This document shows, in pieces, positions 1 through 64,000 of a DNA stretch of 64,000 bases. The number at the start of each line of letters is the position of its first letter. The stretch's first letter is position 1. A program made the position numbers and the translations under genes. Origin of the DNA: an uncultured virus (IMG/VR IMGVR_UViG_3300001518_000020) (taxonomy: Duplodnaviria; Heunggongvirae; Uroviricota; Caudoviricetes). The DNA lies in the IMG/VR virus record IMGVR_UViG_3300001518_000020; one strand, written 5' to 3'. Below the pieces are notes generated by a model. It did not search any database, was not told the DNA's origin, and saw only the letters and a program-made list of their open reading frames with translations.

Positions 1-32
1 ATATGAAGATTGTTGTATTTGATTTCGGTGGT
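1..32 (+). CDS. dnaK: DnaK (Hsp70) exon 1, 3' end only (gene starts upstream of the window)
   Basis: The frame starting at 3 reads MKIVVFDFGG, the first half of the Hsp70 phosphate-2 motif DxGGGTxDxS. It joins in frame to GTHDVSIL at 757. Confidence 0.93.
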
Positions 33-756
33 AAACATCATGAAAACTGCCTCCGCGCTGCTGCTTAATTAAGTAGAAGTGTAAAATTAAAAACTTGTTA
101 ATTGCGGAGAACCCCACGTCTAAATAGATGAAAAGATAGCTCTAATTACCGCACTTGGTGGTGACATACAAGGTAGCAGATAGCTTAATTACTATTAGAT
201 GGTAAAAAGATTAGAGATTGGGCAACCGAACTAAGCGCAGCGAAGTTTCTTAGTAATAAGAAAAACGTTCAACGACTAGAAAAAGTAATCCTATCAAAAG
301 GACCAAATTTCCACGAATACAAGTTAATCTAAAATGGAACTTTTGATTTATATTTAAATAAATATAATTAAATTTATGAAAAGTTCTAATAAAGAGATCT
401 TTGACATTTTGGTTAAACATATATTAAAGATATTTGATGAAAATGATAATGAAATATCTTTTAATAATTTAGAACTTAAAGAAGAAAAAAGAAAATTCTC
501 TTCTAAATGTTGTAAATTATTATATATTGATAATATTTGTATTACTTCAAAACAACGAAAATCATATAAAATATTATATAAATGCCGTTGTGGTAGAGAA
601 AATAAAATATTATTACATAAATATATTAATAAAGATAAATTATTGTTTGACCAAGATATAGATGTTTTTATTAAAAACATTTTAGACGAAAGAGATAGTC
701 TAAACAACTGAGAGATTCAGTTGAAATTAAGATAAAGAGCTTAATGAATTATATTG
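33..756 (+). ncRNA. Group I self-splicing intron (IA-like) in dnaK
   Basis: The 5' exon ends in U32 and the intron ends in G756. P1: exon CGGUGGU (26-32) pairs with GCCUCCG (49-55), with a U32-G49 wobble. P10: ACAUCAUGA (35-43) pairs with exon 2 UCAUGAUGU (762-770). P element AAUUGCGGAGAA at ~100-111. R element GUUCAACGACUA at 267-278. S element AGAGAUAGUC at 691-700. P3 92-98/319-325, P8 328-336/678-686, P9 705-723. Confidence 0.93.
376..711 (+). pseudogene. Intron-encoded ORF in the P8 loop, probable degenerate homing endonuclease remnant
   Basis: 111 aa, starts inside the P8 loop and runs through the S element. It contains YKCRCG but no complete LAGLIDADG, GIY-YIG or HNH motif is visible. 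Confidence 0.5.
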
Positions 757-2115
757 GGTACTCATGATGTATCTATTCTTGATTTTGGTTCAGGTGTATT
801 TGAAGTATTAGCAACCGGTGGAGATACTCATCTTGGTGGTGATGATATTGATAATGAGATTATTAAGTATCTTACCGATGAGTTTAAGAAGGATAAGGGA
901 ATTGATTTGACAAAGGATGCTATGGCAATGCAACGTGTTAAAGAAGCTGCTGAGAAAGCAAAAATTGAGCTTTCATCTTCATCATCAACAGAAATTAATC
1001 TTCCTTATATTACTGCTAATAATGAAGGTCCTCAACATTTGGTAATGACACTTACTCGTGCTAAATTTGAACAACTTATTGATTCAATTATTAAAAGAAC
1101 AATTGAACCATGTCGTACAACACTTGAACAAGCTAAGCTTTCAACAAGTGATATTGATGAAGTAATTCTTGTTGGTGGTTCTACTCGTATTCCTGCTGTA
1201 CAAGAGGCTGTTAAGAATTTCTTTGGTAAGGAACCATCTAAGGGAGTTAATCCAGATGAGGTTGTTGCAATTGGTGCATCTATTCAAGGAGCTATTCTTA
1301 ATAAAGAAGAAGGTGTAGGTGATATTGTACTTCTTGATGTAACACCTATTTCTATGGGTATTGAAGCACATAATCAATTTGATCCAATGGGTCGTATGGC
1401 TAAGATTATTGAAGCTCAAACAACAATACCTTGTAAGAAGAGTCAAACATTTACAACAGCAGTAGATAATCAATCAGCTGTTACAATAGTAGTTCTTCAA
1501 GGTGAACGTACATATGCTAAAGATTGTAAGACCATTGGTACATTTAATCTTGAAGGTATCGCACCAGCTAAAGCAGGTGTTCCACAAATTGAAGTATCAT
1601 TTGATATTGATGCAAATGGTGTATTGAATGTATCAGCTAAGGATAAAGGTACAGGTAAAGAGCAAAAGATTACAATTTCTAACTCTAATCTTTCTGATGC
1701 TGAAATTGAAGCCATGAAGGCAGATGCAGAAGCTCACAAGGAAGAAGATAAAAAGAGAGAAGAGCAAATGAATAAACTTAATATGTCTCAAATGTTAGTT
1801 AATTCAATTGATCAAATGCTTAATGATGAAAAAATGAAAGATAAGATTACTGAGGAAGATAGAAATAATATTGTTCCAGCTAAGGATAATCTTGAGTCAC
1901 TTCTTAAGGAATATCAAAATACAGAAAACAAGGAAGATGCAATGCTTAAAATTGAAGAAGCTCAAAAGGCTCTTGAAGAAGCATGGAATCCTGTAGTTCA
2001 GAAGATTTATGCAGAACAAGCTGCTCAAGGAGGACAACCAGGAGGTAATCCATTTGGTGCAACAGGAAGTAATCCATTTGGAGATATGTTTAATGGAGCA
2101 CAAACACAACAATAA
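757..2115 (+). CDS. dnaK: DnaK (Hsp70) exon 2
   Basis: [45 protein letters not shown] and [13 protein letters not shown] motifs. The TTG start at 754 is an artefact of the intron end. Confidence 0.97.
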
Positions 2116-2188
2116 TATAAACTCTCAATAGGATTCTCTTGTAGAGTCCTTACAATAAATAAATTCAATAAAATTGGAGGTAATTATT

Positions 2189-2632
2189 ATGAAAAATGCT
2201 TTAAGTTTTTTTAAACCAACAAATTTGATTGGTTTTAATGATGATTGGTTTGATGATTTTAAAGATCCATTCTTTGGAATTTCTAAGACTTTTACCAATT
2301 CCCCTAAAGTAAATATTAAGGAAACTGATAAAGCGTATGAAATAGAAATTGCCAACCCTGGATTTACAAAAGATGAGACAAAGATTAAGATTGAAGATGG
2401 AGTACTTTATGTATCAATGATTTCTGAATCTAAAGAAGATAAAGAAGATGATCAAAAGTATCATTTACATCAATGGTCAAAATCTACTTATCATGAGTCT
2501 TGGAATCTTCCAGAAAATGTAATTGAAGAACAAATCAATGCTACAAACAAAGATGGAGTTCTTATTATTACATTACCAAAGAAAAATGAAGAACCAAAAC
2601 AAATTAAATCTAGAACAATTGAAATTGAATAA
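2189..2632 (+). CDS. Small heat-shock protein (Hsp20/alpha-crystallin)
   Basis: PKVNIKETDKAYEIEIANPG and A..KDGVLIITLPK motifs. ATG at 2189 is preceded by GGAGG (2176-2180). Confidence 0.92.
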   Translation: MKNALSFFKPTNLIGFNDDWFDDFKDPFFGISKTFTNSPKVNIKETDKAYEIEIANPGFTKDETKIKIEDGVLYVSMISESKEDKEDDQKYHLHQWSKSTYHESWNLPENVIEEQINATNKDGVLIITLPKKNEEPKQIKSRTIEIE

Positions 2633-2647
2633 TTTATTAAATTTAAT

Positions 2648-2673
2648 AAGGAGGATAGGATCCTATCCTCCTT
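2648..2673 (+). terminator. Intrinsic terminator (perfect 26-bp palindrome)
   Basis: AAGGAGGATAGGA/TCCTATCCTCCTT followed by a T-rich run. Confidence 0.7.
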
Positions 2674-2689
2674 TTATTTAAATTATTTT

Positions 2690-3775
2690 ATGGCTAAAGA
2701 TTATTATAAAATATTAGGTGTTGATAAAAATTGTGATGAAGCTGAGTTAAAGAAAGCTTTCCGTAAAAAATCAGTAGAATGGCATCCAGATAAATGGCAA
2801 GATAAATCTGATGCAGAAAAGAAAAATGCCGAAGAACAATTTAAACTTATTGCCGAAGCATATGAATGTCTTAAAGATCCTGATAAAAGAGCTCGTTATG
2901 ATCAGTTTGGTGAAAATTGGGATCAAATGGGTCAAAGTAGTGGATTTGATGGCTTTGATGGTTTTAGTGGTTTTGAAGATATTATGAAACATATGGGAGG
3001 TGGTATGTTTAATGATTTCTTTGGAGGTGGAAGACGACAAAATAGAGGACCACAACCAGGACAAACGGTACAAACTCAATATGAAATAGGTATTAATGAA
3101 ATATTTAATGGTCTTAATACTAAATTTGAATTTGAAGTTAATGGACGTTGTACATCTTGTAATGGTACAGGTGGTGAATCTGAAATATGTAGTCATTGTC
3201 ATGGTACAGGTGTAATAACAACTACACAGCGTACAACTTTTGGAATGATGACACAACAGTCTAATTGTCCATATTGTCATGGTACTGGTAAAATCATTAA
3301 AAAGAAGTGTCCAGATTGTAATGGTACAGGTATTAAACGAATTAAACGTAAAGTTAATTTAAATATTAAGCCATTTACACCAAATGGTCATGTAATGAAA
3401 TTTACTGGAATGGGTTATGAATCTAAAGATCCACATGGATTAAATGGTGATTTATTAATTCAAATTGTTTACAAAATCGATACTTCTAAATATGTTATTC
3501 AAGGTAATACAGTTTATGAAAAAATAAAAGTACCATATTATAATTGTATACTTGGTACAAAATTAGATGTTATATTACCAAATAATGAAAAAAATACAAT
3601 AGAAGTAAAACCATTATCACAAGAAGGAGATCAAATTGTATTAAATAACAAAGGTATAAATGGTGGAAATTATATTTATATTATTTCAGTAGATATGCCT
3701 AAACGCAGTATATCATCTAAATTGAATAATAAAGAAAAGGAATTACTTGAAAAAATAAAAGAACTTCATAAATAG
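2690..3775 (+). CDS. dnaJ: DnaJ (Hsp40) chaperone
   Basis: KDYYKILGV start, HPD motif, G/F-rich linker, four CxxCxGxG repeats. Confidence 0.97.
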   Translation: MAKDYYKILGVDKNCDEAELKKAFRKKSVEWHPDKWQDKSDAEKKNAEEQFKLIAEAYECLKDPDKRARYDQFGENWDQMGQSSGFDGFDGFSGFEDIMKHMGGGMFNDFFGGGRRQNRGPQPGQTVQTQYEIGINEIFNGLNTKFEFEVNGRCTSCNGTGGESEICSHCHGTGVITTTQRTTFGMMTQQSNCPYCHGTGKIIKKKCPDCNGTGIKRIKRKVNLNIKPFTPNGHVMKFTGMGYESKDPHGLNGDLLIQIVYKIDTSKYVIQGNTVYEKIKVPYYNCILGTKLDVILPNNEKNTIEVKPLSQEGDQIVLNNKGINGGNYIYIISVDMPKRSISSKLNNKEKELLEKIKELHK

Positions 3776-3799
3776 AGGGTTATTAAACTCTCTATTTTT
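3771..3799 (+). terminator. Intrinsic terminator after dnaJ
   Basis: AATAGAGGGTT...AACTCTCTATT stem followed by a T tract. Confidence 0.65.
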
Positions 3800-3839
3800 A
3801 TTTATTTTTATATATATAAATATATATTAATTTTTAGAT

Positions 3840-4577
3840 ATGACTATTCAAGAATTGAATGATAAATTTTCTAAATTTACAGGAATTCGTTCAGATATTG
3901 GTAAATTAATTGAAGGAGCCAGTACAAATGAAGAAAAACAAAAAGTATATGACCATTTAATGTGGCATTTAAGAAAAGGTCGTATTTTAGAACGTCCTTG
4001 GGATAAAGCATTATTTGAAGCAATTGTACCTGCACTTCAAGAAAAATTAAATATAGAATCTTCTGTAGTTGAAGAAATAGAAGAAAAAGAAGTTTATACA
4101 GCAGAAGAAGCTGCTGCTTATAATTTAACACTTGATGGTGCTTTACAATATGGTGCAATTAAGACTCCTGCAGTAGAAGTAGTTGAAGCTAAACCAGCTA
4201 TTTATTCATTCGCTTCATTTAATGTAGATACTGATGCTCCTTATGGCGTTGGTACTGTAAAAGTTATTAGTCAAGATTTACAAGAAAATGTTACAACTGT
4301 TGAAGTTTTAACTAATGAACCTGCTGGTAATACAACAGCTGAAGAAGCAGCAGAATTTGTAGGTAAGCAATACTTTGTACATGATACTGTATTAGAAGCT
4401 AATAAACATTATAATTTATACACAGGTATACAAACACCTATTTATGTAACAGTTGAATTAGTTAGTGATGCAGTAGAAGGTGTTGAAGCTCAAGATGCAG
4501 TTTCTTATACTAATGAAGAAGTAGATGCTTATAATGCCAAATTAACTGGTGCGAAAAAAGCTGGTGATGAAAAATAA
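3840..4577 (+). CDS. Hypothetical acidic protein with an internal repeat, possibly virion-associated
   Basis: 245 aa. YTAEEAAAYNLTLDGA resembles YTNEEVDAYNAKLTGA. Preceded by a TTATTTTTA motif. Confidence 0.7.
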   Translation: MTIQELNDKFSKFTGIRSDIGKLIEGASTNEEKQKVYDHLMWHLRKGRILERPWDKALFEAIVPALQEKLNIESSVVEEIEEKEVYTAEEAAAYNLTLDGALQYGAIKTPAVEVVEAKPAIYSFASFNVDTDAPYGVGTVKVISQDLQENVTTVEVLTNEPAGNTTAEEAAEFVGKQYFVHDTVLEANKHYNLYTGIQTPIYVTVELVSDAVEGVEAQDAVSYTNEEVDAYNAKLTGAKKAGDEK

Positions 4578-4599
4578 TAATAATAATTAATATAAAAAT

Positions 4600-4632
4600 A
4601 ATGGATTGGATCACATGATTCAATCCATTTTT
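4600..4632 (+). terminator. Intrinsic terminator
   Basis: AATGGATTGGATCA..TGATTCAATCCATT followed by a T tract. Confidence 0.7.
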
Positions 4633-4673
4633 GTTTATTTTTACTATATTAATAAAATAAATATTATCAAAAT

Positions 4674-4940
4674 ATGTTACCAGGATTTATAACTTTATTT
4701 CGAGATAATGATAATTTAATACACCTTTATTTTTATAAAGGTTTAACTGACGATAATACTTTTTATTATAATGATTTAGATTTATCTGCAATTGAGAAAA
4801 ATGGTTATACATATAAAATTATTACATATGATTCATTTACTAAAGAATATATATTTGATAATAAAAACATTACCGGAATGACTTGTAAGTTAATTTCATT
4901 TAATGGTAAAGAAGAAATTAAAAGATTAAAAATAAAGTGA
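4674..4940 (+). CDS. Hypothetical protein
   Basis: 88-aa ORF with a CTATATT motif upstream and a hairpin downstream. Confidence 0.6.
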   Translation: MLPGFITLFRDNDNLIHLYFYKGLTDDNTFYYNDLDLSAIEKNGYTYKIITYDSFTKEYIFDNKNITGMTCKLISFNGKEEIKRLKIK

Positions 4941-4962
4941 TAGATTCCGAAATCTATCACTT
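4935..4962. terminator. Terminator between convergent genes
   Basis: AAGTGATAGATT-CCGA-AATCTATCACTT stem-loop. Confidence 0.65.
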
Positions 4963-4986
4963 AAATTTTATTTGGAATATAAATAA

Positions 4987-7344
4987 TTATAATTCATTTA
5001 GTTGTTCTTGTGTTAATTGTGTAAATGAAATAATTATATTTTTTGCTATACTAGTTATACCCATACTAAATGATAAAGTACCTAATTTAACATAATTATA
5101 AACACTAGTAATATTTTTAGTAACTAATATAATTTTATTACCTTTATATAATACTATATCACCAATATTTAATTGTTTAGTTAATGATGATTTATCATTA
5201 TTATCTGTATAAATTTTTTGATTTAATTCAACTTCATATCCAAATCCTTCTTTATTTATTGTTAAATCTAATTGATTAATATTTTCAAAATAATCTAATA
5301 ATGAATTACCACCTACATTATCAATAATATTTGCTATATGTATAGGAGATTCATTAAATATATCTTCTATCCAACCATTAATATTATCTTCATAATATAA
5401 ATATAATTGTTTTTTATAAGCATTTGGATCTAATGAATATTCAAATTTAATTGGTTTAGAATTTGATGTATATTTTCCTGTTTCCATAATTTCATCACCA
5501 AATACATCTCTTAATGATAAATATTCTTTACGAGTTAAATCACTTCCTTTTATACCAATTATACCTTCAAATCTATTAAGACCTAAATATTTAAATTTAA
5601 GTAATGTATTAACATTAAAGTTATTAAAATTAATACCAACTAAATTGGTATTTTGAATAATACCTGCATGTAATACATCAGTATTATTTAAATTAGTATT
5701 TTCTAAAGCATTTATCCATAATTCTACAAAATTTTGTACATTTAAACCTTCACCATCAATATTTTCTAATGTTAAATTAATTAAATTACCTGTTGGAGTA
5801 TATTCAAAATGATTAATTGTGTTGTTTTTTAATACTAATGTTTTTAATGTATCAGGTAATGTAATATTATTAAATTTATTATTTGAATGTGGTATAAAAT
5901 TCTTAATATTTGAACCTTTTGCTTTAAATTCATTTAATTGTGTTAATTTACTAATAGAAAAATCTTTACGTAAATTATTACAATTAGTAATATCAATCTT
6001 TTTTAATGTTGTTAATTTATTTATACCATTAATATTTTCAACACCTGATTGTTTTTCATTATTACCAATAATAATATTTTCTAAATTTATATTTGTTTCA
6101 TTAATCCAATTAGTATTCTTTACATTATATATATCTAATTTTTTATTATAATTATTAATTAAATTAATGTTTGTGATATATTCTGTTTTATTAGATAAAT
6201 CTAATGTTTTAATATTTGAAGGATTAATAACTTTAAATATTTGATTTTCTTCTAAAATATCTTTATTAGTAATATTAAAATTATGTGTGTTATTAATTTG
6301 TATATCTGATCCACATGGCATATCATGTTCATTAATAATAACATTAAACCAACTTTCTTTTGTAGGTTCAATACTTAATAATTTATCATTAATATTTAAA
6401 TTATTAGTATTCATTGTGAATGCTATTGAATTATCAAACCAATTATCGTAATTATTACTAAAATTAAAATATGCGTACAAATTCTTTGATGCTAATGAAT
6501 ATGTATTTAATGTAAGTGTTAATACAGTATCTAAATCAGAAATATAATAAGTTTTTAAATCATTATATTTATTTTCAACACTATTTGTATTATTATCAAA
6601 GAATGTATTAATACGATTATTTAATTCATTTATATCATTAAGTTCATATGTATAGAATGTTTTAGTTTCTATATATGTTATACCTGTATCTCTGTAAGCA
6701 ATTGTACCATCTGCTAAAGTATAAGGTTCCATATATGATCTAGTATATTGTTCATCATAACTTAATGTTGTAAATTTATAATCAACAAATTGTCTACTAA
6801 AATCATATGATTTAAATCCTGTTTCAGAATATTCATCATTAACTGTTATAATTGTGTTTGCAGGATTATATGGATATTTTTTATGTGCATATGATACTTC
6901 TTTTAATTCAATATTGTTTCCATAATAATGTTTTTTATTAAATGTCATATCATTTACATTTAATAACAAATCAATTAATTGTGAAGCTGGAATAATTTTT
7001 GTATTATTAAAATCATTATTCAAATCAGTTTCATATTTATAATTAAATGTTAAAATGTTTTTATTAATATTTATATCAACAATATTATTTTTGAATTTAT
7101 TCATATATGAAATAGTAGCATTTATAATATCACCAATATTATAATAGTTTGTAGGATTTTCACTAAATGTACTATTTGATATACCATTCCAATATGAATT
7201 ATTATCTCTACTTAATGTAAGATCTCCATAATAATCACTATGTACACCATATCTTCTATTTTCTACTGATTCTCCACCTTTTACTGCATCTACACCAGTG
7301 TAAAAATTAATATTAGGTAAATTAGATACTGTTATTGTTGTCAT
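4987..7344 (-). CDS. Leucine-rich-repeat protein with a C-terminal cyclophilin-like domain, putative virion/tail protein
   Basis: LRR-like LTTLKKIDITNCNNL..LTQLNEFKAKGSNI..ITLPDTLKTLVL. The C-terminal GDIVLYKGNKIIL..YNYVKLG resembles the cyclophilin-like family. Confidence 0.6.
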   Translation of the reverse strand: MTTITVSNLPNINFYTGVDAVKGGESVENRRYGVHSDYYGDLTLSRDNNSYWNGISNSTFSENPTNYYNIGDIINATISYMNKFKNNIVDININKNILTFNYKYETDLNNDFNNTKIIPASQLIDLLLNVNDMTFNKKHYYGNNIELKEVSYAHKKYPYNPANTIITVNDEYSETGFKSYDFSRQFVDYKFTTLSYDEQYTRSYMEPYTLADGTIAYRDTGITYIETKTFYTYELNDINELNNRINTFFDNNTNSVENKYNDLKTYYISDLDTVLTLTLNTYSLASKNLYAYFNFSNNYDNWFDNSIAFTMNTNNLNINDKLLSIEPTKESWFNVIINEHDMPCGSDIQINNTHNFNITNKDILEENQIFKVINPSNIKTLDLSNKTEYITNINLINNYNKKLDIYNVKNTNWINETNINLENIIIGNNEKQSGVENINGINKLTTLKKIDITNCNNLRKDFSISKLTQLNEFKAKGSNIKNFIPHSNNKFNNITLPDTLKTLVLKNNTINHFEYTPTGNLINLTLENIDGEGLNVQNFVELWINALENTNLNNTDVLHAGIIQNTNLVGINFNNFNVNTLLKFKYLGLNRFEGIIGIKGSDLTRKEYLSLRDVFGDEIMETGKYTSNSKPIKFEYSLDPNAYKKQLYLYYEDNINGWIEDIFNESPIHIANIIDNVGGNSLLDYFENINQLDLTINKEGFGYEVELNQKIYTDNNDKSSLTKQLNIGDIVLYKGNKIILVTKNITSVYNYVKLGTLSFSMGITSIAKNIIISFTQLTQEQLNEL

Positions 7345-7366
7345 ATATTATTATTTATTATTTTAT

Positions 7367-9916
7367 TTATATTACGGTAATATCACATTTATCAGATATG
7401 TTAGTATCAAGTGTTCTTACAAATATTGATGTTTCTCCACTAGATACTGCTGTAATGTTACCATTTGAATCAATAGTTGCAATATCAGGATCTAATGAAG
7501 TGAATTCTACATTTTGTAATGACGTATTATCAGGAGTTACTGTTGCTATTAATGTATATGATTGATCGACATTCAATGTCAAATTATAATCAGATAACAA
7601 TAATTGAGAAGATGGAACAGTAACAATAACATCAGCACTAGCAATTATACCACTATTATCAGTTGCTGATGCATATACTTTAATCTTACCTTCTTTATGA
7701 GCAGTTATTTCACCATTATTATTAATAGATGCAATTTCACTATTTGATGTATACCAAGCTAATTGAGTTACATTTGCTCTATCTGGGAAGATTTGATAAT
7801 TTCCACCATTAATAGTTTCTCCTTTTCTAAATGCATAAGTACTACCAACATGTAAATTAATTGTCTTTTCATTAAATACAATATCTGTAATTAATACTAC
7901 ACATGTAATATCACAAGTTGCATATACACCTGAACCATCTTCAGCAGTAGCAGTAATAACTACATCACCACCACCAATACTTCTAACTAAACCTGTATCT
8001 GATACTGTGGCAATATTTGTATTGCTTGATGTCCATATAATATTTTTATTATCTGCATTCTCTGTTACCGATGCATTTAATTGTAATGTATCACCTAAAT
8101 CAATAGTAGCATTTGTCTTATCTAATGTAATATGACGTATAGGCATTTTACCAATGATATTAAGATATTTTACAACATTTGATCCATCACTTGGATAAAT
8201 TGTTATAGTACCATTAGTTTTAGTTGACATATAAATTTGACCATCGATACCATTGTCAGCAACACCTGCATTAATATTATCATTATCTGATTCCCAAACA
8301 AGTGATTTATTTGAAGCATTTTCAGGTAATAATGTTACAGGTATTTGTGTAGGTATACCAACCAATATATCTGTTGTATATGTTGTTTCGTGTGTTTCTG
8401 GATTAGTTTCTCCTTCAATCATATTAAATATAATATCGCTAATTGCTGTATCAACTATAACATCAATTCGACTAATTTTACCAGAACCATCAGCTGCTTC
8501 TGCTAATATTGTTGCAGTATCACCAGCTTTTAATAATGTAATTGTACCATTTTGATCTACTGTTGCTACATCAGGTTTATTAGATGACCATATAATTGTT
8601 TTATTAGAAGCAGATTTAGGTAATACAGTATAATTAATTGTTGTAGTATAACCTTCAAATGCTTTAATAGATGATGTATTAAATTGTATACTATCAACAT
8701 ATGTTATAACATTAACATAAATGTTAGCATAAATTTCTGGATTTTCTTGAGAATAAATTTTAATAATAGTTTCACAGTTATTTTCAAGAGCCATGATACG
8801 ACCATCTTCAAATACCTTTATCTTAGTTTCATCATATTCAATACAAATAGGAGAATTAAGATAATTAGTAGGTTGAATATTAATACCTTTTGTATATATA
8901 CTATTAATAGGAATTGTAATATGATCATTTCCATCAATAGATATAGATGTAATAGGTCTATGAAGTATTACGATTTCTTCTTCTTTTTGATCTTTAGATA
9001 TATCTGCAGGATCATCATCACCTTCTAAATTAGATATTAATATTGATTTTTGATCTTCATAAGTTGATGTAAATTCTAAATCAATCCAAATAGGTTTAAT
9101 AATTGGTGTATATTGATATTCAGAATTTACAACTTCACCAGTAATTGGGTCTGTTTCTGTAATTACAAGTTTACGAGTATAATAAGTTTTTTCATTATCA
9201 GGATTTAAATATAAATCATTCCAGATATCGAAATTAAGAACTTCTTGATATGTATCATTATCAAGTTTAATATAATAAGTTTCACCTCCTTCATCTTCAT
9301 ATGTCCAATATTTAACATATGTCTTATAAGATTTAGTATCTTGATGAACTAATGCTACAGCTTGATTATTATTGGTTGTAACAAATTCTAAATCAATAAA
9401 AACTTGATGAATATCGTTTGGACGACCATTTTCATCAAATTCATCATTAAACATTAATTGATATTCTTCATCACTTATAATCTTTTCAGCTATAGAACGT
9501 AAAAAGTCTTCCATTAACTTACCACGATATGCACTCCATACCGCAGTTGGATCATTAGTTTCATCATCATTAACAATTACAAGAGCATCATCTGCTCTAT
9601 TTAACATTGTTTGTTTATCAAATGAATTACCTTTGTAACCTTTTTCACCTATTTCACCTTTATTACCTTTATCACCATCTTCACCATTATATACTGTGAA
9701 ATATTGTGATTTATTTGTATCAAAATCTAACTTTATAACATTTTTACGATTACCTTCGTTAGCTTCAATTTCTTCAGAATGAATAATTTGATCACCTTTA
9801 ATTTGGCCTAATTCGACATAGTAATTTTTCTTGTTATGAGCTAAAATTGTTTTACCACTTTGAAGTAATTTATTTAATAAAGGAAAATCTGATAATCTAA
9901 TTATTTTTTGTATCAT
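7367..9916 (-). CDS. Ig-like (Big_2) repeat protein with a short collagen-like segment, putative tail fibre or decoration protein
   Basis: Repeated P.NA.NK.I.WxSS..IATV..G.I units. GEDGDKGNKGEIGEKGYKG forms a G-X-Y run. Confidence 0.85.
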   Translation of the reverse strand: MIQKIIRLSDFPLLNKLLQSGKTILAHNKKNYYVELGQIKGDQIIHSEEIEANEGNRKNVIKLDFDTNKSQYFTVYNGEDGDKGNKGEIGEKGYKGNSFDKQTMLNRADDALVIVNDDETNDPTAVWSAYRGKLMEDFLRSIAEKIISDEEYQLMFNDEFDENGRPNDIHQVFIDLEFVTTNNNQAVALVHQDTKSYKTYVKYWTYEDEGGETYYIKLDNDTYQEVLNFDIWNDLYLNPDNEKTYYTRKLVITETDPITGEVVNSEYQYTPIIKPIWIDLEFTSTYEDQKSILISNLEGDDDPADISKDQKEEEIVILHRPITSISIDGNDHITIPINSIYTKGINIQPTNYLNSPICIEYDETKIKVFEDGRIMALENNCETIIKIYSQENPEIYANIYVNVITYVDSIQFNTSSIKAFEGYTTTINYTVLPKSASNKTIIWSSNKPDVATVDQNGTITLLKAGDTATILAEAADGSGKISRIDVIVDTAISDIIFNMIEGETNPETHETTYTTDILVGIPTQIPVTLLPENASNKSLVWESDNDNINAGVADNGIDGQIYMSTKTNGTITIYPSDGSNVVKYLNIIGKMPIRHITLDKTNATIDLGDTLQLNASVTENADNKNIIWTSSNTNIATVSDTGLVRSIGGGDVVITATAEDGSGVYATCDITCVVLITDIVFNEKTINLHVGSTYAFRKGETINGGNYQIFPDRANVTQLAWYTSNSEIASINNNGEITAHKEGKIKVYASATDNSGIIASADVIVTVPSSQLLLSDYNLTLNVDQSYTLIATVTPDNTSLQNVEFTSLDPDIATIDSNGNITAVSSGETSIFVRTLDTNISDKCDITVI

Positions 9917-9934
9917 TATTTCATTTTAATAAAT

Positions 9935-10108
9935 TTAGTTTTTCCAAGCATCTTTATTAGACCATGGTTTATTATTAATCCAATATCCACGACCAAAACA
10001 ACTTCTAATATATTGCCAAATAAGTTTAGCTCCTTGATATATAGATGCAATATGTCTTTGACCTTTATAAATAGTTGTAACTTGTTTATTATCTACATGT
10101 AAAGCCAT
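9935..10108 (-). CDS. Small Trp-rich protein (not in the ORF track)
   Basis: 57 aa, MALHVDNKQVTTIYKGQRHIASIYQGAKLIWQYIRSCFGRGYWINNKPWSNKDAWKN. It fills the gap in a minus-strand structural operon. Confidence 0.8.
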   Translation of the reverse strand: MALHVDNKQVTTIYKGQRHIASIYQGAKLIWQYIRSCFGRGYWINNKPWSNKDAWKN

Positions 10109-10127
10109 AATTATTTATCAATATATT

Positions 10128-10667
10128 TTATTCTTCAAATATATAATATTTAGTATCATCATATATTTTTCCTGCTGCTAAAGCTTCATCAAATTCTTCT
10201 TGTGTATTAAAATAAACTTCTTTTAATTCACTAATTTGTTGACTTAACACCATACCCATAGCAGCACTAAGCATACGTTCTGTTAATTCTTCATCAGAAA
10301 AACTATTACCATCTAATGAATTTACAATTAAATTACGAATGTCTTCAGCAGTTTGTCCATATAAAGCAATACCACTATCACCTCTTTCACCTCTTTCACC
10401 TTGATCACCAGTATCACCTTTACTTCCTTTACGACCGTTATATACATGAAATGTGTTAGTAGTACCATTAGATAAAATCATTGTTATTGGATTATCAGCA
10501 CCATCACCATCATTTTGAACTTGTGATAATTCTGTAATCATATTACCAAGTAAAAGACTAGTTGGAATTTTATATGATTTACCTTTATAGGCAACCATTA
10601 AATATTCATCACCAGTTAATTCATTTAATTTATTAAAACTTGATATTTTTCTTCCATTTACAGCCAT
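10128..10667 (-). CDS. Collagen-like repeat protein, putative fibre component
   Basis: GRKGSKGDTGDQGERGERGDSG G-X-Y run. Shares the flanking VYNG and IVN motifs with 7367..9916. Confidence 0.75.
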   Translation of the reverse strand: MAVNGRKISSFNKLNELTGDEYLMVAYKGKSYKIPTSLLLGNMITELSQVQNDGDGADNPITMILSNGTTNTFHVYNGRKGSKGDTGDQGERGERGDSGIALYGQTAEDIRNLIVNSLDGNSFSDEELTERMLSAAMGMVLSQQISELKEVYFNTQEEFDEALAAGKIYDDTKYYIFEE

Positions 10668-10685
10668 TTTATATTTTAATCAAAT

Positions 10686-10874
10686 TTATTTATATTCCAT
10701 TATCATAAAAGCATCACTTTCTTCATTCTCTAAAATGTCCTTGTTATCTTCTGTCATGATTAATGTATATTGACCTGTTAATTGGTTAATCATATTATCA
10801 ACATAATCACTTTCAATAATATCGGCGTCTTCAATATTAGTGAATATGAATATTTCTTTTTCCTTTTCTTTCAT
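10686..10874 (-). CDS. Small acidic hypothetical protein
   Basis: 62 aa, first gene after the TTATTTTTAATAAAG motif at 10906-10920. Confidence 0.55.
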   Translation of the reverse strand: MKEKEKEIFIFTNIEDADIIESDYVDNMINQLTGQYTLIMTEDNKDILENEESDAFMIMEYK

Positions 10875-10967
10875 ATAAATTTAGCAATGCATTTATTTTT
10901 ATATTCTTTATTAAAAATAAATAAGAATATATTCTATTTTAAAAATATATATATTGTGCTTAAAGTT

Positions 10968-11318
10968 ATGGAATTTAATTTATTTAAAAATTCAAATAAA
11001 ACAATAGAATTAATGCAAGAATATATTCAAACTAGAACAGATGATCCATATTTATTTGAATCAGATGTTCAGGATGAAGATAATTTAGATGATTGGTCTA
11101 TTGATGATTTTTTTATAGCATTACCTAAAACAATAAAATATGGTATACATGAAACTTTATTTAATTTAACAATTACATATAATACATTTAATGAATGTAT
11201 TATTTATTATGAAAATAGAGATTTAGGTAAAAATATATTTAACGTTACTAATATTAATCCTTACGATGCGTTCAAAGAAATTTATTTAAAACTCAAAACA
11301 ATTAATAAATTAGATTAA
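10968..11318 (+). CDS. Hypothetical protein
   Basis: Likely start is ATG 10968 (MEFNLFK). The longer listed ORF overlaps the divergent gene and promoter region. Confidence 0.65.
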   Translation: MEFNLFKNSNKTIELMQEYIQTRTDDPYLFESDVQDEDNLDDWSIDDFFIALPKTIKYGIHETLFNLTITYNTFNECIIYYENRDLGKNIFNVTNINPYDAFKEIYLKLKTINKLD

Positions 11319-11750
11319 ATGAAAAAAGATTGGAGTACACTTGAGAAAGGAGATAAACTTCATTTAATGATTCCTTATGAAGATGATGGAATAATAAAGT
11401 ACGAATTTCAAGAGAGTCAAGTAATCAATACACACCAATATAATTGGTGTACAAACGTTAGATTTAAATATACTGATAAAAATATTAATAAAAGACGTAG
11501 AGTTGAACTTTGTGTCAATAAATATAAATATGATCAGCTATATTTAGCATGTTGCGATAATACTAGTTGGGCAAGAGATTATATGCCTAAATGGGGGGAT
11601 ATCATTGTTATTTTTGTAGATTCGTTTTATTTAAATGAGATATATCAACGATTAATACAAACAAAAATAAAAGAACAAGAAACATTATTAGAATCACAAC
11701 AAATATTTCTTGATAAAATAAAAAAACTTAGATTTGAAAAAATTGTATGA
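11319..11750 (+). CDS. Hypothetical protein
   Basis: 143-aa ORF abutting its neighbours. Confidence 0.7.
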   Translation: MKKDWSTLEKGDKLHLMIPYEDDGIIKYEFQESQVINTHQYNWCTNVRFKYTDKNINKRRRVELCVNKYKYDQLYLACCDNTSWARDYMPKWGDIIVIFVDSFYLNEIYQRLIQTKIKEQETLLESQQIFLDKIKKLRFEKIV

Positions 11751-12205
11751 TTATTTGGAAAACAGGAGATATATTTAACTCCAAATGTAAGACTTTAGTC
11801 AATACAGTAAATTGTGTTGGTGTTATGGGAAAGGGTATTGCTTTACAATTTAAACAAAGATATCCCAAAATGTTTGAAGAATATAAGAAAATTTGTAAAC
11901 CTGGTCAATATAGATGTCTTGAACATGGTGGAGATCTTTGGTTATATACTTATATAGACTTATTTAAAGAAAAAAAGATATTATGTTTTGCAACTAAAGA
12001 ACATTGGCAATACCCATCAAAATTAGAATGGATTGAACGTGGGTTGAAAGAATTTGTTGAAAATTATAAATATTGGAAAATAACTTCTATTGCGTGGCCT
12101 AAGCTTGGCTGTACAAATGGTAGATTAGATTGGGAAAATCAAGTTAAACCACTTATGATAAAATACTTAGATCCATTACCTATTAAATGTGAAATATATG
12201 AATAA
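11747..12205 (+). CDS. Macro-domain ADP-ribosylhydrolase (DarG/TARG1-like)
   Basis: GDIF, VNTVNCVGVMGKGIALQFK, FATKEHW and SIAWPKLGC.NG.LDW motifs. Confidence 0.9.
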   Translation: MIIWKTGDIFNSKCKTLVNTVNCVGVMGKGIALQFKQRYPKMFEEYKKICKPGQYRCLEHGGDLWLYTYIDLFKEKKILCFATKEHWQYPSKLEWIERGLKEFVENYKYWKITSIAWPKLGCTNGRLDWENQVKPLMIKYLDPLPIKCEIYE

Positions 12206-12211
12206 TAACAA

Positions 12212-12382
12212 ATGACAAAACAAGAAGCTATTAAAAAATATTATCAACTTCGCAATGAGGCATATGAAAAGGTTGAAGAATTAAATCATCCTGATTTTAT
12301 GTATTGGGAAGAAACACATCAATGGAAATTAAAATTACAATTATATGAAGATTTTTTAAATGTACTTATAAATATATCTTAA
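12212..12382 (+). CDS. Small hypothetical protein (not in the ORF track)
   Basis: 56 aa, MTKQEAIKKYYQLRNEAY..., fills an operon gap. Confidence 0.6.
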   Translation: MTKQEAIKKYYQLRNEAYEKVEELNHPDFMYWEETHQWKLKLQLYEDFLNVLINIS

Positions 12383-12387
12383 TAGTT

Positions 12388-12750
12388 ATGGGATTAGATA
12401 ATTTTACAAGAAGTATTTACGGTTGGAAAGTTGAAGGTCGTAAAAATGTTGAAAAGTTTGAAAAGGAACTTGAAAAGATCAATGAAAATTATTATGATGA
12501 TTATTGTGACTTTTTAGTAACCGATACAATGTGTGGAGAGTATATTTTCTTTGGTGCACATTTAGTATATTATGATGCTGATGAAGGTGATGAAGTTATA
12601 GTTGATGACAAACTTATTAAAAAATCAACTGCTAAGTATCATGACTTCTTAAAAGAACATCCAGAATTAGATGAATTTTTAACGAAGCAAATAGGCAAAT
12701 TAACAACAAGTAAAGATCCTCAAATGTTTATATTTCAACAAATTTGGTAA
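12388..12750 (+). CDS. Hypothetical protein
   Basis: 120-aa ORF in a tightly packed plus-strand array. Confidence 0.7.
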   Translation: MGLDNFTRSIYGWKVEGRKNVEKFEKELEKINENYYDDYCDFLVTDTMCGEYIFFGAHLVYYDADEGDEVIVDDKLIKKSTAKYHDFLKEHPELDEFLTKQIGKLTTSKDPQMFIFQQIW

Positions 12751-12751
12751 T

Positions 12752-13198
12752 ATGAAAAAGGTTATAACAGATATAGAAGATATAAAGAATACTATTAAAT
12801 GGATAGATATTTTTGATTTACAAATTATAGGAATGCCAAAACCTGAACAACCAAAAGAAGATTTACGTAAATATATGTCATATGTGTCTTTTGGTGGATT
12901 TAGTGCCTTTGTTTCAGAAATTGGTTTTGGTGACAATAATGATATATTTGTAATATATAATGATTTTGATAAAGGTCAAACATTAGAATCAATTAATGAT
13001 GAATCCTTGAATGAAGGAATGAGATTAATAATTGCTGATAGAGATGGAACACCAATAGGTAATTATTTATTTGAAGAAACCAAATTAATATCAAAAGTAC
13101 CTATTATATTAGGTTATGATAATACTTATGTTATAAAACGAAATCCTTATATATTAGTATTTAAATATTCAAATATATATAAATTTGTAAATGAGTAA
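12752..13198 (+). CDS. Hypothetical protein
   Basis: 148-aa ORF in the same array. Confidence 0.7.
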   Translation: MKKVITDIEDIKNTIKWIDIFDLQIIGMPKPEQPKEDLRKYMSYVSFGGFSAFVSEIGFGDNNDIFVIYNDFDKGQTLESINDESLNEGMRLIIADRDGTPIGNYLFEETKLISKVPIILGYDNTYVIKRNPYILVFKYSNIYKFVNE

Positions 13199-13367
13199 TA
13201 ATATGAAATTAAATGAATCAACACATTATTTAGAACAACGACTTAATCGTATTAGTGAACATTGTTATAAATGTCAAGGCAAATTTAATGATGATTGCAA
13301 AGGTTGTAATTATTTAACTATACGTAATGATTTAATAGAACAAATTAATCAAATGAAAACAAAATGA
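13191..13367 (+). CDS. Small putative zinc-binding protein (not in the ORF track)
   Basis: 58 aa with CYKC..CKGC. Overlaps both neighbours. Confidence 0.6.
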   Translation: MSNNMKLNESTHYLEQRLNRISEHCYKCQGKFNDDCKGCNYLTIRNDLIEQINQMKTK

Positions 13368-13636
13368 CAGAAGCAGAATTTGACAGATATCAAAAAGCAG
13401 TTGAAATAAAAGATAAAATTGATACATTACAACGAGTAATAGAATATATTGATTATAATTTTAATGAATTAGTTTATCCAAGATCAGAATCAGGATGGGA
13501 ATTAAGTATTACCTTAAATGATAAAATTAAATCAATACATTTAACATCTGAATTATTTTGGGAATGTGTGAATTTAGTTAAACAACGAAAATTGGAAAAA
13601 ATACAAGAATATCAAGAACAATTTAATACATTATAA
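13364..13636 (+). CDS. Hypothetical protein
   Basis: 90-aa ORF in the array. Confidence 0.65.
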   Translation: MTEAEFDRYQKAVEIKDKIDTLQRVIEYIDYNFNELVYPRSESGWELSITLNDKIKSIHLTSELFWECVNLVKQRKLEKIQEYQEQFNTL

Positions 13637-13639
13637 ATT

Positions 13640-13963
13640 ATGACTAGAGAAAAACTTGAAGAATTAGGTTGGAAGTTTGATAGTTTTTGGAATAATAGAG
13701 CATTATTTACCAAAAAAGATGAAAAACTTGATGGATTTGTGTTATTTGAACATAATGGTAATTGGGGAATAATGGATCCTTATTCAAAAGAATTTAAATT
13801 AATATATTGTAATATGTCTGATGATGAAATTGAACAATATATTGATTATGTTAATAGTTTTGAAAACATAATGGATCATCCTAAAGATTATACATTTTAT
13901 GAATATATTTGTATTGAAGCTAATGTTAGAGAATTTATAACAAAAATGATAGAACGAGGATAA
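13640..13963 (+). CDS. Hypothetical protein
   Basis: 107-aa ORF in the array. Confidence 0.65.
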   Translation: MTREKLEELGWKFDSFWNNRALFTKKDEKLDGFVLFEHNGNWGIMDPYSKEFKLIYCNMSDDEIEQYIDYVNSFENIMDHPKDYTFYEYICIEANVREFITKMIERG

Positions 13964-13975
13964 TATATATTAATT

Positions 13976-14419
13976 ATGGGATTAATTAAATTTTATAGGA
14001 TTTTTGTAAAAACATATAAAGAATATAATAAAGACAAAATTGAAGCTAAAAAATGTATTAAAGATGCAAAGGCTACATTAAAATCAATAAAAGATAAACA
14101 AGAAAAGGCTAAACTTGCTCTTGAATATCTTGATGATATTTATTTAATGCTTCCATATGAACAACGTAGACAATGTGTTCAACAAACAATGAACGTTCTT
14201 AAATATGGAACAGGATGTAAATATGGTGAATCTATTATTAAATATTTAAATCGTCTTCAAAAAACTATTAAATTATCATTAGATGAAATGAATTATAGAT
14301 ATGTTGATGGCGAATATTCTACTATACCAGAATTCTATAAAGAAAAGATTGTTGATTATATTAAACAATTTAAAATAGATTATTTGATTAATGAAGCATA
14401 TTTAAATGAAAATAAATAA
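13976..14419 (+). CDS. Hypothetical protein
   Basis: 147-aa ORF in the array. Confidence 0.65.
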   Translation: MGLIKFYRIFVKTYKEYNKDKIEAKKCIKDAKATLKSIKDKQEKAKLALEYLDDIYLMLPYEQRRQCVQQTMNVLKYGTGCKYGESIIKYLNRLQKTIKLSLDEMNYRYVDGEYSTIPEFYKEKIVDYIKQFKIDYLINEAYLNENK

Positions 14420-14428
14420 TAATTAATT

Positions 14429-15082
14429 ATGAAAACAAAGTTAGATGAATTTGTAAATTGGTTTATAGAAAAATATCAAAATAAAACCATTGATGTAATA
14501 GAGAATAATCCTGAAGAAATTTCTGAAATGTTATATGACTCATTAAAAGAAACAGTATTACAAAAAACTAAACCAAGAGATATTGATTCAATTCAAGATT
14601 TAGCTAAATTACTTAACGGTAATTATAATGGAGAAGAATTAAAAAATCCTTATAATATAAATGTTAAAGAATTGTGTAAAAAGAATAAATGGGTTGTTTT
14701 ATTTCCATATTCTGATGATAATCTTGAAGTGAGAGGTTATATAGATGATGAAATTGGTGCTTGGGATGGTATTAAAGCCGTTATATATAAAAAAGGAGAA
14801 TTTTATCCAGAAGATTTAGATGAAGAAACATTTAAGAAAGCTTCATCAGATATGATTTGTAGAATAGATGATGATTTGATTTATGATGCTGAGGTAGAAG
14901 ATGGCAGAATTGGAATAGATATGCAATGGGATCCAGATGATTATCCTTATACATGGTATATAGATATTAAATCATATAATAAAGATATTGATGATCATTC
15001 AAGAGTTGCATATTTTGATATTGTTGATGAAGATGATGATGACGATACAACTTGGGCAAGATGTTGTGTAATTGCATTATAA
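14429..15082 (+). CDS. Hypothetical acidic protein
   Basis: 217-aa ORF, Asp/Glu-rich. Confidence 0.7.
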   Translation: MKTKLDEFVNWFIEKYQNKTIDVIENNPEEISEMLYDSLKETVLQKTKPRDIDSIQDLAKLLNGNYNGEELKNPYNINVKELCKKNKWVVLFPYSDDNLEVRGYIDDEIGAWDGIKAVIYKKGEFYPEDLDEETFKKASSDMICRIDDDLIYDAEVEDGRIGIDMQWDPDDYPYTWYIDIKSYNKDIDDHSRVAYFDIVDEDDDDDTTWARCCVIAL

Positions 15083-15201
15083 ACAATAAAAATTAAATAA
15101 GTATTAGAAATTTAATATTTTTTAATATTTATTTAATTTTTTTTAATATTAATCTATATTATATATAAGCCAGAATTCCTAAAAATATAATTAGGAAATA
15201 A

Positions 15202-16437
15202 GTGGCTAGAGTTGTTAATAATAATTTATGTAAAACTAATCAAGCAAAAGTTGATAAATGGCTTGTAAAATATAGAAAATCAACACAAATTAATGATACT
15301 GATTATGAATATTTAGAAAAATATTTAAATAATGTCATTAAAAAAGATGCATATTCTCTTAAGGATTGTTCAGAAAAAAATATTGTTGAATATTATCTAA
15401 ATTATCTTGATACTTTAGATGAATTAGATATTTATAATACAATATTTTGGAATGATGTTAAGAAAAAAGTAAGAACAAAATTAGCATTTAAATATACATC
15501 AAATAAAACCTTTAATTCAAATAATATTGATATATATTTTAATGAAATAAAAAGAGAATATATAAAAACACCTTATAATGAATCCGATAATCTTGAATTT
15601 TGTGAAAAAAATTATGATGTTTTTATAAAGAATAATCTTAAATTAGTTATTGAATGTGCAAAACGTTATCGTAATTTAGGTTTAGAATTTGAAGATCTTA
15701 TACAAGCTGGTAATGAAGGATTGTTAAAATGTCTTCAAAAGTATAAAACTACAAAAGCCAATTTACGTGTTAATATGCTTAATTTATTAAATGAATCTGA
15801 ATTGAAAACATTTAATTATGATCAAGCAGAACAGTTAGTTCGTAAAGCTTTTGTTTATAGTAAAAATCTAGATACAACAATTAATAAATTACCTAAAGAA
15901 GGTTTTGCTACTAAATTTGATTTTGAAATTTGGATTAAAACCAATATAAAACCTGCTTCATTTGCTTCTGTAGCATTTATGTGGATTCGTGCTTATATTA
16001 TTATTGCTTTAAATAGTGCAGCTAATATTGTACATGTTCCTCAATCGGCTCAAAAAAATGGAACAGCAATGGCAAATATTATTCGATTAGATTCAGTAAA
16101 TCCACATACTGAAGATGTGTATCACGATAATCAAACATCAAAAATAACCGAAGAAGAATTTTTAATTGAAGATGAAAATTTAGAAGCTATTGAAAGACAA
16201 AATTTATTTAAAGAATTAATCGACAATTCATTATATTGTTTAAGTAATGTAGAAAGAAGAATTGTTAAAAAACGTTTTGGAATAGATTATCCTTATGAAA
16301 TTTCAATTAATGATATTGCTGAAAGTGAAAATTTATCAGTTAATAAAGTAAAATATATTATTACATCATCACTTAAAAAAATAGCTAATTTTATTCCAGA
16401 ACGAGATAAAAAAACTATATCGGAATTATTAAAATAA
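15202..16437 (+). CDS. Phage sigma-70 family RNA polymerase sigma factor
   Basis: Region 2 NLKLVIECAKRY..GLEFEDLIQAGNEGL and F.SVAFMWIR. Region 4 LS..ERRIVKKRFGI..EISINDIA..NLS HTH. Confidence 0.9.
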   Translation: MARVVNNNLCKTNQAKVDKWLVKYRKSTQINDTDYEYLEKYLNNVIKKDAYSLKDCSEKNIVEYYLNYLDTLDELDIYNTIFWNDVKKKVRTKLAFKYTSNKTFNSNNIDIYFNEIKREYIKTPYNESDNLEFCEKNYDVFIKNNLKLVIECAKRYRNLGLEFEDLIQAGNEGLLKCLQKYKTTKANLRVNMLNLLNESELKTFNYDQAEQLVRKAFVYSKNLDTTINKLPKEGFATKFDFEIWIKTNIKPASFASVAFMWIRAYIIIALNSAANIVHVPQSAQKNGTAMANIIRLDSVNPHTEDVYHDNQTSKITEEEFLIEDENLEAIERQNLFKELIDNSLYCLSNVERRIVKKRFGIDYPYEISINDIAESENLSVNKVKYIITSSLKKIANFIPERDKKTISELLK

Positions 16438-16439
16438 AT

Positions 16440-16460
16440 AAGGAGAGCATTGCTCTCCTT
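16440..16460. terminator. Bidirectional terminator
   Basis: AAGGAGAGCA-T-TGCTCTCCTT between convergent genes. Confidence 0.7.
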
Positions 16461-16723
16461 TAATTATATTCCATATCATAATCTCTCATTGCTTTATTAA
16501 ATTTATATACTAATTCACAAATTGGTGTATTATCAGGTAAACATACATTAAAATTACCAACTTGATAACCACAATTATAGTAAATTTCTCCAGTATCTTT
16601 CATGAGAAATTGAATATGACATGACATTCGTGGATTTTCTGAACAAACAACTACAACAATATTACTATGATTTTTAGCAAATAATGCCTTTTTTATGTCT
16701 TTAACACTAATTTGATAAACCAT
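16460..16723 (-). CDS. Hypothetical protein
   Basis: 87-aa ORF in a three-gene minus-strand operon. Confidence 0.65.
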   Translation of the reverse strand: MVYQISVKDIKKALFAKNHSNIVVVVCSENPRMSCHIQFLMKDTGEIYYNCGYQVGNFNVCLPDNTPICELVYKFNKAMRDYDMEYN

Positions 16724-16740
16724 AATTATTAAATTTATTA

Positions 16741-16923
16741 TTAAAAATTCAAAACATCTTCTAAATAATCTGATTCCAATCCAAGATAATCAAGTAAAAC
16801 ATCATCTGCTTCCAATGGATTATCGAGCATTATAATTTCATCTCTAGTTTCTCGTACTAATCGTTCTGCATGATCCTGAGGCATATTGTCACGATTCATA
16901 AGAATTTCTACTACTCTATTCAT
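16741..16923 (-). CDS. Small hypothetical protein
   Basis: 60 aa, ILMNRDNM...LGLESDYL. Confidence 0.65.
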   Translation of the reverse strand: MNRVVEILMNRDNMPQDHAERLVRETRDEIIMLDNPLEADDVLLDYLGLESDYLEDVLNF

Positions 16924-16926
16924 AAC

Positions 16927-17334
16927 TTAAAAATTTTCAAATTTCATATTATAAACACCAAATGGATTTTCAACTGTTAGATTCAATGTTTCAATAAGTT
17001 TATCTATATCCATTCCAGGTTTTACTTTAATCTTAACACTCAATCTAATTTCTTCATATTCTCTTTTAAGGTTTCCAATTTCTTCATCCCAAATAAGATG
17101 ATTCTTCTTAAGATCTTTGATGAACTGATTTTTCTCGTCTTCGGAAGCAATAGAAATATTATCATCAAAAATAAACTTATGAGGTCTAATTTGTGGAAAA
17201 TTATAATCATTCGTATAAACAAAATATGATCCAACTAAATAAAAACATGTTGCCCCATTATATGTTTCTTTAAGAACCGTACCAACCTCTAGTGGTTTAT
17301 TCAAATATTCATTAATTATTTTTTCCATATTCAA
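16927..17334 (-). CDS. Hypothetical protein
   Basis: About 135 aa, directly downstream of the repeated promoter element. Confidence 0.65.
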   Translation of the reverse strand: MNMEKIINEYLNKPLEVGTVLKETYNGATCFYLVGSYFVYTNDYNFPQIRPHKFIFDDNISIASEDEKNQFIKDLKKNHLIWDEEIGNLKREYEEIRLSVKIKVKPGMDIDKLIETLNLTVENPFGVYNMKFENF

Positions 17335-17340
17335 TTTAAT

Positions 17341-17380
17341 TAATTACATAATTAATATAGTAAATAAAATAATAAATTCA
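17341..17380 (-). promoter_or_regulatory. Repeated early-type promoter, TGAATT-N14-CTATATTAATTATGTAATTA
   Basis: A 20-nt block identical to 28501-28520 with the same spacing to TGAATT. An 18-nt copy lies at 38505-38522. Confidence 0.7.
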
Positions 17381-17391
17381 ATATTATTCTT

Positions 17392-17410
17392 TTATTTTTA
17401 ATAAAGTAAT
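17392..17410 (+). promoter_or_regulatory. Putative late-type promoter, TTATTTTTAATAAAG
   Basis: The same motif occurs at 23334, 49449(-) and 10906(-), with variants before other structural genes. Confidence 0.55.
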
Positions 17411-17443
17411 AATTTATTTAATTAAAGTAATAATTTATTTAAT
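17402..17443 (+). repeat. 21-nt perfect tandem duplication
   Basis: TAAAGTAATAATTTATTTAAT at 17402-17422 and 17423-17443. Confidence 0.9.
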
Positions 17444-18074
17444 GAAATCTTTAAATTCATATTTAACTCGAAATACATTCGAAAATAAAATTAATAAAAT
17501 TATATTTGATTTAGATAATAATTCATTGGAGTGTCTCGAAATGAATTTTAGACAGCTTTTAGAATCTAACAACAATATATTAGATTTTAATTTAATATTG
17601 GAGAATAATAGAACAATATGGACGTCTAATGATGGAGATGAATTGAAAATTGGTGATCATGCAAATTCAAGAAGAGACCGACCAGTAGAAAATGGTGGAG
17701 ATGGAGGAAAAAGAATAGGTCAATATGAAATTATCAACATGTTCAGATGGTCTTGGAATAAAATTATGGATATGAATTATGAAGGAAAATTTAAACCATT
17801 TGAATATAATAATAGAGAAGTTAATGCATGGACTATAGAATGTCAATGTTGGTTAAATAATGATAAAGAAAATAATAATGAAGTTATTTATTGTGGAGCA
17901 AGACCACATAATATGACCTTGTGGGGTGTGTGGTTATTACAAGAAAACGGAAGTAAAGTTGATATTATTATTAAAACAATTTTTAGAGGTAATCAATTAA
18001 AACATACAGTTGTCCAAGAACGTATAAAAATATTAAGAAATGGACAAATTCAAGAAAAATATAAAAAAGTTTAA
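17442..18074 (+). CDS. Hypothetical protein with a capsid-targeting-like N-terminus
   Basis: 210 aa, starts MKSLNSYL..FE. Confidence 0.65.
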   Translation: MKSLNSYLTRNTFENKINKIIFDLDNNSLECLEMNFRQLLESNNNILDFNLILENNRTIWTSNDGDELKIGDHANSRRDRPVENGGDGGKRIGQYEIINMFRWSWNKIMDMNYEGKFKPFEYNNREVNAWTIECQCWLNNDKENNNEVIYCGARPHNMTLWGVWLLQENGSKVDIIIKTIFRGNQLKHTVVQERIKILRNGQIQEKYKKV

Positions 18075-18076
18075 TA

Positions 18077-18577
18077 ATGAAAAACTTAAAAGATAAAATT
18101 TTTGAAGCTAATGAGTCCAAAGATAAGACTTTCAAACAAATTAGAAAGGGAGATACAATTTATTATTTGGATGTTTTTAATAGTGATAGAAATCATAAAA
18201 TAGAAGTATGTACTGTAGATGCAACGTATTATCATGAACCTATGTCAATGGGTAGCTATACTACTAAGGAAGCATGGGAAATAAAATTCACTCGTAAAAA
18301 CAAAAACAAAAATGGAATGTGCTATATTTATAAAAAAGATCTTGAAAAGAAATTATATATAGATACAAGTTTTAGCGGTGATACGATATTCCATTATGTA
18401 GCTACAGATAGGGAACTATTAAATAATTTTCAAGAAGAAATTATTGATAAAGATGTTAAAGATCTTGAAAAGGAAATGGAAAAAATCTTAGCAAAATATG
18501 AATCCGAAAAGGCAAAAATTCAAGAAAAGATAGATAATCTTCTTCAGAAAAAATTGGAAAAATATGAAGATGATTAA
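18077..18577 (+). CDS. Hypothetical protein with a capsid-targeting-like N-terminus
   Basis: Starts MKNLKDKIFE and has a C-terminal coiled coil. Confidence 0.7.
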   Translation: MKNLKDKIFEANESKDKTFKQIRKGDTIYYLDVFNSDRNHKIEVCTVDATYYHEPMSMGSYTTKEAWEIKFTRKNKNKNGMCYIYKKDLEKKLYIDTSFSGDTIFHYVATDRELLNNFQEEIIDKDVKDLEKEMEKILAKYESEKAKIQEKIDNLLQKKLEKYEDD

Positions 18578-18773
18578 TAGACCAAGATCAGATTGTAACA
18601 AACACATTATTAAAAGAGAACATTATTTTAGAAAGAATGGTGATTGGAAGCCTAAGAAAAAATTTGAAAATAATGAAGAAGCATTACTTTGGATAAAAAA
18701 ACATAAAATGTATAAATATGTTCCTTATGTTTGTAATGTATGTGGAAAAATACATGTTGGAATGAAAAAATAA
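18564..18773 (+). CDS. Small basic zinc-finger-like protein
   Basis: YVCNVCGKIHVG motif. Confidence 0.6.
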   Translation: MKMINRPRSDCNKHIIKREHYFRKNGDWKPKKKFENNEEALLWIKKHKMYKYVPYVCNVCGKIHVGMKK

Positions 18774-18802
18774 ACAAAATATTAATATCAAAAACATAAA
18801 AT

Positions 18803-18830
18803 AAATGAGGAATCTTAAGATTCCTCATTT
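18803..18830. terminator. Bidirectional terminator (perfect 28-bp palindrome over the MTase stop codon)
   Basis: AAATGAGGAATCTT/AAGATTCCTCATTT. Confidence 0.7.
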
Positions 18831-20104
18831 TTTATTGTTTTATTTATATTATTTTGGAATATTGAATTACTACTTGTTTCTCTAGGTTCATTCCAATGTT
18901 CAAGAATTTTATATGCTTGTTGAGCTATAAATTTCATTGTGCCAACAGGAACATTTTGACCAATTTGGTTAATATTAGGATTTGTTCCATATAATTCAAA
19001 ATCATAAGGCATTCCCATTAATGATAAATATTCTCGAATATTATAAGTTCGATTTTCATTAATATGTAACATATTTGGCATTGATCTAAATTGTACAGAA
19101 GGCAATACATCAGTTACATATTGAATATCATCACCATAATAATTTAATCCTTTTGATAACTTATTATTAATATGTTCAAAATAATGTAATGTTCTTTCTT
19201 TTGATTCATTATCATATTTATTTGAATTTTCAACAAATTTAATTAAATCATCCATTAAATTATGTTTGAATACATAATTAATAAGTTTACCATTTATTTG
19301 ATTTTTCCAATCACTTCCTAATTTATATTCTAAATAATCAATAATATAATTATTATGTACAGCTGTCTTAATAGATGTTTGTTGAGTACTATCTTTAGGA
19401 ATTCTTGCAATGAATTCTTCTATTGATACATTATTAGATTCAAAATCAAATATTGGTGGATTTTGTATTTCTACATCTGCATTATGTTTAATAAATATTC
19501 CAAATGTTCTTGGTCTTTTTTGACAATTATTATGCAAACATGTATCAGTTTTATAATAAAGCAATGAATATCCATATTTAATAGCAACTTTATTAAACCA
19601 TGAACGTAAATTATTACCTCTTGTACCCATTAATGTAGGAGCGTTTTCAAATACATATATCTTTGGTTTAATAACACTTAATGTATAATTTGTTATCCAT
19701 TGCATGTTATTATTTCTTTCATTCTTAGTATTTTCTCCTGCAGAAGTAACCATTGATAGTCCTGAACATACTGGAACAGCAATAACTAAATCTAAATTAT
19801 TATAATCAGGAAGTTCACATCCACCATTATCTAAAATTATATTTGGTTTTGTAAAATCAATATTAATTTTAAATGGATCTGCTTGTATTCTATAATAAGG
19901 AATATTTTTATTATGATTCTTTAAATATTGTCTTAAATGATATTCATTAGAAGCACTTTTGATATTTCCATCTTTATCTAACTTACAATCATCAAATCCT
20001 CTAAATGACATAATCCATTCTGCAGAATGTCCAATTGCTTCTTCCGTTCCTAAATATGCACCACCCGTTAAAGGTTGAATAGCTGCCCATTTAATTTTAT
20101 TCAT
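18815..20104 (-). CDS. C5-cytosine DNA methyltransferase-like protein with an atypical motif I
   Basis: Motif IV PVCSGLS, VI FENA, VIII QKRPR, IX REYLSLMGMP.DF and X QIGQNVP. Motif I reads IQPLTGG instead of FxGxGG. Confidence 0.85.
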   Translation of the reverse strand: MNKIKWAAIQPLTGGAYLGTEEAIGHSAEWIMSFRGFDDCKLDKDGNIKSASNEYHLRQYLKNHNKNIPYYRIQADPFKINIDFTKPNIILDNGGCELPDYNNLDLVIAVPVCSGLSMVTSAGENTKNERNNNMQWITNYTLSVIKPKIYVFENAPTLMGTRGNNLRSWFNKVAIKYGYSLLYYKTDTCLHNNCQKRPRTFGIFIKHNADVEIQNPPIFDFESNNVSIEEFIARIPKDSTQQTSIKTAVHNNYIIDYLEYKLGSDWKNQINGKLINYVFKHNLMDDLIKFVENSNKYDNESKERTLHYFEHINNKLSKGLNYYGDDIQYVTDVLPSVQFRSMPNMLHINENRTYNIREYLSLMGMPYDFELYGTNPNINQIGQNVPVGTMKFIAQQAYKILEHWNEPRETSSNSIFQNNINKTIKNEES

Positions 20105-21380
20105 TTAATAACTTTTTATATTTTTCTACATTTTCATCATTAATATATTCTCTAAAATGATTAAATATTGACTTTCTTTGACGATATTTAATATCTTTAT
20201 ATAATTGTTCATCATTTGCAATCATATCTACCTTTTTAGAAAATTCTTCAGGAGATGATACATACATAAATTCTTTCAAAACATCATCATCTGTTAATTG
20301 TTTATTAGGATCATATCTTAAATCTACAAAAGCAATAACATCGGCTAACATACAATCAAAATATCTTGGACTAATTTGATTTCCTAAAATATTTTCTTCA
20401 TGAGTAATAAATGCTGATTTTGCATTTGATGCTACATATTGCCACAAATCATAATATTCCATTACATCATGTTTATCAAAATCAATTCCTTCTTTTAAAT
20501 TTACAAAGAATGGACTACGACCAACAATATGTAAGAATTTATTCTTTAATGCTCCATAATATGCTTCCGTTGTTTTTGTTCGTTTTCCAGACTTGGTTAC
20601 TCCATGATATTCACAATCATATTTCTTTTCACTCCAAGGATATGTCTTAAACTTTACATCAAGATTATCATTAACTCCATTCCAAATATAACAATTGAAA
20701 TTATCCCATCCACTAACAATAGGACGTTTATCAGGCTTTATATTTGCTATAAACTTATTATAATCTAATCCGCAAAAACCAATAATAACAGATTTAAAAC
20801 ATTCATCAATGTCTTTCCTTATTGATTTCATATATTCAACTTCCTTATCAACAATTTCTGCAGGATATTTTTTATTATAAGCTATCTTTAAATTTTTTAA
20901 ATCTAATAAACGTTTTACAACCATTGCAGGAATGTGTGGATTTGGGAATAATGGATCGTCTTGAATATAGAATAATTTATTATCTGTTCCCTTTGACGAT
21001 ACCCACCACTCAGTAATACGATTAATATTATATGGTGTAAAAATCCATGTTACACCTCCATAAAAATTTGGAGGAGTACATTGCATAATAACATCATTAA
21101 CATTATGTTTTTCAAGAATATGTTTTTCTGATGTACCCCATATAATAGGAAGATCTTTTAACATATTTGTACATATATGTTCTGCTGGATCAGTTGATGG
21201 AACATTTGACATAATCCAAACTTTATCATAATTACAAAATTCTGTTAAAAATCTATAATATTGATATAAACAATAAGTACGAATAGGATTTTTTAAAAAT
21301 GATACGACATCTTTAGTTTGACAAATTGCTGCTATTTTACCTTTACCACTATTTTTATAAAAATGATTAATTTTTTCCAT
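20097..21380 (-). CDS. DNA beta-glucosyltransferase-like glycosyltransferase
   Basis: PNFYGG, DDPLFP and ISPRYFDCMLADVIAFVDLRYDP resemble T4 BGT segments (NFFGG; ITLRVWETMASDAVMLIDEEFD). Adjacent to the hydroxymethylases. Confidence 0.7.
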   Translation of the reverse strand: MEKINHFYKNSGKGKIAAICQTKDVVSFLKNPIRTYCLYQYYRFLTEFCNYDKVWIMSNVPSTDPAEHICTNMLKDLPIIWGTSEKHILEKHNVNDVIMQCTPPNFYGGVTWIFTPYNINRITEWWVSSKGTDNKLFYIQDDPLFPNPHIPAMVVKRLLDLKNLKIAYNKKYPAEIVDKEVEYMKSIRKDIDECFKSVIIGFCGLDYNKFIANIKPDKRPIVSGWDNFNCYIWNGVNDNLDVKFKTYPWSEKKYDCEYHGVTKSGKRTKTTEAYYGALKNKFLHIVGRSPFFVNLKEGIDFDKHDVMEYYDLWQYVASNAKSAFITHEENILGNQISPRYFDCMLADVIAFVDLRYDPNKQLTDDDVLKEFMYVSSPEEFSKKVDMIANDEQLYKDIKYRQRKSIFNHFREYINDENVEKYKKLLNE

Positions 21381-21385
21381 ATAAT

Positions 21386-21958
21386 TTATTTATTAATTTT
21401 ATTCCAAAATTGTTCATATAAATGTATTGTATCTGCACACCAATATATTTTTATATCATCTATAATATAGAATTTATCTAATATAATTTTTATTTTATCT
21501 ATTATTTTTTTATGCCATAATATATCTGAATCAAACTCAATAACATCATTACTACGCATATGTACAATATATTCAAATATATAATGATTATTAGGTTGTT
21601 TAACTAAGAACAAATGCATATACATTGTACATATAAATGTTGGATTATTATATTCGGAAACATCTCCCATTATAATAACTGCTTGACGAGTATTTGGATT
21701 ATCAATTAATTTTTTAACACATTTTATAAATTGATTATTTCTTTCTAATATAGGATCATAATTATCTATATACCATTGTGGTCCCATATGTGCTAATGGA
21801 GGTATTTCATCAAATATTTTTAATTTATCAACTTCAAATATAATATGTCTTAATTCTACATATCTAATACCACTAGTACAATTATAACCAGTTTCTTTTA
21901 TATTGTTATTTTTTAATTCATCTAATAATAATCGTTTAATATCTTCTGTCTTATACAT
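21386..21958 (-). CDS. Divergent second dCMP hydroxymethylase / thymidylate-synthase-fold protein
   Basis: NTRQAVI, FICT (catalytic Cys), MRSNDV, SD and HLY motifs. 190 aa. Confidence 0.8.
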   Translation of the reverse strand: MYKTEDIKRLLLDELKNNNIKETGYNCTSGIRYVELRHIIFEVDKLKIFDEIPPLAHMGPQWYIDNYDPILERNNQFIKCVKKLIDNPNTRQAVIIMGDVSEYNNPTFICTMYMHLFLVKQPNNHYIFEYIVHMRSNDVIEFDSDILWHKKIIDKIKIILDKFYIIDDIKIYWCADTIHLYEQFWNKINK

Positions 21959-21976
21959 TTTTTGATAAATGTTTAT

Positions 21977-22720
21977 TTAAAATCTTTCTATATTTTCATA
22001 ATAGTTAAAGATATTTTGTTTAGTTTCAAAATCTGTTAAAATCTTAAAATGTCTTTCATAAATATGTAATGAACCTGCATTCCAATATATATTTCCAGAA
22101 ACAATATGCTTACCAGTTTTTTCTCTAAGATAAGCTACTAATTTATCTTGTACGTGAATCATCCAAAGTGCATCATTATTAAATCCAAATACTGCATCAT
22201 TTGAACGGAAATTAACTATACAATCTAATAATGTATTTTTTTCATCATATTCATTTAAGAAATACTGAACATTTTGACAACACATAAAATCATGCATACC
22301 ATCTTTATTATATTCATATTGCATACTTGGACGATTATAAATCATAATAGCTTCTCTTGTATGTGGATCATCTATTAAATGTTGAGCACAGTTTTCAAAT
22401 TGAGAACCATTTTCTTTAGAATAAATACACCAACCATAATTAGAATTGATAAATCCATCTGATGTTGCACATGCTTTCCACATTTTAGGAGCACCACCAG
22501 GAATGTCATTAACGTTTAATGATTGTGATTTATACCATTTTAATTCCTTTTCATAATAATCATAATTTGGTTCACGAACAATCCATGGTTTATCTACTAT
22601 AAAATGCGCATTTTGTATTTCTAATGTTTTTGATTGTTGAACATTATTACCTATTATTCTAAAATCACCCTTCTCATATTTATCAAGAAAGATATTAAAT
22701 ATTCCATTTGTATTTAACAT
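21977..22720 (-). CDS. dCMP hydroxymethylase (T4 gp42-like)
   Basis: INSNYGW, TREAIMIYNRPSMQYEYNKDGMHDFMC, RSNDAVFGFNND (Asp specificity residue for dCMP) and WNAGSLHIYERHF. Confidence 0.92.
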   Translation of the reverse strand: MLNTNGIFNIFLDKYEKGDFRIIGNNVQQSKTLEIQNAHFIVDKPWIVREPNYDYYEKELKWYKSQSLNVNDIPGGAPKMWKACATSDGFINSNYGWCIYSKENGSQFENCAQHLIDDPHTREAIMIYNRPSMQYEYNKDGMHDFMCCQNVQYFLNEYDEKNTLLDCIVNFRSNDAVFGFNNDALWMIHVQDKLVAYLREKTGKHIVSGNIYWNAGSLHIYERHFKILTDFETKQNIFNYYENIERF

Positions 22721-22721
22721 A

Positions 22722-23267
22722 TTATTTTACTCCTATAAATTTAAGTGCTTCTTCATGTATATCATTTATATCTCTAAATTTATCTTCATTATTGATATAT
22801 ATGATTTTTTTATTTAATTTTGATATATTAAAAATTTCTTTAAATCTATTTTGTTCAACTTCAATTTTAGTTATATTTCCTTTAGATAATGATTTATTAT
22901 CATCATTTTTTACAAGTAAACTATCTGATGATGATAAAAGTTGTATATAATATGCATCAATATTATTTTTCAAATAAATATCATCAATTTCATTTATTAT
23001 ATCAATAGCATCTTGTTCAGATATACCTCTATACATACATCCATAAACATATTCACCATAATGACTTCTATTTAATATAACAACATCAGTATCATATTTT
23101 TTTGTTACTATTGCATAAGCATATCCTCTAAATAATGTTTTTTGAATATATTTATTTTCTGGTTTTGTATAATGAACAATTGTACATGTTAAAAATTGTT
23201 CTTCGATTTTTTTAATTAAAGAATCTTTTCCACAATTATCAGGTCCTTCAATAATTATTAATTTCAT
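22722..23267 (-). CDS. Thymidylate-kinase-like nucleoside monophosphate kinase
   Basis: IIIEGPDNCGKDS P-loop and NRSHYGEYVYG. Confidence 0.85.
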   Translation of the reverse strand: MKLIIIEGPDNCGKDSLIKKIEEQFLTCTIVHYTKPENKYIQKTLFRGYAYAIVTKKYDTDVVILNRSHYGEYVYGCMYRGISEQDAIDIINEIDDIYLKNNIDAYYIQLLSSSDSLLVKNDDNKSLSKGNITKIEVEQNRFKEIFNISKLNKKIIYINNEDKFRDINDIHEEALKFIGVK

Positions 23268-23365
23268 TTACTCATAATATATAATTTTGGTATTTGTAAT
23301 ATATTAAAAATAGTTAAAAATGATATTCTATTATTATTTTTAATAAAGTAAATTTATATAAAATA

Positions 23366-25009
23366 ATGAAAAGTTTCAGTGAACTAATAAAAGAAAAATA
23401 TATCACAAACATATCTGATATATATAATATAGTTAAAGAAGACGAAAAACTTCAAGGTGAACCTGGAAAATCTCAAGAAGATAATCCTAATCCAACCAAT
23501 GAATTAGATATTAAATCTAATGCAACAGAGGAGGAAAAAAACGATACAAAATATTTTTTCAAGAACATTTTATTTTTTACTAATGAACGTGAATCAAAGA
23601 AAAACAAAACATTAAAAAATCTTGAAGATGCCGTAAAAGGTAAAGATATAAAAATTATTACATTTGTATCTGAAGAAGTTAATTATAAAGCAACCGATGA
23701 AAAAATAGATATTGAAGATGAAAAGACAAAATATACTATTGATCATCAATCAAATATTGATACTATTGTAATTGTTCGTTTAGGTGCTCAAAAATCTGAA
23801 GAATGTATGGAATGTATTAAAGAAATTCAAGATTGGGGTCTTTTTGTTATTAATCCTATACAATCAGCTAAACGTGCTTCTAATAAATACCAAGCATCTG
23901 TATTAATGGAGAGATATGATATTCCACAACCTAAATTTACATTGGTTTGTAAAAATGATATTCAAAAAGGAATGGAATCACTTAATAAAAAACTTAAGAA
24001 TATTTATAAAGATGTTGATTCTGAAGAAGCCGAAAAATATGAATATGTTGTAAAGATTCTTGATGGACATGGTGGAACAGGTGTATTCATGGAAACAGGT
24101 AAATCTATATTAGCAGCACTTCAAGCAATGTTTGCAGTTAAAGAAGATTTAGAATTATTAGTTCAAAGGAAAGAAGAAGCTGATGGTGGTGATATAAGAG
24201 TTCATGTATTAACAATGCGTACTGAACAAAAAATATTAGCAGCTATGAAAAGAAAGAAAATTGGTGGAGATTTCCGTTCAAATGTTTCATTAGGTGCACA
24301 AGCAGAACCAGTTGAAATTACTAAAGAACAAGAAGAAATTGCACTTAAAGTTGCTAAAATATCAGGTATGCCTTGGTGTGCTGTTGATATTATGCCACTT
24401 GTAGAAGGATCTAATGATGATTTCAAAGAAGCTGGATATAATGTAGTATTAGAATATAATAGTTCACCAGGTACAGATGGTATTTCTGAAGTTATTGGTG
24501 AGAATTTTATGAAGATTTTATTAGATAACATAAACAATATTAATGAATTAGTATTAGCTCCAAAATCAATTGGTTATCTTGAAAATATAGTATTTACTAT
24601 GGAAAATGAAGAAGAAATTGAATTTGAAGCTAAATTAGATACAGGTAATGGTGCTAAAGCATCTACAATTGGTTGTGATTCTGTGGAAGTTGATGGTGAT
24701 AATGTAACAGCTGAAATTGATGGTAAAACATATAATTTCAAAAAGACAGATATATCAAAAGCTATAGTTGGTCAAAGCACCGAAGAACGTACTGTTGTAT
24801 CTATTCCATGTATACAAATTGGTACTCGTAAATTACTAGATGCAGAATTTGCTTTAGTTGATAATCGTAAAAAGAAACAAAAAGTATTACTTAATCGTGA
24901 TTTAATGAGTAAACTTGCATATATAATTAATCCATCAAAGAAACATTTATTAGAAGATGAATTTAGTGAATTGAGAGTTATCGATAAAACTAAAAAGAAA
25001 AAGAAATAA
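23366..25009 (+). CDS. RimK-family ATP-grasp ligase fused to a RimB-like retropepsin protease
   Basis: ASNKY, VVK..G.GG.GV, DIRV, FRSNVSLG, AVD and VLEYNSSPG (ATP-grasp). C-terminal AKLDTG..LLNRD (aspartyl-protease fold). Confidence 0.88.
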   Translation: MKSFSELIKEKYITNISDIYNIVKEDEKLQGEPGKSQEDNPNPTNELDIKSNATEEEKNDTKYFFKNILFFTNERESKKNKTLKNLEDAVKGKDIKIITFVSEEVNYKATDEKIDIEDEKTKYTIDHQSNIDTIVIVRLGAQKSEECMECIKEIQDWGLFVINPIQSAKRASNKYQASVLMERYDIPQPKFTLVCKNDIQKGMESLNKKLKNIYKDVDSEEAEKYEYVVKILDGHGGTGVFMETGKSILAALQAMFAVKEDLELLVQRKEEADGGDIRVHVLTMRTEQKILAAMKRKKIGGDFRSNVSLGAQAEPVEITKEQEEIALKVAKISGMPWCAVDIMPLVEGSNDDFKEAGYNVVLEYNSSPGTDGISEVIGENFMKILLDNINNINELVLAPKSIGYLENIVFTMENEEEIEFEAKLDTGNGAKASTIGCDSVEVDGDNVTAEIDGKTYNFKKTDISKAIVGQSTEERTVVSIPCIQIGTRKLLDAEFALVDNRKKKQKVLLNRDLMSKLAYIINPSKKHLLEDEFSELRVIDKTKKKKK

Positions 25010-25010
25010 T

Positions 25011-25751
25011 ATGAAAAAACTATTAGATATTATATTGGAATATAAAGAAAGACGTAATAAATCTTTTGATTATTATAAAATTGAAAATACCATAAAAAAT
25101 TGTAAACCATCATTTTTTGGTAAGAATGTTTGTTTAGATATTTTATGGAGACCTGAAATAAGATTTTCTAAAGATGGTGGATGGAAAATAAATAATAAAA
25201 CAAAATCTTATGAATATAAAGGTATTACGTTAAGCGAATCTCCAGTAATGTTTATAGATTTTTATGCTGAAAAGAAACTATTCAAGAAAGATATTATCGA
25301 AGGTTATATAAGTTGGATATTACCAAATAAACTTAATGAAGATGATACTAATTGTGATGAATTAGAAAAATTCTTAAAATCAAAAGTTAATGATATAATT
25401 AAAGATAGAGAATATGCACAAGAAAGAATTAAGTTCACTTCATATGAAGAGCTTGAAAAATATCTTAATGAAATAGAAGACATCATTAATAAACATAATA
25501 TTAAATGTGATAATAATGAACCAACTTATTTATTCTTTGACAAGACTGAAGCAACTTTAAATTCACAATTTAAAAAACATCAATATGAATTAGTAAGTTG
25601 TGATGAAAAAATATCAAGTTTAAATAAAGAATTAGAAGATATTGAAAAAGCAGCAGAAGGTTCAGATGTAGATTTAACTCCTCTTATTGATATAACTAAA
25701 GAAAAAATAGAATACTTTAAAAAATCAAAAGAAAATTTAGAAAATAAATAA
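25011..25751 (+). CDS. Hypothetical protein with a capsid-targeting-like N-terminus
   Basis: 246 aa, starts MKKLLDIILE. Confidence 0.7.
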   Translation: MKKLLDIILEYKERRNKSFDYYKIENTIKNCKPSFFGKNVCLDILWRPEIRFSKDGGWKINNKTKSYEYKGITLSESPVMFIDFYAEKKLFKKDIIEGYISWILPNKLNEDDTNCDELEKFLKSKVNDIIKDREYAQERIKFTSYEELEKYLNEIEDIINKHNIKCDNNEPTYLFFDKTEATLNSQFKKHQYELVSCDEKISSLNKELEDIEKAAEGSDVDLTPLIDITKEKIEYFKKSKENLENK

Positions 25752-25752
25752 T

Positions 25753-26478
25753 ATGAATACACTAAAATTAGGTTCTAAAGGTGAAGATGTAAAATCACTT
25801 CAAAAGTATTTAGGATTAAACCCAGATGGTATTTTTGGTCCTGGAACATTATCAAAAGTTAAAGAATGGCAACAATCCAAAGGACTAATTCCAGATGGTG
25901 TTATAGGACCTAAATCATGGGCAATTATATTTCCAAATGGACCATTAACAACAACAGTTATACCACAACAAACAAATAGTGTTGGTATAAGTAATGGCAT
26001 GATTAACTTTATTTGTCAATATGAAACTGGTAAGAAATTTGGTTATACCATGACATATAAAGATTTAAATGGATATGATTTAAAAGATGCTAAAGGACAT
26101 TTAACTTATGGATATGGTCTACTTATGCATCCAACATTAAATAAGTATATGGACAGTGTTAAAAAAATATGGACTCAAAAAGAACTTGAAGGATTATTTT
26201 TGGAACATGCAAGAATTACATCACAAAAAATAGATAAATGGGCATCAATAAATAAAGTAAAATTAAATCAAAATCAAAAGGATGCAATTGCATCCGGATG
26301 TTATAATTTTGGATTAGGATTTTTAAATAAACAAATTTGTAAATTAATAGCAGCAAATCCAAACAATCCTGCTATTAGAAATACATGGGCACATTTATCT
26401 GATGTTCAAGGAAAGAAATATCCAGGTCTTATTAAAAGACGTCAAGCTGAAGCACGTTGGTATTTTGAAGGAAAATAA
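25753..26478 (+). CDS. Endolysin: peptidoglycan-binding domain plus GH24 lysozyme
   Basis: LKLGSKGEDV..LQ..DGIFGP.T..DGVIGP (PG_binding_1). TYGYG, LNQNQKDA..YNFG and GLIKRRQAE (GH24). Confidence 0.88.
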   Translation: MNTLKLGSKGEDVKSLQKYLGLNPDGIFGPGTLSKVKEWQQSKGLIPDGVIGPKSWAIIFPNGPLTTTVIPQQTNSVGISNGMINFICQYETGKKFGYTMTYKDLNGYDLKDAKGHLTYGYGLLMHPTLNKYMDSVKKIWTQKELEGLFLEHARITSQKIDKWASINKVKLNQNQKDAIASGCYNFGLGFLNKQICKLIAANPNNPAIRNTWAHLSDVQGKKYPGLIKRRQAEARWYFEGK

Positions 26479-26492
26479 ATATTAATAATATA

Positions 26493-26837
26493 ATGAAAAA
26501 ATTAATTGATATAATAGAAGGTCTTAAAGTTGGATCTAAAACTAAAATTAATAATAATGATATTGATGATATTTATGATATTATAAAAAATTATTTCACT
26601 AATAAATTAAATTTAAAAACTACTCAATATATATATCGAATAGCTTCAAAAACAAATAATAGTGGTAGTGCAAAAGATTTAAATGATATTAAAGAAATTT
26701 ATATATGGTCAAAAGAATTTAAAGATATTGACAAATCTGCTGATGAATTATTTAAAGAATTAAATAATATAATTAAGTTAGATAAAAAGAAAACAGAGGT
26801 GTTAGCAACAGCAATATGTTTTTATTCAGAAAATTAA
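26493..26837 (+). CDS. Hypothetical protein with a capsid-targeting-like N-terminus
   Basis: Starts MKKLIDIIEGLK. Confidence 0.65.
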   Translation: MKKLIDIIEGLKVGSKTKINNNDIDDIYDIIKNYFTNKLNLKTTQYIYRIASKTNNSGSAKDLNDIKEIYIWSKEFKDIDKSADELFKELNNIIKLDKKKTEVLATAICFYSEN

Positions 26838-26857
26838 ATATATAATATATATAAAAT

Positions 26858-27214
26858 ATGAAAAATTTAAATGAATTTTTAAATGAAAGTTTAACACAAG
26901 GACAACTTGTAGATTTAGTACATAAATTACCTAAAGATATAAGCGATATTTATGGTGCATTAGAATCAATATTAAGTTGGAATGATGATGATGTTAATGC
27001 TGTTTTATTATCAATGGATAATACTAAATCATTCTTACAAGCGATTGAAGAAAATAAATGGTGGAAAGATCTTTGTGATTGGATAAATGATGAAGATGAA
27101 GATATTAAAATGACACAATCTAAACTCAAATCATTAATTAAAAAATATGATAAAGAATTAACTGAAATTTTCTTAAATATGTTTGAAGAAGGTATTAAAG
27201 AATTAAAATCATAA
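26858..27214 (+). CDS. Hypothetical protein with a capsid-targeting-like N-terminus
   Basis: Starts MKNLNEFLNES. Confidence 0.7.
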   Translation: MKNLNEFLNESLTQGQLVDLVHKLPKDISDIYGALESILSWNDDDVNAVLLSMDNTKSFLQAIEENKWWKDLCDWINDEDEDIKMTQSKLKSLIKKYDKELTEIFLNMFEEGIKELKS

Positions 27215-27217
27215 ATT

Positions 27218-27241
27218 AAAGGTAGCTTCACAGCTACCTTT
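27218..27241. terminator. Bidirectional terminator
   Basis: AAAGGTAGCT-TCAC-AGCTACCTTT between convergent genes. Confidence 0.7.
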
Positions 27242-27469
27242 TTATTTTTTTATTACAAACATTGATGAATAACCACTTGTAAAAACAACATATCGTTGTC
27301 CATCAACATATATTGTTTGTGTACGTACACCAGCATGATGTCCAATATCACTTGATTGAATATCACCAAGTGGATTAATATTTGCTTTTGCTTCACTAAT
27401 TGTTAGACCTGCTATAAAAGATATAATACTAAATATAACAATCAAAAAATAATTTTTAATTTTTTTCAT
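27242..27469 (-). CDS. Small secreted or membrane-anchored protein
   Basis: Basic N-terminus, hydrophobic stretch, then an AKA signal-peptidase-like site. Confidence 0.65.
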   Translation of the reverse strand: MKKIKNYFLIVIFSIISFIAGLTISEAKANINPLGDIQSSDIGHHAGVRTQTIYVDGQRYVVFTSGYSSMFVIKK

Positions 27470-27480
27470 AAATTTAATAT

Positions 27481-27846
27481 TTAAATTGATTCATTAATTT
27501 CTTCCAATGTTTCTGCTATTCTATCATACAAAGAATTTAAATATACATAACCATATGAATGTTTATTATATCTGTTTCTACACTTAATACATTCAAAAAG
27601 AATCATAACTACCATACTCTGTACAAACTCATTAGTAATTTCACGTCCTGTTAAAGTATTTGGTAGTTCATAATAAACAACAGTATTAAATAAACAACTA
27701 TCGTAATTAATAATAGTATTAAGATAACCCATAAATTCTTCATCAAACGTAAGAACTCTAATAGATTTTGCCTCATTAACAATCAGACCATTATCAATAG
27801 TCATATTTGTAATAATCTCTTTAATCTTTTCTGAAACTGTATTCAT
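27481..27846 (-). CDS. Hypothetical protein
   Basis: 121-aa ORF in an early-type operon. Confidence 0.65.
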   Translation of the reverse strand: MNTVSEKIKEIITNMTIDNGLIVNEAKSIRVLTFDEEFMGYLNTIINYDSCLFNTVVYYELPNTLTGREITNEFVQSMVVMILFECIKCRNRYNKHSYGYVYLNSLYDRIAETLEEINESI

Positions 27847-27865
27847 ATTATATTTTATTTAATTA

Positions 27866-28165
27866 TTAATCTGTGTATTCATCTTCTGGTGTTCCATCCC
27901 AAATAGTAGCAAGACAACCATTAATTTTTGTACATTCACCAAAATAAGAGCTTTTACGAATCTTAAATCGTCCTTTAACTGGTGTAGTTTGTCCTTTAAA
28001 ATTAGGAACTACTTTACCATTCTGACCATATCCATCATCCTCATACCACTTCTTTGGAACATTTTCAACCCAAATAAAACTGTTTGTCATTCGAGTAATT
28101 CGTACAAAATGTGGATAACGAGCATTATAACTAAATGCATAAACTAAAATATCTCCAACTTTCAT
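27866..28165 (-). CDS. Hypothetical protein
   Basis: 99 aa, starts MKVGDIL. Confidence 0.7.
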   Translation of the reverse strand: MKVGDILVYAFSYNARYPHFVRITRMTNSFIWVENVPKKWYEDDGYGQNGKVVPNFKGQTTPVKGRFKIRKSSYFGECTKINGCLATIWDGTPEDEYTD

Positions 28166-28171
28166 AATTAT

Positions 28172-28423
28172 TTAATTTATAATATTTAAACGTAATGTAA
28201 CATAACCAATAACTCCCATATAATTCTCCTTAAGATAATTCTGATCCTTACTACTAAGAATTTCCATACATTTCAAAAATTCTTGAAGAACAGGTACAGG
28301 ATAATCAAGAAGTTGTTTAATTTCATTAACTATTTCCTCTGGATTATTTCGTTTTTCTGAGATAGTGGCAAAAACATTAACCATCTTCTCTGTGTCCTTT
28401 GTAGTATATTTGAGTTTAAACAT
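28172..28423 (-). CDS. Hypothetical protein
   Basis: 83-aa ORF downstream of the repeated promoter. Confidence 0.65.
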   Translation of the reverse strand: MFKLKYTTKDTEKMVNVFATISEKRNNPEEIVNEIKQLLDYPVPVLQEFLKCMEILSSKDQNYLKENYMGVIGYVTLRLNIIN

Positions 28424-28500
28424 ATTATTTAAATTTCAGATTTTGTTAAAGAGTTTTTTTTTGAATGATATTTTTACCTATCATAAATTAAATATTTAAA

Positions 28501-28540
28501 TAATTACATAATTAATATAGTATATCTCTTGAAAAATTCA
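28501..28540 (-). promoter_or_regulatory. Repeated early-type promoter, second copy
   Basis: Same 20-mer and TGAATT spacing as 17341-17380. Confidence 0.7.
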
Positions 28541-28548
28541 AAAAAAAT

Positions 28549-28586
28549 AAGAGGAAATTTAACGTACGTACGTTAAATTTCCTCTT
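28549..28586 (-). terminator. Perfect 38-bp palindrome, terminator after the dNMP kinase
   Basis: AAGAGGAAATTTAACGTAC/GTACGTTAAATTTCCTCTT with a minus-strand T tract. Confidence 0.75.
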
Positions 28587-28612
28587 TAATATAAAAATCT
28601 GTTTTTAATTTA

Positions 28613-29629
28613 TTAAATATATATTAAAAATTGTTTATTGTCATTCATTACAATTTTTACAGGAATAATATTTGTACCTGGTATTTCAACTCCTAAATCT
28701 ATAGTTGGTCCTCCTTTTAAATCAATCATACTAATTTCACAATCTTTATGACCTATTTGTTGAATACCAAATGGTGAACAAACTTTATAACATTCATCAG
28801 ATATTTTACGAAGATAATTATTTACATTTTCACGTGTATTTAAATCAACAATTTCATTTTTAAATTCTATATTATCATGAATTAAATCCCACAATTGTTG
28901 AAACAATTCATCATATCCTTCATTATTCTCTATTATAAAATCATATGAATCTTCTTCATCCAAATCATGTTCTGCAACATTAGGTAATTGTACAACACTA
29001 TTTCTAACAATTTTAATAGTTATACCATTATTTTTATGAATATATTCTAATTCATGTGTAAAACGTACGTCAGTTATAATAGCATATTTTAAATTGTGAT
29101 TATTAAGATATGCATTTTTAATTTGATTTGAAACATTATTAACAAATACTTGTTTATTTAAATCTTGTTGTAACATATAAGTTCCAACATATACCAAAAT
29201 ATCACGTAAACTCATCCAATATTTTGTATCTGAATTCTTATATTCTGAAATATTATAATAATATTCTTCACATGATATTACGTTATCAGGTCTAATTTCA
29301 GTATATTCAAATCCTTTGTTAATACATATCCATGCGGTTGATTTATTAAAATAAAAACATCTTAAATCTATGCCGAAAATTGCAGCGCAAATATATTTTA
29401 ATTGATCTGCAAATGCTATACAAATTACTTGATTTTTATTATCTTTATATTTTTCATAATATGTTGCTGAAGCATTAGGTTTATTATAAAAATTATCATA
29501 AAAACTTTTACATGATTCTATGCTTTCCCAATCTTTCATTAATATAGTATTCAACATCTTTGCAACAGTGTCTTTACCTGAACCAGCCAAACCATTTAAA
29601 CCAATATACAAAAGTTGATCATTATTCAT
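28613..29629 (-). CDS. Deoxynucleoside monophosphate kinase (T4 gp1-like)
   Basis: IGLNGLAGSGKDT, AFADQLK, R.IL..VGT and IITDVRFTHE motifs. Confidence 0.88.
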   Translation of the reverse strand: MNNDQLLYIGLNGLAGSGKDTVAKMLNTILMKDWESIESCKSFYDNFYNKPNASATYYEKYKDNKNQVICIAFADQLKYICAAIFGIDLRCFYFNKSTAWICINKGFEYTEIRPDNVISCEEYYYNISEYKNSDTKYWMSLRDILVYVGTYMLQQDLNKQVFVNNVSNQIKNAYLNNHNLKYAIITDVRFTHELEYIHKNNGITIKIVRNSVVQLPNVAEHDLDEEDSYDFIIENNEGYDELFQQLWDLIHDNIEFKNEIVDLNTRENVNNYLRKISDECYKVCSPFGIQQIGHKDCEISMIDLKGGPTIDLGVEIPGTNIIPVKIVMNDNKQFLIYI

Positions 29630-29687
29630 TTAAATCAATATATAAATTTATCTTAATATTATAATATAGTTATATAATTAACAAATA

Positions 29688-30419
29688 TTAACAATTATTT
29701 ATTCGTTCTTTAGCAATATTAAAATAATTTGTATCTAATTCTATTCCAATAAAATTTCTATTAAGTTTTTTACATGCAACTCCAGTTGTTCCACTACCCA
29801 TACAATTATCTAATATTATATCTCCTTCATTAGAATATGTTTTAACTAACCATTCCAATAATTCAAGAGGTTTTTGTGTTGGATGTAATTTACCTTTTCT
29901 ATTTGGCACAACATTAAATTCTAAAATATCTGATGGTTGTACCCAATTTGGATCATAACGTTTAAATTGTTTTTTCATTAGAGATAAATGATTTGAATTT
30001 CCACAATAATGATCATAATTATAACATTGTTTTATTTTACCAACACGTTCTTTCATTATAGGATTATATATACCAGTACCTTTATTAAATATACAAATCT
30101 CTTCATAATATTTCATTGGCCTATATTTTGATTTAGCCATTCCTGTTGGTACATTCTTCTTCCAAATCAATTTATATTTAAAATTTTTTATATTTGAATT
30201 AATTAAATTAATTGTGAATAATCCTGAACTAAACAAAACAATATTACCATTTTTCTTAATAATTCTATTATAATGTTCCCATAATTTATCGAATGGAATT
30301 AATGAATCCCATGATATATTTGTTACAGCATAAGGCAAATCACAAATAATACAATCTATAGAATTATCTTTAATTTTTTCAAATGTATATAAACAATCTT
30401 CGTTATATAATTCTATCAT
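29688..30419 (-). CDS. N6-adenine/N4-cytosine DNA methyltransferase (beta class)
   Basis: DLPY, HPTQKP and LDNCMGSGTTG motifs. Likely start is ATG 30419 (MIELYNEDC). Confidence 0.92.
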   Translation of the reverse strand: MIELYNEDCLYTFEKIKDNSIDCIICDLPYAVTNISWDSLIPFDKLWEHYNRIIKKNGNIVLFSSGLFTINLINSNIKNFKYKLIWKKNVPTGMAKSKYRPMKYYEEICIFNKGTGIYNPIMKERVGKIKQCYNYDHYCGNSNHLSLMKKQFKRYDPNWVQPSDILEFNVVPNRKGKLHPTQKPLELLEWLVKTYSNEGDIILDNCMGSGTTGVACKKLNRNFIGIELDTNYFNIAKERINNC

Positions 30420-30550
30420 TCCGGAACACTCCAATACATTGAATTTAAAAATATTAATAACTACATATTTAATTAAAAATACGTTCGGGTGAAGCCTGAC
30501 ATGAATTATTAATATTTATTTAATATAGTTAAAATTTGTTTAAAATAAAA

Positions 30551-30570
30551 AATAAGGCCGTAGCCTTATT
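30551..30570 (-). terminator. Intrinsic terminator
   Basis: AATAAGGC-CGTA-GCCTTATT flanked by A/T tracts. Confidence 0.65.
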
Positions 30571-30952
30571 TTTTGTCTGTTAATATTATCATATATTGTG
30601 TACTATCTAACATTTCCATTAATTTTTTATATGTATAATAGTTTTTATTACTTGAATAAAAATATCTATAATTAGGTTGATAATCATTTATTGAATAACA
30701 TTTACCAACTTCAGCAATCCATTTATTGTTTTCATATCTACATAAGTACATTTTACTATATTTTATCAAATTAAATTTAACTAAATGTAAATATGTATTT
30801 TCAAAATTTTTCCAATCAGATTTATTGTCACAATACCATTTTATATTTAATTCTTTACCTGATTTAGACGAATAAACTTTTGGGTTTTCCTCATTCTTTG
30901 TTTCTGAATTAACAATAAGTTTTTCAAATAAATAATGATTTAAATTTATCAT
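30566..30952 (-). CDS. Hypothetical protein with a capsid-targeting-like N-terminus
   Basis: Starts MINLNHYLFEKL. Confidence 0.65.
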   Translation of the reverse strand: MINLNHYLFEKLIVNSETKNEENPKVYSSKSGKELNIKWYCDNKSDWKNFENTYLHLVKFNLIKYSKMYLCRYENNKWIAEVGKCYSINDYQPNYRYFYSSNKNYYTYKKLMEMLDSTQYMIILTDKK

Positions 30953-31197
30953 TTTGACGTTATTGTTTTTTTATAATATTCATTATGAGATTTATCTTTA
31001 ATACGAATTTCAATTACCGACTTACCTTTATCTGTATATTGTTCTATGGTAAACTCTTTAGCTTTGTTAGGAAATGCATTCAAAGATTCTCCTAATCTCA
31101 TTAATGCAAGACCAAATTTTTCATTATCGAATTTACTTATATCAAATATACATACATTTGAAGAAGATTCATTTATTTTTGTTATTATATCTTTCAT
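30949..31197 (-). CDS. Hypothetical protein with a capsid-targeting-like N-terminus
   Basis: Starts MKDIITKINES. Confidence 0.65.
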   Translation of the reverse strand: MKDIITKINESSSNVCIFDISKFDNEKFGLALMRLGESLNAFPNKAKEFTIEQYTDKGKSVIEIRIKDKSHNEYYKKTITSK

Positions 31198-31217
31198 AAT
31201 TATAAGTTATTTAATTT

Positions 31218-31466
31218 TTATTCTGGAAAATTAGGATTTTTCTTTAATCCCTTTTGTAATCCTTGAATTATTAAATCGGTTATTTCTTTATTTGAAGATT
31301 CATAGTTTTGTAATTTCAAATATGCTTCTTTTCGTGATTGAGATTTCATTTTGTTTATGGTTTCATCAACTGTCAAATCATTTCCATATTTATTTGTTAC
31401 TGAATAAGCAAGATATTCACATAAATAAGCAATTAAATCCAAATCTATTTTTTTAGTATTTATCAT
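31218..31466 (-). CDS. Hypothetical protein, possibly the C-terminal half of a frameshifted gene
   Basis: 82 aa. ATGA overlap with the upstream 42-aa ORF at an A6 run. Confidence 0.55.
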   Translation of the reverse strand: MINTKKIDLDLIAYLCEYLAYSVTNKYGNDLTVDETINKMKSQSRKEAYLKLQNYESSNKEITDLIIQGLQKGLKKNPNFPE

Positions 31467-31591
31467 TTTTTCAATATCTGATTTTCATATTCTCCATTGT
31501 TTGGTTCAATAACATATTGTTTTGCAATATCTATTATTTCTGTTTGCCAAGTTTTTTGTGATTCATAAATATATTCATTAATTGATTTCAT
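31463..31591 (-). CDS. 42-aa ORF with a capsid-targeting-like N-terminus (not in the ORF track)
   Basis: MKSINEYIYESQKTWQTEIIDIAKQYVIEPNNGEYENQILKK. Confidence 0.6.
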   Translation of the reverse strand: MKSINEYIYESQKTWQTEIIDIAKQYVIEPNNGEYENQILKK

Positions 31592-31620
31592 ATATATTAT
31601 ATATTATTTTATTTAATATT

Positions 31621-32529
31621 TTATTTTGTAACAGATTTCATAAATTTGTCATCTTTAAGTTTGTTCATTGCCGAACCTTCTCTATCTGGTAATGCTGACG
31701 ATTTATCATCTGCATCTGTTCCTCCTTTGAATACTTGTGGCATATCATCTCTAGAAGGTGCGGATTCAAATGGATAATTATTTGCTTTTATATCTAAAAG
31801 TCTTTCAGTAATATAATCAATTATATCGTCTTTTATTTGTTTTGATAATTTTTTTGAAGATAACTTAGGAATATATTCACAATAAGTATATATTAAAGAA
31901 TCATCAAATGTATCTTCAAGATATTTTCTAATTTTCTTTTCATCAAAATTTTTATCAAAGAAATTAGGACCATCTACTTTATTTGATGGAAGTTTACCAT
32001 TATTATTGTTATCATCCGCTTTAACAGCAGCAATTGTACCTTGAACTGCTTTAAGCATTTGAATTGGTGAAATATCACCATCATAATTAAATGACAATAT
32101 TTTCCCAGTTGGATTTAATGCTATTGCTTGTAACCATGTATGGTGACCATCAATAACATAATTTTGTCTAAAAGTAACAATTGGTTTGTTTATTTCAATA
32201 GGATCACTAAATGTTTTCTTAAATGATTCCTCTTTTACTAATGCATGCTTTAATGATTTATCTAAGTCAATCTCTTTTTGGGTAGGCATTAATTGTGATA
32301 CTGGTATATTCTTTACTGAGAATATAAGTTTAGTATCACCAAGATCACCACCAAATCCATCTTCAAGAAGTGTCTTAGCCTTTGGATCTTCGAGCATTTT
32401 GTTGAGAGTAGCTACATAATCTTCATAATTTTTATGTTTCAACCACTTCTCAAGCTCTTTACGACGTTGCTTATTAGAAGTGGTTGAAACTTCATGAGAT
32501 TCGAATATATAATCAAAAAGTGATTTCAT
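31621..32529 (-). CDS. ParB/Srx-fold protein with a capsid-targeting-like N-terminus
   Basis: L.PTQKEI..PIV...YVIDGHHTW motif. Starts MKSLFDYIFES. Confidence 0.75.
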   Translation of the reverse strand: MKSLFDYIFESHEVSTTSNKQRRKELEKWLKHKNYEDYVATLNKMLEDPKAKTLLEDGFGGDLGDTKLIFSVKNIPVSQLMPTQKEIDLDKSLKHALVKEESFKKTFSDPIEINKPIVTFRQNYVIDGHHTWLQAIALNPTGKILSFNYDGDISPIQMLKAVQGTIAAVKADDNNNNGKLPSNKVDGPNFFDKNFDEKKIRKYLEDTFDDSLIYTYCEYIPKLSSKKLSKQIKDDIIDYITERLLDIKANNYPFESAPSRDDMPQVFKGGTDADDKSSALPDREGSAMNKLKDDKFMKSVTK

Positions 32530-32534
32530 TTATA

Positions 32535-33131
32535 TTAAATATCTAATATTTGAACATTACCATCTATATTAGAAGTAAATACTAAACGTAATGCTGTTAA
32601 ATTTTCAGTATTTTCATCTGGTTCTTCAGGTATAACTTGAGGAACATTTATTGAACTATATAATACTCTATCATTTTTTATTTTAATATCATTTCCATTT
32701 GATACGAAAATATTTTCAATTGTTAATGCATTATCAGTAATATTATATACTATAGATACAAATAACATATCTTTTCTATTATCATATTGGGTTGCCGATA
32801 AAGTATTTGTTGAATATTCTTCACCTTGTTTAAATGTAAGTAATTTAATATTTACATTATCATATTTAAAATCATACCATTTATCATTATAGAATTTAAA
32901 ATGATTCTTTATATCTGGTGAAGTAATATTTTGATTATTTAATTTAATTTTAATATATTCTTCTAAAATATAACCTGCACAATTTTCAAATAATTCATCT
33001 ATTATATTTGAATTATATAATTGAAAATTTGTTAATAATACATTAAATGCATTTTTTAAATTATTTAATATAGGATTAGATAATGATATATTATTTTCAT
33101 CATCTTTGATAAGTATTACAATATTTTTCAT
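32535..33131 (-). CDS. Hypothetical protein
   Basis: 198 aa, first gene after the TTATTTTTA motif at 33148-33164. Confidence 0.7.
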   Translation of the reverse strand: MKNIVILIKDDENNISLSNPILNNLKNAFNVLLTNFQLYNSNIIDELFENCAGYILEEYIKIKLNNQNITSPDIKNHFKFYNDKWYDFKYDNVNIKLLTFKQGEEYSTNTLSATQYDNRKDMLFVSIVYNITDNALTIENIFVSNGNDIKIKNDRVLYSSINVPQVIPEEPDENTENLTALRLVFTSNIDGNVQILDI

Positions 33132-33180
33132 AGTAAAAATTATAATTCTTTTATATAAAAATAAAATTGTTAAGCTGTGC

Positions 33181-33702
33181 TTAACAATTTTTTATTGTAT
33201 CAATAATAGTTTGAATTGGATCATCTGATTTAATAGCTTTACATACCTTTTCATAATCGGTAAAATTATCTTCTAATGAAAATATTGCATAAGTATTATC
33301 ATAATTCTTTTCTAAATTTTTATTTTCATTATAAAATTTAATAATATGTTCAGGTACCATTGGCATTTCTATTTCTTCGCCATTATCGTTTTTTGTCATA
33401 ATCCTATATTCAGGCAATTCAACAACTGGATCATAAATAGGATTAATTAATATCTTTTGTAAGTCTTTATTTAATAATGTAATTAAATAACCACCCAAAT
33501 TCTCACCTATTACTAAATCTATTTTATTTTCCTCAATAATATTATTAAGATCTTTTATAGCTTCTATCGGACTATATTGAGCATAATAATCTGAAATTAC
33601 TGTGAATTTTTTAGAATCTAATCCATCTTTTAATTGTTTAATATATTCAGAGTCAGGTGAATCTCCATAACCCCATACATATAATATTTTTAATTTACTC
33701 AT
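33181..33702 (-). CDS. YqiA-like alpha/beta hydrolase, nucleophile Ser apparently replaced
   Basis: ILYVWGY..S, LVIGENLGGY and KILINP motifs. Confidence 0.75.
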   Translation of the reverse strand: MSKLKILYVWGYGDSPDSEYIKQLKDGLDSKKFTVISDYYAQYSPIEAIKDLNNIIEENKIDLVIGENLGGYLITLLNKDLQKILINPIYDPVVELPEYRIMTKNDNGEEIEMPMVPEHIIKFYNENKNLEKNYDNTYAIFSLEDNFTDYEKVCKAIKSDDPIQTIIDTIKNC

Positions 33703-34186
33703 TTTGTTTTTTAATATATATTATTCTTTGATTTGTACTACCTCTAAATGGACAATGGGCAATATCTCTTAATTCTTCTTTATATGGTCCATCTACTAAT
33801 ACATCTACATATTCTAAAACTTCTTTTTGAACTTTATTTAGTTCTTCATAAACATATCCTGTATATAACCATATATTCTTTTCAGGATAATTAAGCTTAA
33901 CCCATCTTAATAAAGAATTCAATTCATAAAGTGATTGGTTGGATTGATCTAATGGATCACCACCTGAAATAGTTAAACCTTCAACATAATCTCTTTTTAA
34001 CCATTCACTTAATTTATTACAAATACTATTAAATTCTTTAGATAATACTTTTCCTTGTTCATAATTCCAAGTCCAAGGATTATGACATCCTTTACATTTA
34101 TGATTACATCCAGCAACCCATAATGTTACTCTTATACCATTTCCATTATTAATATCTGGGGCAGTTATATCTAAAATTCTAAGCAT
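33695..34186 (-). CDS. nrdG: Anaerobic ribonucleotide reductase activase
   Basis: NGNGIRVTLWVAGCNHKCKGCHN, GLTISGGDP, DVLVDG and FRGSTNQR. Confidence 0.97.
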   Translation of the reverse strand: MLRILDITAPDINNGNGIRVTLWVAGCNHKCKGCHNPWTWNYEQGKVLSKEFNSICNKLSEWLKRDYVEGLTISGGDPLDQSNQSLYELNSLLRWVKLNYPEKNIWLYTGYVYEELNKVQKEVLEYVDVLVDGPYKEELRDIAHCPFRGSTNQRIIYIKKQNE

Positions 34187-34248
34187 ATCTTATTTACATT
34201 TAATTTTATATATTCATTTTATTACAAAATAGTAATAAATTAATATGA

Positions 34249-36834
34249 TTAACAATCTCCCATTATACTTTGACCTATATGATCTAATCGTTGTTTAAAT
34301 TCTTTTTGTTTACCTTTATTAAAATGTTCTATAGTTGTGCTCAAATAGCCAGTTATACGACCCAATTTAACAATATCTTTACAACCACATTTTGGACATT
34401 CTTCTAAATTTTCATCATGAATAGGTTCACCACATTTTGCACAACGATTAAGAGGTATGTTTAATGCAAAATAAGGAATATCGTGATCCATAGCATAATC
34501 AACTATCTTTTCAATTGCATCTATATTATTTACACATGTTGAATCTAACTCTACATAAGTAATACAACCAGCATTTGAATATCCTGTAAGTTGGCTTTCA
34601 AGATCAATCTTCTTAAATGCATCACAATTATAATAAACAGGAATATGTATAGAATTGGTAAAATATTCTTTATATTCTTTTTCTCCATTTGAATTAATAA
34701 AATATGTTACTCCTTCTAAATCATATTCTGGATATGCTTTACGGAACTTATTAAATGATGTATAACAAAGATTCTCGGCAGGAGTATAATAAACACCAAA
34801 ATTAAGTTTATATTCCTTTTTGAATTCAGATGTTCTATCTAAGAATAATTGCTCAATCTTCTTAGCATATTCCATCCCTTTTTCTGTTGTATGATCATAA
34901 CCAAACAATAAATAAAGTGTTTCTGACATACCTATTTGACCAATAACTAATGTACCATGCTTAAGTGCAGATATAATTCCTTCTTCTTCATGATATCCAG
35001 CCATTGTATGATTTTCATACATATAACGAGCTGATTTATATGATTGTGAACAAATATGATTGAAACGTTCAAGTAACATATCTTTAGCTTCATGAATTTT
35101 CTTATCTAAAAGTTTCATAAATTCATTGAACATTTCTTCTTGAACTTTACCAAAGTCTACAGTAATACCTTCATATTTCTTTTCAATTTTCTTACGAACC
35201 ATCGCGGCAAGAGTTGGCATAATAATAGTTGTTGGGGCAATGTTTCCACGACCATCTTTTATAACACCTGAGAATACATCATCTATATCATCATATCTTC
35301 CATCTATAATACATTGAACATTTCTCTTAAAGTTATCAAATGCATTGATATCAAGACCATTAACTGTACGACATCCCATCGTGCTAAAATATTCAATAGG
35401 ACGTTCATTCATATCTATTTTAATAGATCCTTCGTTAAATATAGGCTCTACATATAATCCAACTTTTTCCATACATTCATCTTGATTTTGTTGAATCATA
35501 TACCAAAGCTTTTTATAAGATTCTTTATCAAGTGAATTGATATACTCTTGTTTTTGTTTTCTATCAGCTTTAAACCAATTAACTTGATTAGACCAGTCAC
35601 AATTTGCATAATTAGGATATATACGCATAGCTGTAGATTTAAGTGCTAAACGCTTCAAGTCATAATTAGGTGTACCTGGTTTATCATTAATTCCTTTTTT
35701 ATATTGGAAAATACCACATGGGAATATTGATGTAACACCTTTTTTACCAAGACCTTCCATAGAAACTTCTAAAAGTGCTTTGATAACCATACGTCCTTCA
35801 AGTTCTGTACAAGTACCATAATTGATAGAAGAGAATGGAAGTTGATTTCCTGAACGGGATTGGAGAGTATTTAAATTGTGATACATTCCTTCAACTGCTT
35901 GATATGTCTCTTTCTTTGTATCAAATAATGCTTTTTGTCTAATCGTCTTGTCTAATTTATCATTTGCAAAATAAAAATCTTTATCTTCTAATTTAGTTTC
36001 TAAATAAAACTCTGTTACCATATTTTCAACCCAATGTTTAAATTCATCATAAGTAAGTCCTAAAACATCAAGCTCTAAAAATTCCGGACGTTGTTCTATC
36101 CATTGTGATATATAATGTTTACGATATGATTTACGAACATAAGGTACCATAGTCCAATCAATATGAGTTGCGGCTACACCACCAAATTGTTGTAATGATT
36201 GTAATTGGAAGTTAACAGCTACCAATTGCATTGCTGTATTAACTGAACCTGCAGGACGTACATCAGTTTGTCTTGTTATAACACCTTTTTCAAGTTTATC
36301 ATCTAATGGGTGTGATAAGCAATTATGATCACCTACTAACCAATGATCTGCATCATGAATGTATACCATATTTCCTTCATGATTTCTACGACCCATCTTA
36401 GACATTTTCTTTAATGCTCTATCTTTAGCTACAACACCCGATGTTTCACCTAAACGACCACCAAATGATTGTTCATCTAAGTTGGCATTTTGATTTTGAA
36501 CATTTGTAGCATTAAGCTTCTCTGTAATTTGCTTCATTAAATCAGATTTCTCTTCACGACATTCTTCTCTTTTTTGTCTATACTTAATGAAAGATTCTAC
36601 AACTTCATATTTATTACGCTTAATAAGCTCTTTTTGTATACAATCTTGAATTTCTTCAATTGGAGTACCTGATCCATTGTTTTTGATAATAAGCTTTTCA
36701 ACCGATTCCTTTAATTGTTCCAAAAACTTCTCAGGAACTTCTTGTTCAACAGATTTAAATGCTTTATCGACAGCATCAGCAATCTTAATAAAACTATATT
36801 CCTGAGGTGTACCATCTCGTTTAATTATTGTCAT
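34249..36834 (-). CDS. nrdD: Anaerobic (class III) ribonucleoside-triphosphate reductase
   Basis: ATP-cone IIKRDG, MGCR, GRGN, TPAE, YFTNS.H, Zn-ribbon CxxC..CxxC and glycyl-radical RITGY. Confidence 0.97.
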   Translation of the reverse strand: MTIIKRDGTPQEYSFIKIADAVDKAFKSVEQEVPEKFLEQLKESVEKLIIKNNGSGTPIEEIQDCIQKELIKRNKYEVVESFIKYRQKREECREEKSDLMKQITEKLNATNVQNQNANLDEQSFGGRLGETSGVVAKDRALKKMSKMGRRNHEGNMVYIHDADHWLVGDHNCLSHPLDDKLEKGVITRQTDVRPAGSVNTAMQLVAVNFQLQSLQQFGGVAATHIDWTMVPYVRKSYRKHYISQWIEQRPEFLELDVLGLTYDEFKHWVENMVTEFYLETKLEDKDFYFANDKLDKTIRQKALFDTKKETYQAVEGMYHNLNTLQSRSGNQLPFSSINYGTCTELEGRMVIKALLEVSMEGLGKKGVTSIFPCGIFQYKKGINDKPGTPNYDLKRLALKSTAMRIYPNYANCDWSNQVNWFKADRKQKQEYINSLDKESYKKLWYMIQQNQDECMEKVGLYVEPIFNEGSIKIDMNERPIEYFSTMGCRTVNGLDINAFDNFKRNVQCIIDGRYDDIDDVFSGVIKDGRGNIAPTTIIMPTLAAMVRKKIEKKYEGITVDFGKVQEEMFNEFMKLLDKKIHEAKDMLLERFNHICSQSYKSARYMYENHTMAGYHEEEGIISALKHGTLVIGQIGMSETLYLLFGYDHTTEKGMEYAKKIEQLFLDRTSEFKKEYKLNFGVYYTPAENLCYTSFNKFRKAYPEYDLEGVTYFINSNGEKEYKEYFTNSIHIPVYYNCDAFKKIDLESQLTGYSNAGCITYVELDSTCVNNIDAIEKIVDYAMDHDIPYFALNIPLNRCAKCGEPIHDENLEECPKCGCKDIVKLGRITGYLSTTIEHFNKGKQKEFKQRLDHIGQSIMGDC

Positions 36835-37007
36835 TCTAAATCACATTACATATTTTTTTTAATTTTTTAACATATTATAATATTTATTAAAATAGAAATT
36901 TTACGGTCATATTATAATAAAGTGATATATAAAAATAACCACAAAATTATAAAAAAATCAATGAAATTTAGATGTTTTTAAACTTATTTTTTATCGGTCA
37001 AAAAAAT

Positions 37008-37035
37008 AAAGTGTGCCGTTTTTTTGACACACTTT
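37008..37035 (-). terminator. Intrinsic terminator
   Basis: AAAGTGTG(C/T)C...GACACACTTT stem with a minus-strand T tract. Confidence 0.55.
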
Positions 37036-37073
37036 TGAGTTTATTTTTAATAGCCTTTTAGACTAATTTTTAT

Positions 37074-37328
37074 TTAAATTTTTATTAATTTATGTGATTG
37101 TCTTAATATATATGGTTTTTTAACATAACTATATTTACCATTTATATATACAAAATTTTTACACCAATATTCATCTTGATCCTTTTCATTAATTTGTATC
37201 TTAACAAAACATGGAGTAAATCCAATCACAGTACCTTTATGAAAACTTTCCCATCTTCCATCATACCATTGGTGCATATAAACAACATTGTCACCAATTT
37301 GTAATTCATTATCAAATGTATCTTTCAT
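37074..37328 (-). CDS. Hypothetical protein
   Basis: 84 aa, MKD..NELQIGD.V. Confidence 0.65.
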   Translation of the reverse strand: MKDTFDNELQIGDNVVYMHQWYDGRWESFHKGTVIGFTPCFVKIQINEKDQDEYWCKNFVYINGKYSYVKKPYILRQSHKLIKI

Positions 37329-37330
37329 AA

Positions 37331-38371
37331 TTATAAAGTTTTATTTTTAAGTATTTTTATAAATTGATCTTGTGTGAATGTACATCCTGCGGCTCCCTTA
37401 TGTCCACCACCTTTATATTTATCTTTCAAAAAATCTCCACAATGAAAATTATCATCATCATAAATATTATAAAGTGATATTGTCCAATTACCATTTTTTT
37501 GATGCTTGAATACAATAGCATTTTTTATATCTGGATTAGTTTCTCTAAGAGAATAGAATAATGTTGAACTAGACTGTCCCTGATGAAATATTGCACACGC
37601 TTTTCGAATTTTTGTAACACCAATTTCTTCATCAGAATTTTCTATTTTCCATTCTTTGTCTGCTGATTCATTAAGAATATTTTGCATTACAATATCATCA
37701 TATTTATTAAGAATTCGTCCATATGTTTCGAAACTATCTATAAGAGATTTCATTGAAAATTCTAAATTATTCTTTCCATCAACATAAATTTTAACCAAAT
37801 CTCGAATAATAGGAAGAATTTCATTCATATCAAGATTTAACTTAATAGTAGTTCCTTTATTTACATTTCTACAAAAATTAAAATCAAGTTCTTCTCTTTC
37901 ATATGACCAAGAATCCCAAGCTGACAATATTCTTAAATATTCAGGAACTGCTCGTTTATTATAATCTTCATCAAATGGATCATAAAGATATTTCCAAACA
38001 TTTAAAATTGCTGAACGTTTTGTGTCTCGAACTCCAGGAATATTACTAAAATCATTTACTTCAGATAAATGTATAATTGGTGCATGATGATCACACCAAA
38101 TAAAATCTGTTTTAAATTCTTTATAAAGTTTCTTCATATAAACCCAATCATTAAATGATATATCTACCATAATAATTGATTTATATTGCTTATGTAAATC
38201 TTCAATATCATAAGATTTTGAAAAATCAGCTAAAATGTTGTAATCAGCAGGTAATCGATCAATATCTTCAGGATTTATATTTAACTTGTGAATTAAATAA
38301 TCATACATCAAAGATCCTGAAAACAAACCATCATTATCTTCCTTGTGATAAATAATCAAATACTTATTCAT
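37331..38371 (-). CDS. DHH/DHHA1 phosphoesterase
   Basis: YH.EDNDG, VDIS, DHH and GGGHKGAAG motifs. Likely start is ATG 38371. Confidence 0.88.
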   Translation of the reverse strand: MNKYLIIYHKEDNDGLFSGSLMYDYLIHKLNINPEDIDRLPADYNILADFSKSYDIEDLHKQYKSIIMVDISFNDWVYMKKLYKEFKTDFIWCDHHAPIIHLSEVNDFSNIPGVRDTKRSAILNVWKYLYDPFDEDYNKRAVPEYLRILSAWDSWSYEREELDFNFCRNVNKGTTIKLNLDMNEILPIIRDLVKIYVDGKNNLEFSMKSLIDSFETYGRILNKYDDIVMQNILNESADKEWKIENSDEEIGVTKIRKACAIFHQGQSSSTLFYSLRETNPDIKNAIVFKHQKNGNWTISLYNIYDDDNFHCGDFLKDKYKGGGHKGAAGCTFTQDQFIKILKNKTL

Positions 38372-38426
38372 AAATGCTCTTAGATTAATTGTTTTTATGT
38401 TTCTATATAATTTATAGTCTTTAAAC

Positions 38427-38467
38427 AAAAAATAGCTTAGAATGACTCGAAATGAATTCTAAGCTAT
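38427..38467 (-). terminator. Stem-loop with a U tract upstream of the DHH gene
   Basis: ATAGCTTAGAAT (38432-38443) pairs with ATTCTAAGCTAT (38456-38467). A T tract follows on the minus strand. Confidence 0.65.
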
Positions 38468-38547
38468 ATTTTTAACATTACTACATTATATCAAATATTT
38501 AATGATTACATAATTAATATAGTTTAAATTTTAAATTATTTAATAAA

Positions 38548-38865
38548 TTAAAAATCTTTTTTAAAATTATTAGGTGATGTACTTGAAAAACGGCATTGAG
38601 ACATTTCTTGTGCTGTTAATTCTCTTGTTCCATCAAAATTTCCATTTCCTTTACAACACTTTTTAAATTTCTTGCCACTACCACATGGACATGGATCATT
38701 AGGCATTACTTTTTTATTAAATGTACGAATTATTGTTCTTGTCTTACGTGGACGATTAAATTTTGGCATAGATAAACTATTTCTAGCTACTACATTGGCT
38801 ACTTCTGCATCACTAACTTTAGTTTCAACAACATCATCCATAATCATTTTATTCTTATCTTCCAT
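38548..38865 (-). CDS. SEC-C motif protein
   Basis: PNDPCPCGSGKKFKKCC. Confidence 0.85.
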   Translation of the reverse strand: MEDKNKMIMDDVVETKVSDAEVANVVARNSLSMPKFNRPRKTRTIIRTFNKKVMPNDPCPCGSGKKFKKCCKGNGNFDGTRELTAQEMSQCRFSSTSPNNFKKDF

Positions 38866-38872
38866 AATTTAA

Positions 38873-39151
38873 TTAAGATATTTTTTCTTTATTTATATAG
38901 TTTTCTAATATTTGTTCTGCATCTTTCTTTATTTGTTCATAATCAGGATATTTAGCATTTAACAAAACTATTTCTGTTCTATCTGCTGGTACAATTAATG
39001 TTACTAAAGAATCATCGTTTATTTCTTTATAATTTATAAATTGATCTTTAACATAATTTTTGAATTGATTAAGCCAAGCTATACCCTTTTCTCTACTCAT
39101 ATTTGTTATATCTAAATATACAACAAGTATAGATTTATCTTGATTTAACAT
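38873..39151 (-). CDS. Hypothetical protein
   Basis: 92-aa ORF. Confidence 0.65.
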   Translation of the reverse strand: MLNQDKSILVVYLDITNMSREKGIAWLNQFKNYVKDQFINYKEINDDSLVTLIVPADRTEIVLLNAKYPDYEQIKKDAEQILENYINKEKIS

Positions 39152-39196
39152 TTATTTACAAAGTATAATTTAATTTAAAATAGATAAAAACAAAAA

Positions 39197-39220
39197 AATG
39201 TACAACTTTCGTTGTACATT
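39197..39220 (-). terminator. Intrinsic terminator after SSB
   Basis: AATGTACAAC-TTTC-GTTGTACATT. Confidence 0.7.
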
Positions 39221-39242
39221 CTTTATAATTTATTTAAATTTA

Positions 39243-40406
39243 TTAAAATGGTAAATCACTTGTATCATCTGCTTCTGTAGTTACTGCAGCTGCTTGGGAA
39301 GGTTTTGAATCTTCAACTTTCTTTTCACCATCTTTTTGATCATTCTTTTCACCATCTTCTTGATCATCAGTTAATCCTTGAAGCTTATGTAATTCTTCTA
39401 TAGACATTGTTTCAGGATCATTACCTGACTCTACAATTTCAATCCATTCAGATACACGTTTCTTAGTTTCATCAGACCATGGTTTATAAGATAATGTATC
39501 GAGTTTTGGAGCCCATTCCTTAATTTTAGCTAATACCTTACTATAAATTGGTAATAATGCTTTGTATTCATCTGAAGAATTAGCTGCTGCAACAATTGCA
39601 TTTCTTTGTTCTATTTCTTCATCATCTTCACAAGTCATCTTCCAAGCCTTTTCAATCTTACGTACATAAGCATCTAAAATTTCTTGCTCTGAGTCATTTA
39701 ACAATGGACTCTTGTCAGGATTAACACAACTTACAATATCATCTGTGAATTCACCTGAATAAGTAATCTCACGAGTCTTACGAAGTGGTTGACTTGGATC
39801 ATCTGGTCCTGGAGCTACATCAATATTAATAGCTCTACCAAATAAGTAATCCATTACAGGAATTGACATCTTACCACTTTCTTTAGCTGGATTCATCTTT
39901 TGTTGAAGCATATTATAAATTGTTGTAGGAAGCTTCCAAATCTTAAATGAACCTTCTAAATCTGGTTGATTTTTGTCTTTTAAAATTTGTACAATTACAT
40001 AACGAGCAAATCTCTTATCATAAAGTTGTTTACCACCCTTATCCTTTGAAAGTGCTTGGTTATATAATACTGTACCTGGATCTGCATAATGGCATTTTTT
40101 CCAAGATGTAAATATAGGACATGACTTATCATCAACTGTTAAAGAAGATATTACAGTTAAGAAATTAACCTTTTCATCTGTCTTATATTTAATTCCATAA
40201 GATTGTTGCTCTAAGAAACTCTTCTTAGGATTTTCTGGATTATAAATAATCTTAATCTTGCAACGATAATGTCCATCTTCACTTACTGAATCTTGTGGAC
40301 GTGTTTTGTAAATTAATCCGTTTCCTTGATTTGAATTTTGATTTTCTTCTGAATTGTTGTTAAATAAATCTTGAGGGTTAAAGCCCAATACTTCTTGTTC
40401 TGTCAT
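39243..40406 (-). CDS. Single-stranded DNA-binding protein (T4 gp32-like)
   Basis: CPI, V.ILKD..P..EG..K.W and acidic C-terminal tail DDTSDLPF. Close to UvsW. Confidence 0.75.
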   Translation of the reverse strand: MTEQEVLGFNPQDLFNNNSEENQNSNQGNGLIYKTRPQDSVSEDGHYRCKIKIIYNPENPKKSFLEQQSYGIKYKTDEKVNFLTVISSLTVDDKSCPIFTSWKKCHYADPGTVLYNQALSKDKGGKQLYDKRFARYVIVQILKDKNQPDLEGSFKIWKLPTTIYNMLQQKMNPAKESGKMSIPVMDYLFGRAINIDVAPGPDDPSQPLRKTREITYSGEFTDDIVSCVNPDKSPLLNDSEQEILDAYVRKIEKAWKMTCEDDEEIEQRNAIVAAANSSDEYKALLPIYSKVLAKIKEWAPKLDTLSYKPWSDETKKRVSEWIEIVESGNDPETMSIEELHKLQGLTDDQEDGEKNDQKDGEKKVEDSKPSQAAAVTTEADDTSDLPF

Positions 40407-40531
40407 TTTGTTTTGTTAAAATATTTTTGTCAAATTTGAGATTTATAATGTATTCTTATTAACATTTTTTATAAATCTTTAATTATTTATAATATAGTTA
40501 ATAAAAATATAATTTTTTTTAATTTAATTAT

Positions 40532-40906
40532 TTATTTTATTCCAAATATAAATTTATTAGGTCCAGGAATCATTCCACCACCTTGACCTGTTGGTATTGT
40601 TTGTGCACTTACCATATGAGGTAATGACGTATGTGAACCAGGAGAACCAACTGTAGGAATACCAACTAACATCATTTGACCATGTACATCTGCATTCTTA
40701 ACATAATAGTCTATTGCTTGAGCTATAGTTTTTGCCCATTGTTCTGCCAATTGTTTCTTAACAGTTTCTCCAAATTTCTTAGCTACTTCAGCACCTTTTT
40801 CTGATTTGTCACCAAATGATTCTAACAAAGCTTGTTCAAATGCCACAGGCAATGTTGTATTGAATAAATCTAATAAATTTTTTTCTAATTCATCTGGTTT
40901 TAACAT
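40532..40906 (-). CDS. Hypothetical protein
   Basis: 124 aa with a Gly/Pro-rich C-terminus. Confidence 0.7.
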   Translation of the reverse strand: MLKPDELEKNLLDLFNTTLPVAFEQALLESFGDKSEKGAEVAKKFGETVKKQLAEQWAKTIAQAIDYYVKNADVHGQMMLVGIPTVGSPGSHTSLPHMVSAQTIPTGQGGGMIPGPNKFIFGIK

Positions 40907-40924
40907 GTCAATTAATAAATTATT

Positions 40925-41341
40925 TTATTTATTATAGATCCAACATCCAAATTCAAATAATGAATCTACAATTTCATTCTTTTGATTTTCATCCATATTT
41001 TTAATATAAGGACATATAGTAGAATCTACATATTCTGTAGCTAATCTCTTTATATTATTTTTTATATTTTCTGGTGATTTAGTAGATGGACGTTCTGGAG
41101 CCTTTTTATCATTTTTATGTGCTTCATTATATACATTATGAGCTTTTTCTAATAAAGTATCTAATAAATCATCACCAAATAATGTTCCGAAGAAATCATT
41201 TGTCTTCAAAGTTTTAACTGCTTTTTCTAATTTTTCAACATCTTCTTTTTTTGTAAAATCTAATGTGTCAACTGTTCCTTGATTTAATTCATTACTTAAA
41301 TCATTTAAAAATTTAAAAAATCCATTATTCATAATATTCAT
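40925..41341 (-). CDS. Hypothetical protein
   Basis: 138-aa ORF. Confidence 0.7.
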   Translation of the reverse strand: MNIMNNGFFKFLNDLSNELNQGTVDTLDFTKKEDVEKLEKAVKTLKTNDFFGTLFGDDLLDTLLEKAHNVYNEAHKNDKKAPERPSTKSPENIKNNIKRLATEYVDSTICPYIKNMDENQKNEIVDSLFEFGCWIYNK

Positions 41342-41370
41342 TGTTATTTATTTAGTAATAATAAAAACCT

Positions 41371-43320
41371 TTATTTAAATAAATCATCCATAAATGATTC
41401 AACTTCGGTTTTTTTCTTTTGTTTTTTAGGTTTTTTCTCTTTTTGTAAATCTAAATATTGTTGATATGCAATTTTATATTTCTCATTATAACTATTATTA
41501 TTATCAATGTTAAATTCTTTTATAGAATATTTATGTTTATTAAAATCTGATTTATATATTTTTATTCTTTCTAATCCTTGTAAAAATATCTTATTTGTAA
41601 TTGTTGAATCAAAACAATCTACAATATCAAATAACCTATATTTATCTTTAATATCTGATAATCCCAATCCACGACCAATTGATTGCATATTAACAACATT
41701 TGATTTAAAAGATTCAAATAATACTCCATAACACAAATCAGATAATGTAATACCTGTACTCATACAACCATAACTTGCAACTAATATACAATTATTATTA
41801 TCTTTTAATTGTTGTTTTATTTGATTTCTTTTCTTTGGTCCAACACTACCTGTAATTTTTACAATAATATGTTCATTACCAAATTTTTCTTCAATAATAT
41901 TTGTCAAATGATTTATATATTCAGTATGATGACATAGTATCAAAGTATTTTTATCACATTTTGGTAATATTTCATTACATAATATATCAATACGTTCTGA
42001 CATAAAATGTATCATCATTCTTTCAACCAATAACCCATTAGCTCCTGCAGAATCAGCCATCATCATTTTCAATAAATTTGCCCATTCTATATCTTTCATA
42101 ATATCTGATTTTAATGGATCAAAATATATATTATTCTTTGCCATTTGTACACCTGTTGGCATTGATTTTTCATAACGTATTAAAAATTCTTGTTTTTCCT
42201 TTTCTAATTCTACTCGTTTCTTTTGACCAGGTTTTTTAGGATTATCTATTTCAACATAATTATTTAAACAATATTCAGCACATTTTATAAATAACTTTAA
42301 TTGTTTTTCAATATTCCGATATTTTAACCTATATTGGAAAATCTCAATATCTGATATATATCTAGCTTCTTTTAATTGTGCAGTTGTTATTTGTTGTATT
42401 TTTGCACCTATTAATGAATGAATACAAAACCTGTCAATTGTTCTTTCTGCTGGTAAAGTACCTGTCATACCATATGCAATCTTAACGTCTCGCATAAATG
42501 GTTGACTAATTATTGTCTTAATTTGATTTGCTTTTGCACGATGTGTTTCATCCACAAAAACAATATCATATCCATTAAAAAAATCTGGATTATACTTTTT
42601 ATTTGGTTTACCTTTAGAGTCTTTCTTTTCTAAGAATTTTATTAATGATTGAAATGTTCCTATTGTCAAATTTGAAGATTCAACTAATTCTCCACCAGCC
42701 CAAATACATTCCATCTTAAAAAATTCCTTATAATCATTAAAATCATTAAAACCTTGTTGAACTAAGTCAATAGAAGGAACAATCATTAACATTCTTTTAG
42801 CACCTAAATACTCAACACAATATCTATAAATCATATATGCTATAAGAGTCTTACCTGCACGTGTAGCTAACTCACTAACACTACGTTTCCAATTCAATAT
42901 CTTATATGCACATTCATACTGATAAGGTCTTGGAGTAAAATTCATTCCCCAACTATCAACAATATCTTTAAATTCCTGAAATGTATGTTGTATACTTCTT
43001 TTAAAAAATCCTGGTTCTAATCCATCATACTCAACATTATTATCTCTAAAGAACTTATATATCTCTTGCCAAAGACCTATTGAACAATAATATATTTTCT
43101 TACCATTTGGCTGATTATATTCAAATAAAAATTCTTCAATTAATATTGGACCATTATAATTTTTTAAATGACAACGAGGATCTATTAAATTCAAATAATT
43201 TGTTAAGTTTGGTTGTTTATCATAATTATTATTAGGCTTTAACCATTTTTCATCTTCCTCATTATCATATTTAAGAAATAAATATCTAGTATCTTTTTCA
43301 GAAAAAACAAAATGTATCAT
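41371..43320 (-). CDS. uvsW: SF2 DNA helicase (T4 UvsW-like)
   Basis: PRPYQ, ATRAGKT, DETH, GMTGT, STGI, QSIGRGL and FDIVD motifs. Confidence 0.88.
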   Translation of the reverse strand: MIHFVFSEKDTRYLFLKYDNEEDEKWLKPNNNYDKQPNLTNYLNLIDPRCHLKNYNGPILIEEFLFEYNQPNGKKIYYCSIGLWQEIYKFFRDNNVEYDGLEPGFFKRSIQHTFQEFKDIVDSWGMNFTPRPYQYECAYKILNWKRSVSELATRAGKTLIAYMIYRYCVEYLGAKRMLMIVPSIDLVQQGFNDFNDYKEFFKMECIWAGGELVESSNLTIGTFQSLIKFLEKKDSKGKPNKKYNPDFFNGYDIVFVDETHRAKANQIKTIISQPFMRDVKIAYGMTGTLPAERTIDRFCIHSLIGAKIQQITTAQLKEARYISDIEIFQYRLKYRNIEKQLKLFIKCAEYCLNNYVEIDNPKKPGQKKRVELEKEKQEFLIRYEKSMPTGVQMAKNNIYFDPLKSDIMKDIEWANLLKMMMADSAGANGLLVERMMIHFMSERIDILCNEILPKCDKNTLILCHHTEYINHLTNIIEEKFGNEHIIVKITGSVGPKKRNQIKQQLKDNNNCILVASYGCMSTGITLSDLCYGVLFESFKSNVVNMQSIGRGLGLSDIKDKYRLFDIVDCFDSTITNKIFLQGLERIKIYKSDFNKHKYSIKEFNIDNNNSYNEKYKIAYQQYLDLQKEKKPKKQKKKTEVESFMDDLFK

Positions 43321-44000
43321 TTATAAAAACTACTAAATATTTTTGAAATTAATTTACTTGATTTTGAAAATATATCTTCATTATCTTCATTCTTATTCAT
43401 GTCATTTTCATAATAATCATAATAATCATCCCAATCATCATATTCATAATCATCATCTTTAGAATCTTCATTTTCATTAGTATTATATAAATACAAATCT
43501 GGACTAAAATAATTATGACATATTCTTTTAGAATTTATAAAAACTTGATTATATATACATGAAAGATACTCATTATCATCAACACCTTGAATATCTCCAA
43601 ACATAATATAATAATCACATCTTAAAGATATAGTATATTCATCTTCATTAAAGCTAGATATTATTACATTTTTTAATTCAATAATTTTTAATAATTCATC
43701 TGAGTCATTTCTAGATACATATAATATTACATCTGATGAAATATCCTTTTTACAAAAACTATAATGTCCATCTAAAGAATATTCCATTAATTTATTATAT
43801 TTAAGTGTATTTAATGCATGATTTATAGTATCTGCATTTAATTGACATTTAATTTCAATTAATGGGCTATAACATATCTGATATCCTGATTCTTCATTAA
43901 TATTAATTTTTATTGAATTAATACTAATATATTGTTCAATATCTTCTACAAATAAATATACATTAACAATTTTATTATGTATATTTTCAATAAAATCCAT
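43317..44000 (-). CDS. Hypothetical protein with an Asp/Tyr-rich segment
   Basis: 227 aa, overlaps the helicase start. Confidence 0.65.
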   Translation of the reverse strand: MDFIENIHNKIVNVYLFVEDIEQYISINSIKININEESGYQICYSPLIEIKCQLNADTINHALNTLKYNKLMEYSLDGHYSFCKKDISSDVILYVSRNDSDELLKIIELKNVIISSFNEDEYTISLRCDYYIMFGDIQGVDDNEYLSCIYNQVFINSKRICHNYFSPDLYLYNTNENEDSKDDDYEYDDWDDYYDYYENDMNKNEDNEDIFSKSSKLISKIFSSFYK

Positions 44001-44033
44001 TTACATATTAACATATTTTAATTTAAAATAGAA

Positions 44034-44062
44034 AAAACCTCCATGAAATTCATAGAGGTTTT
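44034..44062 (-). terminator. Intrinsic terminator
   Basis: AAAACCTC.ATG...CAT.GAGGTTTT stem. Confidence 0.65.
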
Positions 44063-44082
44063 AAAATTAAGTTTATATAATA

Positions 44083-46665
44083 TTAACCAATTATTTTGTT
44101 TGTTTTAATATTAACCCATTGGAACATAGATTCAATAGTTCTTCTAACATCCCATGCATCTGCTAATCCACTATTTGTAGCTGAAGATGCTGCTAAGTAA
44201 GTAATATAAGAAGTAAATATTGTTGTAGTTGAACCATTCTTTTGTAGAATAGTATTTAAATCAAAATATTTAACTTGATTACTTGTTTTATTCCAATAAT
44301 AAATAGTATTAGCAGCAGCTGGTTTATCATCATTAAATAAAGAACCAGTTGTATAAGCAGTTTGTATATCTAATGGTAAATATTCATTATAACCATTACT
44401 TGTTCGTTTATAGAAATATGTAACATTAGCACCATTTAATATCATATCACCAACTGTAGCTGTTGTAGGTACAGCTGTCATGGTTGCTAAACTTGTTTTA
44501 CGATATAACTTACTGTAATCATTATCATCAAAAGCAAGATAATTGCCAAAATCATTATTAGATACTGCGACATAATTATTATTCTCAAATTTATATACAG
44601 GAATATTATCATTATGTAATGATTTAGCTTCAGCTATAGAGATATGTACATAAACATCATTAGTATAATATACATCATTCTTAAGAATAGTATCTAATGG
44701 TAATTTTTTTCTTGTTACTGAAATTATACCATCAACCTCATCAACTTTTGTAACAAATTGTCCTTCTGATGATTTATCTGTATCTGTATAATCTAATGAA
44801 TTAATAACAGTTCCAATTTGACCAGATACATCAAGTGTATTAATACGATTATTTAAATCATTATATACTTCTCTAACATATGAAGTTACCCATTTTACAT
44901 CAGTTAATCCTTTAGTGAAATCATAAGTAGCCTCTACATATGGGAAATAAATATATTTTCCTTGTCCGTATAAACCATCTGGAATACCATCTTTAATCTG
45001 ATTTATTGTAACACTTCCCTTTTGTTCTTTACTTATAACTTTATTACTATCATTTGTATCAAATTTAATTTCATATACAGATATTGATTGTATAGAAGGA
45101 TTTTGCTTAATAAGTAAATTATAAGTAGTAATTTGGTTAGTTGTACTTAATTGTATATAATTATTTATATTTGTTTCATCTCCTTTATAAATGAAATATG
45201 ACGCTGTAGCTCCTGCATGATTAGGTAAATATGCTACATATGTTACTCCATCAATTTCATATGTTTGAGCTAATTTTAAATCAATATCTAATTTAACTTT
45301 ACCAATTGAAGCATCATCACCATCTCTGTCTTTATCCCATAAATTAGTAGAATAATAATTAACAGTTAATAATTCATTTCTAGATTCTGATTTAAATGAT
45401 GATACCGTTTCATTACCAATTTTACTTTTCCAATCTTTTAATTTTTCAATTTCAATAAAATTAGATGAAATATTATAAGCAAGATTAATGCCAGTATCAT
45501 CACCATTAGTAATTTGATCTAAAATATAAGCTACTTCGTTAAGAGTTTGTATTCCATCAGCAATGTTAACATATGAACTTGATCCATTAAATGTATCTTC
45601 ATGATACCAACGAGGTATAATAACCAATTGATTATTACTATCATGTGATGCTATATATCCGTATTTAGCATTATCATCACCATTGTTATCTAATATATCT
45701 TTTAAATTATCTAATAATAAAACAGGATATTCTTTACTATTAATGGTTATTTTATTACTACTATTAGGTTCTATATTTGTCCAAATTACATTATTATCAT
45801 AAATAATAGCAAAACCTTTACCTGCTTCGTTTTTAATAGTAACTTTTTGATAACTACCATCAGCTGTTTTAATAAATACAGGAGTAAATTCATTAATAGT
45901 TTTTGTTACATCACTATAATTAAATGCTTCATCAAATTCCTTTTCAATATATATACTAGCACCACCATTTGGAATACCTAATATATTTCGATAAACTCTA
46001 TTAGCTTGTTCAGTTGAAAATTTGGTAATAAAATCAGTTAAATAAGAATTTGAAGATTTAATATATGACCATGTTTTTGAGTCATCAATAGATATAACAT
46101 CATATGGATCATAATATGAATATGAATATTCATGTTCATTACCATTAGAATCTTTAATTTTATATGTTCCTGTTCGTTGATTACCTTCACGGGTAATATT
46201 AATAGTAATACCAGAAGTATTAACAGTACCAACTGATCTTCCTAATCCATCTAATCCATTTATTCCATCATTAATACCTTTTAAAACAACATTTGTATTT
46301 GCTTTAAATATTGTAGATGCAGTATCTTTAGTAACTGGCGTTCCATTAATATTAATACTAGTATTATTATTACCAATTGCTGTTTTAATTTCATCTGGAC
46401 TATATTGTACATAAATACCATTTACAGTATCTTTATGAATATATTTATTATATTCAATAAGATCATCATTATTTTGATTTATTCTTGATAATAAATTCTT
46501 ATATGCAGTTTGACCAATACCTACATAAGCATTAATAACTGGCACAAATATTTGTTGTTCATCACCAAGAAAAATTAATGATTCGTTATATTGATTAACC
46601 ATTGATTGTGTTAAATCGCCATGCTTATCAATATATGCGAACATTTTATTTCCAATTGTATTCAT
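44083..46665 (-). CDS. Putative virion structural (tail fibre-like) protein
   Basis: 860 aa, Asn/Thr-rich, in a late-motif operon. GQFVTKVDEVDGIISV segment. Confidence 0.6.
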   Translation of the reverse strand: MNTIGNKMFAYIDKHGDLTQSMVNQYNESLIFLGDEQQIFVPVINAYVGIGQTAYKNLLSRINQNNDDLIEYNKYIHKDTVNGIYVQYSPDEIKTAIGNNNTSININGTPVTKDTASTIFKANTNVVLKGINDGINGLDGLGRSVGTVNTSGITINITREGNQRTGTYKIKDSNGNEHEYSYSYYDPYDVISIDDSKTWSYIKSSNSYLTDFITKFSTEQANRVYRNILGIPNGGASIYIEKEFDEAFNYSDVTKTINEFTPVFIKTADGSYQKVTIKNEAGKGFAIIYDNNVIWTNIEPNSSNKITINSKEYPVLLLDNLKDILDNNGDDNAKYGYIASHDSNNQLVIIPRWYHEDTFNGSSSYVNIADGIQTLNEVAYILDQITNGDDTGINLAYNISSNFIEIEKLKDWKSKIGNETVSSFKSESRNELLTVNYYSTNLWDKDRDGDDASIGKVKLDIDLKLAQTYEIDGVTYVAYLPNHAGATASYFIYKGDETNINNYIQLSTTNQITTYNLLIKQNPSIQSISVYEIKFDTNDSNKVISKEQKGSVTINQIKDGIPDGLYGQGKYIYFPYVEATYDFTKGLTDVKWVTSYVREVYNDLNNRINTLDVSGQIGTVINSLDYTDTDKSSEGQFVTKVDEVDGIISVTRKKLPLDTILKNDVYYTNDVYVHISIAEAKSLHNDNIPVYKFENNNYVAVSNNDFGNYLAFDDNDYSKLYRKTSLATMTAVPTTATVGDMILNGANVTYFYKRTSNGYNEYLPLDIQTAYTTGSLFNDDKPAAANTIYYWNKTSNQVKYFDLNTILQKNGSTTTIFTSYITYLAASSATNSGLADAWDVRRTIESMFQWVNIKTNKIIG

Positions 46666-46687
46666 TTATAATTTAATTATATATTTA

Positions 46688-47998
46688 TTATTTTAATATT
46701 TTCCAACTAAAAAGATAACTTACACTATCAATTAATGTATTTTGATTAGCAATACCGTATGTTATCTCACCTGTATTATCATTAACATAACTATTTATTA
46801 AATCAATTGTTATTGTTCTATCAATTGTTCTATTTAATGTATTTTCGGGTGTAATATTTAAATTAATATATGTACTATTACTATTTGTATGTAAATGATA
46901 AAGTAAATATGAATTATCTTCAATTTGAATATTTATATTTTCAATTTCCTTTTCAATACCTGTTGCTGGTATTTTTTCATGTAATATATAATATTCATAT
47001 TCAGGATTACCAGTATAATGAATTGATATATATTTTGAATTATCGTTAGGATCTTTAATCCATATATTATTGTTATTATGTGTTAAATAATCTATAAATT
47101 GTTGTGATTGTCGATCTTCAATTTTTTCATAAACATTATATCTCGTATGATATCCAATTTTTTCTTTATTTTCATTACTTAATAAATAACTACTATATGC
47201 ATAATTATATGCTTCTATTGTTATTTCAGTATTATTATCTAAGTATTCAGATAAATATGATAAATCAGTTTCAATTATATTAAATCGATTATAAAAACCT
47301 GTATATGAATAAGTATTTGTGTTATTATTATATTTTTTTTCACCAATAATATTATATATATCTTCAACATCTTCATTTAAGTGAATAATATCACTCATAA
47401 TGAATATATAATATTTCTCATGAATATTTTGTATTATACTAGATTTATCTGTAACTTCTTCAAATATACCCGTTGTTGTATTTTTTGTAAATATTTGTCT
47501 ATCATTAGCATAATTAGTTAACATATTATTTTTAACTAATGTATCATAGGGAACTTCCAAATATCTTGTTTGGTCAATTAATACTTCTGAAAGAGCATTT
47601 AATAATTCATAACGACTTAACATGTTTTGGATTACATTTTCCTCTATTTCAATAGTCATCTCGCTAAATTTATTTTCCATAGATGACTGGAAATTACTAA
47701 ATACATTATTAAATTCGTTTTTAGTATAATAATTACTAGTTATGTTATTTGAAATATTCTTATCTGTATCACTTAATACATTAAATAAATTAATTAAATC
47801 TTCTGTAGTATATACATATGAATTTAATCCTTTTATATAGGCACCATTCCAATCAATATCAATGGCATCTAAAATTTTATAATCTTGCCCATTATATTGA
47901 TTAAGTTTTCCACTAACTTGAATACCTAAATATGTATATTCATTATCCCATTTATGTACATTAGTAAAAATATTATAATTATAACTAAGGGCTGCCAT
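46688..47998 (-). CDS. Putative virion structural protein
   Basis: 436 aa. C-terminal GIA..FSW resembles the neighbouring proteins. Confidence 0.55.
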   Translation of the reverse strand: MAALSYNYNIFTNVHKWDNEYTYLGIQVSGKLNQYNGQDYKILDAIDIDWNGAYIKGLNSYVYTTEDLINLFNVLSDTDKNISNNITSNYYTKNEFNNVFSNFQSSMENKFSEMTIEIEENVIQNMLSRYELLNALSEVLIDQTRYLEVPYDTLVKNNMLTNYANDRQIFTKNTTTGIFEEVTDKSSIIQNIHEKYYIFIMSDIIHLNEDVEDIYNIIGEKKYNNNTNTYSYTGFYNRFNIIETDLSYLSEYLDNNTEITIEAYNYAYSSYLLSNENKEKIGYHTRYNVYEKIEDRQSQQFIDYLTHNNNNIWIKDPNDNSKYISIHYTGNPEYEYYILHEKIPATGIEKEIENINIQIEDNSYLLYHLHTNSNSTYINLNITPENTLNRTIDRTITIDLINSYVNDNTGEITYGIANQNTLIDSVSYLFSWKILK

Positions 47999-48007
47999 TA
48001 ATATTTA

Positions 48008-49042
48008 TTATATTTTTGTATTTTTAATTTTCCATTCAACTTTTCCTAATCCGGAATTGTCTGTAATATATAATTTATAAAAACGATTATCGATAAATGA
48101 TACATCAATTTTATGCCAAGCTCCTTGAAAATTAGTATTATTATCAATAAATATTGGATTTATATTTATTGGTAAAATAATATAAGCATTAAATTTTTTT
48201 TGTTGATCAATAATAATTGGTTCTATTTTATCATCTAAATAATATATAGTATCAAATTCAATATAATTAGTTCCATCAAATAATCCATATTTACATTCAT
48301 TATACCATTTTTGTGTATATTCATATGTATCTGCAGTTTTTCCATCTGAATAAGAAATAATTATGTGTCCATCAATTCCTTTATTAAATGTTACATATAT
48401 TTTATGGTTTTCTAAATCTACATTATTTATTGTACAATTTTCTGAATCTACATTAAATTTTTCCCAATTATTTAAATCGATTGATGATAATATATCAAAA
48501 TCTAATATTTGTGATTCTTCATCATTTGGTAATAATGGTTTGTTATTAATTATAATTTTAGGATAAATATATTCATATAATGCGATTTTTCCATTTTCAT
48601 CTACATATAAATTATATTCATTATCTGAATTAAATTTAAATGAATTATTATTTACTAAATTTTTATTTAAACTTAGTTCAATAGTATTATATTTTCCTTC
48701 AATAAAATTAACATTTAATCCACCTTTACCTTTAATTGCTAAGGTATCTGAGTTTTTATTAGCATCAATTTCATCAATTATATTATCATCAACATCTATA
48801 GATAATAATTTGGAAAAATATAATAAATTTTCTTTTAGTTCATCACCACCATAATATTCACCTAATGTATATATTCGATGAGTATCAGCATCAAATAATA
48901 TAGCACGTTCTTGATCAATTAAATACTTTACATAATTAAATGCATTATCTGTATAATTATCGGAGTTAATTCTTACAAATTTCTTTTGTATAATTAAATC
49001 TTGAATATCTTCTAAATCAATTTTTATTAAATTTTCATCCAT
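48008..49042 (-). CDS. Putative virion structural protein
   Basis: 344-aa ORF in the same operon. Confidence 0.55.
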   Translation of the reverse strand: MDENLIKIDLEDIQDLIIQKKFVRINSDNYTDNAFNYVKYLIDQERAILFDADTHRIYTLGEYYGGDELKENLLYFSKLLSIDVDDNIIDEIDANKNSDTLAIKGKGGLNVNFIEGKYNTIELSLNKNLVNNNSFKFNSDNEYNLYVDENGKIALYEYIYPKIIINNKPLLPNDEESQILDFDILSSIDLNNWEKFNVDSENCTINNVDLENHKIYVTFNKGIDGHIIISYSDGKTADTYEYTQKWYNECKYGLFDGTNYIEFDTIYYLDDKIEPIIIDQQKKFNAYIILPININPIFIDNNTNFQGAWHKIDVSFIDNRFYKLYITDNSGLGKVEWKIKNTKI

Positions 49043-49060
49043 AAATATTTAATTATAAAA

Positions 49061-49426
49061 TTATAAAAATTGCCATTCAAAATAGTCTTTATTATAAGAA
49101 AAACTATATGATACTATATTATTTGCTATAGCAGAATTTTGTATATAATATGCTAAATCTTGAATATAACTAATATTATTTAATTCTTCTAAATTTTTAT
49201 ATTGATTATGTAATTTATCTATTTCATATGTAGTAAACTCAGATGAATAAGAATTACAATATGATGTAATTGATTGTAAATTAATAGCTACATTATGATA
49301 TGAATTAATTCTTGAATTATATTGAGCTAATGGTAACCAACTATGTGATTGATATGATGTTATTGTATCTCTACCTCTTAACTCAGAAATCTTTTTATTT
49401 TTATTATTTATAATAGGAACTTGCAT
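49061..49426 (-). CDS. Putative virion structural protein
   Basis: N-terminal KKISEL resembles 10128..10667. C-terminal FEW. Confidence 0.55.
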   Translation of the reverse strand: MQVPIINNKNKKISELRGRDTITSYQSHSWLPLAQYNSRINSYHNVAINLQSITSYCNSYSSEFTTYEIDKLHNQYKNLEELNNISYIQDLAYYIQNSAIANNIVSYSFSYNKDYFEWQFL

Positions 49427-49512
49427 AATTTATAAATTACAACAATATCTTTATTAAAAATAAAATATAAGCATAAGTTTTTATTTTTAATAAAAGATCA
49501 AAGGATAATATT

Positions 49513-49746
49513 ATGAATCCAAATCGTAATAATGAAATAAATGAATTAAAAAATATTATAACAAACATTTTTATATGTTATAATAATTTAACAACTAAAG
49601 AAGCGGTAGAAAATAGACAATCAGAAGATATTATTAAGTATAAAAAACAATTAAATAATGATGATTTATATTTACTTTCAATTCGAAATAATGCTTTAGT
49701 TGTTTTCGATAAATGTAATCAATTATTAAAAGAAAGAGTAATATAA
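49513..49746 (+). CDS. Hypothetical protein
   Basis: 77 aa with its own TTATTTTTAATAAAAG motif and terminator. Confidence 0.6.
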   Translation: MNPNRNNEINELKNIITNIFICYNNLTTKEAVENRQSEDIIKYKKQLNNDDLYLLSIRNNALVVFDKCNQLLKERVI

Positions 49747-49747
49747 T

Positions 49748-49783
49748 TAAAAAATGGAGATGCTCGAGCATCTCCATTTTTTA
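49748..49783. terminator. Bidirectional terminator (perfect 36-bp palindrome)
   Basis: TAAAAAATGGAGATGCTC/GAGCATCTCCATTTTTTA. Confidence 0.8.
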
Positions 49784-50263
49784 TAATATATAATCATTAT
49801 AATTGATTTCATCTTTAGCTTCATTACCAACTTCTAAACATTTTCTAATATGATTATTCATAGAAATAATAAAATCTTTCATATCATCAATTGTTTCAAA
49901 TTCGTAATAAATATTTTCGTTGTTTATTTTAAATTTAACCTTTTCAGGTAAATTACTTCCATCTAATAAACATGTAGTGTCAAATAATAATTTATAATCA
50001 ATTTGATGTTCTAAAGATAAATTAATTAACATGTCATTCCATCTAAATTTGTTTTCAATACAATATTTAGTTTGTTGATTAATATATTTAGTAATCATTT
50101 TTTTAATTGTATCTAATGATGGTTTAGTATTAAATATTTCATAGTACCATTGATAATTATCTCCACCAATATTTTTTAATCCCCAAGATACAATATATTT
50201 ATTAGATTTATCATTATATATTAATGGTTTAAACTGATTTTTATATCCATTTGTTATATTCAT
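49781..50263 (-). CDS. Tail-fibre-associated protein (DUF4376-like)
   Basis: KPSLD.IK, F.W....NLS.E.Q.DYK and G..AKD.I motifs. Follows the giant protein. Likely start is ATG 50263. Confidence 0.6.
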   Translation of the reverse strand: MNITNGYKNQFKPLIYNDKSNKYIVSWGLKNIGGDNYQWYYEIFNTKPSLDTIKKMITKYINQQTKYCIENKFRWNDMLINLSLEHQIDYKLLFDTTCLLDGSNLPEKVKFKINNENIYYEFETIDDMKDFIISMNNHIRKCLEVGNEAKDEINYNDYIL

Positions 50264-50322
50264 ATGTAATTCCAATATTTTTTTGAAACTGGTAGAAGGA
50301 TCATCCTTCTACCAATATTTTA

Positions 50323-53300
50323 TTAAACTGCTAAACTTGGTCCAAATAAGCAATAACTTAAGAATGATGGATTCATCTTACGATTGCTATGATCAACAGC
50401 ATTTTGATTATTTAATTTATATACCATATCTGGAGTACTACTATTTATATCATGTGCAACTTGAATATTTTCTTTATTAGAACCATTTATATCTCCAGTT
50501 GTATCAGGATTAGGAGTATCATAATACCAATACATTTTACTATGTTTATAATCAGTATATGAATAAATTCCTGTATATAAGTTATCAAAATCTCTTCCTT
50601 CTGTTCCTTCTGGTAGACTACTATTAAAATAAAATTTACTCTTATCAAATAATTTAGTAGATAATTGACCAGTTTTGTCTAATTCATCTAAGAATTCTTT
50701 AAATACATTATAATTATTCATTACATTCATATAATCTTTTGAAGATAATGGTTTACATACCATATTTGATATACCTAATTTCTTATAATCATTAATATAA
50801 TAGAATATCATATTACTATCTGAAATAGTAGATGTATTAGAGAATTTAATTTCTCCTCTACGATATGCATTACATAATCTTTCAATTTTTTGTTCTGGAT
50901 CAGACATAGCTTCAGAAATATCAAATGTACCAACTGATTGTAATGTAAATATACCACCATCAGCACCATTACGTTTACCAGCAGAAATTATTCTATAATA
51001 ATCATACCATTTAGAATATAAATAACCATCAGAATATCTTTCATAATGTGTAGTATCATGAACAAATGTATTTGGTTCATCTAATAATAAATGGAATGCA
51101 TATTGATTATTAAAGTTGATTCCATAAGATTCATCATTATACCATGTACTATCTGTTGACCACCACATATATGCTTCTTGTTCAGATGCTAATTTCCATG
51201 GATCTAATGATGTATATGTACGTGTTCCTTTATCATTAAGATAAACATATACTAAAGCAATGAAATATTCTTTAATATTTGTTATAACGTATGTTTGTTG
51301 CTTATAACCTGCTAAATCATATAAATTCAAATTCTTATCTAAGAAGTATAAACATTCTGCTGGAGTATTTTCATTTTCTCCGAATGCTTTAATATCAGAT
51401 GAATTTATATTGAAGTTAGTTGTTAATGCAGCTGTACGTTCAACATGAATATCTTTATCTAATGTTGTTTTAATACCATTAAATGATACTGAATATTGTA
51501 ATTTAGTTGAAGCAGAGAATAAATTACTTTTTGTTGATTCTAATAAACTAAAACTAAATGTATGTGATTTATCATCTGTAGTAATTATACCATTATTAGT
51601 AATGTATTCTTTTAAGTTTGGAGTTTCATTAATTGTTGTAAATGAATCTGTAGATAATGTTGAATAATTAGCTTCAGGATATTGTTCATTTGATAAGAAT
51701 TGAACAGTTCCATTATTATACTTTTTAGTAATATTATCTGAATTACCCCAAACATATTTTACATTGTTAATTTCACTATATGTATGTAAATCATATTTAA
51801 TTGTTGGCATTACTTGAGATAATAATATTGAATTCTCTGAACTGTCAGAAGTATCAAATTCAGTAACATTATTAATAGATGTAGACTTAATAAGATTAAT
51901 ACCATCTGGTAAGAAATAACCTAATATTACATTAACCTTCTTAGTAGTAACATTATCATAAACGTCTTTAATAACAATATTAAATTCACCAAATTGATAC
52001 ATAGATTGTTTAGCAACAGGTAACTCAATATCAATTGATTCAATCACATTTTGTTTAATTATTGAATTATTTGGAATAATATTATATTTTACAAATATTC
52101 CTTCTGGAACAACAATTTCCATTGATTTAACTGGAACATTATATTCAGCAGGATTAATATTAACTTGATAATGATATGAAACAATTTTTTGTGTTCCTTT
52201 TGTTTTAATTTCAGATTCAGATTTTACATATTGTTCAATAGTTAATTCATGTTCTTCATTTTCTTCTAATACTTCATTATTATATACTAATTGTATATCA
52301 TTAATTTTCTTAGTATTAAGATTTACATTAATTAATGAAGTCAATACTGTGTTTTGTTTATCTCCAAGATGTACAAATACATATAATGTGATTTGAGTAT
52401 TATCATTTTGAATATTTGGTAAATATTTAATAATATATTTACCTAATTCGTTATCAAATTCAACATTAAGTTGTCCAAATTCATTATTACTAATAACTGT
52501 ATTAGAATTAAATGAAGCTTCAACACTAGTAATATCAACATTTATTGGTTTTTCAATATCAAAAGTTAATTTATATTGATATTCTTTAATTTCATCAATT
52601 GTTTGTGTTGTAATTACAGGATCACCATTTGAATTTATAATTACAATATTATCTGAATTAGGTTTAACTAAGTTTTCAATATTAATTATTGTATTAGCAA
52701 CTGATTGACCTGGAAGTAAACTATCTGTTACATTAATTTCAATTGATTTATTAGAAGTATCTGTATATTCATAAACATCTAATATAGCTGTACCGTTATC
52801 GTTTGTTAAATATGATTGAGTAGCACCTTGATAAAATGTATTGAAATAAACATTATTAGTTTTATTCCAAACTGTCATTTTGTTATTAGCAGGATTAACA
52901 GATGCAGGAATAATATTAATAATACGTTCATTATTAATTGGGAAAATAGTTGCAGTTATTTTAACCTTTTGACCAGCTAAAACAGTATATGCTTCACCAT
53001 CATAAACAGGTTCTTTACCATTATCATATCCTGTAACTGTTAAGAATACTGAACTATTACTATCAAAGTGGAATGCTGCGTCTGAACGGAATGTTGAATC
53101 TTCCCAAAGTTTCTTAACATCATTAAATTTAGAAGTTGTCATTTCTTCATAATTTTCTTGTGTTAAACCACCATTTGGATTATCTCCATAAAGTTTGATA
53201 ATACCTTTATTAATAACGAAGTTTTCTACACCCATATTATTAAGACCAAAATCTCTCTTAATAGCATTTAATAAATCAAGTGACTTAATCTTCTTAGTAG

Positions 53301-56300
53301 CTGCAGAAACATTTGGATTTTCTTTAGGTATACTATCTAACCAAACATTAACATCTTCAGCTAAATCACCATCAATATTACCATAATATTGTTCAAGTTC
53401 AATTGTATTGAATGATAATGAGCATGAATAATCAGACATTCTTACATCATATTTCTTAAGCATTATATACCAGTTAAGTATAAATTCAAATAGTTTATGT
53501 CCTTCAAATGCATTACCGCTAACATTTTCAATTTCAACTCTTGTTAATGCAACTGATGGAGTAAATCTAAATTCATCAACAGAAACACCATTTAATTTTA
53601 ATGTTGAAACTGAACTTGGTAATGAAACTTCTTCTAACATAACACCTTTAGCAGGTATGAAACTATTAATAGAAGAACCATCAGCTAAGAATTTAGTAAG
53701 GTTACCTAATTGAGAAATATCAATAGATTTCATTAATGAACATGTTCTAATATCTAATACTTTAAGTGTCTTTAATCTATCAATTTGAGATATACCTTGA
53801 ACAGCACATCCAGGTATTTCTGAAATTGGTTTATCACCACCTAAAATAAGTTCTTCAATTAATGAACCTTTTTCAGGAGCCCAGCTACATGTAAGTACTT
53901 GTCCTAAACCATTACGATTAACACTAAAGTCAAGAACTTTAGCTTTATAAACACCATACATTTGCATTGGGTTACCAAGAATAAGAGTATCAACTGTTTC
54001 GAACATATGTTCTTGACCAGCTTCAAGTTCTACAAAGTTATTACCTAATATATTATTATTAGAAATAATTGAGTAATAGAATTTAGAACCAGCAACTATT
54101 CTTAAGAATGGTTGTTTATTACTTGGAGAAGCTTCAAGACCCATATAGAAGTCTAAACGGTTTGTAGCATATTCACCAGCTGACCATTTAGAATCATAAA
54201 GATCGAAACGGTGTCTTAACCACCAATCACGGTGTGATGCACGAGAACCTTGTAAGAATGGAAGATACTTAGTATTTTGATATGGATTATATGAAGCAGT
54301 ACCTTCATTATCTATATCATTATATGTTCCAATATACTTATACATTTCTGATTGGTTATAAAGTCTTTCTGACCATGTACCTGATTGTTTAACGTTAAAC
54401 ATATCAAGCGCAATATCATAAGTAAGTACATTAGATGTTACCATTGCAGTAGCAGCCTTTTGAACTTTATCTAAGAAATCTGGATCTTGTTCAAGTGTAT
54501 TCCAAAGAACTGAACCGAAACCAGCGAATGCATAAGAACCAACTGATTCATCATATGTTTCACGAGTAACTTGCCAATCATATGCTAAGTAACCATCATT
54601 ACGAACACCAAGTACAGTATCATTATCATAGTTGATAAAGTAATAGTGTTTAGCATCTTCTGTTGTCATCATAGTATTCTTAATAACTTGGTCAACACCA
54701 GCAAATCTCATTAAGTATACATAGTAACATGCTAATTTCCATACATCAAAGTGTTCATATTTTTGATCTTGGAAATATTCAAATTTAGTCTTTCCTTTGA
54801 ATGAAGTACCTTTAGAAACCTTTTCACCAGTACCTGTAACAATTGTTACTTCTTCACCCGATGCATAAGGTACTGTCTTACCCATTTCATCAACATATGT
54901 ATAGTTATTACCATTCTTAGTTAAGTAAACTGTTACCCATGCATTTGGATGTATTTGTTCTCTTTCTGAATTCATACGTTTACCATCATAAGTAAATACA
55001 CGACCAGTATATACTTCATCCTTCATTGGAGTTGTATTAATTGTCTTTGTAACAATTGTACGATCAAATGTCTTATCAATATAATACCATTGTCTAATTT
55101 CATCAGTAGCATTTGGGTACCAATCCATAGCTTCATATGAAATTTCATTTGGATCATCACTTTCTTCAATAATATATACGTATGGAGTACCTGAATTTAA
55201 TACATCATAAATACGTTGAATCATTAAATCTTGATTAGTTTCATTTTCACTATATAATGGTTCCATTGATCCAGTACTTGTAGCAGTAACTTGTGATGCA
55301 TAAGTTTGACGATAATAAACAATTAATTTACCTTTTTTATAAAGATTAGCTTTAGCAGCTTCTATATCCATTAATGTTGGTTTACCTGTATTATCATCAT
55401 AAATTATAGCACCATCTGAATCTGTAGCATAGAAATTAGCTGTCTTATCTTTTGGAGACATCATTGGAACAGAAAGATAAAGTGTTTTATTTGGTAATGA
55501 ATTTAATATTGATTTATCTTCAAACCATTCTTGAGCTGTTAAATCATCAAGTTTAGTAAAATCGCTTAATTCATAACCATCTTTATCTTTACCTGGTTCA
55601 CCAACACGAACACTTACAGCATCTTTACAGAAATTAACGAAACGAATAACTGTTTCTAAGTGATCTGTACGAGTATCATTTAAGTCATCATTATCTGGCC
55701 AACGAGCTTCATAAGTCTTAAAGATAGGACGATCTTCATTATTAGCTTCACCTGGTGTATAATCAACAGTAGAACCATCAACATTATCAGTTGTAGCATC
55801 ATTCATTTGAGCTAAACGAGAACCGTTTTGAAGACATTCCCAACATTCTGTACGTTGATCATCATTACCAGCATTGAATAAAGTATTACCATCTTCGTCT
55901 TTAAGATCTTCAAATCCAAATAAAGGAGTAGAACCTTTATCAGTCATAATGTTATAAAGACCTAAGAATACTGGATCACCATATTCTTCTGTAAATTGAT
56001 TATTATCATTTTTGATACGAGGACGGTTAATAATAATAATTGGATAACCATCACAAGATGTTCGAATATCACCAAATACTAATTTTTGAGATACATTATT
56101 AATAGTAATTGTCTTATCTTTGTGAGATTCATCATATTCTTGCATAGCACGTTGAGCATTAGTAGCACCAGGTTTAGATGTCATGAATTTATTACCATCT
56201 ACATCATATGTGAAACCTTCTGTACCAATTTCAACATCACGCATTACATCACCCCAAAGTCTACCAACACCAGCATTATGTGTCATAGAAGACTCTGCAT

Positions 56301-59136
56301 AGTCACACTTAACAGTCCATCTATCAGTGAATAAATCTTTTTGTTTATATCTTGCGTATGCACCTTGTACATAAATAGGTGCACCTTCATTTTCAGCTAC
56401 AAATTTATTAAGATTCTTAATCTTATTCTTACATGCTTGATCAGAGAAAATCTTAATACCAGAGTGAACAAACATTACAGCAGTATCATAAGAAATTTCT
56501 TGAGGATAATCTTTTAATGTTTTCTTGTTTCTTAATGGTTTATATTCAATACCATTAATTGTAAATGGTTCATCTGGATTTTGTTCTCCTGATTGGATTC
56601 TTGCAATTGCATCAGCATCTGTAAGACCCCACCAAACACGAGTTTCGTATTTATATCTATCAGCAGAAGCAAAACCTCTTAATGTGTTTGAATCGGCTGT
56701 TTTATTGAAATAAGGTCTAAAGTTACGACGTGGGTAGTTCATTGAAGAAGTACCTTGGTTAGACATCCAAGCATCACGAGCAAAATAGTTAAATTCTGGA
56801 TGCATAGGATCTTGATAAAGAATATCAACAGGAACATTAGCTTTCTTATTGAATACTTGTACAATAGAGTCTGTAATATTACCATATATAGTCATAACAG
56901 GTATATGTAAATCAGAACTTAATATTTTACTAATATTAATTGTTTTACTACCTTCATTATATATATCGTTTCTTAAATAGTTTCCACGTACATCATTAGA
57001 ATCTGCAATAAAATTATCAACTTCTTCATCTAAAGTAAGTGCACGGCTATAAATTCTAATATCATGTATTTTTGTTGTTACTTTACCTTCAGTATTACCA
57101 ATAGTAAATTGTGCATAATCTTCACTTGTACCAATACAACTATCATTTATAGGGAATTGTGCTACACGATCAAGAATACCATTAACAACAATATACATTA
57201 AATAAGGACAATCAAGACCTTGAGTTTGTGTTTGATCTTGTCCATTATAGCTAAAGATAAATGCAATTTTTTGACGAGCACCATCTTTATAATTAGTATG
57301 AATATTCATACCACCATTAGATTGTAATGATGCTTCACAAGCTTTAATAGAAATACTAGCTCCATTAGGATCACCATATTGCATAATCAAAGCTTCATCG
57401 TCTTGTACATTTTCTGTTTCAAAATCAATTTCAAATGTTACACCTGTTTTATATAAACTAAATATATTTACAGGTATAGTAACAGTAGCATTATTATTAA
57501 GTACTAAACAATTATCAATCCAACCATTTTGTGAATTCCATAATACATTATTAAATTCTGCTTCATAAACAACTGGTTTTGTACCAACCATTTTTTCATA
57601 TTTCCAAGTAGCTCTTTCTTCAGCACCTTCGGAATTACTACGGTTAAGAGCAGAAAGTTCTAATTCTAATGATGTAGTTGTTTTTGTAATTTGTACACTA
57701 GATTCTTTAATATTAACATCAATAGAAACAGTTTCACCATTATTAGCTGTGTTAATAATTTGAAGTTCTTTATTACCATAGTTTTGAGATGTATAAGTAA
57801 ATGTAGAACCTGTACCTGATGGAATTTCTGCTTGTGTAGTAAATTCAGGAGTAACTAAATTAGATTTATCATATAATTTAATATCTATAACAACTGCAGA
57901 ACCATCAGCTGAGTTACCACGACCAGATGTATCTAATACAACATAATCAGTAGCAAAACTTAAGTATTGTTCAGAATTAATAGAAATTCTTGAATTTTGT
58001 GGTAAAATTGATGGATCTTGTCCTTCTTTTACAATATTCGCAAATGCATTATTTTCATATGTTCTTTGGAAAAGAATATATGAACCATTAACCATACCAG
58101 TTCCTACAAGTACAAAATCATAATAAAGAGTTTGTGATTTAATTATGTTTTCTGCACCATCTTGTATATAGAAATACATTTGAAGATTGTGCTTACCTGT
58201 AGTAGCCCATTCATATTTTGTTCCTTGTTCGTTTACAAATGGAATAATTACATCATATTGAGATGGATTGTTTGTACCAACAAATAAATCTAATGTTTGT
58301 TTATTATCACGATTATCAATTAAATAAACTTGTTTACCATCTACAAACACACGTAACATTTTTGTACCAGCACCACTAGCTATAATATTTGTAGTAAAAC
58401 TATCATCATCTAATGAAATTCCTTGATATAAGCTATAATCACTTTGTGGATTACCAAAAGTTGAACTTAAACTTAAATTCAATACTCTATATTGATATGT
58501 TACAGTTGTAGAAACATTATACATCAATGAAGTAATAGTGAAATTAATTGTATTAACACCTTCTGATAAATATTTACCAATTTCATCAAATTTATAATCA
58601 ACACCTTTAGCAGGATCACTTGGAATATCTACACGAATTGTAGGTAAAGTACGTGTTCCTGATACATTATTATTAATACTAATGTTAATGGTAGATTGAC
58701 CAGCTTGTGGAGAATTAGATTTGTCTTTTACAACATAATTAAAAGATATTTCTTGATTATCTTTATCTGATAATAATATTGTTTTTGAATATGCACCAGT
58801 TTTAGATACTTCAATAGTAGCAGGAGCAGGAGCATCAAATTGTGCTAAAATAAAACTAGTTCCTCCTTCAGGATTTGTGGCCCATAACGCAAAATTTTCT
58901 TTATCAGCAAATATTAAATATTGGTTTGTTGGTTTATGACTTGATACCTGAATACCGTTTTCGGTATCTTTATATTCAGAATCTTTATCATAATACATAA
59001 AACCAAATTTACTTTCTAAGCTTTCTTTAAGAAATTTTTGGATCTTTTCACCTGAAACTGGAAGACCATTTGTTGATTCGTCACCACCCCAGTTTACATA
59101 TTTGTTAATATCCTTTTCGTAAAGCTTTGTAGCCAT
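50323..59136 (-). CDS. Giant multidomain protein with LamG-like, CotH-kinase-like and LRR regions
   Basis: 2937 aa. LamG-like IRIYSRALT. CotH-like QGTSS..YPRRN, TVKCDYAES, IRTSCDGYP, FLGLYN..DK, VDQVIKN and YDNDT. LRR-like region at ~53500-53960. Confidence 0.75.
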   Translation of the reverse strand: MATKLYEKDINKYVNWGGDESTNGLPVSGEKIQKFLKESLESKFGFMYYDKDSEYKDTENGIQVSSHKPTNQYLIFADKENFALWATNPEGGTSFILAQFDAPAPATIEVSKTGAYSKTILLSDKDNQEISFNYVVKDKSNSPQAGQSTINISINNNVSGTRTLPTIRVDIPSDPAKGVDYKFDEIGKYLSEGVNTINFTITSLMYNVSTTVTYQYRVLNLSLSSTFGNPQSDYSLYQGISLDDDSFTTNIIASGAGTKMLRVFVDGKQVYLIDNRDNKQTLDLFVGTNNPSQYDVIIPFVNEQGTKYEWATTGKHNLQMYFYIQDGAENIIKSQTLYYDFVLVGTGMVNGSYILFQRTYENNAFANIVKEGQDPSILPQNSRISINSEQYLSFATDYVVLDTSGRGNSADGSAVVIDIKLYDKSNLVTPEFTTQAEIPSGTGSTFTYTSQNYGNKELQIINTANNGETVSIDVNIKESSVQITKTTTSLELELSALNRSNSEGAEERATWKYEKMVGTKPVVYEAEFNNVLWNSQNGWIDNCLVLNNNATVTIPVNIFSLYKTGVTFEIDFETENVQDDEALIMQYGDPNGASISIKACEASLQSNGGMNIHTNYKDGARQKIAFIFSYNGQDQTQTQGLDCPYLMYIVVNGILDRVAQFPINDSCIGTSEDYAQFTIGNTEGKVTTKIHDIRIYSRALTLDEEVDNFIADSNDVRGNYLRNDIYNEGSKTINISKILSSDLHIPVMTIYGNITDSIVQVFNKKANVPVDILYQDPMHPEFNYFARDAWMSNQGTSSMNYPRRNFRPYFNKTADSNTLRGFASADRYKYETRVWWGLTDADAIARIQSGEQNPDEPFTINGIEYKPLRNKKTLKDYPQEISYDTAVMFVHSGIKIFSDQACKNKIKNLNKFVAENEGAPIYVQGAYARYKQKDLFTDRWTVKCDYAESSMTHNAGVGRLWGDVMRDVEIGTEGFTYDVDGNKFMTSKPGATNAQRAMQEYDESHKDKTITINNVSQKLVFGDIRTSCDGYPIIIINRPRIKNDNNQFTEEYGDPVFLGLYNIMTDKGSTPLFGFEDLKDEDGNTLFNAGNDDQRTECWECLQNGSRLAQMNDATTDNVDGSTVDYTPGEANNEDRPIFKTYEARWPDNDDLNDTRTDHLETVIRFVNFCKDAVSVRVGEPGKDKDGYELSDFTKLDDLTAQEWFEDKSILNSLPNKTLYLSVPMMSPKDKTANFYATDSDGAIIYDDNTGKPTLMDIEAAKANLYKKGKLIVYYRQTYASQVTATSTGSMEPLYSENETNQDLMIQRIYDVLNSGTPYVYIIEESDDPNEISYEAMDWYPNATDEIRQWYYIDKTFDRTIVTKTINTTPMKDEVYTGRVFTYDGKRMNSEREQIHPNAWVTVYLTKNGNNYTYVDEMGKTVPYASGEEVTIVTGTGEKVSKGTSFKGKTKFEYFQDQKYEHFDVWKLACYYVYLMRFAGVDQVIKNTMMTTEDAKHYYFINYDNDTVLGVRNDGYLAYDWQVTRETYDESVGSYAFAGFGSVLWNTLEQDPDFLDKVQKAATAMVTSNVLTYDIALDMFNVKQSGTWSERLYNQSEMYKYIGTYNDIDNEGTASYNPYQNTKYLPFLQGSRASHRDWWLRHRFDLYDSKWSAGEYATNRLDFYMGLEASPSNKQPFLRIVAGSKFYYSIISNNNILGNNFVELEAGQEHMFETVDTLILGNPMQMYGVYKAKVLDFSVNRNGLGQVLTCSWAPEKGSLIEELILGGDKPISEIPGCAVQGISQIDRLKTLKVLDIRTCSLMKSIDISQLGNLTKFLADGSSINSFIPAKGVMLEEVSLPSSVSTLKLNGVSVDEFRFTPSVALTRVEIENVSGNAFEGHKLFEFILNWYIMLKKYDVRMSDYSCSLSFNTIELEQYYGNIDGDLAEDVNVWLDSIPKENPNVSAATKKIKSLDLLNAIKRDFGLNNMGVENFVINKGIIKLYGDNPNGGLTQENYEEMTTSKFNDVKKLWEDSTFRSDAAFHFDSNSSVFLTVTGYDNGKEPVYDGEAYTVLAGQKVKITATIFPINNERIINIIPASVNPANNKMTVWNKTNNVYFNTFYQGATQSYLTNDNGTAILDVYEYTDTSNKSIEINVTDSLLPGQSVANTIINIENLVKPNSDNIVIINSNGDPVITTQTIDEIKEYQYKLTFDIEKPINVDITSVEASFNSNTVISNNEFGQLNVEFDNELGKYIIKYLPNIQNDNTQITLYVFVHLGDKQNTVLTSLINVNLNTKKINDIQLVYNNEVLEENEEHELTIEQYVKSESEIKTKGTQKIVSYHYQVNINPAEYNVPVKSMEIVVPEGIFVKYNIIPNNSIIKQNVIESIDIELPVAKQSMYQFGEFNIVIKDVYDNVTTKKVNVILGYFLPDGINLIKSTSINNVTEFDTSDSSENSILLSQVMPTIKYDLHTYSEINNVKYVWGNSDNITKKYNNGTVQFLSNEQYPEANYSTLSTDSFTTINETPNLKEYITNNGIITTDDKSHTFSFSLLESTKSNLFSASTKLQYSVSFNGIKTTLDKDIHVERTAALTTNFNINSSDIKAFGENENTPAECLYFLDKNLNLYDLAGYKQQTYVITNIKEYFIALVYVYLNDKGTRTYTSLDPWKLASEQEAYMWWSTDSTWYNDESYGINFNNQYAFHLLLDEPNTFVHDTTHYERYSDGYLYSKWYDYYRIISAGKRNGADGGIFTLQSVGTFDISEAMSDPEQKIERLCNAYRRGEIKFSNTSTISDSNMIFYYINDYKKLGISNMVCKPLSSKDYMNVMNNYNVFKEFLDELDKTGQLSTKLFDKSKFYFNSSLPEGTEGRDFDNLYTGIYSYTDYKHSKMYWYYDTPNPDTTGDINGSNKENIQVAHDINSSTPDMVYKLNNQNAVDHSNRKMNPSFLSYCLFGPSLAV

Positions 59137-59232
59137 ATAAATTTAATCTTTACTATATTTTTTTTATTTTATATAATTAAAAATAAAACTTATCAAAATA
59201 AATATACATAAATGTTTTATTACAAAAACAAA

Positions 59233-59252
59233 AGGGATAGAAAACTATCCCT
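59233..59252 (-). terminator. Intrinsic terminator
   Basis: AGGGATAG-AAAA-CTATCCCT. Confidence 0.65.
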
Positions 59253-59256
59253 ATAT

Positions 59257-59841
59257 TTATCCGATTGTTTCATCCCAATAATCTGCATGAAATGTAACTT
59301 GTAATGAACGAACATCTTGTGAAGTATAATCTAAAGATTCCATACCTTTAATATCTGTTACTACTACATTTTTTAATACAACTTGTCGCCAAACAGTACC
59401 ATCACGATTTGCTTCTAGAATAATCATTTTTCCATATGCTTGTTGAATCAATGATACAACACCTGTTGACATTGTATATATAAGATTTATCCATTCCTTA
59501 AATAACCTAAATACATAAACATCATTTCTATTTCTTATGTTTAAGTTAAATAATATTGTATATTCAATTCCTGTATTATCTATAACAGGATTAAAAAATG
59601 ATCTATCAACTCCTAAATATTTTTGTTGATACATTTTTAATGAATTATTCAAATTATCTAATCCAGAAACAGAAACAACTTGTTGACTTAATATATTAAG
59701 CTCATCTTGATTATATTCTCCTTGCATAGATGGTGGAACACTGAATCCTACTAAAAATATAGATTGTTGTACAGGATCCCATTTATTCATACCAGCAGCA
59801 ACATTCTTTATATGAGGTAAATGTGAAACTTGACTTGGCAT
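59257..59841 (-). CDS. Tail tube protein paralogue 2 (gp19-like)
   Basis: Clear paralogue of 59941..60552. LDY..L.VTF.ADYW C-terminus. Confidence 0.75.
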   Translation of the reverse strand: MPSQVSHLPHIKNVAAGMNKWDPVQQSIFLVGFSVPPSMQGEYNQDELNILSQQVVSVSGLDNLNNSLKMYQQKYLGVDRSFFNPVIDNTGIEYTILFNLNIRNRNDVYVFRLFKEWINLIYTMSTGVVSLIQQAYGKMIILEANRDGTVWRQVVLKNVVVTDIKGMESLDYTSQDVRSLQVTFHADYWDETIG

Positions 59842-59871
59842 ATTAAATCTTTAATACTTTATATAAAAATA

Positions 59872-59899
59872 AAAACCTGTAGATATCTCCACAGGTTTT
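59872..59899 (-). terminator. Intrinsic terminator
   Basis: AAAACCTGT...ACAGGTTTT stem. Confidence 0.6.
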
Positions 59900-59940
59900 A
59901 TTATATTATTGCGTTGAATATTTTAAGCAGTAGTACCAAA

Positions 59941-60552
59941 TTAATCAACACCAATTTCATAATTATCGGTCTTTTCTTCCCAATAGTCTGCACGGAATGT
60001 AACAGTTAATTGACGAGCTTCTGAGTTAGAATAATCTAAACTATCAAGACCAGCTAATTGTGTAATAAATACATCTTTGAAAATAACTTCTCTCCATACA
60101 GTACCATCACGATTAGCTTCTGAAATGTGCATTGTATCACATGTATAATCCTTCTTTAATGTACGTTTACCATTACCAATATCATAACTAAGACGACCCC
60201 AAGCTTTGAATAAATTCAATACATAAGCATCTGTAGTATTACGTAAGTTAAGGTTAAATACAATAGAGAATTCGGCAGTTGTTGCGTCAAGAGTTGGATT
60301 CAAGAACGATACATCTACACCTAAGAACTTTTGAGAGTTAACACCAGCAATTTTTTGAAGTGCATCTAAACCAGAAATAGAAACAACTTGTTGTGAAAGT
60401 ATTTCAAGTTCATCACCTGTAAAACCTTGATCAGCTAAAGCTGCAGGTACAGTAAATCCTACTTCGAATATTGATTGGTGCATTGGATCCCATTTTTCCA
60501 TTCCAGCCTTTACATTCTTAATATGAGGTAAATGTGAAATTTGACTTGCCAT
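59941..60552 (-). CDS. Tail tube protein (gp19-like)
   Basis: Directly downstream of the sheath gene. LDYS..RQLTVTFRADYWEE. Confidence 0.8.
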   Translation of the reverse strand: MASQISHLPHIKNVKAGMEKWDPMHQSIFEVGFTVPAALADQGFTGDELEILSQQVVSISGLDALQKIAGVNSQKFLGVDVSFLNPTLDATTAEFSIVFNLNLRNTTDAYVLNLFKAWGRLSYDIGNGKRTLKKDYTCDTMHISEANRDGTVWREVIFKDVFITQLAGLDSLDYSNSEARQLTVTFRADYWEEKTDNYEIGVD

Positions 60553-60608
60553 ATATTATTTATAAAATCAATATTTTTTGTATCTTTAATAAAAATAAAC
60601 TAAATTGG

Positions 60609-60638
60609 AATTTAGAAGGAGCGAACTCCTTCTAAATT
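60609..60638 (-). terminator. Intrinsic terminator with a UUCG loop
   Basis: AATTTAGAAGGAG-CGAA-CTCCTTCTAAATT. Confidence 0.7.
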
Positions 60639-60644
60639 TTTATA

Positions 60645-63600
60645 TTAGTCTTTAATTGATGCAGTCATTTGACCACGACGGTAAAGAGTAAGTTCTTGTA
60701 CCATCTTACCACAACCGAATCCAGGTTCGATATGTGTAGAAAGTATTGCCATTTCATTTTCAATAATTTCATCTGTGTTATTAGATGAATCCATTACATT
60801 AAGATAAGCTTCAATACCACCATTAGCAGCAACACGACTACAAATAGTGTTAGCTTTATCAAGAATAGCATTACGTGTTGTTTGATTGTTGAATTCCCAT
60901 TGATATTGTTGAAGAACTTTTTCAATCTCATCTTGTAAATAAATAACCAATTCACGAATATTAACTTTAGAAAGACCAGAAACAGGAGTTTGTTTAGCTG
61001 TTTGGTTAGAGTTAATAAATGTACCAAAACCTGGTTTGTAAACCATACAGTTAACACCATAAGGTTCCATTACATTAAGTTCATCTTGTGAATAATTATA
61101 GTCAGGACCAACAAGACCACTAGCAACGATTCTACCATAATTAGGACCAGCAATGATATAATAAGGTTGACGAGATGTATACTTTTGCATGAATAAGTTA
61201 GAAACTAAACCTGCAGCAGGAATAATACTATCAACATAACCATCAGAGAATTTTAATGGTGTATAGAATGCGCAGAATGATGCACCTTCATCATCTGATG
61301 GTAAACTAAATTTAATACTTGTTGCTTTCTTCTTATTAGAACCAGCTTCTATATAATGTACATCAAATACATCATCGGCATTTGTAAATGAAGTATATGG
61401 ACACTTAGTAAATGTCTTAACTGATGGGAAGTTCAATATTGCAAATGCAGATTGTTTTTGTTTACATAAGAATGAAAGAACATTTTTACAACTTGTATCT
61501 ACATATGATTCGAATGTATCAATTACATAACGATAATCAATATCTGATTTATTAAGAAGACCTGTACGAAGTCCTTTATAATCAGTTAATGCTTTAAGTA
61601 TGAATTTTTGCCATTGTAATTTAGCATACATTCCAGTTCCATCTGGTTTAGCATGATTATATGTATAACCTTCAAGATATTGAGGAACCATTACACCAAT
61701 TTCTTGGTTAAGACCACCATCAATTCTAATTAAATATCCATCACCAGTTTCTAAATCAGTATAAACTTTAGGTTCACCAGAGAATGTTACATAATAACGT
61801 TCAACATTACCATATGCATCATAATCAGCATCTACCTTTTGTACATATACATTATCATAGAAACCATCTTTATAATTATCTTCTTGTGTAGATCCATCAT
61901 TAGCAAGTAAACAATCACCTACTTGTAAAATTGAATAAAGAGTATTTTCATAAACATCAGTAGAAACAGCTGCACGAGCACCATTAATTGTAACATCTAA
62001 ATCCCAAGCATCACAAGGAATAAATGTTACTGAAGAACCATAAACTGAATCTTTTTCATTATTTTCCATTGTAACAACAACATCAAGAAGAGAAATCTTC
62101 ATGTTCTTATCTAAATCAGTATATATTGATGTTGCATTTGTAGCTTCAAGACGAGCAATTGCAGTAATTACTCTTTGTGGACCATATTGTACATATTCAC
62201 CATTTGCATTAATGAATGGAGTATCACCTACATTATCACCATCAGCAATAACTTTAAAATATGTACCATATCCATTTAAGTGTTTCATGAAGTGTTTATT
62301 ATCATCAGAGAAATGTCTTGGAGCAATTATTTGATGAGTTTCAGGATCTTCTTTACCATTGTAATTAGCATCTACTTCATATGCACAACCAAGTTTAACA
62401 CCAACTTTCCAAGCTTCTAATTCATCTTCACATCTAATAGTAATAGTATTTTTTGCAGTATCTTTATCACCAACTTGACGTAATACAATAACAGAGTTAT
62501 TTGGATCTGGATCAAAACTACTTACATACAAAGTACCCATTACTTTACGTGTACCTTCATTAAGAGGAATAATAGCTTCATATTTTCCTTCTTTGTTCTT
62601 AGTTACAACATTATTTCTAAATGTAACTTTGTTTGTAATTAATTGAGAGTCTTTATTACCAAGAAGACTTGTTTTTGCATTACCATTATAGATGTTCTTA
62701 AGATTAAGAGCTGTTGAAGATTCTTCATTATTACTAATTGATAAACGACCAGAAAGATCGATTGAAGCAGTTTCATCTTCATAAATCATATCAGTGTTAA
62801 AAGACATCATCATATTATGTACATCTCTATCATTATTGAAAGCAACATCAAGAGATACATATTGTCCCTTCTTATCCTTAAATTCAGGAATTAAACAACC
62901 AACATAATGACCTAATGCATGAGAAGTATCATCATTATAAAGTGCATCAAGAGTATCTTCCCATTCACCATATGCATTTACTACATGGTTAACAAGTTTT
63001 AATTGAGCATTACCTGTTTCAGAATCACGTATAATACTTCCATTTTCATCAGTAACAACTTCAAAATACTTCTTAAGAGTTGAAGATGCTAATACTTGAC
63101 CAGCATTAAACTTAGTACCAAATACATAAATTTCAGCAAAGAAATCACTAACAAGTGAATTAGCATATGGTTCTAAGAAATCAGGAATTTCATCTTGTCT
63201 ATCACTATACCAATCAGAAATAGTAAGTTTGTATTGACTAACGGCACTTCCTGAAGCCTTACGAATGAAATAAGTTGCTGATGTTTCTTTAGTGTTAGTA
63301 GTAGCAATATTAATATATTGATCCATAACTGAACCATCTACTGCTTTAAGATCATTAAGTTTTTCAGCATCTAATTCCCAGAAACGTGTGGTGTTATAAA
63401 TACTTTCAACACTTAATTCAACTGAATCAATAATTTCAAATTTAGGATTGAATGCTGTATTGATTGTAGCACCTTGCACTGTTTCAGTAGTAAACTTCTT
63501 AAGGTTAAGACAAAGAATAGGACCTGCAGCCAATGCTTGTAATGCTAAACGGTGGAAATATACACCACGTTTTTCAAGTTTCTTAGAAACGTCACCAAAA

Positions 63601-63776
63601 TATGTTTTGAAATCTGTAACATTTGTGATGTAAACAGGAATATTAAAAGGACCTTTATCAGAATATCCTACAACTAAACGTAATATTTCTGCATCTACAC
63701 CAAGTACTGTTGATTTGTCAAAAACAACACGGTAAATTCCAGCCGCTTTAAATTGTTGCAAATATACAGGAATCAT
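60645..63776 (-). CDS. Contractile tail sheath protein (gp18-like)
   Basis: N-terminal G.S.KGPFNIPV. C-terminal AGPNYG, LSKVNIREL, WEFNNQTTR and D.SNNT..II.N. Confidence 0.9.
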   Translation of the reverse strand: MIPVYLQQFKAAGIYRVVFDKSTVLGVDAEILRLVVGYSDKGPFNIPVYITNVTDFKTYFGDVSKKLEKRGVYFHRLALQALAAGPILCLNLKKFTTETVQGATINTAFNPKFEIIDSVELSVESIYNTTRFWELDAEKLNDLKAVDGSVMDQYINIATTNTKETSATYFIRKASGSAVSQYKLTISDWYSDRQDEIPDFLEPYANSLVSDFFAEIYVFGTKFNAGQVLASSTLKKYFEVVTDENGSIIRDSETGNAQLKLVNHVVNAYGEWEDTLDALYNDDTSHALGHYVGCLIPEFKDKKGQYVSLDVAFNNDRDVHNMMMSFNTDMIYEDETASIDLSGRLSISNNEESSTALNLKNIYNGNAKTSLLGNKDSQLITNKVTFRNNVVTKNKEGKYEAIIPLNEGTRKVMGTLYVSSFDPDPNNSVIVLRQVGDKDTAKNTITIRCEDELEAWKVGVKLGCAYEVDANYNGKEDPETHQIIAPRHFSDDNKHFMKHLNGYGTYFKVIADGDNVGDTPFINANGEYVQYGPQRVITAIARLEATNATSIYTDLDKNMKISLLDVVVTMENNEKDSVYGSSVTFIPCDAWDLDVTINGARAAVSTDVYENTLYSILQVGDCLLANDGSTQEDNYKDGFYDNVYVQKVDADYDAYGNVERYYVTFSGEPKVYTDLETGDGYLIRIDGGLNQEIGVMVPQYLEGYTYNHAKPDGTGMYAKLQWQKFILKALTDYKGLRTGLLNKSDIDYRYVIDTFESYVDTSCKNVLSFLCKQKQSAFAILNFPSVKTFTKCPYTSFTNADDVFDVHYIEAGSNKKKATSIKFSLPSDDEGASFCAFYTPLKFSDGYVDSIIPAAGLVSNLFMQKYTSRQPYYIIAGPNYGRIVASGLVGPDYNYSQDELNVMEPYGVNCMVYKPGFGTFINSNQTAKQTPVSGLSKVNIRELVIYLQDEIEKVLQQYQWEFNNQTTRNAILDKANTICSRVAANGGIEAYLNVMDSSNNTDEIIENEMAILSTHIEPGFGCGKMVQELTLYRRGQMTASIKD

Positions 63777-63975
63777 TTATATTTATAATTATATATTTAT
63801 TATCTTAAAGTTAACTATTTTAAATTATACCACAAAGCATAACTAATATAATCTAACTTTTATAATTAAAAATAAAACTTTTCAAATGAGATGAAATATT
63901 TATTTTAATGATTATATTTGAAAAATACTTTTGATATTAAATAATCATAATTATTCATATTTTTTAAAATAAAAA

Positions 63976-63995
63976 TGGTGGACCGAAGTCCACCA
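63976..63995 (-). terminator. Intrinsic terminator with a cUUCGg loop
   Basis: TGGTGGAC-CGAA-GTCCACCA with a minus-strand T tract. Confidence 0.7.
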
Positions 63996-64000
63996 CCAAG

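Follow-up and report, generated by a model that had tools for sequence, protein, structure and literature searches.

The 64,000-nt stretch of phage DNA analysed here (the window) carries a group I intron at positions 33-756, inside the DxGG|GT ATP-binding loop of the dnaK gene of a huge gut bacteriophage. Exact removal of the intron from the transcript was shown by RNA contigs from two studies, although an intronless allele identical over exon 2 would look alike. The element is very probably a selfish, splicing-competent group IA intron that is late in its homing cycle and has lost its mobility here.

Frame 3 of the window (ATG at 3) reads MKIVVFDFGG up to base 32, meets its first in-frame stop at TAA 66-68, and restarts at 757 with GTHDVSIL. 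Removing the intervening 724 nt restores the DxGGGT loop of DnaK, which in Hsp70 proteins we take to bind the phosphates of ATP. The last exon 1 residue of a homologous locus corresponds to residue 202 in a human Hsp70 chain. The features, all on the + strand, are:

1-32, last part (3') of dnaK exon 1, ending …DFGG; in contig L043 the full exon spans 196 codons
33-756, group I intron of class IA, 724 nt, from core motifs, covariation and an RNA joint 32->757 that skips 724 nt
26-55, P1: 26-32 with the internal guide 49-55; its loop, 33-48, is the P10 guide
56-81, P2, containing the first in-frame stop (TAA 66-68)
92-325, ribozyme core, P3 to P3', including P4-P5-P6 and the P7 5' strand
92-98/319-325, P3
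103-107 with 227 and 236-239, P4, with an 8-nt insertion (228-235) in its 3' strand
113-116/219-222, P5; 117-216, P5 extension
240-268, P6/P6a
272-278, P7 5' strand, with bulged C273, then G274
279-311, extra stem between P7 and P3': outer 279-282/308-311, inner 289-292/299-302
328-686, P8: 328-336/678-686, 9 bp; its loop bears an ORF
376-711, remnant of a Zn-ribbon and PD-(D/E)XK nuclease, 111 aa, with an in-frame internal deletion of ~253 codons
636-642, deletion junction
688-756, J8/7 and 3' end: P7 3' strand 696-701, P9 705-723, P9.1 726-745, terminal G756
757-2115, dnaK exon 2, 452 codons (PF00012, E 4.5e-144, from profile position 196 of 599)
2174-2632, Hsp20 gene, downstream neighbour of dnaK (PF00011)
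2690-3775, dnaJ gene, downstream neighbour (PF00226, PF00684, PF01556)

The preliminary description of this DNA implied an N-terminal half of dnaK upstream of the window. This half is present in L043, a 473,900-bp contig in which dnaK starts at 1570 and 2126-5342 is 100% identical to window 1-3217; L043 may be the window's own source, and is used as context that adds no independent support. Besides dnaK exon 2, hsp20 and dnaJ, the window encodes a sigma-factor domain, nrdD, a gp32-like protein, a helicase, a lysozyme, a tail tube and a tail sheath, and the phage is therefore a T4-like huge phage. It does not belong to the Lak phages, as its genes read well with table 11 and its tail sheath shares only 27-31% identity with the sheaths of Lak, PAU and pT24. 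Its relatives suggest a Bacteroidota host. The nrdD gene (34249-36834, - strand) is a single open frame of 861 aa, intron-free, which exceeds the Pfam model and is matched in two stretches. Beside the tail tube and sheath genes lies an ORF of 2,937 aa (50323-59136, - strand), 2.7 kb of whose DNA is matchless among phage records. A promoter scan was at chance level (20 vs 21.7), and no second intron of the same family was found in the 64-kb window.

Intron fold and removal from the transcript

The intron follows U32 and its terminal base is G756. P1 forms six of its seven pairs, the exception being a U-U mismatch, and has the U32-G49 wobble at the splice site. Twelve of the 13 homologues in the alignment show this U-G wobble; the other, L018, is aligned with an offset. 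The 9/9 pairs of P10 (35-43/762-770) keep the register of the wobble G, and the helix can be followed further, to 46-48/757-759; its target in exon 2 is 757-770. The P10 duplex has a predicted energy of -13.1 kcal/mol, a value reached by none of 5000 guide shuffles. In five of the eight lineages compared, the guide's own exon 2 was its best partner or came within 0.2 kcal/mol of it; this preference was absent in L036, L034 and L085. The P3-P7-P8 core is present, with a guanosine site (a bulged base, then G-C) and the J6/7 and J8/7 motifs, and P3 and P7 form 7/7 and 5/5 pairs. P8 was read directly from the sequence, and an ORF-less homologue (L011) closes the same stem.

We base the structural claim on covariation, because MFE folding of 24-345 was weakly better than that of shuffled sequences (z -2.05). 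Thirteen distinct homologous introns were aligned, all of which start after U, end in G and occupy the same codon. In this alignment 96.5% of 715 cells were paired and 27 of 55 pairs changed on both sides. None of 500 shuffles equalled this pairing and covariation, and slid controls paired at 36-46%, controls that are favourable since the structure was drawn from the window's own sequence and the rows are related. Two-sided changes occurred at 5/7 pairs of P3, and P4, P5, P5b, P6 and P6a were 88-100% paired, each with a two-sided change. The most telling evidence is a change that spans exon and intron: where the last codon of exon 1 is Cys in place of Gly, the guide follows, and G30-C51 becomes U-A (5/13 homologues). 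Thus the coordinates, helices and splice sites of the preliminary description, including the wobble P1, G756 and P10, were all borne out.

Rfam searched at gathering score gave no match in the window. RF00028 aligned to 90-291 (model 47-158) with 16.5 bits and E 0.16, far under its 50-bit cut-off, which is a library threshold and no feature defining group I introns. In this covariance-model search, of the kind proposed in the preliminary description, the alignment fell on the correct J3/4-P4, P6 and P7 motifs. This model has been described as missing phage variants (PMC11878797). It also gave sub-cut-off matches in two related genomes, at 4720-4948 and 17079-17290 of G001 (the genome of L002) and at 82142-82433 of G002 (the genome of L018).

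Class IA introns are defined by an extra paired segment between P7 and P3. The extra stem of the window intron showed two-sided changes at 4/4 outer pairs (279-282/308-311), which supports its assignment to group I, class IA, as first proposed from the extra sequence between P7 and P3. Subgroup IA2 is defined by two separate hairpins, P7.1 and P7.2, whereas one nested stem was seen here; the intron is assigned at the level of class IA, above the subgroups IA1, IA2 and IA3.

In 15/15 introns the first in-frame stop fell at intron nt 22-37, which is past the guide and within P2 or next to it, despite changes in the length and frame of L1. Unspliced RNA would yield a DnaK fragment of 207 aa. The insertion in the P4 3' strand, 8 nt in the window, is longer and hairpin-like in Lak and in L036/L038, and is missing in L042/L044. 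A possible 7-bp hairpin between P8' and P7' (681-687 with 698-704) would compete with the core; a 99% identical copy of the intron in sequencing run X17 has T at 687, within this hairpin. TTG at 754-756 was considered as an internal start for exon 2 and rejected, the simpler reading being two U of P9.0 followed by the terminal G.

Sixteen public RNA runs hold part of the window stretch. The evidence for splicing comes from assembled contigs, on the RNA side only, in which the exon 1 side of the joint has just 30-32 letters. The 32->757 joint was present in all four runs compared with the window: X1 and X2 (RNA, one sample), X3 (RNA, another study) and X17 (library type unrecorded). In X1, one contig joined 1-32 to 757-2200 with 0 differences (depth 28.7), and a second, unspliced contig covered intron positions 54-317 with 0 differences (depth 2.84). 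X2 gave a spliced contig with 0 differences over 757-1650 (depth 12.9) and an unspliced one, 3-318, that crosses the 5' splice site with 0 differences (depth 5.09). The spliced contig was therefore the deeper in both runs with both forms, contig depth being a poor measure. The joined contig of X3 had 0 differences over 757-2200 (depth 108.2). X17 may be DNA and a mixture of strains, and the joint there is also as expected from intronless relatives. The spliced junction looked for after the preliminary description is thus present in RNA contigs of two studies.

The ORF in loop L8 and its nuclease family

The 111-aa ORF of the window intron (376-711, + strand), which the preliminary description overlooked, lies in loop L8 and runs through P8' and P7'. 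It keeps just residues 1-90 and 339-364 of the 364-aa protein of a relative (L030), and the deletion took the catalytic residues, so that the catalytic motif is absent. Seven letters at the deletion junction fit both sides, a microhomology. In X17, one record of the intron (record 3) spans 3-642 and then runs on into the ORF segment that is missing here, and another (record 4) begins at 636. The window, Lak-B4, L011 and L287 have each lost the ORF independently, and no second, intact copy of the nuclease was found within the 64-kb window.

Relatives of the intron, those of Lak B and C phages among them, bear an intact nuclease of 350-376 aa in loop L8; in L002, for example, the same intron has an ORF of 373 aa. 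The intact protein (P0001) has 35 relatives of 205-653 residues. No Pfam families matched P0001; in the wider family PF08722 matched 16/33 members and PF05367 8/33, all weakly, and phrog_15137 ('endonuclease') matched intact relatives with E 5.7e-8. The structure model of the intact nuclease had a pLDDT of 87.5, and its last ~120 residues resembled TnsA (Z 8.2, rmsd 3.0 over 105 residues), VRR-NUC and I-Bth0305I (Z 7.3). A Foldseek search gave no match at E<=0.001, and a PDB sequence search with the nuclease profile gave a best E of 0.19. Eight Cys, Q261, S262, E265, D299, E310 and K312 were invariant in 17/17 full-length members. From the modelled fold and these residues, the intact relatives are predicted to be PD-(D/E)XK nucleases, with a restriction-type fold and a D…ExK catalytic motif.

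In their C-terminal ~120 residues the intact relatives would share the fold of the Tn7 TnsA N-terminal domain (PF08722, 1t0f), T7 endonuclease I (PF05367) and I-Bth0305I (3r3p), with invariant QSxxE, D and ExK. They differ from these PD-(D/E)XK-fold nucleases in their N-terminal ~245 residues, which contain four invariant Cys pairs and have no clear match to a solved fold, and the window copy differs further in having no nuclease domain. The EDxHD motif marks homing endonucleases of the I-Bth0305I type. We rejected this type for the family: E…D…ExK is invariant in its members but a His-Asp pair is not, and the likeness is one of fold.

Close members of the family go together with dnaK. Of 47 loci fetched with a family member, 21 were close (E<=1e-40) and 26 distant. 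dnaK was present at 20 of the 21 close loci, with the nuclease inside this intron in 17 (several of them near-copies of Lak B) and free-standing upstream of dnaK in three, the remaining contig being too short; it was found at none of the 26 distant loci. In L039, the free-standing nuclease gene (2493-3563) lies immediately upstream of a dnaK (3724-5526) that is intronless and has its loop altered to DSGNGT. Translation of this nuclease gene with table 15 reads through its single in-frame TAG. The dnaK ORF of L032 (1613-3106) runs into unrelated sequence after ~residue 128 and is possibly an assembly chimera, and the dnaK sequence of L040 ends at residue 41.

Distribution among phages and giant viruses

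Intronless dnaK alleles, for which the preliminary description had suggested a comparison among related phages, do occur. One of them, L001, has 91% nucleotide identity to exon 2 of the window; it differs by 8.5%, including two letters in the first two codons. Among 15 Lak records, DnaK is in one piece in five (A1 four times, and A2) and split in ten (B1-B9 and C1), all ten of which match the intron; four of the 15 (B1, B4, C1 and A1) were inspected. Among the best 80 of at least 512 viral dnaK loci, 77 were intact, one (L085) had a homologous intron and two were cut short.

On a DnaK tree of 38 rows (15 intron-bearing and 23 intronless, 20 of the latter hand-picked from the 77 intact loci), intron presence needed 7 changes, 6 of them forced by strong branches. 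Shuffled labels needed a mean of 12 changes, so presence is clustered, and much of the pattern may therefore reflect inheritance and loss rather than recent homing. L001 nests among intron-bearing alleles. Some identities were discordant: L085 has 69% in DnaK and 60% in the core, and L041 has 54% in DnaK and 75% in the core. These sequence comparisons fit lateral movement together with loss, and date neither.

An exact 22-nt pattern run over genome_contigs in search of a bacterial chromosomal copy gave one match, to a 410-kb phage contig; being a single pattern, it does not imply absence from bacteria. This contig (L013, ONIZ01000001.1, 410,106 bp) is the phage contig of L002, filed in a bacterial MAG, probably through a binning error. 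Downstream of dnaJ, L002 has at least four tandem genes (7008-9320) of short 'W-D-V-S-N-V' type repeats.

Two pattern scans gave at least 236 loci, at least nine of them with Hsp70. Two of these, L210 and L313, are giant-virus MAG contigs with a homologous core at the same Hsp70 codon as in the window, and the L313 exon is closest, among solved structures, to cytosolic eukaryotic Hsp70. Their nucleases are homologous as well (E 5.9e-41 and 4.5e-45; 31-33% identity to L030). Codon, core and nuclease are thus common to phages and giant viruses. In L205, a related short intron at 1843-2187, on the reverse strand of the locus, interrupts an Hsp70 of eukaryote type at a different site, near residue 221-224. 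Six or more related group I cores lie within ~6 kb of one 33-kb contig (L200-L202).

The megavirus and moumouvirus HSP70 genes also carry a group I intron, and the moumouvirus copy is without an endonuclease ORF (Yoosuf et al. 2012, PMC3542560). The parallel with the window and its relatives is close, as a viral Hsp70 is split by a group I intron whose endonuclease ORF is kept by one of two viruses but gone from its counterpart. In contrast, the window is from a bacteriophage with a DnaK of bacterial type, and the two cases are likened by description, not by insertion codon or nuclease family.

Persistence of the intron and its meaning

Group I chemistry and homing theory suggest how such an element would work. 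The internal guide pairs with the end of exon 1 (P1) and the start of exon 2 (P10). Free guanosine bound at G274-C700 would attack U32|A33, and ligation at G756|G757 would then join the exons, with or without help from protein. An intact nuclease would cut intronless hsp70 alleles at or near the insertion codon, and repair would copy the intron in. The Hsp70 site would be favoured because it is the most constrained stretch, where escape mutation and imprecise loss are both untolerated; group I introns are reported to prefer conserved sites (PMC2814812). The window intron would no longer be able to spread by itself. It may persist because only exact removal leaves a working dnaK, at a cost that would be low, or largely neutral, since splicing removes it. 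The early stop suggests a coupling to translation that is not stress-specific, of a kind discussed for other bacterial and phage introns (PMC3984707).

Could the insertion simply be dead, with dnaK a pseudogene and the joined RNA contigs derived from a co-occurring intronless allele? Intronless alleles exist (L001), the joined form is found in X17, RNA libraries can contain DNA, and the ORF in the intron is already broken. However, up to 1,444 nt of exon 2 are covered by the joined RNA contigs without a single difference, compared to 8.5% for L001, exon 2 is open throughout its 452 codons, P3 and P7 are 100% paired, and the core is 93-97% identical to those of L002 and L030. We regard this explanation as extremely improbable. 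It is also very unlikely that the intron is a domesticated regulator, whose splicing responds to temperature, stress, the level of GTP or translation and so gates phage DnaK. The host gene is a stress chaperone adjoining hsp20 and dnaJ, the ribozyme has been retained after nuclease loss in several lineages, the conserved early stop means that ribosomes would cross P1, and introns have been proposed as GTP- or translation-dependent switches, citing the behaviour of T4 (PMC11878797). In the window strain the predicted P1 probability was 0.04 at 25 °C and had risen to 0.31 at 45 °C (60 nt of exon). This rise was not conserved, as P1 mostly fell or stayed flat in seven other homologues, and the predicted values depend strongly on the extent of exon folded. 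Further, close relatives are intronless (L001 and Lak-A), as are 77 of the best 80 viral dnaK loci, and the spliced contig was the deeper in both two-form runs, on that poor measure. The preliminary description had supposed that dependence on ribozyme folding could make DnaK synthesis stress or temperature sensitive; patchy presence, the repeated decay of a homing-type nuclease and the lack of a conserved temperature dependence of P1 in eight homologues speak against it. No published thermosensor intron was found in the literature searched.

A further reading concerns alleles with an intact nuclease rather than the window copy: the nuclease would be a weapon directed at intronless dnaK, whether in co-infecting huge phages or in the host, with the intron protecting the gene of its own carrier. 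This can hold alongside the selfish-intron reading, and we consider it unlikely. The free-standing family members directly upstream of dnaK in three loci would fit, as would the altered loop of the intronless L039 dnaK, which is as expected for self-protection, and the invariance of the catalytic residues in 17/17 full-length members; such interference has been described between PhiPA3 and PhiKZ (PMC11878797). Against this, repeated loss of the nuclease, including in the window, fits neutral decay, and a whole neighbouring dnaK is visible in L039 only, given the chimeric-looking L032 and the truncated L040. A broader and similarly doubtful proposal is that one Hsp70-specific mobile element, comprising the class IA ribozyme and the Zn-ribbon/TnsA-like nuclease, moved between phages and giant viruses and used the conserved phosphate-loop DNA as one homing site, with the nuclease also acting as a weapon against the intronless hsp70 of rivals or host, and the intron or an altered loop shielding the carrier.

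The window intron is close to known phage elements. The T4 genes td, nrdB and nrdD carry class IA group I introns. With the introns of T4, of Bastillevirinae (PMC11878797) and of Jug phages (PMC12880540), the window intron shares the core, the extra P7-P3 helix, a peripheral-loop ORF that enters the core and an early in-frame stop; splicing in metatranscriptomes is a further likeness to the Jug introns (37/76; PMC12880540). It differs in its host gene, a chaperone and not a nucleotide, replication or packaging gene, in the single nested stem of its P7-P3 extension, in the insertion in its P4 3' strand, and in a nuclease family that is neither HNH nor GIY-YIG. As in collaborative or intronless homing (PMC3984707), one family holds an ORF-less intron (L011), intron-borne nucleases and free-standing ones, although the target site of the present nuclease is a predicted one.

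That a chaperone gene is an unusual host among phage introns, as the preliminary description remarked, agrees with PMC11878797, according to which the split genes of phages belong mostly to nucleotide and DNA metabolism. The available text of the Jug paper reports 2,513 group I introns and leaves dnaK unnamed (PMC12880540), and that of two accounts of phage chaperones describes them without introns (PMC12619734, PMC7824862). In the Lak papers (PMC6784885, 10.1101/356790, PMC8346664), Lak-A1 is listed with an intact dnaK, and no intron in a protein gene was found in the text available. General background is given in PMC11835236 and PMC11043551. We found no published phage dnaK intron in the literature, mostly outside subscription papers; the supplementary listings of PMC3542560, PMC11878797 and PMC12880540 may hold one.

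An intron in a viral Hsp70 gene is as such not new (megavirus and moumouvirus, PMC3542560). What is new is that the host gene in phages is a chaperone, that there is RNA evidence, and that a nuclease family bound to Hsp70, so far uncharacterised, is shared with giant viruses. Phage group I introns have been known almost only from nucleotide, replication, packaging and virion genes, which fed the idea of metabolic switches (PMC11878797). A spliced intron in a chaperone gene fits better with the view that any highly conserved site will do. Related genomes hold all the states, namely intronless, intron with nuclease, intron without nuclease and free-standing nuclease, and so offer a testable case. 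In practical terms, dnaK is split in 10 of 15 public Lak records, where it is likely annotated as fragments. Finally, that phages have this nuclease family in common with giant viruses, whose Hsp70 genes are of eukaryote type, is relevant to gene flow between the two groups.

Follow-up and report, generated by a model that had tools for sequence, protein, structure and literature searches.

The AT-rich large phage described here most likely replaces the cytosine in its DNA with a sugar-coated hydroxymethylcytosine, in the manner of T4, by means of an operon that would carry out cytosine hypermodification in steps before and after replication. The operon lies in a 64,000-nucleotide stretch of DNA from an uncultured virus (IMG/VR record IMGVR_UViG_3300001518_000020), the whole of which is termed the window, and comprises five minus-strand genes for a nucleotide kinase, a T4 gp42-type dCMP hydroxymethylase (TS-A), a shortened TS-fold paralog (TS-B), a glycosyltransferase (GT) with a domain like that of T4 beta-glucosyltransferase (BGT), and a C5-methyltransferase-fold (MTase-like) protein (Table 1). 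The core of TS-A, kinase and BGT-like GT, which bears out the original prediction of a cytosine hypermodification operon, is assigned with high confidence, and the whole picture, in which both accessory reactions are left open, is considered probable. Two additions to the T4 scheme that had been proposed also stand, and both the second TS-fold enzyme, with its invariant active-site residues, and the C5-MTase-fold enzyme, with its catalytic residues, are conserved.

Operon organization and conservation

The open reading frames (ORFs) are separated by 1, 18 and 5 nt, with an 8-nt overlap between the final pair, a spacing identical to that noted, and the kinase, two TS-fold, BGT-like and C5-MTase family assignments are upheld by Pfam, PHROG and PDB profile matches. 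Pfam covered the ORFs at 376-30949 except 2189, 7367 and 27242, and the remaining listed ORFs were scanned by PHROGs only. The palindromic terminator that had been noted was found as a hairpin with T-runs at both sides, which covers the stop codon of the last operon gene and reads, from its sequence, as terminator-like for both strands between convergent genes. A CTATTTT motif had also been noted on the other side of the operon. The word that contains it, AACTATTTTTAA, occurs in one exact copy (23304-23315); with one mismatch it has 8 matches in the window where 6.3 are expected, a count equalled or exceeded in 32 of 100 shuffles, so the motif is not enriched. Sigma-70-like sites in the region are fewer than in shuffled sequence (56 versus 66). 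Hence there is no evidence for a promoter role.

Table 1. Coordinates and database matches of the operon genes and nearby features in the window.
Feature	Position	Strand	Length	Matches and remarks
C5-MTase-fold protein, non-canonical cofactor site	18815..20104	-	429 aa	PF00145 2.9e-18; last gene, overlaps GT gene by 8 nt
Glycosyltransferase, BGT-like C-terminal (nucleotide-sugar) domain	20097..21380	-	427 aa	phrog_7922 beta-glucosyltransferase 5.3e-8, residues 317-406
TS-B, shortened TS-fold paralog	21386..21958	-	190 aa	phrog_160 5e-7; 1b49_A E 4.5e-5, residues 75-184
TS-A, T4 gp42-type dCMP hydroxymethylase (5hm-dCMP synthase)	21977..22720	-	247 aa	PF00303 1e-10; 1b49_A E 2.7e-63
P-loop nucleotide kinase, thymidylate-kinase-like	22722..23267	-	181 aa	PPK2 3e-6; phrog_761 'thymidylate kinase' 2.3e-12; first operon gene
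Hairpin, bidirectional intrinsic-terminator-like	18803..18830	.		12-pair stem, 4 G-C pairs, 4-nt loop
RimK-like ATP-grasp protein	23366..25009	+	547 aa	PF08443 9.5e-22; divergent neighbor of operon
gp1-like deoxynucleoside monophosphate kinase	28613..29629	-	338 aa	PF21448 DNMK 1e-10, residues 11-243; phrog_139 5.6e-32

The linkage was found to be conserved, as anticipated, with the order kinase, TS-A, TS-B repeated in four IMG/VR contigs (L007, L009, L019 and L097). The MTase-like gene ends the operon in L007, L009, L019 and L033, and the L097 contig stops earlier. The operons of relatives in general begin with kinase and TS-A and finish with the MTase-like gene, with exchangeable sugar cassettes in between. 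RimK-like homologs 69-77% identical to that of the window adjoin the kinase gene in L007, L009, L019 and L033 (70% in L097), which may be mere synteny of close relatives.

Probable synthesis, activation and glycosylation of hydroxymethylcytosine

TS-A matches T4 dCMP hydroxymethylase (1b49_A), and in alignments it is 45% identical to RB27 gp42 and retains E60, C146 and D169, with Asp at both the L143 and the N177 positions. A criterion given by Lee et al. (NAR 2026, PMC13326640) takes retained D169 to denote the 5-hydroxymethyl (5hm) type and D169N the 5-hydroxy type, and in our alignment it sets RB69 gp48 (RSQN) apart from TS-A (RSND) as published, so TS-A belongs to the 5hm type. Judging by strong homology, TS-A would convert dCMP and methylene-tetrahydrofolate to 5-hydroxymethyl-dCMP, which the operon kinase and/or the gp1-like kinase would phosphorylate to the diphosphate, again by strong homology. 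Host NDP kinase would then yield 5hm-dCTP for incorporation by the phage polymerase, and the BGT-like GT, to go by weaker homology and context, would place a sugar on 5hmC in DNA. Because the window operon, unlike those of its relatives, has no sugar-activation genes, this sugar would be drawn from a host nucleotide-sugar.

The operon kinase shares 38% identity with its L003 counterpart (E 4e-31) and is a weak homolog of RB69 gp45 (26% over 112 aa, E 5e-6). Its gene is located immediately 5′ of a TS homolog in L007, L009, L019, L033, L036, L084 and others, and a tblastn search of 50,697 phage records matched it in 21, none of them from ViI-, M6-, SP10- or PhiW-14-type phages. The separate gp1-like kinase, whose prediction is confirmed by PF21448 and phrog_139, is outside the operon and probably acts in the same pathway. 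A dedicated kinase had been thought not to fit the T4 scheme, but Lee et al. (2026) describe the same layout for the RB69, DLP3 and RL38J1 clusters, where a thymidylate-kinase-like 'nucleotide kinase' gene lies by those of the TS homolog and glycosyltransferase and a gp1-type dNMP kinase is encoded elsewhere; hence the pairing of a dedicated kinase with a separate gp1-like kinase is not new.

When the GT family profile (23 sequences) was compared with the PDB, T4 BGT (1bgt) was the sole match (E 6.9e-7), with profile positions 240-395 aligned to BGT 169-328, and no solved structure matched the N-terminal half. The homologs form 48 clusters, one of which (P0180) is fused to a dCMP/cytidine deaminase domain.

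The operon thus resembles the T-even glucosyl-5hmC pathway (T4 gp42, gp1 and alpha-/beta-glucosyltransferase) in its gp42-type synthase, the gp1-like kinase and the BGT-matching C-terminal domain of the GT, and differs from it by the additional thymidylate-kinase-like kinase, shortened TS-fold paralog and C5-MTase-fold enzyme, by the GT N-terminal half, and by dCTPase, which was seen neither in the window (PHROGs scan) nor, using phrog_173 or MazG, in the relative G016 (410 kb, 97% complete). With the glycosyl-5-hydroxycytosine clusters of RB69, DLP3 and RL38J1 (Lee et al., 2026), it shares the layout of nucleotide kinase, TS homolog and GT(s), and their arabinose-type cassette (nucleotidyltransferase-kinase fusion plus phosphatase) is present in the relatives L003, L009, L019, L033 and XG4. 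An isomerase or epimerase joins the cassette in some of these relatives. Unlike in those clusters, the synthases of the window and of all checked relatives keep D169 in place of D169N, and RB69-type phages lack the MTase-like family; the word 'methyltransferase' occurs 0 times in the main text of PMC13326640. There is also a likeness to thymidine hypermodification, where a P-loop kinase gene is associated with a TS-superfamily hydroxymethylase, the 5-hmdU DNA kinase co-associating with dUMP hydroxymethylase (Lee et al., 2018; PMC5889632). The TS homolog of the window, however, is of the cytosine type, and a glycosylase-fold transferase was not found here.

The shortened paralog TS-B

TS-B represents a compact conserved subfamily of 39 homolog clusters (182-222 aa, 42-88% identity), and its AF2 model (pLDDT 92.9), for which T4 dCH is the top fold match (TMq 0.78), confidently predicts a TS fold. 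Residues C110, R91, R135, S136, D138, D145 and Y181 are invariant in the 25 aligned members. The alignment places no Glu of TS-B in the E60 column and shows a deletion of the folate-contact segment with its Trp, the counterpart of '...DIPG..PKIW...' in gp42-type enzymes. The Asp at the N177 position makes TS-B a cytosine-type protein, and thus the second modified pyrimidine that had been suggested does not hold in the uracil sense. The TS-B gene is found directly 3′ of TS-A in each of the five contigs where it occurs (the window, L007, L009, L019 and L097), and L033 and L010 are close relatives without it.

TS-B would be expected to bind a dCMP-type nucleotide with its nucleophile retained and Glu60 and the folate-contact segment missing, and either to form a second C5-modified dCMP from a different co-substrate or to pair with TS-A. 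The former, in which synthesis before replication from a co-substrate unlike that of TS-A leads to DNA with two cytosine derivatives, is possible and deserves to be taken seriously, though it is some way from probable. It is favored by the invariance, in the 25 aligned members, of the nucleophilic Cys, the dCMP-type Asp and the residues that contact phosphate and pyrimidine, by a gene position straight after TS-A in each case, and by the precedent within the TS superfamily of a cofactor switch from folate to flavin in 5-hydroxy-dCMP synthases, reported by Lee et al. (2026). However, D169, linked to folate-ring opening in the title of PDB entry 1bjg, is still invariant, so folate use and the same 5hm-dCMP product are possible; moreover, L033 and L010 manage without TS-B, and operons that bear it have no extra specific glycosyltransferase or kinase. 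That TS-B is instead a non-autonomous partner, forming a heterodimer with TS-A or acting as a scaffold in a nucleotide-synthesis complex so as to tune or channel 5hm-dCMP synthesis, is a somewhat more doubtful proposal. TS enzymes are obligate dimers that share active sites, and such a role would agree with the missing Glu60 and folate-contact segment and with a position always right behind TS-A, yet the full substrate-binding and nucleophile set is invariant at 42-88% identity and a scaffold needs none of it.

The MTase-like protein

The product of the last operon gene scores 66.8 bits against PF00145 (cut-off 22), and its AF2 model (pLDDT 93.6, pTM 0.92) is matched by Foldseek to MET1, M.HaeIII, DNMT1, M.HhaI and CmoX, each at a probability of 1.00, with CmoX (8yf3, E 0.0034) as the nearest PDB sequence. 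The family, which is apparently large and phage-only, has 548 homologs (E <= 1e-5) among 2077 candidates, and tblastn found it in 9 of the 50,697 phage records and not in T4, RB69 or the enterobacterial 5-hydroxy phages. Some operons, those of L003 and L036, encode two paralogs.

In 184 distinct members, the catalytic Cys is retained in 183 and both E-N-A and Q-x-R-x-R in all, while the cofactor site departs from that of C5-methylases. Motif I reads QPLxGG where the canonical consensus is FxGxGG: the F18 position is Q152/I24/V7/E1 (Phe 0/184) and the G20 position is Leu in 184/184, this equivalence being based on loop length, secondary structure, a partial 'iGG'-'CGG' alignment and the FxGxGG consensus. 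The Gln of PCQ (Q82 position) is replaced throughout (S151/A32/N1, Gln 0/184), and Gln occupies the M.HhaI N304/CmoX R350 position in 184/184. The residue that follows the motif X glycine varies among true methylases and is Arg, not Asn, in DNMT3A. An Asn-Glu pair aligned to motif II, the AdoMet ribose contact, is kept (N 182/184, E/D 173/184), which argues that an adenosyl cofactor is still bound and fits an ordinary methylase equally well. Q383 of the window protein is the residue aligned with CmoX R350 and with the Asn in MET1 'igNAVP'; R350 binds the carboxymethyl group of Cx-SAM according to Yang et al. (Nat Commun 2025, PMC12783734).

In related contigs the MTase-like family is encoded within or close to cytosine glycosylation operons. 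A survey of the 10 kb around the MTase-like gene in 81 sources (78 IMG/VR loci, L003, L004 and the window) found at least one labeled hypermodification gene in 53 and no labeled hypermodification cluster in 28, with a TS homolog in 23, a kinase in 21, GT clusters in 25 and sugar-nucleotide enzymes in 30, although many loci are near-duplicates or on a common contig and these counts are therefore not independent events. All 22 nearby TS-A-type proteins have D169 together with Asp at both the L143 and N177 positions, which marks them as the 5hm type. Among the 14 contigs that lack a TS homolog nearby, 8 carry one elsewhere, all 8 non-ThyA ones being of the 5hm type, and 6, which are 15-38% complete, have none when searched whole. 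The 5-hydroxy (D169N) type was absent from the non-ThyA TS homologs checked in IMG/VR contigs with the family, a link that lineage may confound.

The MTase-like protein would most likely flip a cytosine-type base out of replicated phage DNA, with Cys113 attacking C6. On this evidence an MTase-fold reaction of a non-canonical kind gains only moderate weight, and 5hmC is by a narrow margin a likelier target than residual cytosine that would simply be methylated. We tentatively prefer a reaction at specific sequences on 5hmC, or on its precursor state before the sugar is added, on account of the never-varying changes in the cofactor site and the company of 5hm-type synthases and sugar cassettes. 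It is also credible, if less favored, that the protein belongs to a divergent phage clade of ordinary sequence-specific DNA C5-methylases that use AdoMet, and that it methylates escaped cytosine to give a mixed genome of glycosyl-5hmC plus 5mC. The PF00145 score is far above the cut-off, the invariant features include the catalytic Cys, the Glu of ENx, QxRxR and the scaffold of motifs IX and X, the motif II pair is retained, every fold match is a C5-methylase, and paralog pairs would be expected if sequence specificities differ; furthermore, since no dCTPase of either family was recognized in the nearly complete G016, cytosine may be incompletely excluded and what is left of it could be a real substrate. 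On the other hand, the motif I Phe and first Gly, PCQ Gln and motif X Asn are each found in 0/184, a dCTPase-like gene adjoins the MTase-like gene in 8 loci and XG4, which implies exclusion of cytosine there, T4 and RB69 do without the family, and only 5hm-type synthases accompany it, whereas a patch-methylase would serve 5-hydroxy phages equally.

It is unlikely that the MTase-like protein uses a modified AdoMet to place a non-methyl group on C5 of unmodified cytosine, as in the CmoA/CmoX/CmoY system that makes 5-carboxymethylcytosine in Synechococcus phage S-B43, where the C5-MTase fold is repurposed at the HhaI-N304 position (Yang et al., 2025). CmoX is the top PDB sequence match and is among the fold matches, its group-selecting R350 corresponds to the invariant Gln, and the PCQ Gln has become Ser/Ala. 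However, both CmoX hallmarks, SPPC (VC(S/A) here) and R350, are missing and motif I is altered too. Neither CmoA nor a CmoY-type (asparagine-synthetase) amide ligase was found, the scanned window ORFs (Pfam 376-30949 bar three, the rest by PHROGs) yielded no annotation for a CmoA-like gene or any other that makes a cofactor, no small-molecule enzyme is conserved alongside the family in its various loci, and the partner here is a pre-replicative 5hmC pathway, where S-B43 modifies unmodified cytosine in GC motifs (Yang et al., 2025).

A post-replicative origin of 5hmC, with the MTase-like protein as the first enzyme, a TET-type dioxygenase as the second and TS-A irrelevant, would follow phage clusters of C5-methylase, TET-type (5mYOX) dioxygenase and GT reported by Burke et al. 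(2021; PMC8256090) and Pyle et al. (2023; preprint 10.1101/2023.12.21.572611), which likewise combine a C5-MTase-fold gene with DNA-GT and sugar genes, but it is close to refuted: Tet_JBP (PF12851) has no match at E <= 1 in any of five related contigs, no TET-type dioxygenase was annotated in the window by the Pfam and PHROGs scans, and the same operon encodes a gp42-type synthase with complete catalytic residues, so that, with 5hmC coming from a TS homolog, a methylase is unnecessary to start the pathway.

Organization of the operon and its neighborhood

The operon (18803-23313) comprises five minus-strand ORFs, the first four spaced 1, 18 and 5 nt apart and the last two overlapping by 8 nt, which encode in order of transcription a kinase, a T4 gp42-type dCMP hydroxymethylase (TS-A, 247 aa), a shortened paralog with the same thymidylate synthase (TS) fold (TS-B, 190 aa), a glycosyltransferase (GT) and a protein with the fold of a C5-methyltransferase (MTase). 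The original prediction placed this array between a CTATTTT motif and a terminator. The ORFs, their spacing and the hairpin were confirmed, but the reading of CTATTTT as a promoter motif was not, as the CTATTTT-containing word upstream of the operon occurs in one exact copy and, with one mismatch allowed, 8 times against 6.3 expected from shuffles, which is no enrichment. Genome-level checks were made on related contigs (loci designated L, mostly from IMG/VR). The operons of the nearest relatives open with the kinase and TS-A and close with the MTase-like gene. The middles of these operons are exchangeable, and contain a BGT-like GT alone in the window, an AGT-like and a BGT-like GT in L007, and an arabinose-type cassette in L009, L019 and L033.

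Features of the operon and of other parts of the window
Feature	Position	Strand	Remark
Hsp70/DnaK-like protein	922-2112	+	chaperone set
Hsp20	2189-2629	+	chaperone set
DnaJ	2690-3772	+	chaperone set
Macro-domain protein	11747-12202	+	PF01661, 4e-13
12-pair hairpin with T-runs	18803-18830		overlaps stop codon of last operon gene
MTase-fold protein	18815-20104	-	PF00145
Glycosyltransferase	20097-21380	-	BGT-like C-terminal domain
TS-B	21386-21958	-	short TS fold
TS-A	21977-22720	-	T4 dCMP hydroxymethylase match
Kinase	22722-23267	-	first operon gene
RimK-like ATP-grasp ligase	23366-25009	+	divergent from operon
gp1-like dNMP kinase	28613-29629		
N6/N4 DNA methylase	29688-30434	-	PF01555, 3e-31
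2937-aa ORF	50323-59136	-	phrog_14959, 2e-86

With a GC content of 0.19-0.32 per 2 kb the window is AT-rich, and it is phage DNA that codes for a helicase, an endolysin, an anaerobic ribonucleotide reductase (NrdD/NrdG) and the sheath and tube of a tail. The RimK-like ligase has an unannotated C-terminal extension of ~160 aa, and its position beside the operon is kept in L007, L009, L019, L033 and L097. The N6/N4 DNA methylase gene lies directly upstream of that for the gp1-like kinase, which has ~95 extra residues at its C-terminus past the DNMK profile. In the chaperone set, the Hsp70/DnaK-like ORF aligns to the C-terminal two thirds of its profile alone (PF00012, positions 251-598), and the DnaJ is full, with J, zinc-finger and C-terminal domains. 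PHROGs annotates the macro-domain protein as a 'phosphatase', and the 2937-aa ORF, whose sole match is to a family of unknown function, lies immediately downstream of the genes for tail tube and sheath.

A predicted core pathway of the T4/RB69 kind

Phage DNA hypermodification is a source of new base chemistry, of anti-restriction strategies and of enzymes for epigenome sequencing. The core of the present operon belongs with the T4/RB69 pathways and is ordinary; what is new is the combination of this core with the MTase-fold family and a short TS-fold subfamily, together with the assignment of 5-hydroxymethyl (5hm) rather than 5-hydroxy chemistry, the placement of the kinase with the RB69 gp45 class, and the residue signature of the MTase-fold family compared with that of the carboxymethyltransferase CmoX.

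The evidence for the 5hm assignment comes from TS-A, which matches PF00303 (1.3e-10) and T4 dCMP hydroxymethylase (1b49_A, E 2.7e-63 over residues 30-229). In the alignment it keeps E60, Asp at L143, C146, D169 and Asp at N177, of which Cys146 and Glu60 are catalytic, within the segments KELKWY, DFMC and RSND...ND. As set out in PMC13326640, Asp at N177 specifies dCMP and Asp or Glu at L143 a hydroxymethyl product. The same source describes RB69 gp48 and its relatives as flavin-dependent 5-hydroxy-dCMP synthases and proposes D169N as their diagnostic residue (Lee et al., NAR 2026, PMC13326640). Since TS-A has RSND where RB69 gp48 has RSQN in the same alignment, it is assigned by these residues as a T4 gp42-type synthase of the 5hm type. 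TS-B also has RSND, and identity with the 5-hydroxy-dCMP synthases of the RB69 gp48/DLP3 gp80 type was rejected for both proteins. Apart from the orthologs of TS-A and TS-B, the relative that is 97% complete (410 kb) has no TS-family gene.

The kinase is a P-loop protein of the thymidylate-kinase kind (phrog_761) that is 38% identical to the kinase of a T4-like IMG/VR contig and has a weak but significant similarity to RB69 gp45 (BLASTP, E 5e-6, 26% over 112 aa). Its presence had been put forward as a misfit to the known scheme. In RB69 (gp45), DLP3 (gp78) and RL38J1 (gp214), however, a 'nucleotide kinase' is encoded beside a synthase and a glycosyltransferase, with a gp1-type dNMP kinase elsewhere (PMC13326640). 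The window shares this RB69-type arrangement, with a kinase gene that adjoins a TS homolog of a cytosine hypermodification cluster, as do those of the RB69 gp45/DLP3 gp78 type, and a separate gp1-like kinase. The 'extra' kinase is thus a known feature and the protein is a putative nucleotide kinase of an already known class. A role as DNA kinase for 5-hmdU (5-HMUDK) was also considered: a tblastn search with the kinase matched 21 phage records, none of them a known 5-HMUDK phage, and phages of the ViI, M6, SP10 and PhiW-14 types were absent from these 21, in a single-sequence query that remote homology could escape.

The GT has 48 homolog clusters, and a family profile built from 23 sequences matches T4 beta-glucosyltransferase alone among solved structures, in the C-terminal domain only (E 6.9e-7); the same profile search gave no significant match among solved structures for the N-terminal half. 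In T4 BGT, a GT-B enzyme, the N-terminal domain binds DNA. As there are no sugar-activation genes in the operon, the donor is likely a host nucleotide-sugar. One homolog of 653 aa (P0180, 63% identical) carries a fused dCMP/cytidine deaminase domain (PF00383, PF14437). Another protein, P0191 (724 aa), was considered as a GT-MTase fusion, and this was dismissed as it has no similarity to the MTase-like protein. What the sequences show is gene order, residue patterns, folds and co-occurrence, whereas the steps of the pathway are inferred. The pathway would then proceed by the conversion of dCMP to 5hm-dCMP by TS-A, with methylene-tetrahydrofolate, phosphorylation by the kinases and host NDP kinase to a 5hm-dCTP-type triphosphate, incorporation of the latter into DNA by the polymerase, and glycosylation of 5hmC by the GT. 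In L003, L009, L019, L033 and Pseudoalteromonas phage XG4 (L002), a 5hm-type synthase (D169) occurs together with the arabinose-type sugar cassette of the 5-hydroxycytosine phages RB69 and DLP3, from which a pentosyl-5hmC is predicted, and this differs from the base reported for RB69.

A short TS-fold subfamily

TS-B represents a family of 39 homolog clusters (182-222 aa, 42-88% identity), a degree of conservation that excludes its being a decayed copy as far as its sequence is concerned. Its single solved sequence relative is T4 dCMP hydroxymethylase (E 4.5e-5, residues 75-184), and its AF2 model (pLDDT 92.9) superposes best on the same enzyme (T4 dCH, TMq 0.78), next on MilA and then on the HY126 dCMP hydroxylase. 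Invariant in 25 aligned members are C110 (the nucleophile), R91, R135, S136, D138 and D145 (which occupy the D169 and N177 positions, respectively) and Y181. TS-B therefore has the catalytic Cys, R166/S167/D169 and the Asp at N177 expected of a dCMP hydroxymethylase, while it lacks Glu60 (its column reads MGP--QWY) and the Trp-bearing folate-contact segment. The latter is part of a deletion (190 aa in TS-B vs 246) of the stretch aligned to SL.V.DIPG..PKIW...INSNYGW of the gp42-type enzymes, and in thymidylate synthase it is this stretch that bears the folate-contact tryptophans. The title of PDB entry 1bjg links D169 with the opening of the folate ring and, since TS-B keeps this residue, it may still use folate.

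Orthologs of TS-B directly follow TS-A in four IMG/VR contigs (L007, L009, L019 and L097), and none occurs in L033 or L010, which are close relatives. TS-B may provide a second nucleotide product or it may serve in a partner role. The TS superfamily was recently shown, according to PMC13326640, to include members that hydroxylate with flavin, and the short subfamily is, beside the MTase-fold family, another candidate for new chemistry. No description of it was found in the main text of open-access papers and preprints, where the supplementary gene tables of PMC13326640 and of a 2023 preprint might list it.

The MTase-fold family

The last protein of the operon matches the C5-methylase profile PF00145 with 66.8 bits against a cut-off of 22, and a first search gave 548 homologs at E <= 1e-5 among 2077 candidates. 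Its model (pLDDT 93.6, pTM 0.92) folds onto MET1, M.HaeIII, DNMT1, M.HhaI and CmoX (Foldseek, probability 1.00 for M.HaeIII, M.HhaI and DNMT1). The family shares with the canonical C5-methylases the profile, the fold and motifs IV, VI and VIII, and departs from them in motif I, in the Gln of PCQ and in the Asn of motif X (GN). In canonical enzymes motif I, the AdoMet loop, has the consensus FxGxGG. The family has (Q/I/V)-P-L-x-G-G, where the equivalences to F18 and G20 are drawn from loop length, the secondary structure of the model, a partial alignment and this consensus.

Residue signature of the MTase-fold family in 184 distinct members (M.HhaI numbering)
Position	Residues in family
C81 (catalytic Cys, motif IV)	C 183/184
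ENV motif (VI)	E-N-A 184/184
QxRxR motif (VIII)	Q-x-R-x-R 184/184
F18, motif I	Q 152, I 24, V 7, E 1; F 0/184
G20, motif I	L 184/184
P80	V 141, P 30, I 11, L 2
Q82 (Gln of PCQ)	S 151, A 32, N 1; Q 0/184
N304, motif X	Q 184/184

The motif X position is of particular interest. HhaI N304 corresponds to R350 of CmoX, which binds the carboxymethyl group of carboxy-AdoMet, and one substitution there converts a methylase to a carboxymethyltransferase (Yang et al., Nat Commun 2025, PMC12783734). CmoX is defined there by SPPC together with R350 (PMC12783734). The present family has VPVC(S/A) instead of SPPC and a Gln at the position aligned to R350, so it fails both definitions and is not CmoX. This Gln also aligns to the Asn of MET1 'igNAVP' and, by the alignment, is a third state of the N304/R350 position, after Asn in the methylases and Arg in CmoX. 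Two points count against over-reading the signature. The family keeps the Asn-Glu pair aligned to motif II, which forms the ribose contact, and DNMT3A has an Arg after the motif X glycine, yet is an AdoMet user.

An IMG/VR scan with the family alignment confirmed 330 relatives, of which 79 distinct loci were retained. For a census of context, ORFs within ~10 kb of the MTase-like gene were clustered from 81 sources (78 IMG/VR loci, L003, L004 and the window), the counts from which are not independent because many loci are near-duplicates or lie on the same contig. A TS homolog was present in 23 of the 81, a thymidylate-kinase-like kinase in 21, a labeled glycosyltransferase cluster (AGT-like, GT1, GT2 or BGT-like) in 25 and sugar-nucleotide enzymes (epimerase/dehydratase, nucleotidyltransferase, DegT aminotransferase, hexapeptide acyltransferase, HAD phosphatase) in 30. 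A dCTPase-like gene was found in 8 sources at a median of 84 nt from the MTase-like gene; 53 sources had at least one of these labeled classes and 28 had none. All 22 TS-A-type proteins near an MTase-like gene share D169 and an Asp at both L143 and N177. When 14 contigs without a nearby TS homolog were searched whole, a TS was located elsewhere in 8, all 8 non-ThyA ones being of the 5hm type, and the remaining 6, which have no TS homolog, are 15-38% complete. The D169N type was absent from the TS homologs examined on MTase-like contigs (22 nearby and 8 elsewhere). A TET route to 5hmC was discarded, as Tet_JBP (PF12851) gave no match in any of the five related contigs searched.

Among 50,697 phage records, relatives of the MTase-like protein occur in nine, namely XG4 (one), S-TIM5-type cyanophages (five), Bacillus phage G (two) and a metagenomic phage (one), and in none from T4-type or RB69-type phages. 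The XG4 cluster has the order kinase, 5hm-type synthase, phosphatase-like protein, nucleotidyltransferase-kinase, two GTs, MTase-like protein and dCTPase-like protein. In the S-TIM5-type TS homolog, D169 and the Asp at N177 are present, but L143 is occupied by Cys. In S-TIM5 itself this is gp076 (L001, 4757-5593), annotated as 'thymidylate synthase', where Cys-Pro-Pro-Cys stands at the site of the hydroxymethylase Asp, and which from its residues may act on dCMP rather than dUMP. A scan of 185,579 bacterial and archaeal species genomes gave seven loci, all in records labeled as uncultured MAGs. Two of these 'bacterial MAG' records, L102 (410,106 bp) and L103/L104 (400,076 bp), are single giant-phage-like contigs of ~400 kb that carry the MTase-like gene; the former is equal in length to the L009 contig in IMG/VR, and so probably represents phage DNA that was binned as a bacterium. 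The family appears to be phage-only, a provisional statement since the genome scan reaches close relatives only.

What makes the MTase-fold family unusual is that it is large, has fixed changes at the cofactor site, and is found within operons for 5hmC glycosylation, in which C5 is taken already. The Cys, Glu and Arg residues that it retains speak for base flipping and for attack on C6 of a cytosine-type base. As to what follows this attack, action on 5hmC, or transfer of a group other than methyl, is our tentative choice, at rather less than an even chance. It is preferred because of the fixed changes at the sites of the cofactor and of the transferred group, the exclusive company of 5hm-type synthases and the family's frequent location next to the last sugar gene. 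Only a small margin separates it from plain methylation of leftover cytosine, which is itself somewhat unlikely. In favor of such methylation, the near-complete relative has no recognizable dCTPase (phrog_173 or MazG), so that unreplaced cytosine may exist and the 'mixed genome' of the original prediction, with glycosyl-hmC plus 5mC, stays viable. When these two families were searched in five records, phrog_173 was found in XG4 alone and MazG (PF03819) in none.

Canonical methylases deprived of AdoMet are reported by the Klimasauskas laboratory to swap the hydroxyl of 5-CH2OH for another nucleophile in vitro. That the family applies such covalent Cys-C6 chemistry to 5hmC, either by hydroxyl exchange via an exocyclic methylene or with a group from a non-standard adenosyl cofactor, we consider improbable. 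Were it true, a widespread phage group would carry an undescribed cytosine derivative made by the Gln state of the N304/R350 residue. More generally, should the MTase-fold family catalyze a new reaction, this would add a new DNA base or a new route to derivatize 5hmC. The main text of open-access papers and preprints yielded no description of an enzyme with the C5-MTase fold that is linked to a 5hmC pathway of the TS type; the supplementary gene tables of PMC13326640 and of the 2023 preprint might list one. Some relatives have two MTase-fold paralogs, which share an operon, stand in tandem or are widely separated in the genome (1234-2535 and 8728-9996 in L003; 5951-7147 and 7152-8318 in L036; L014 and L018 on one contig).
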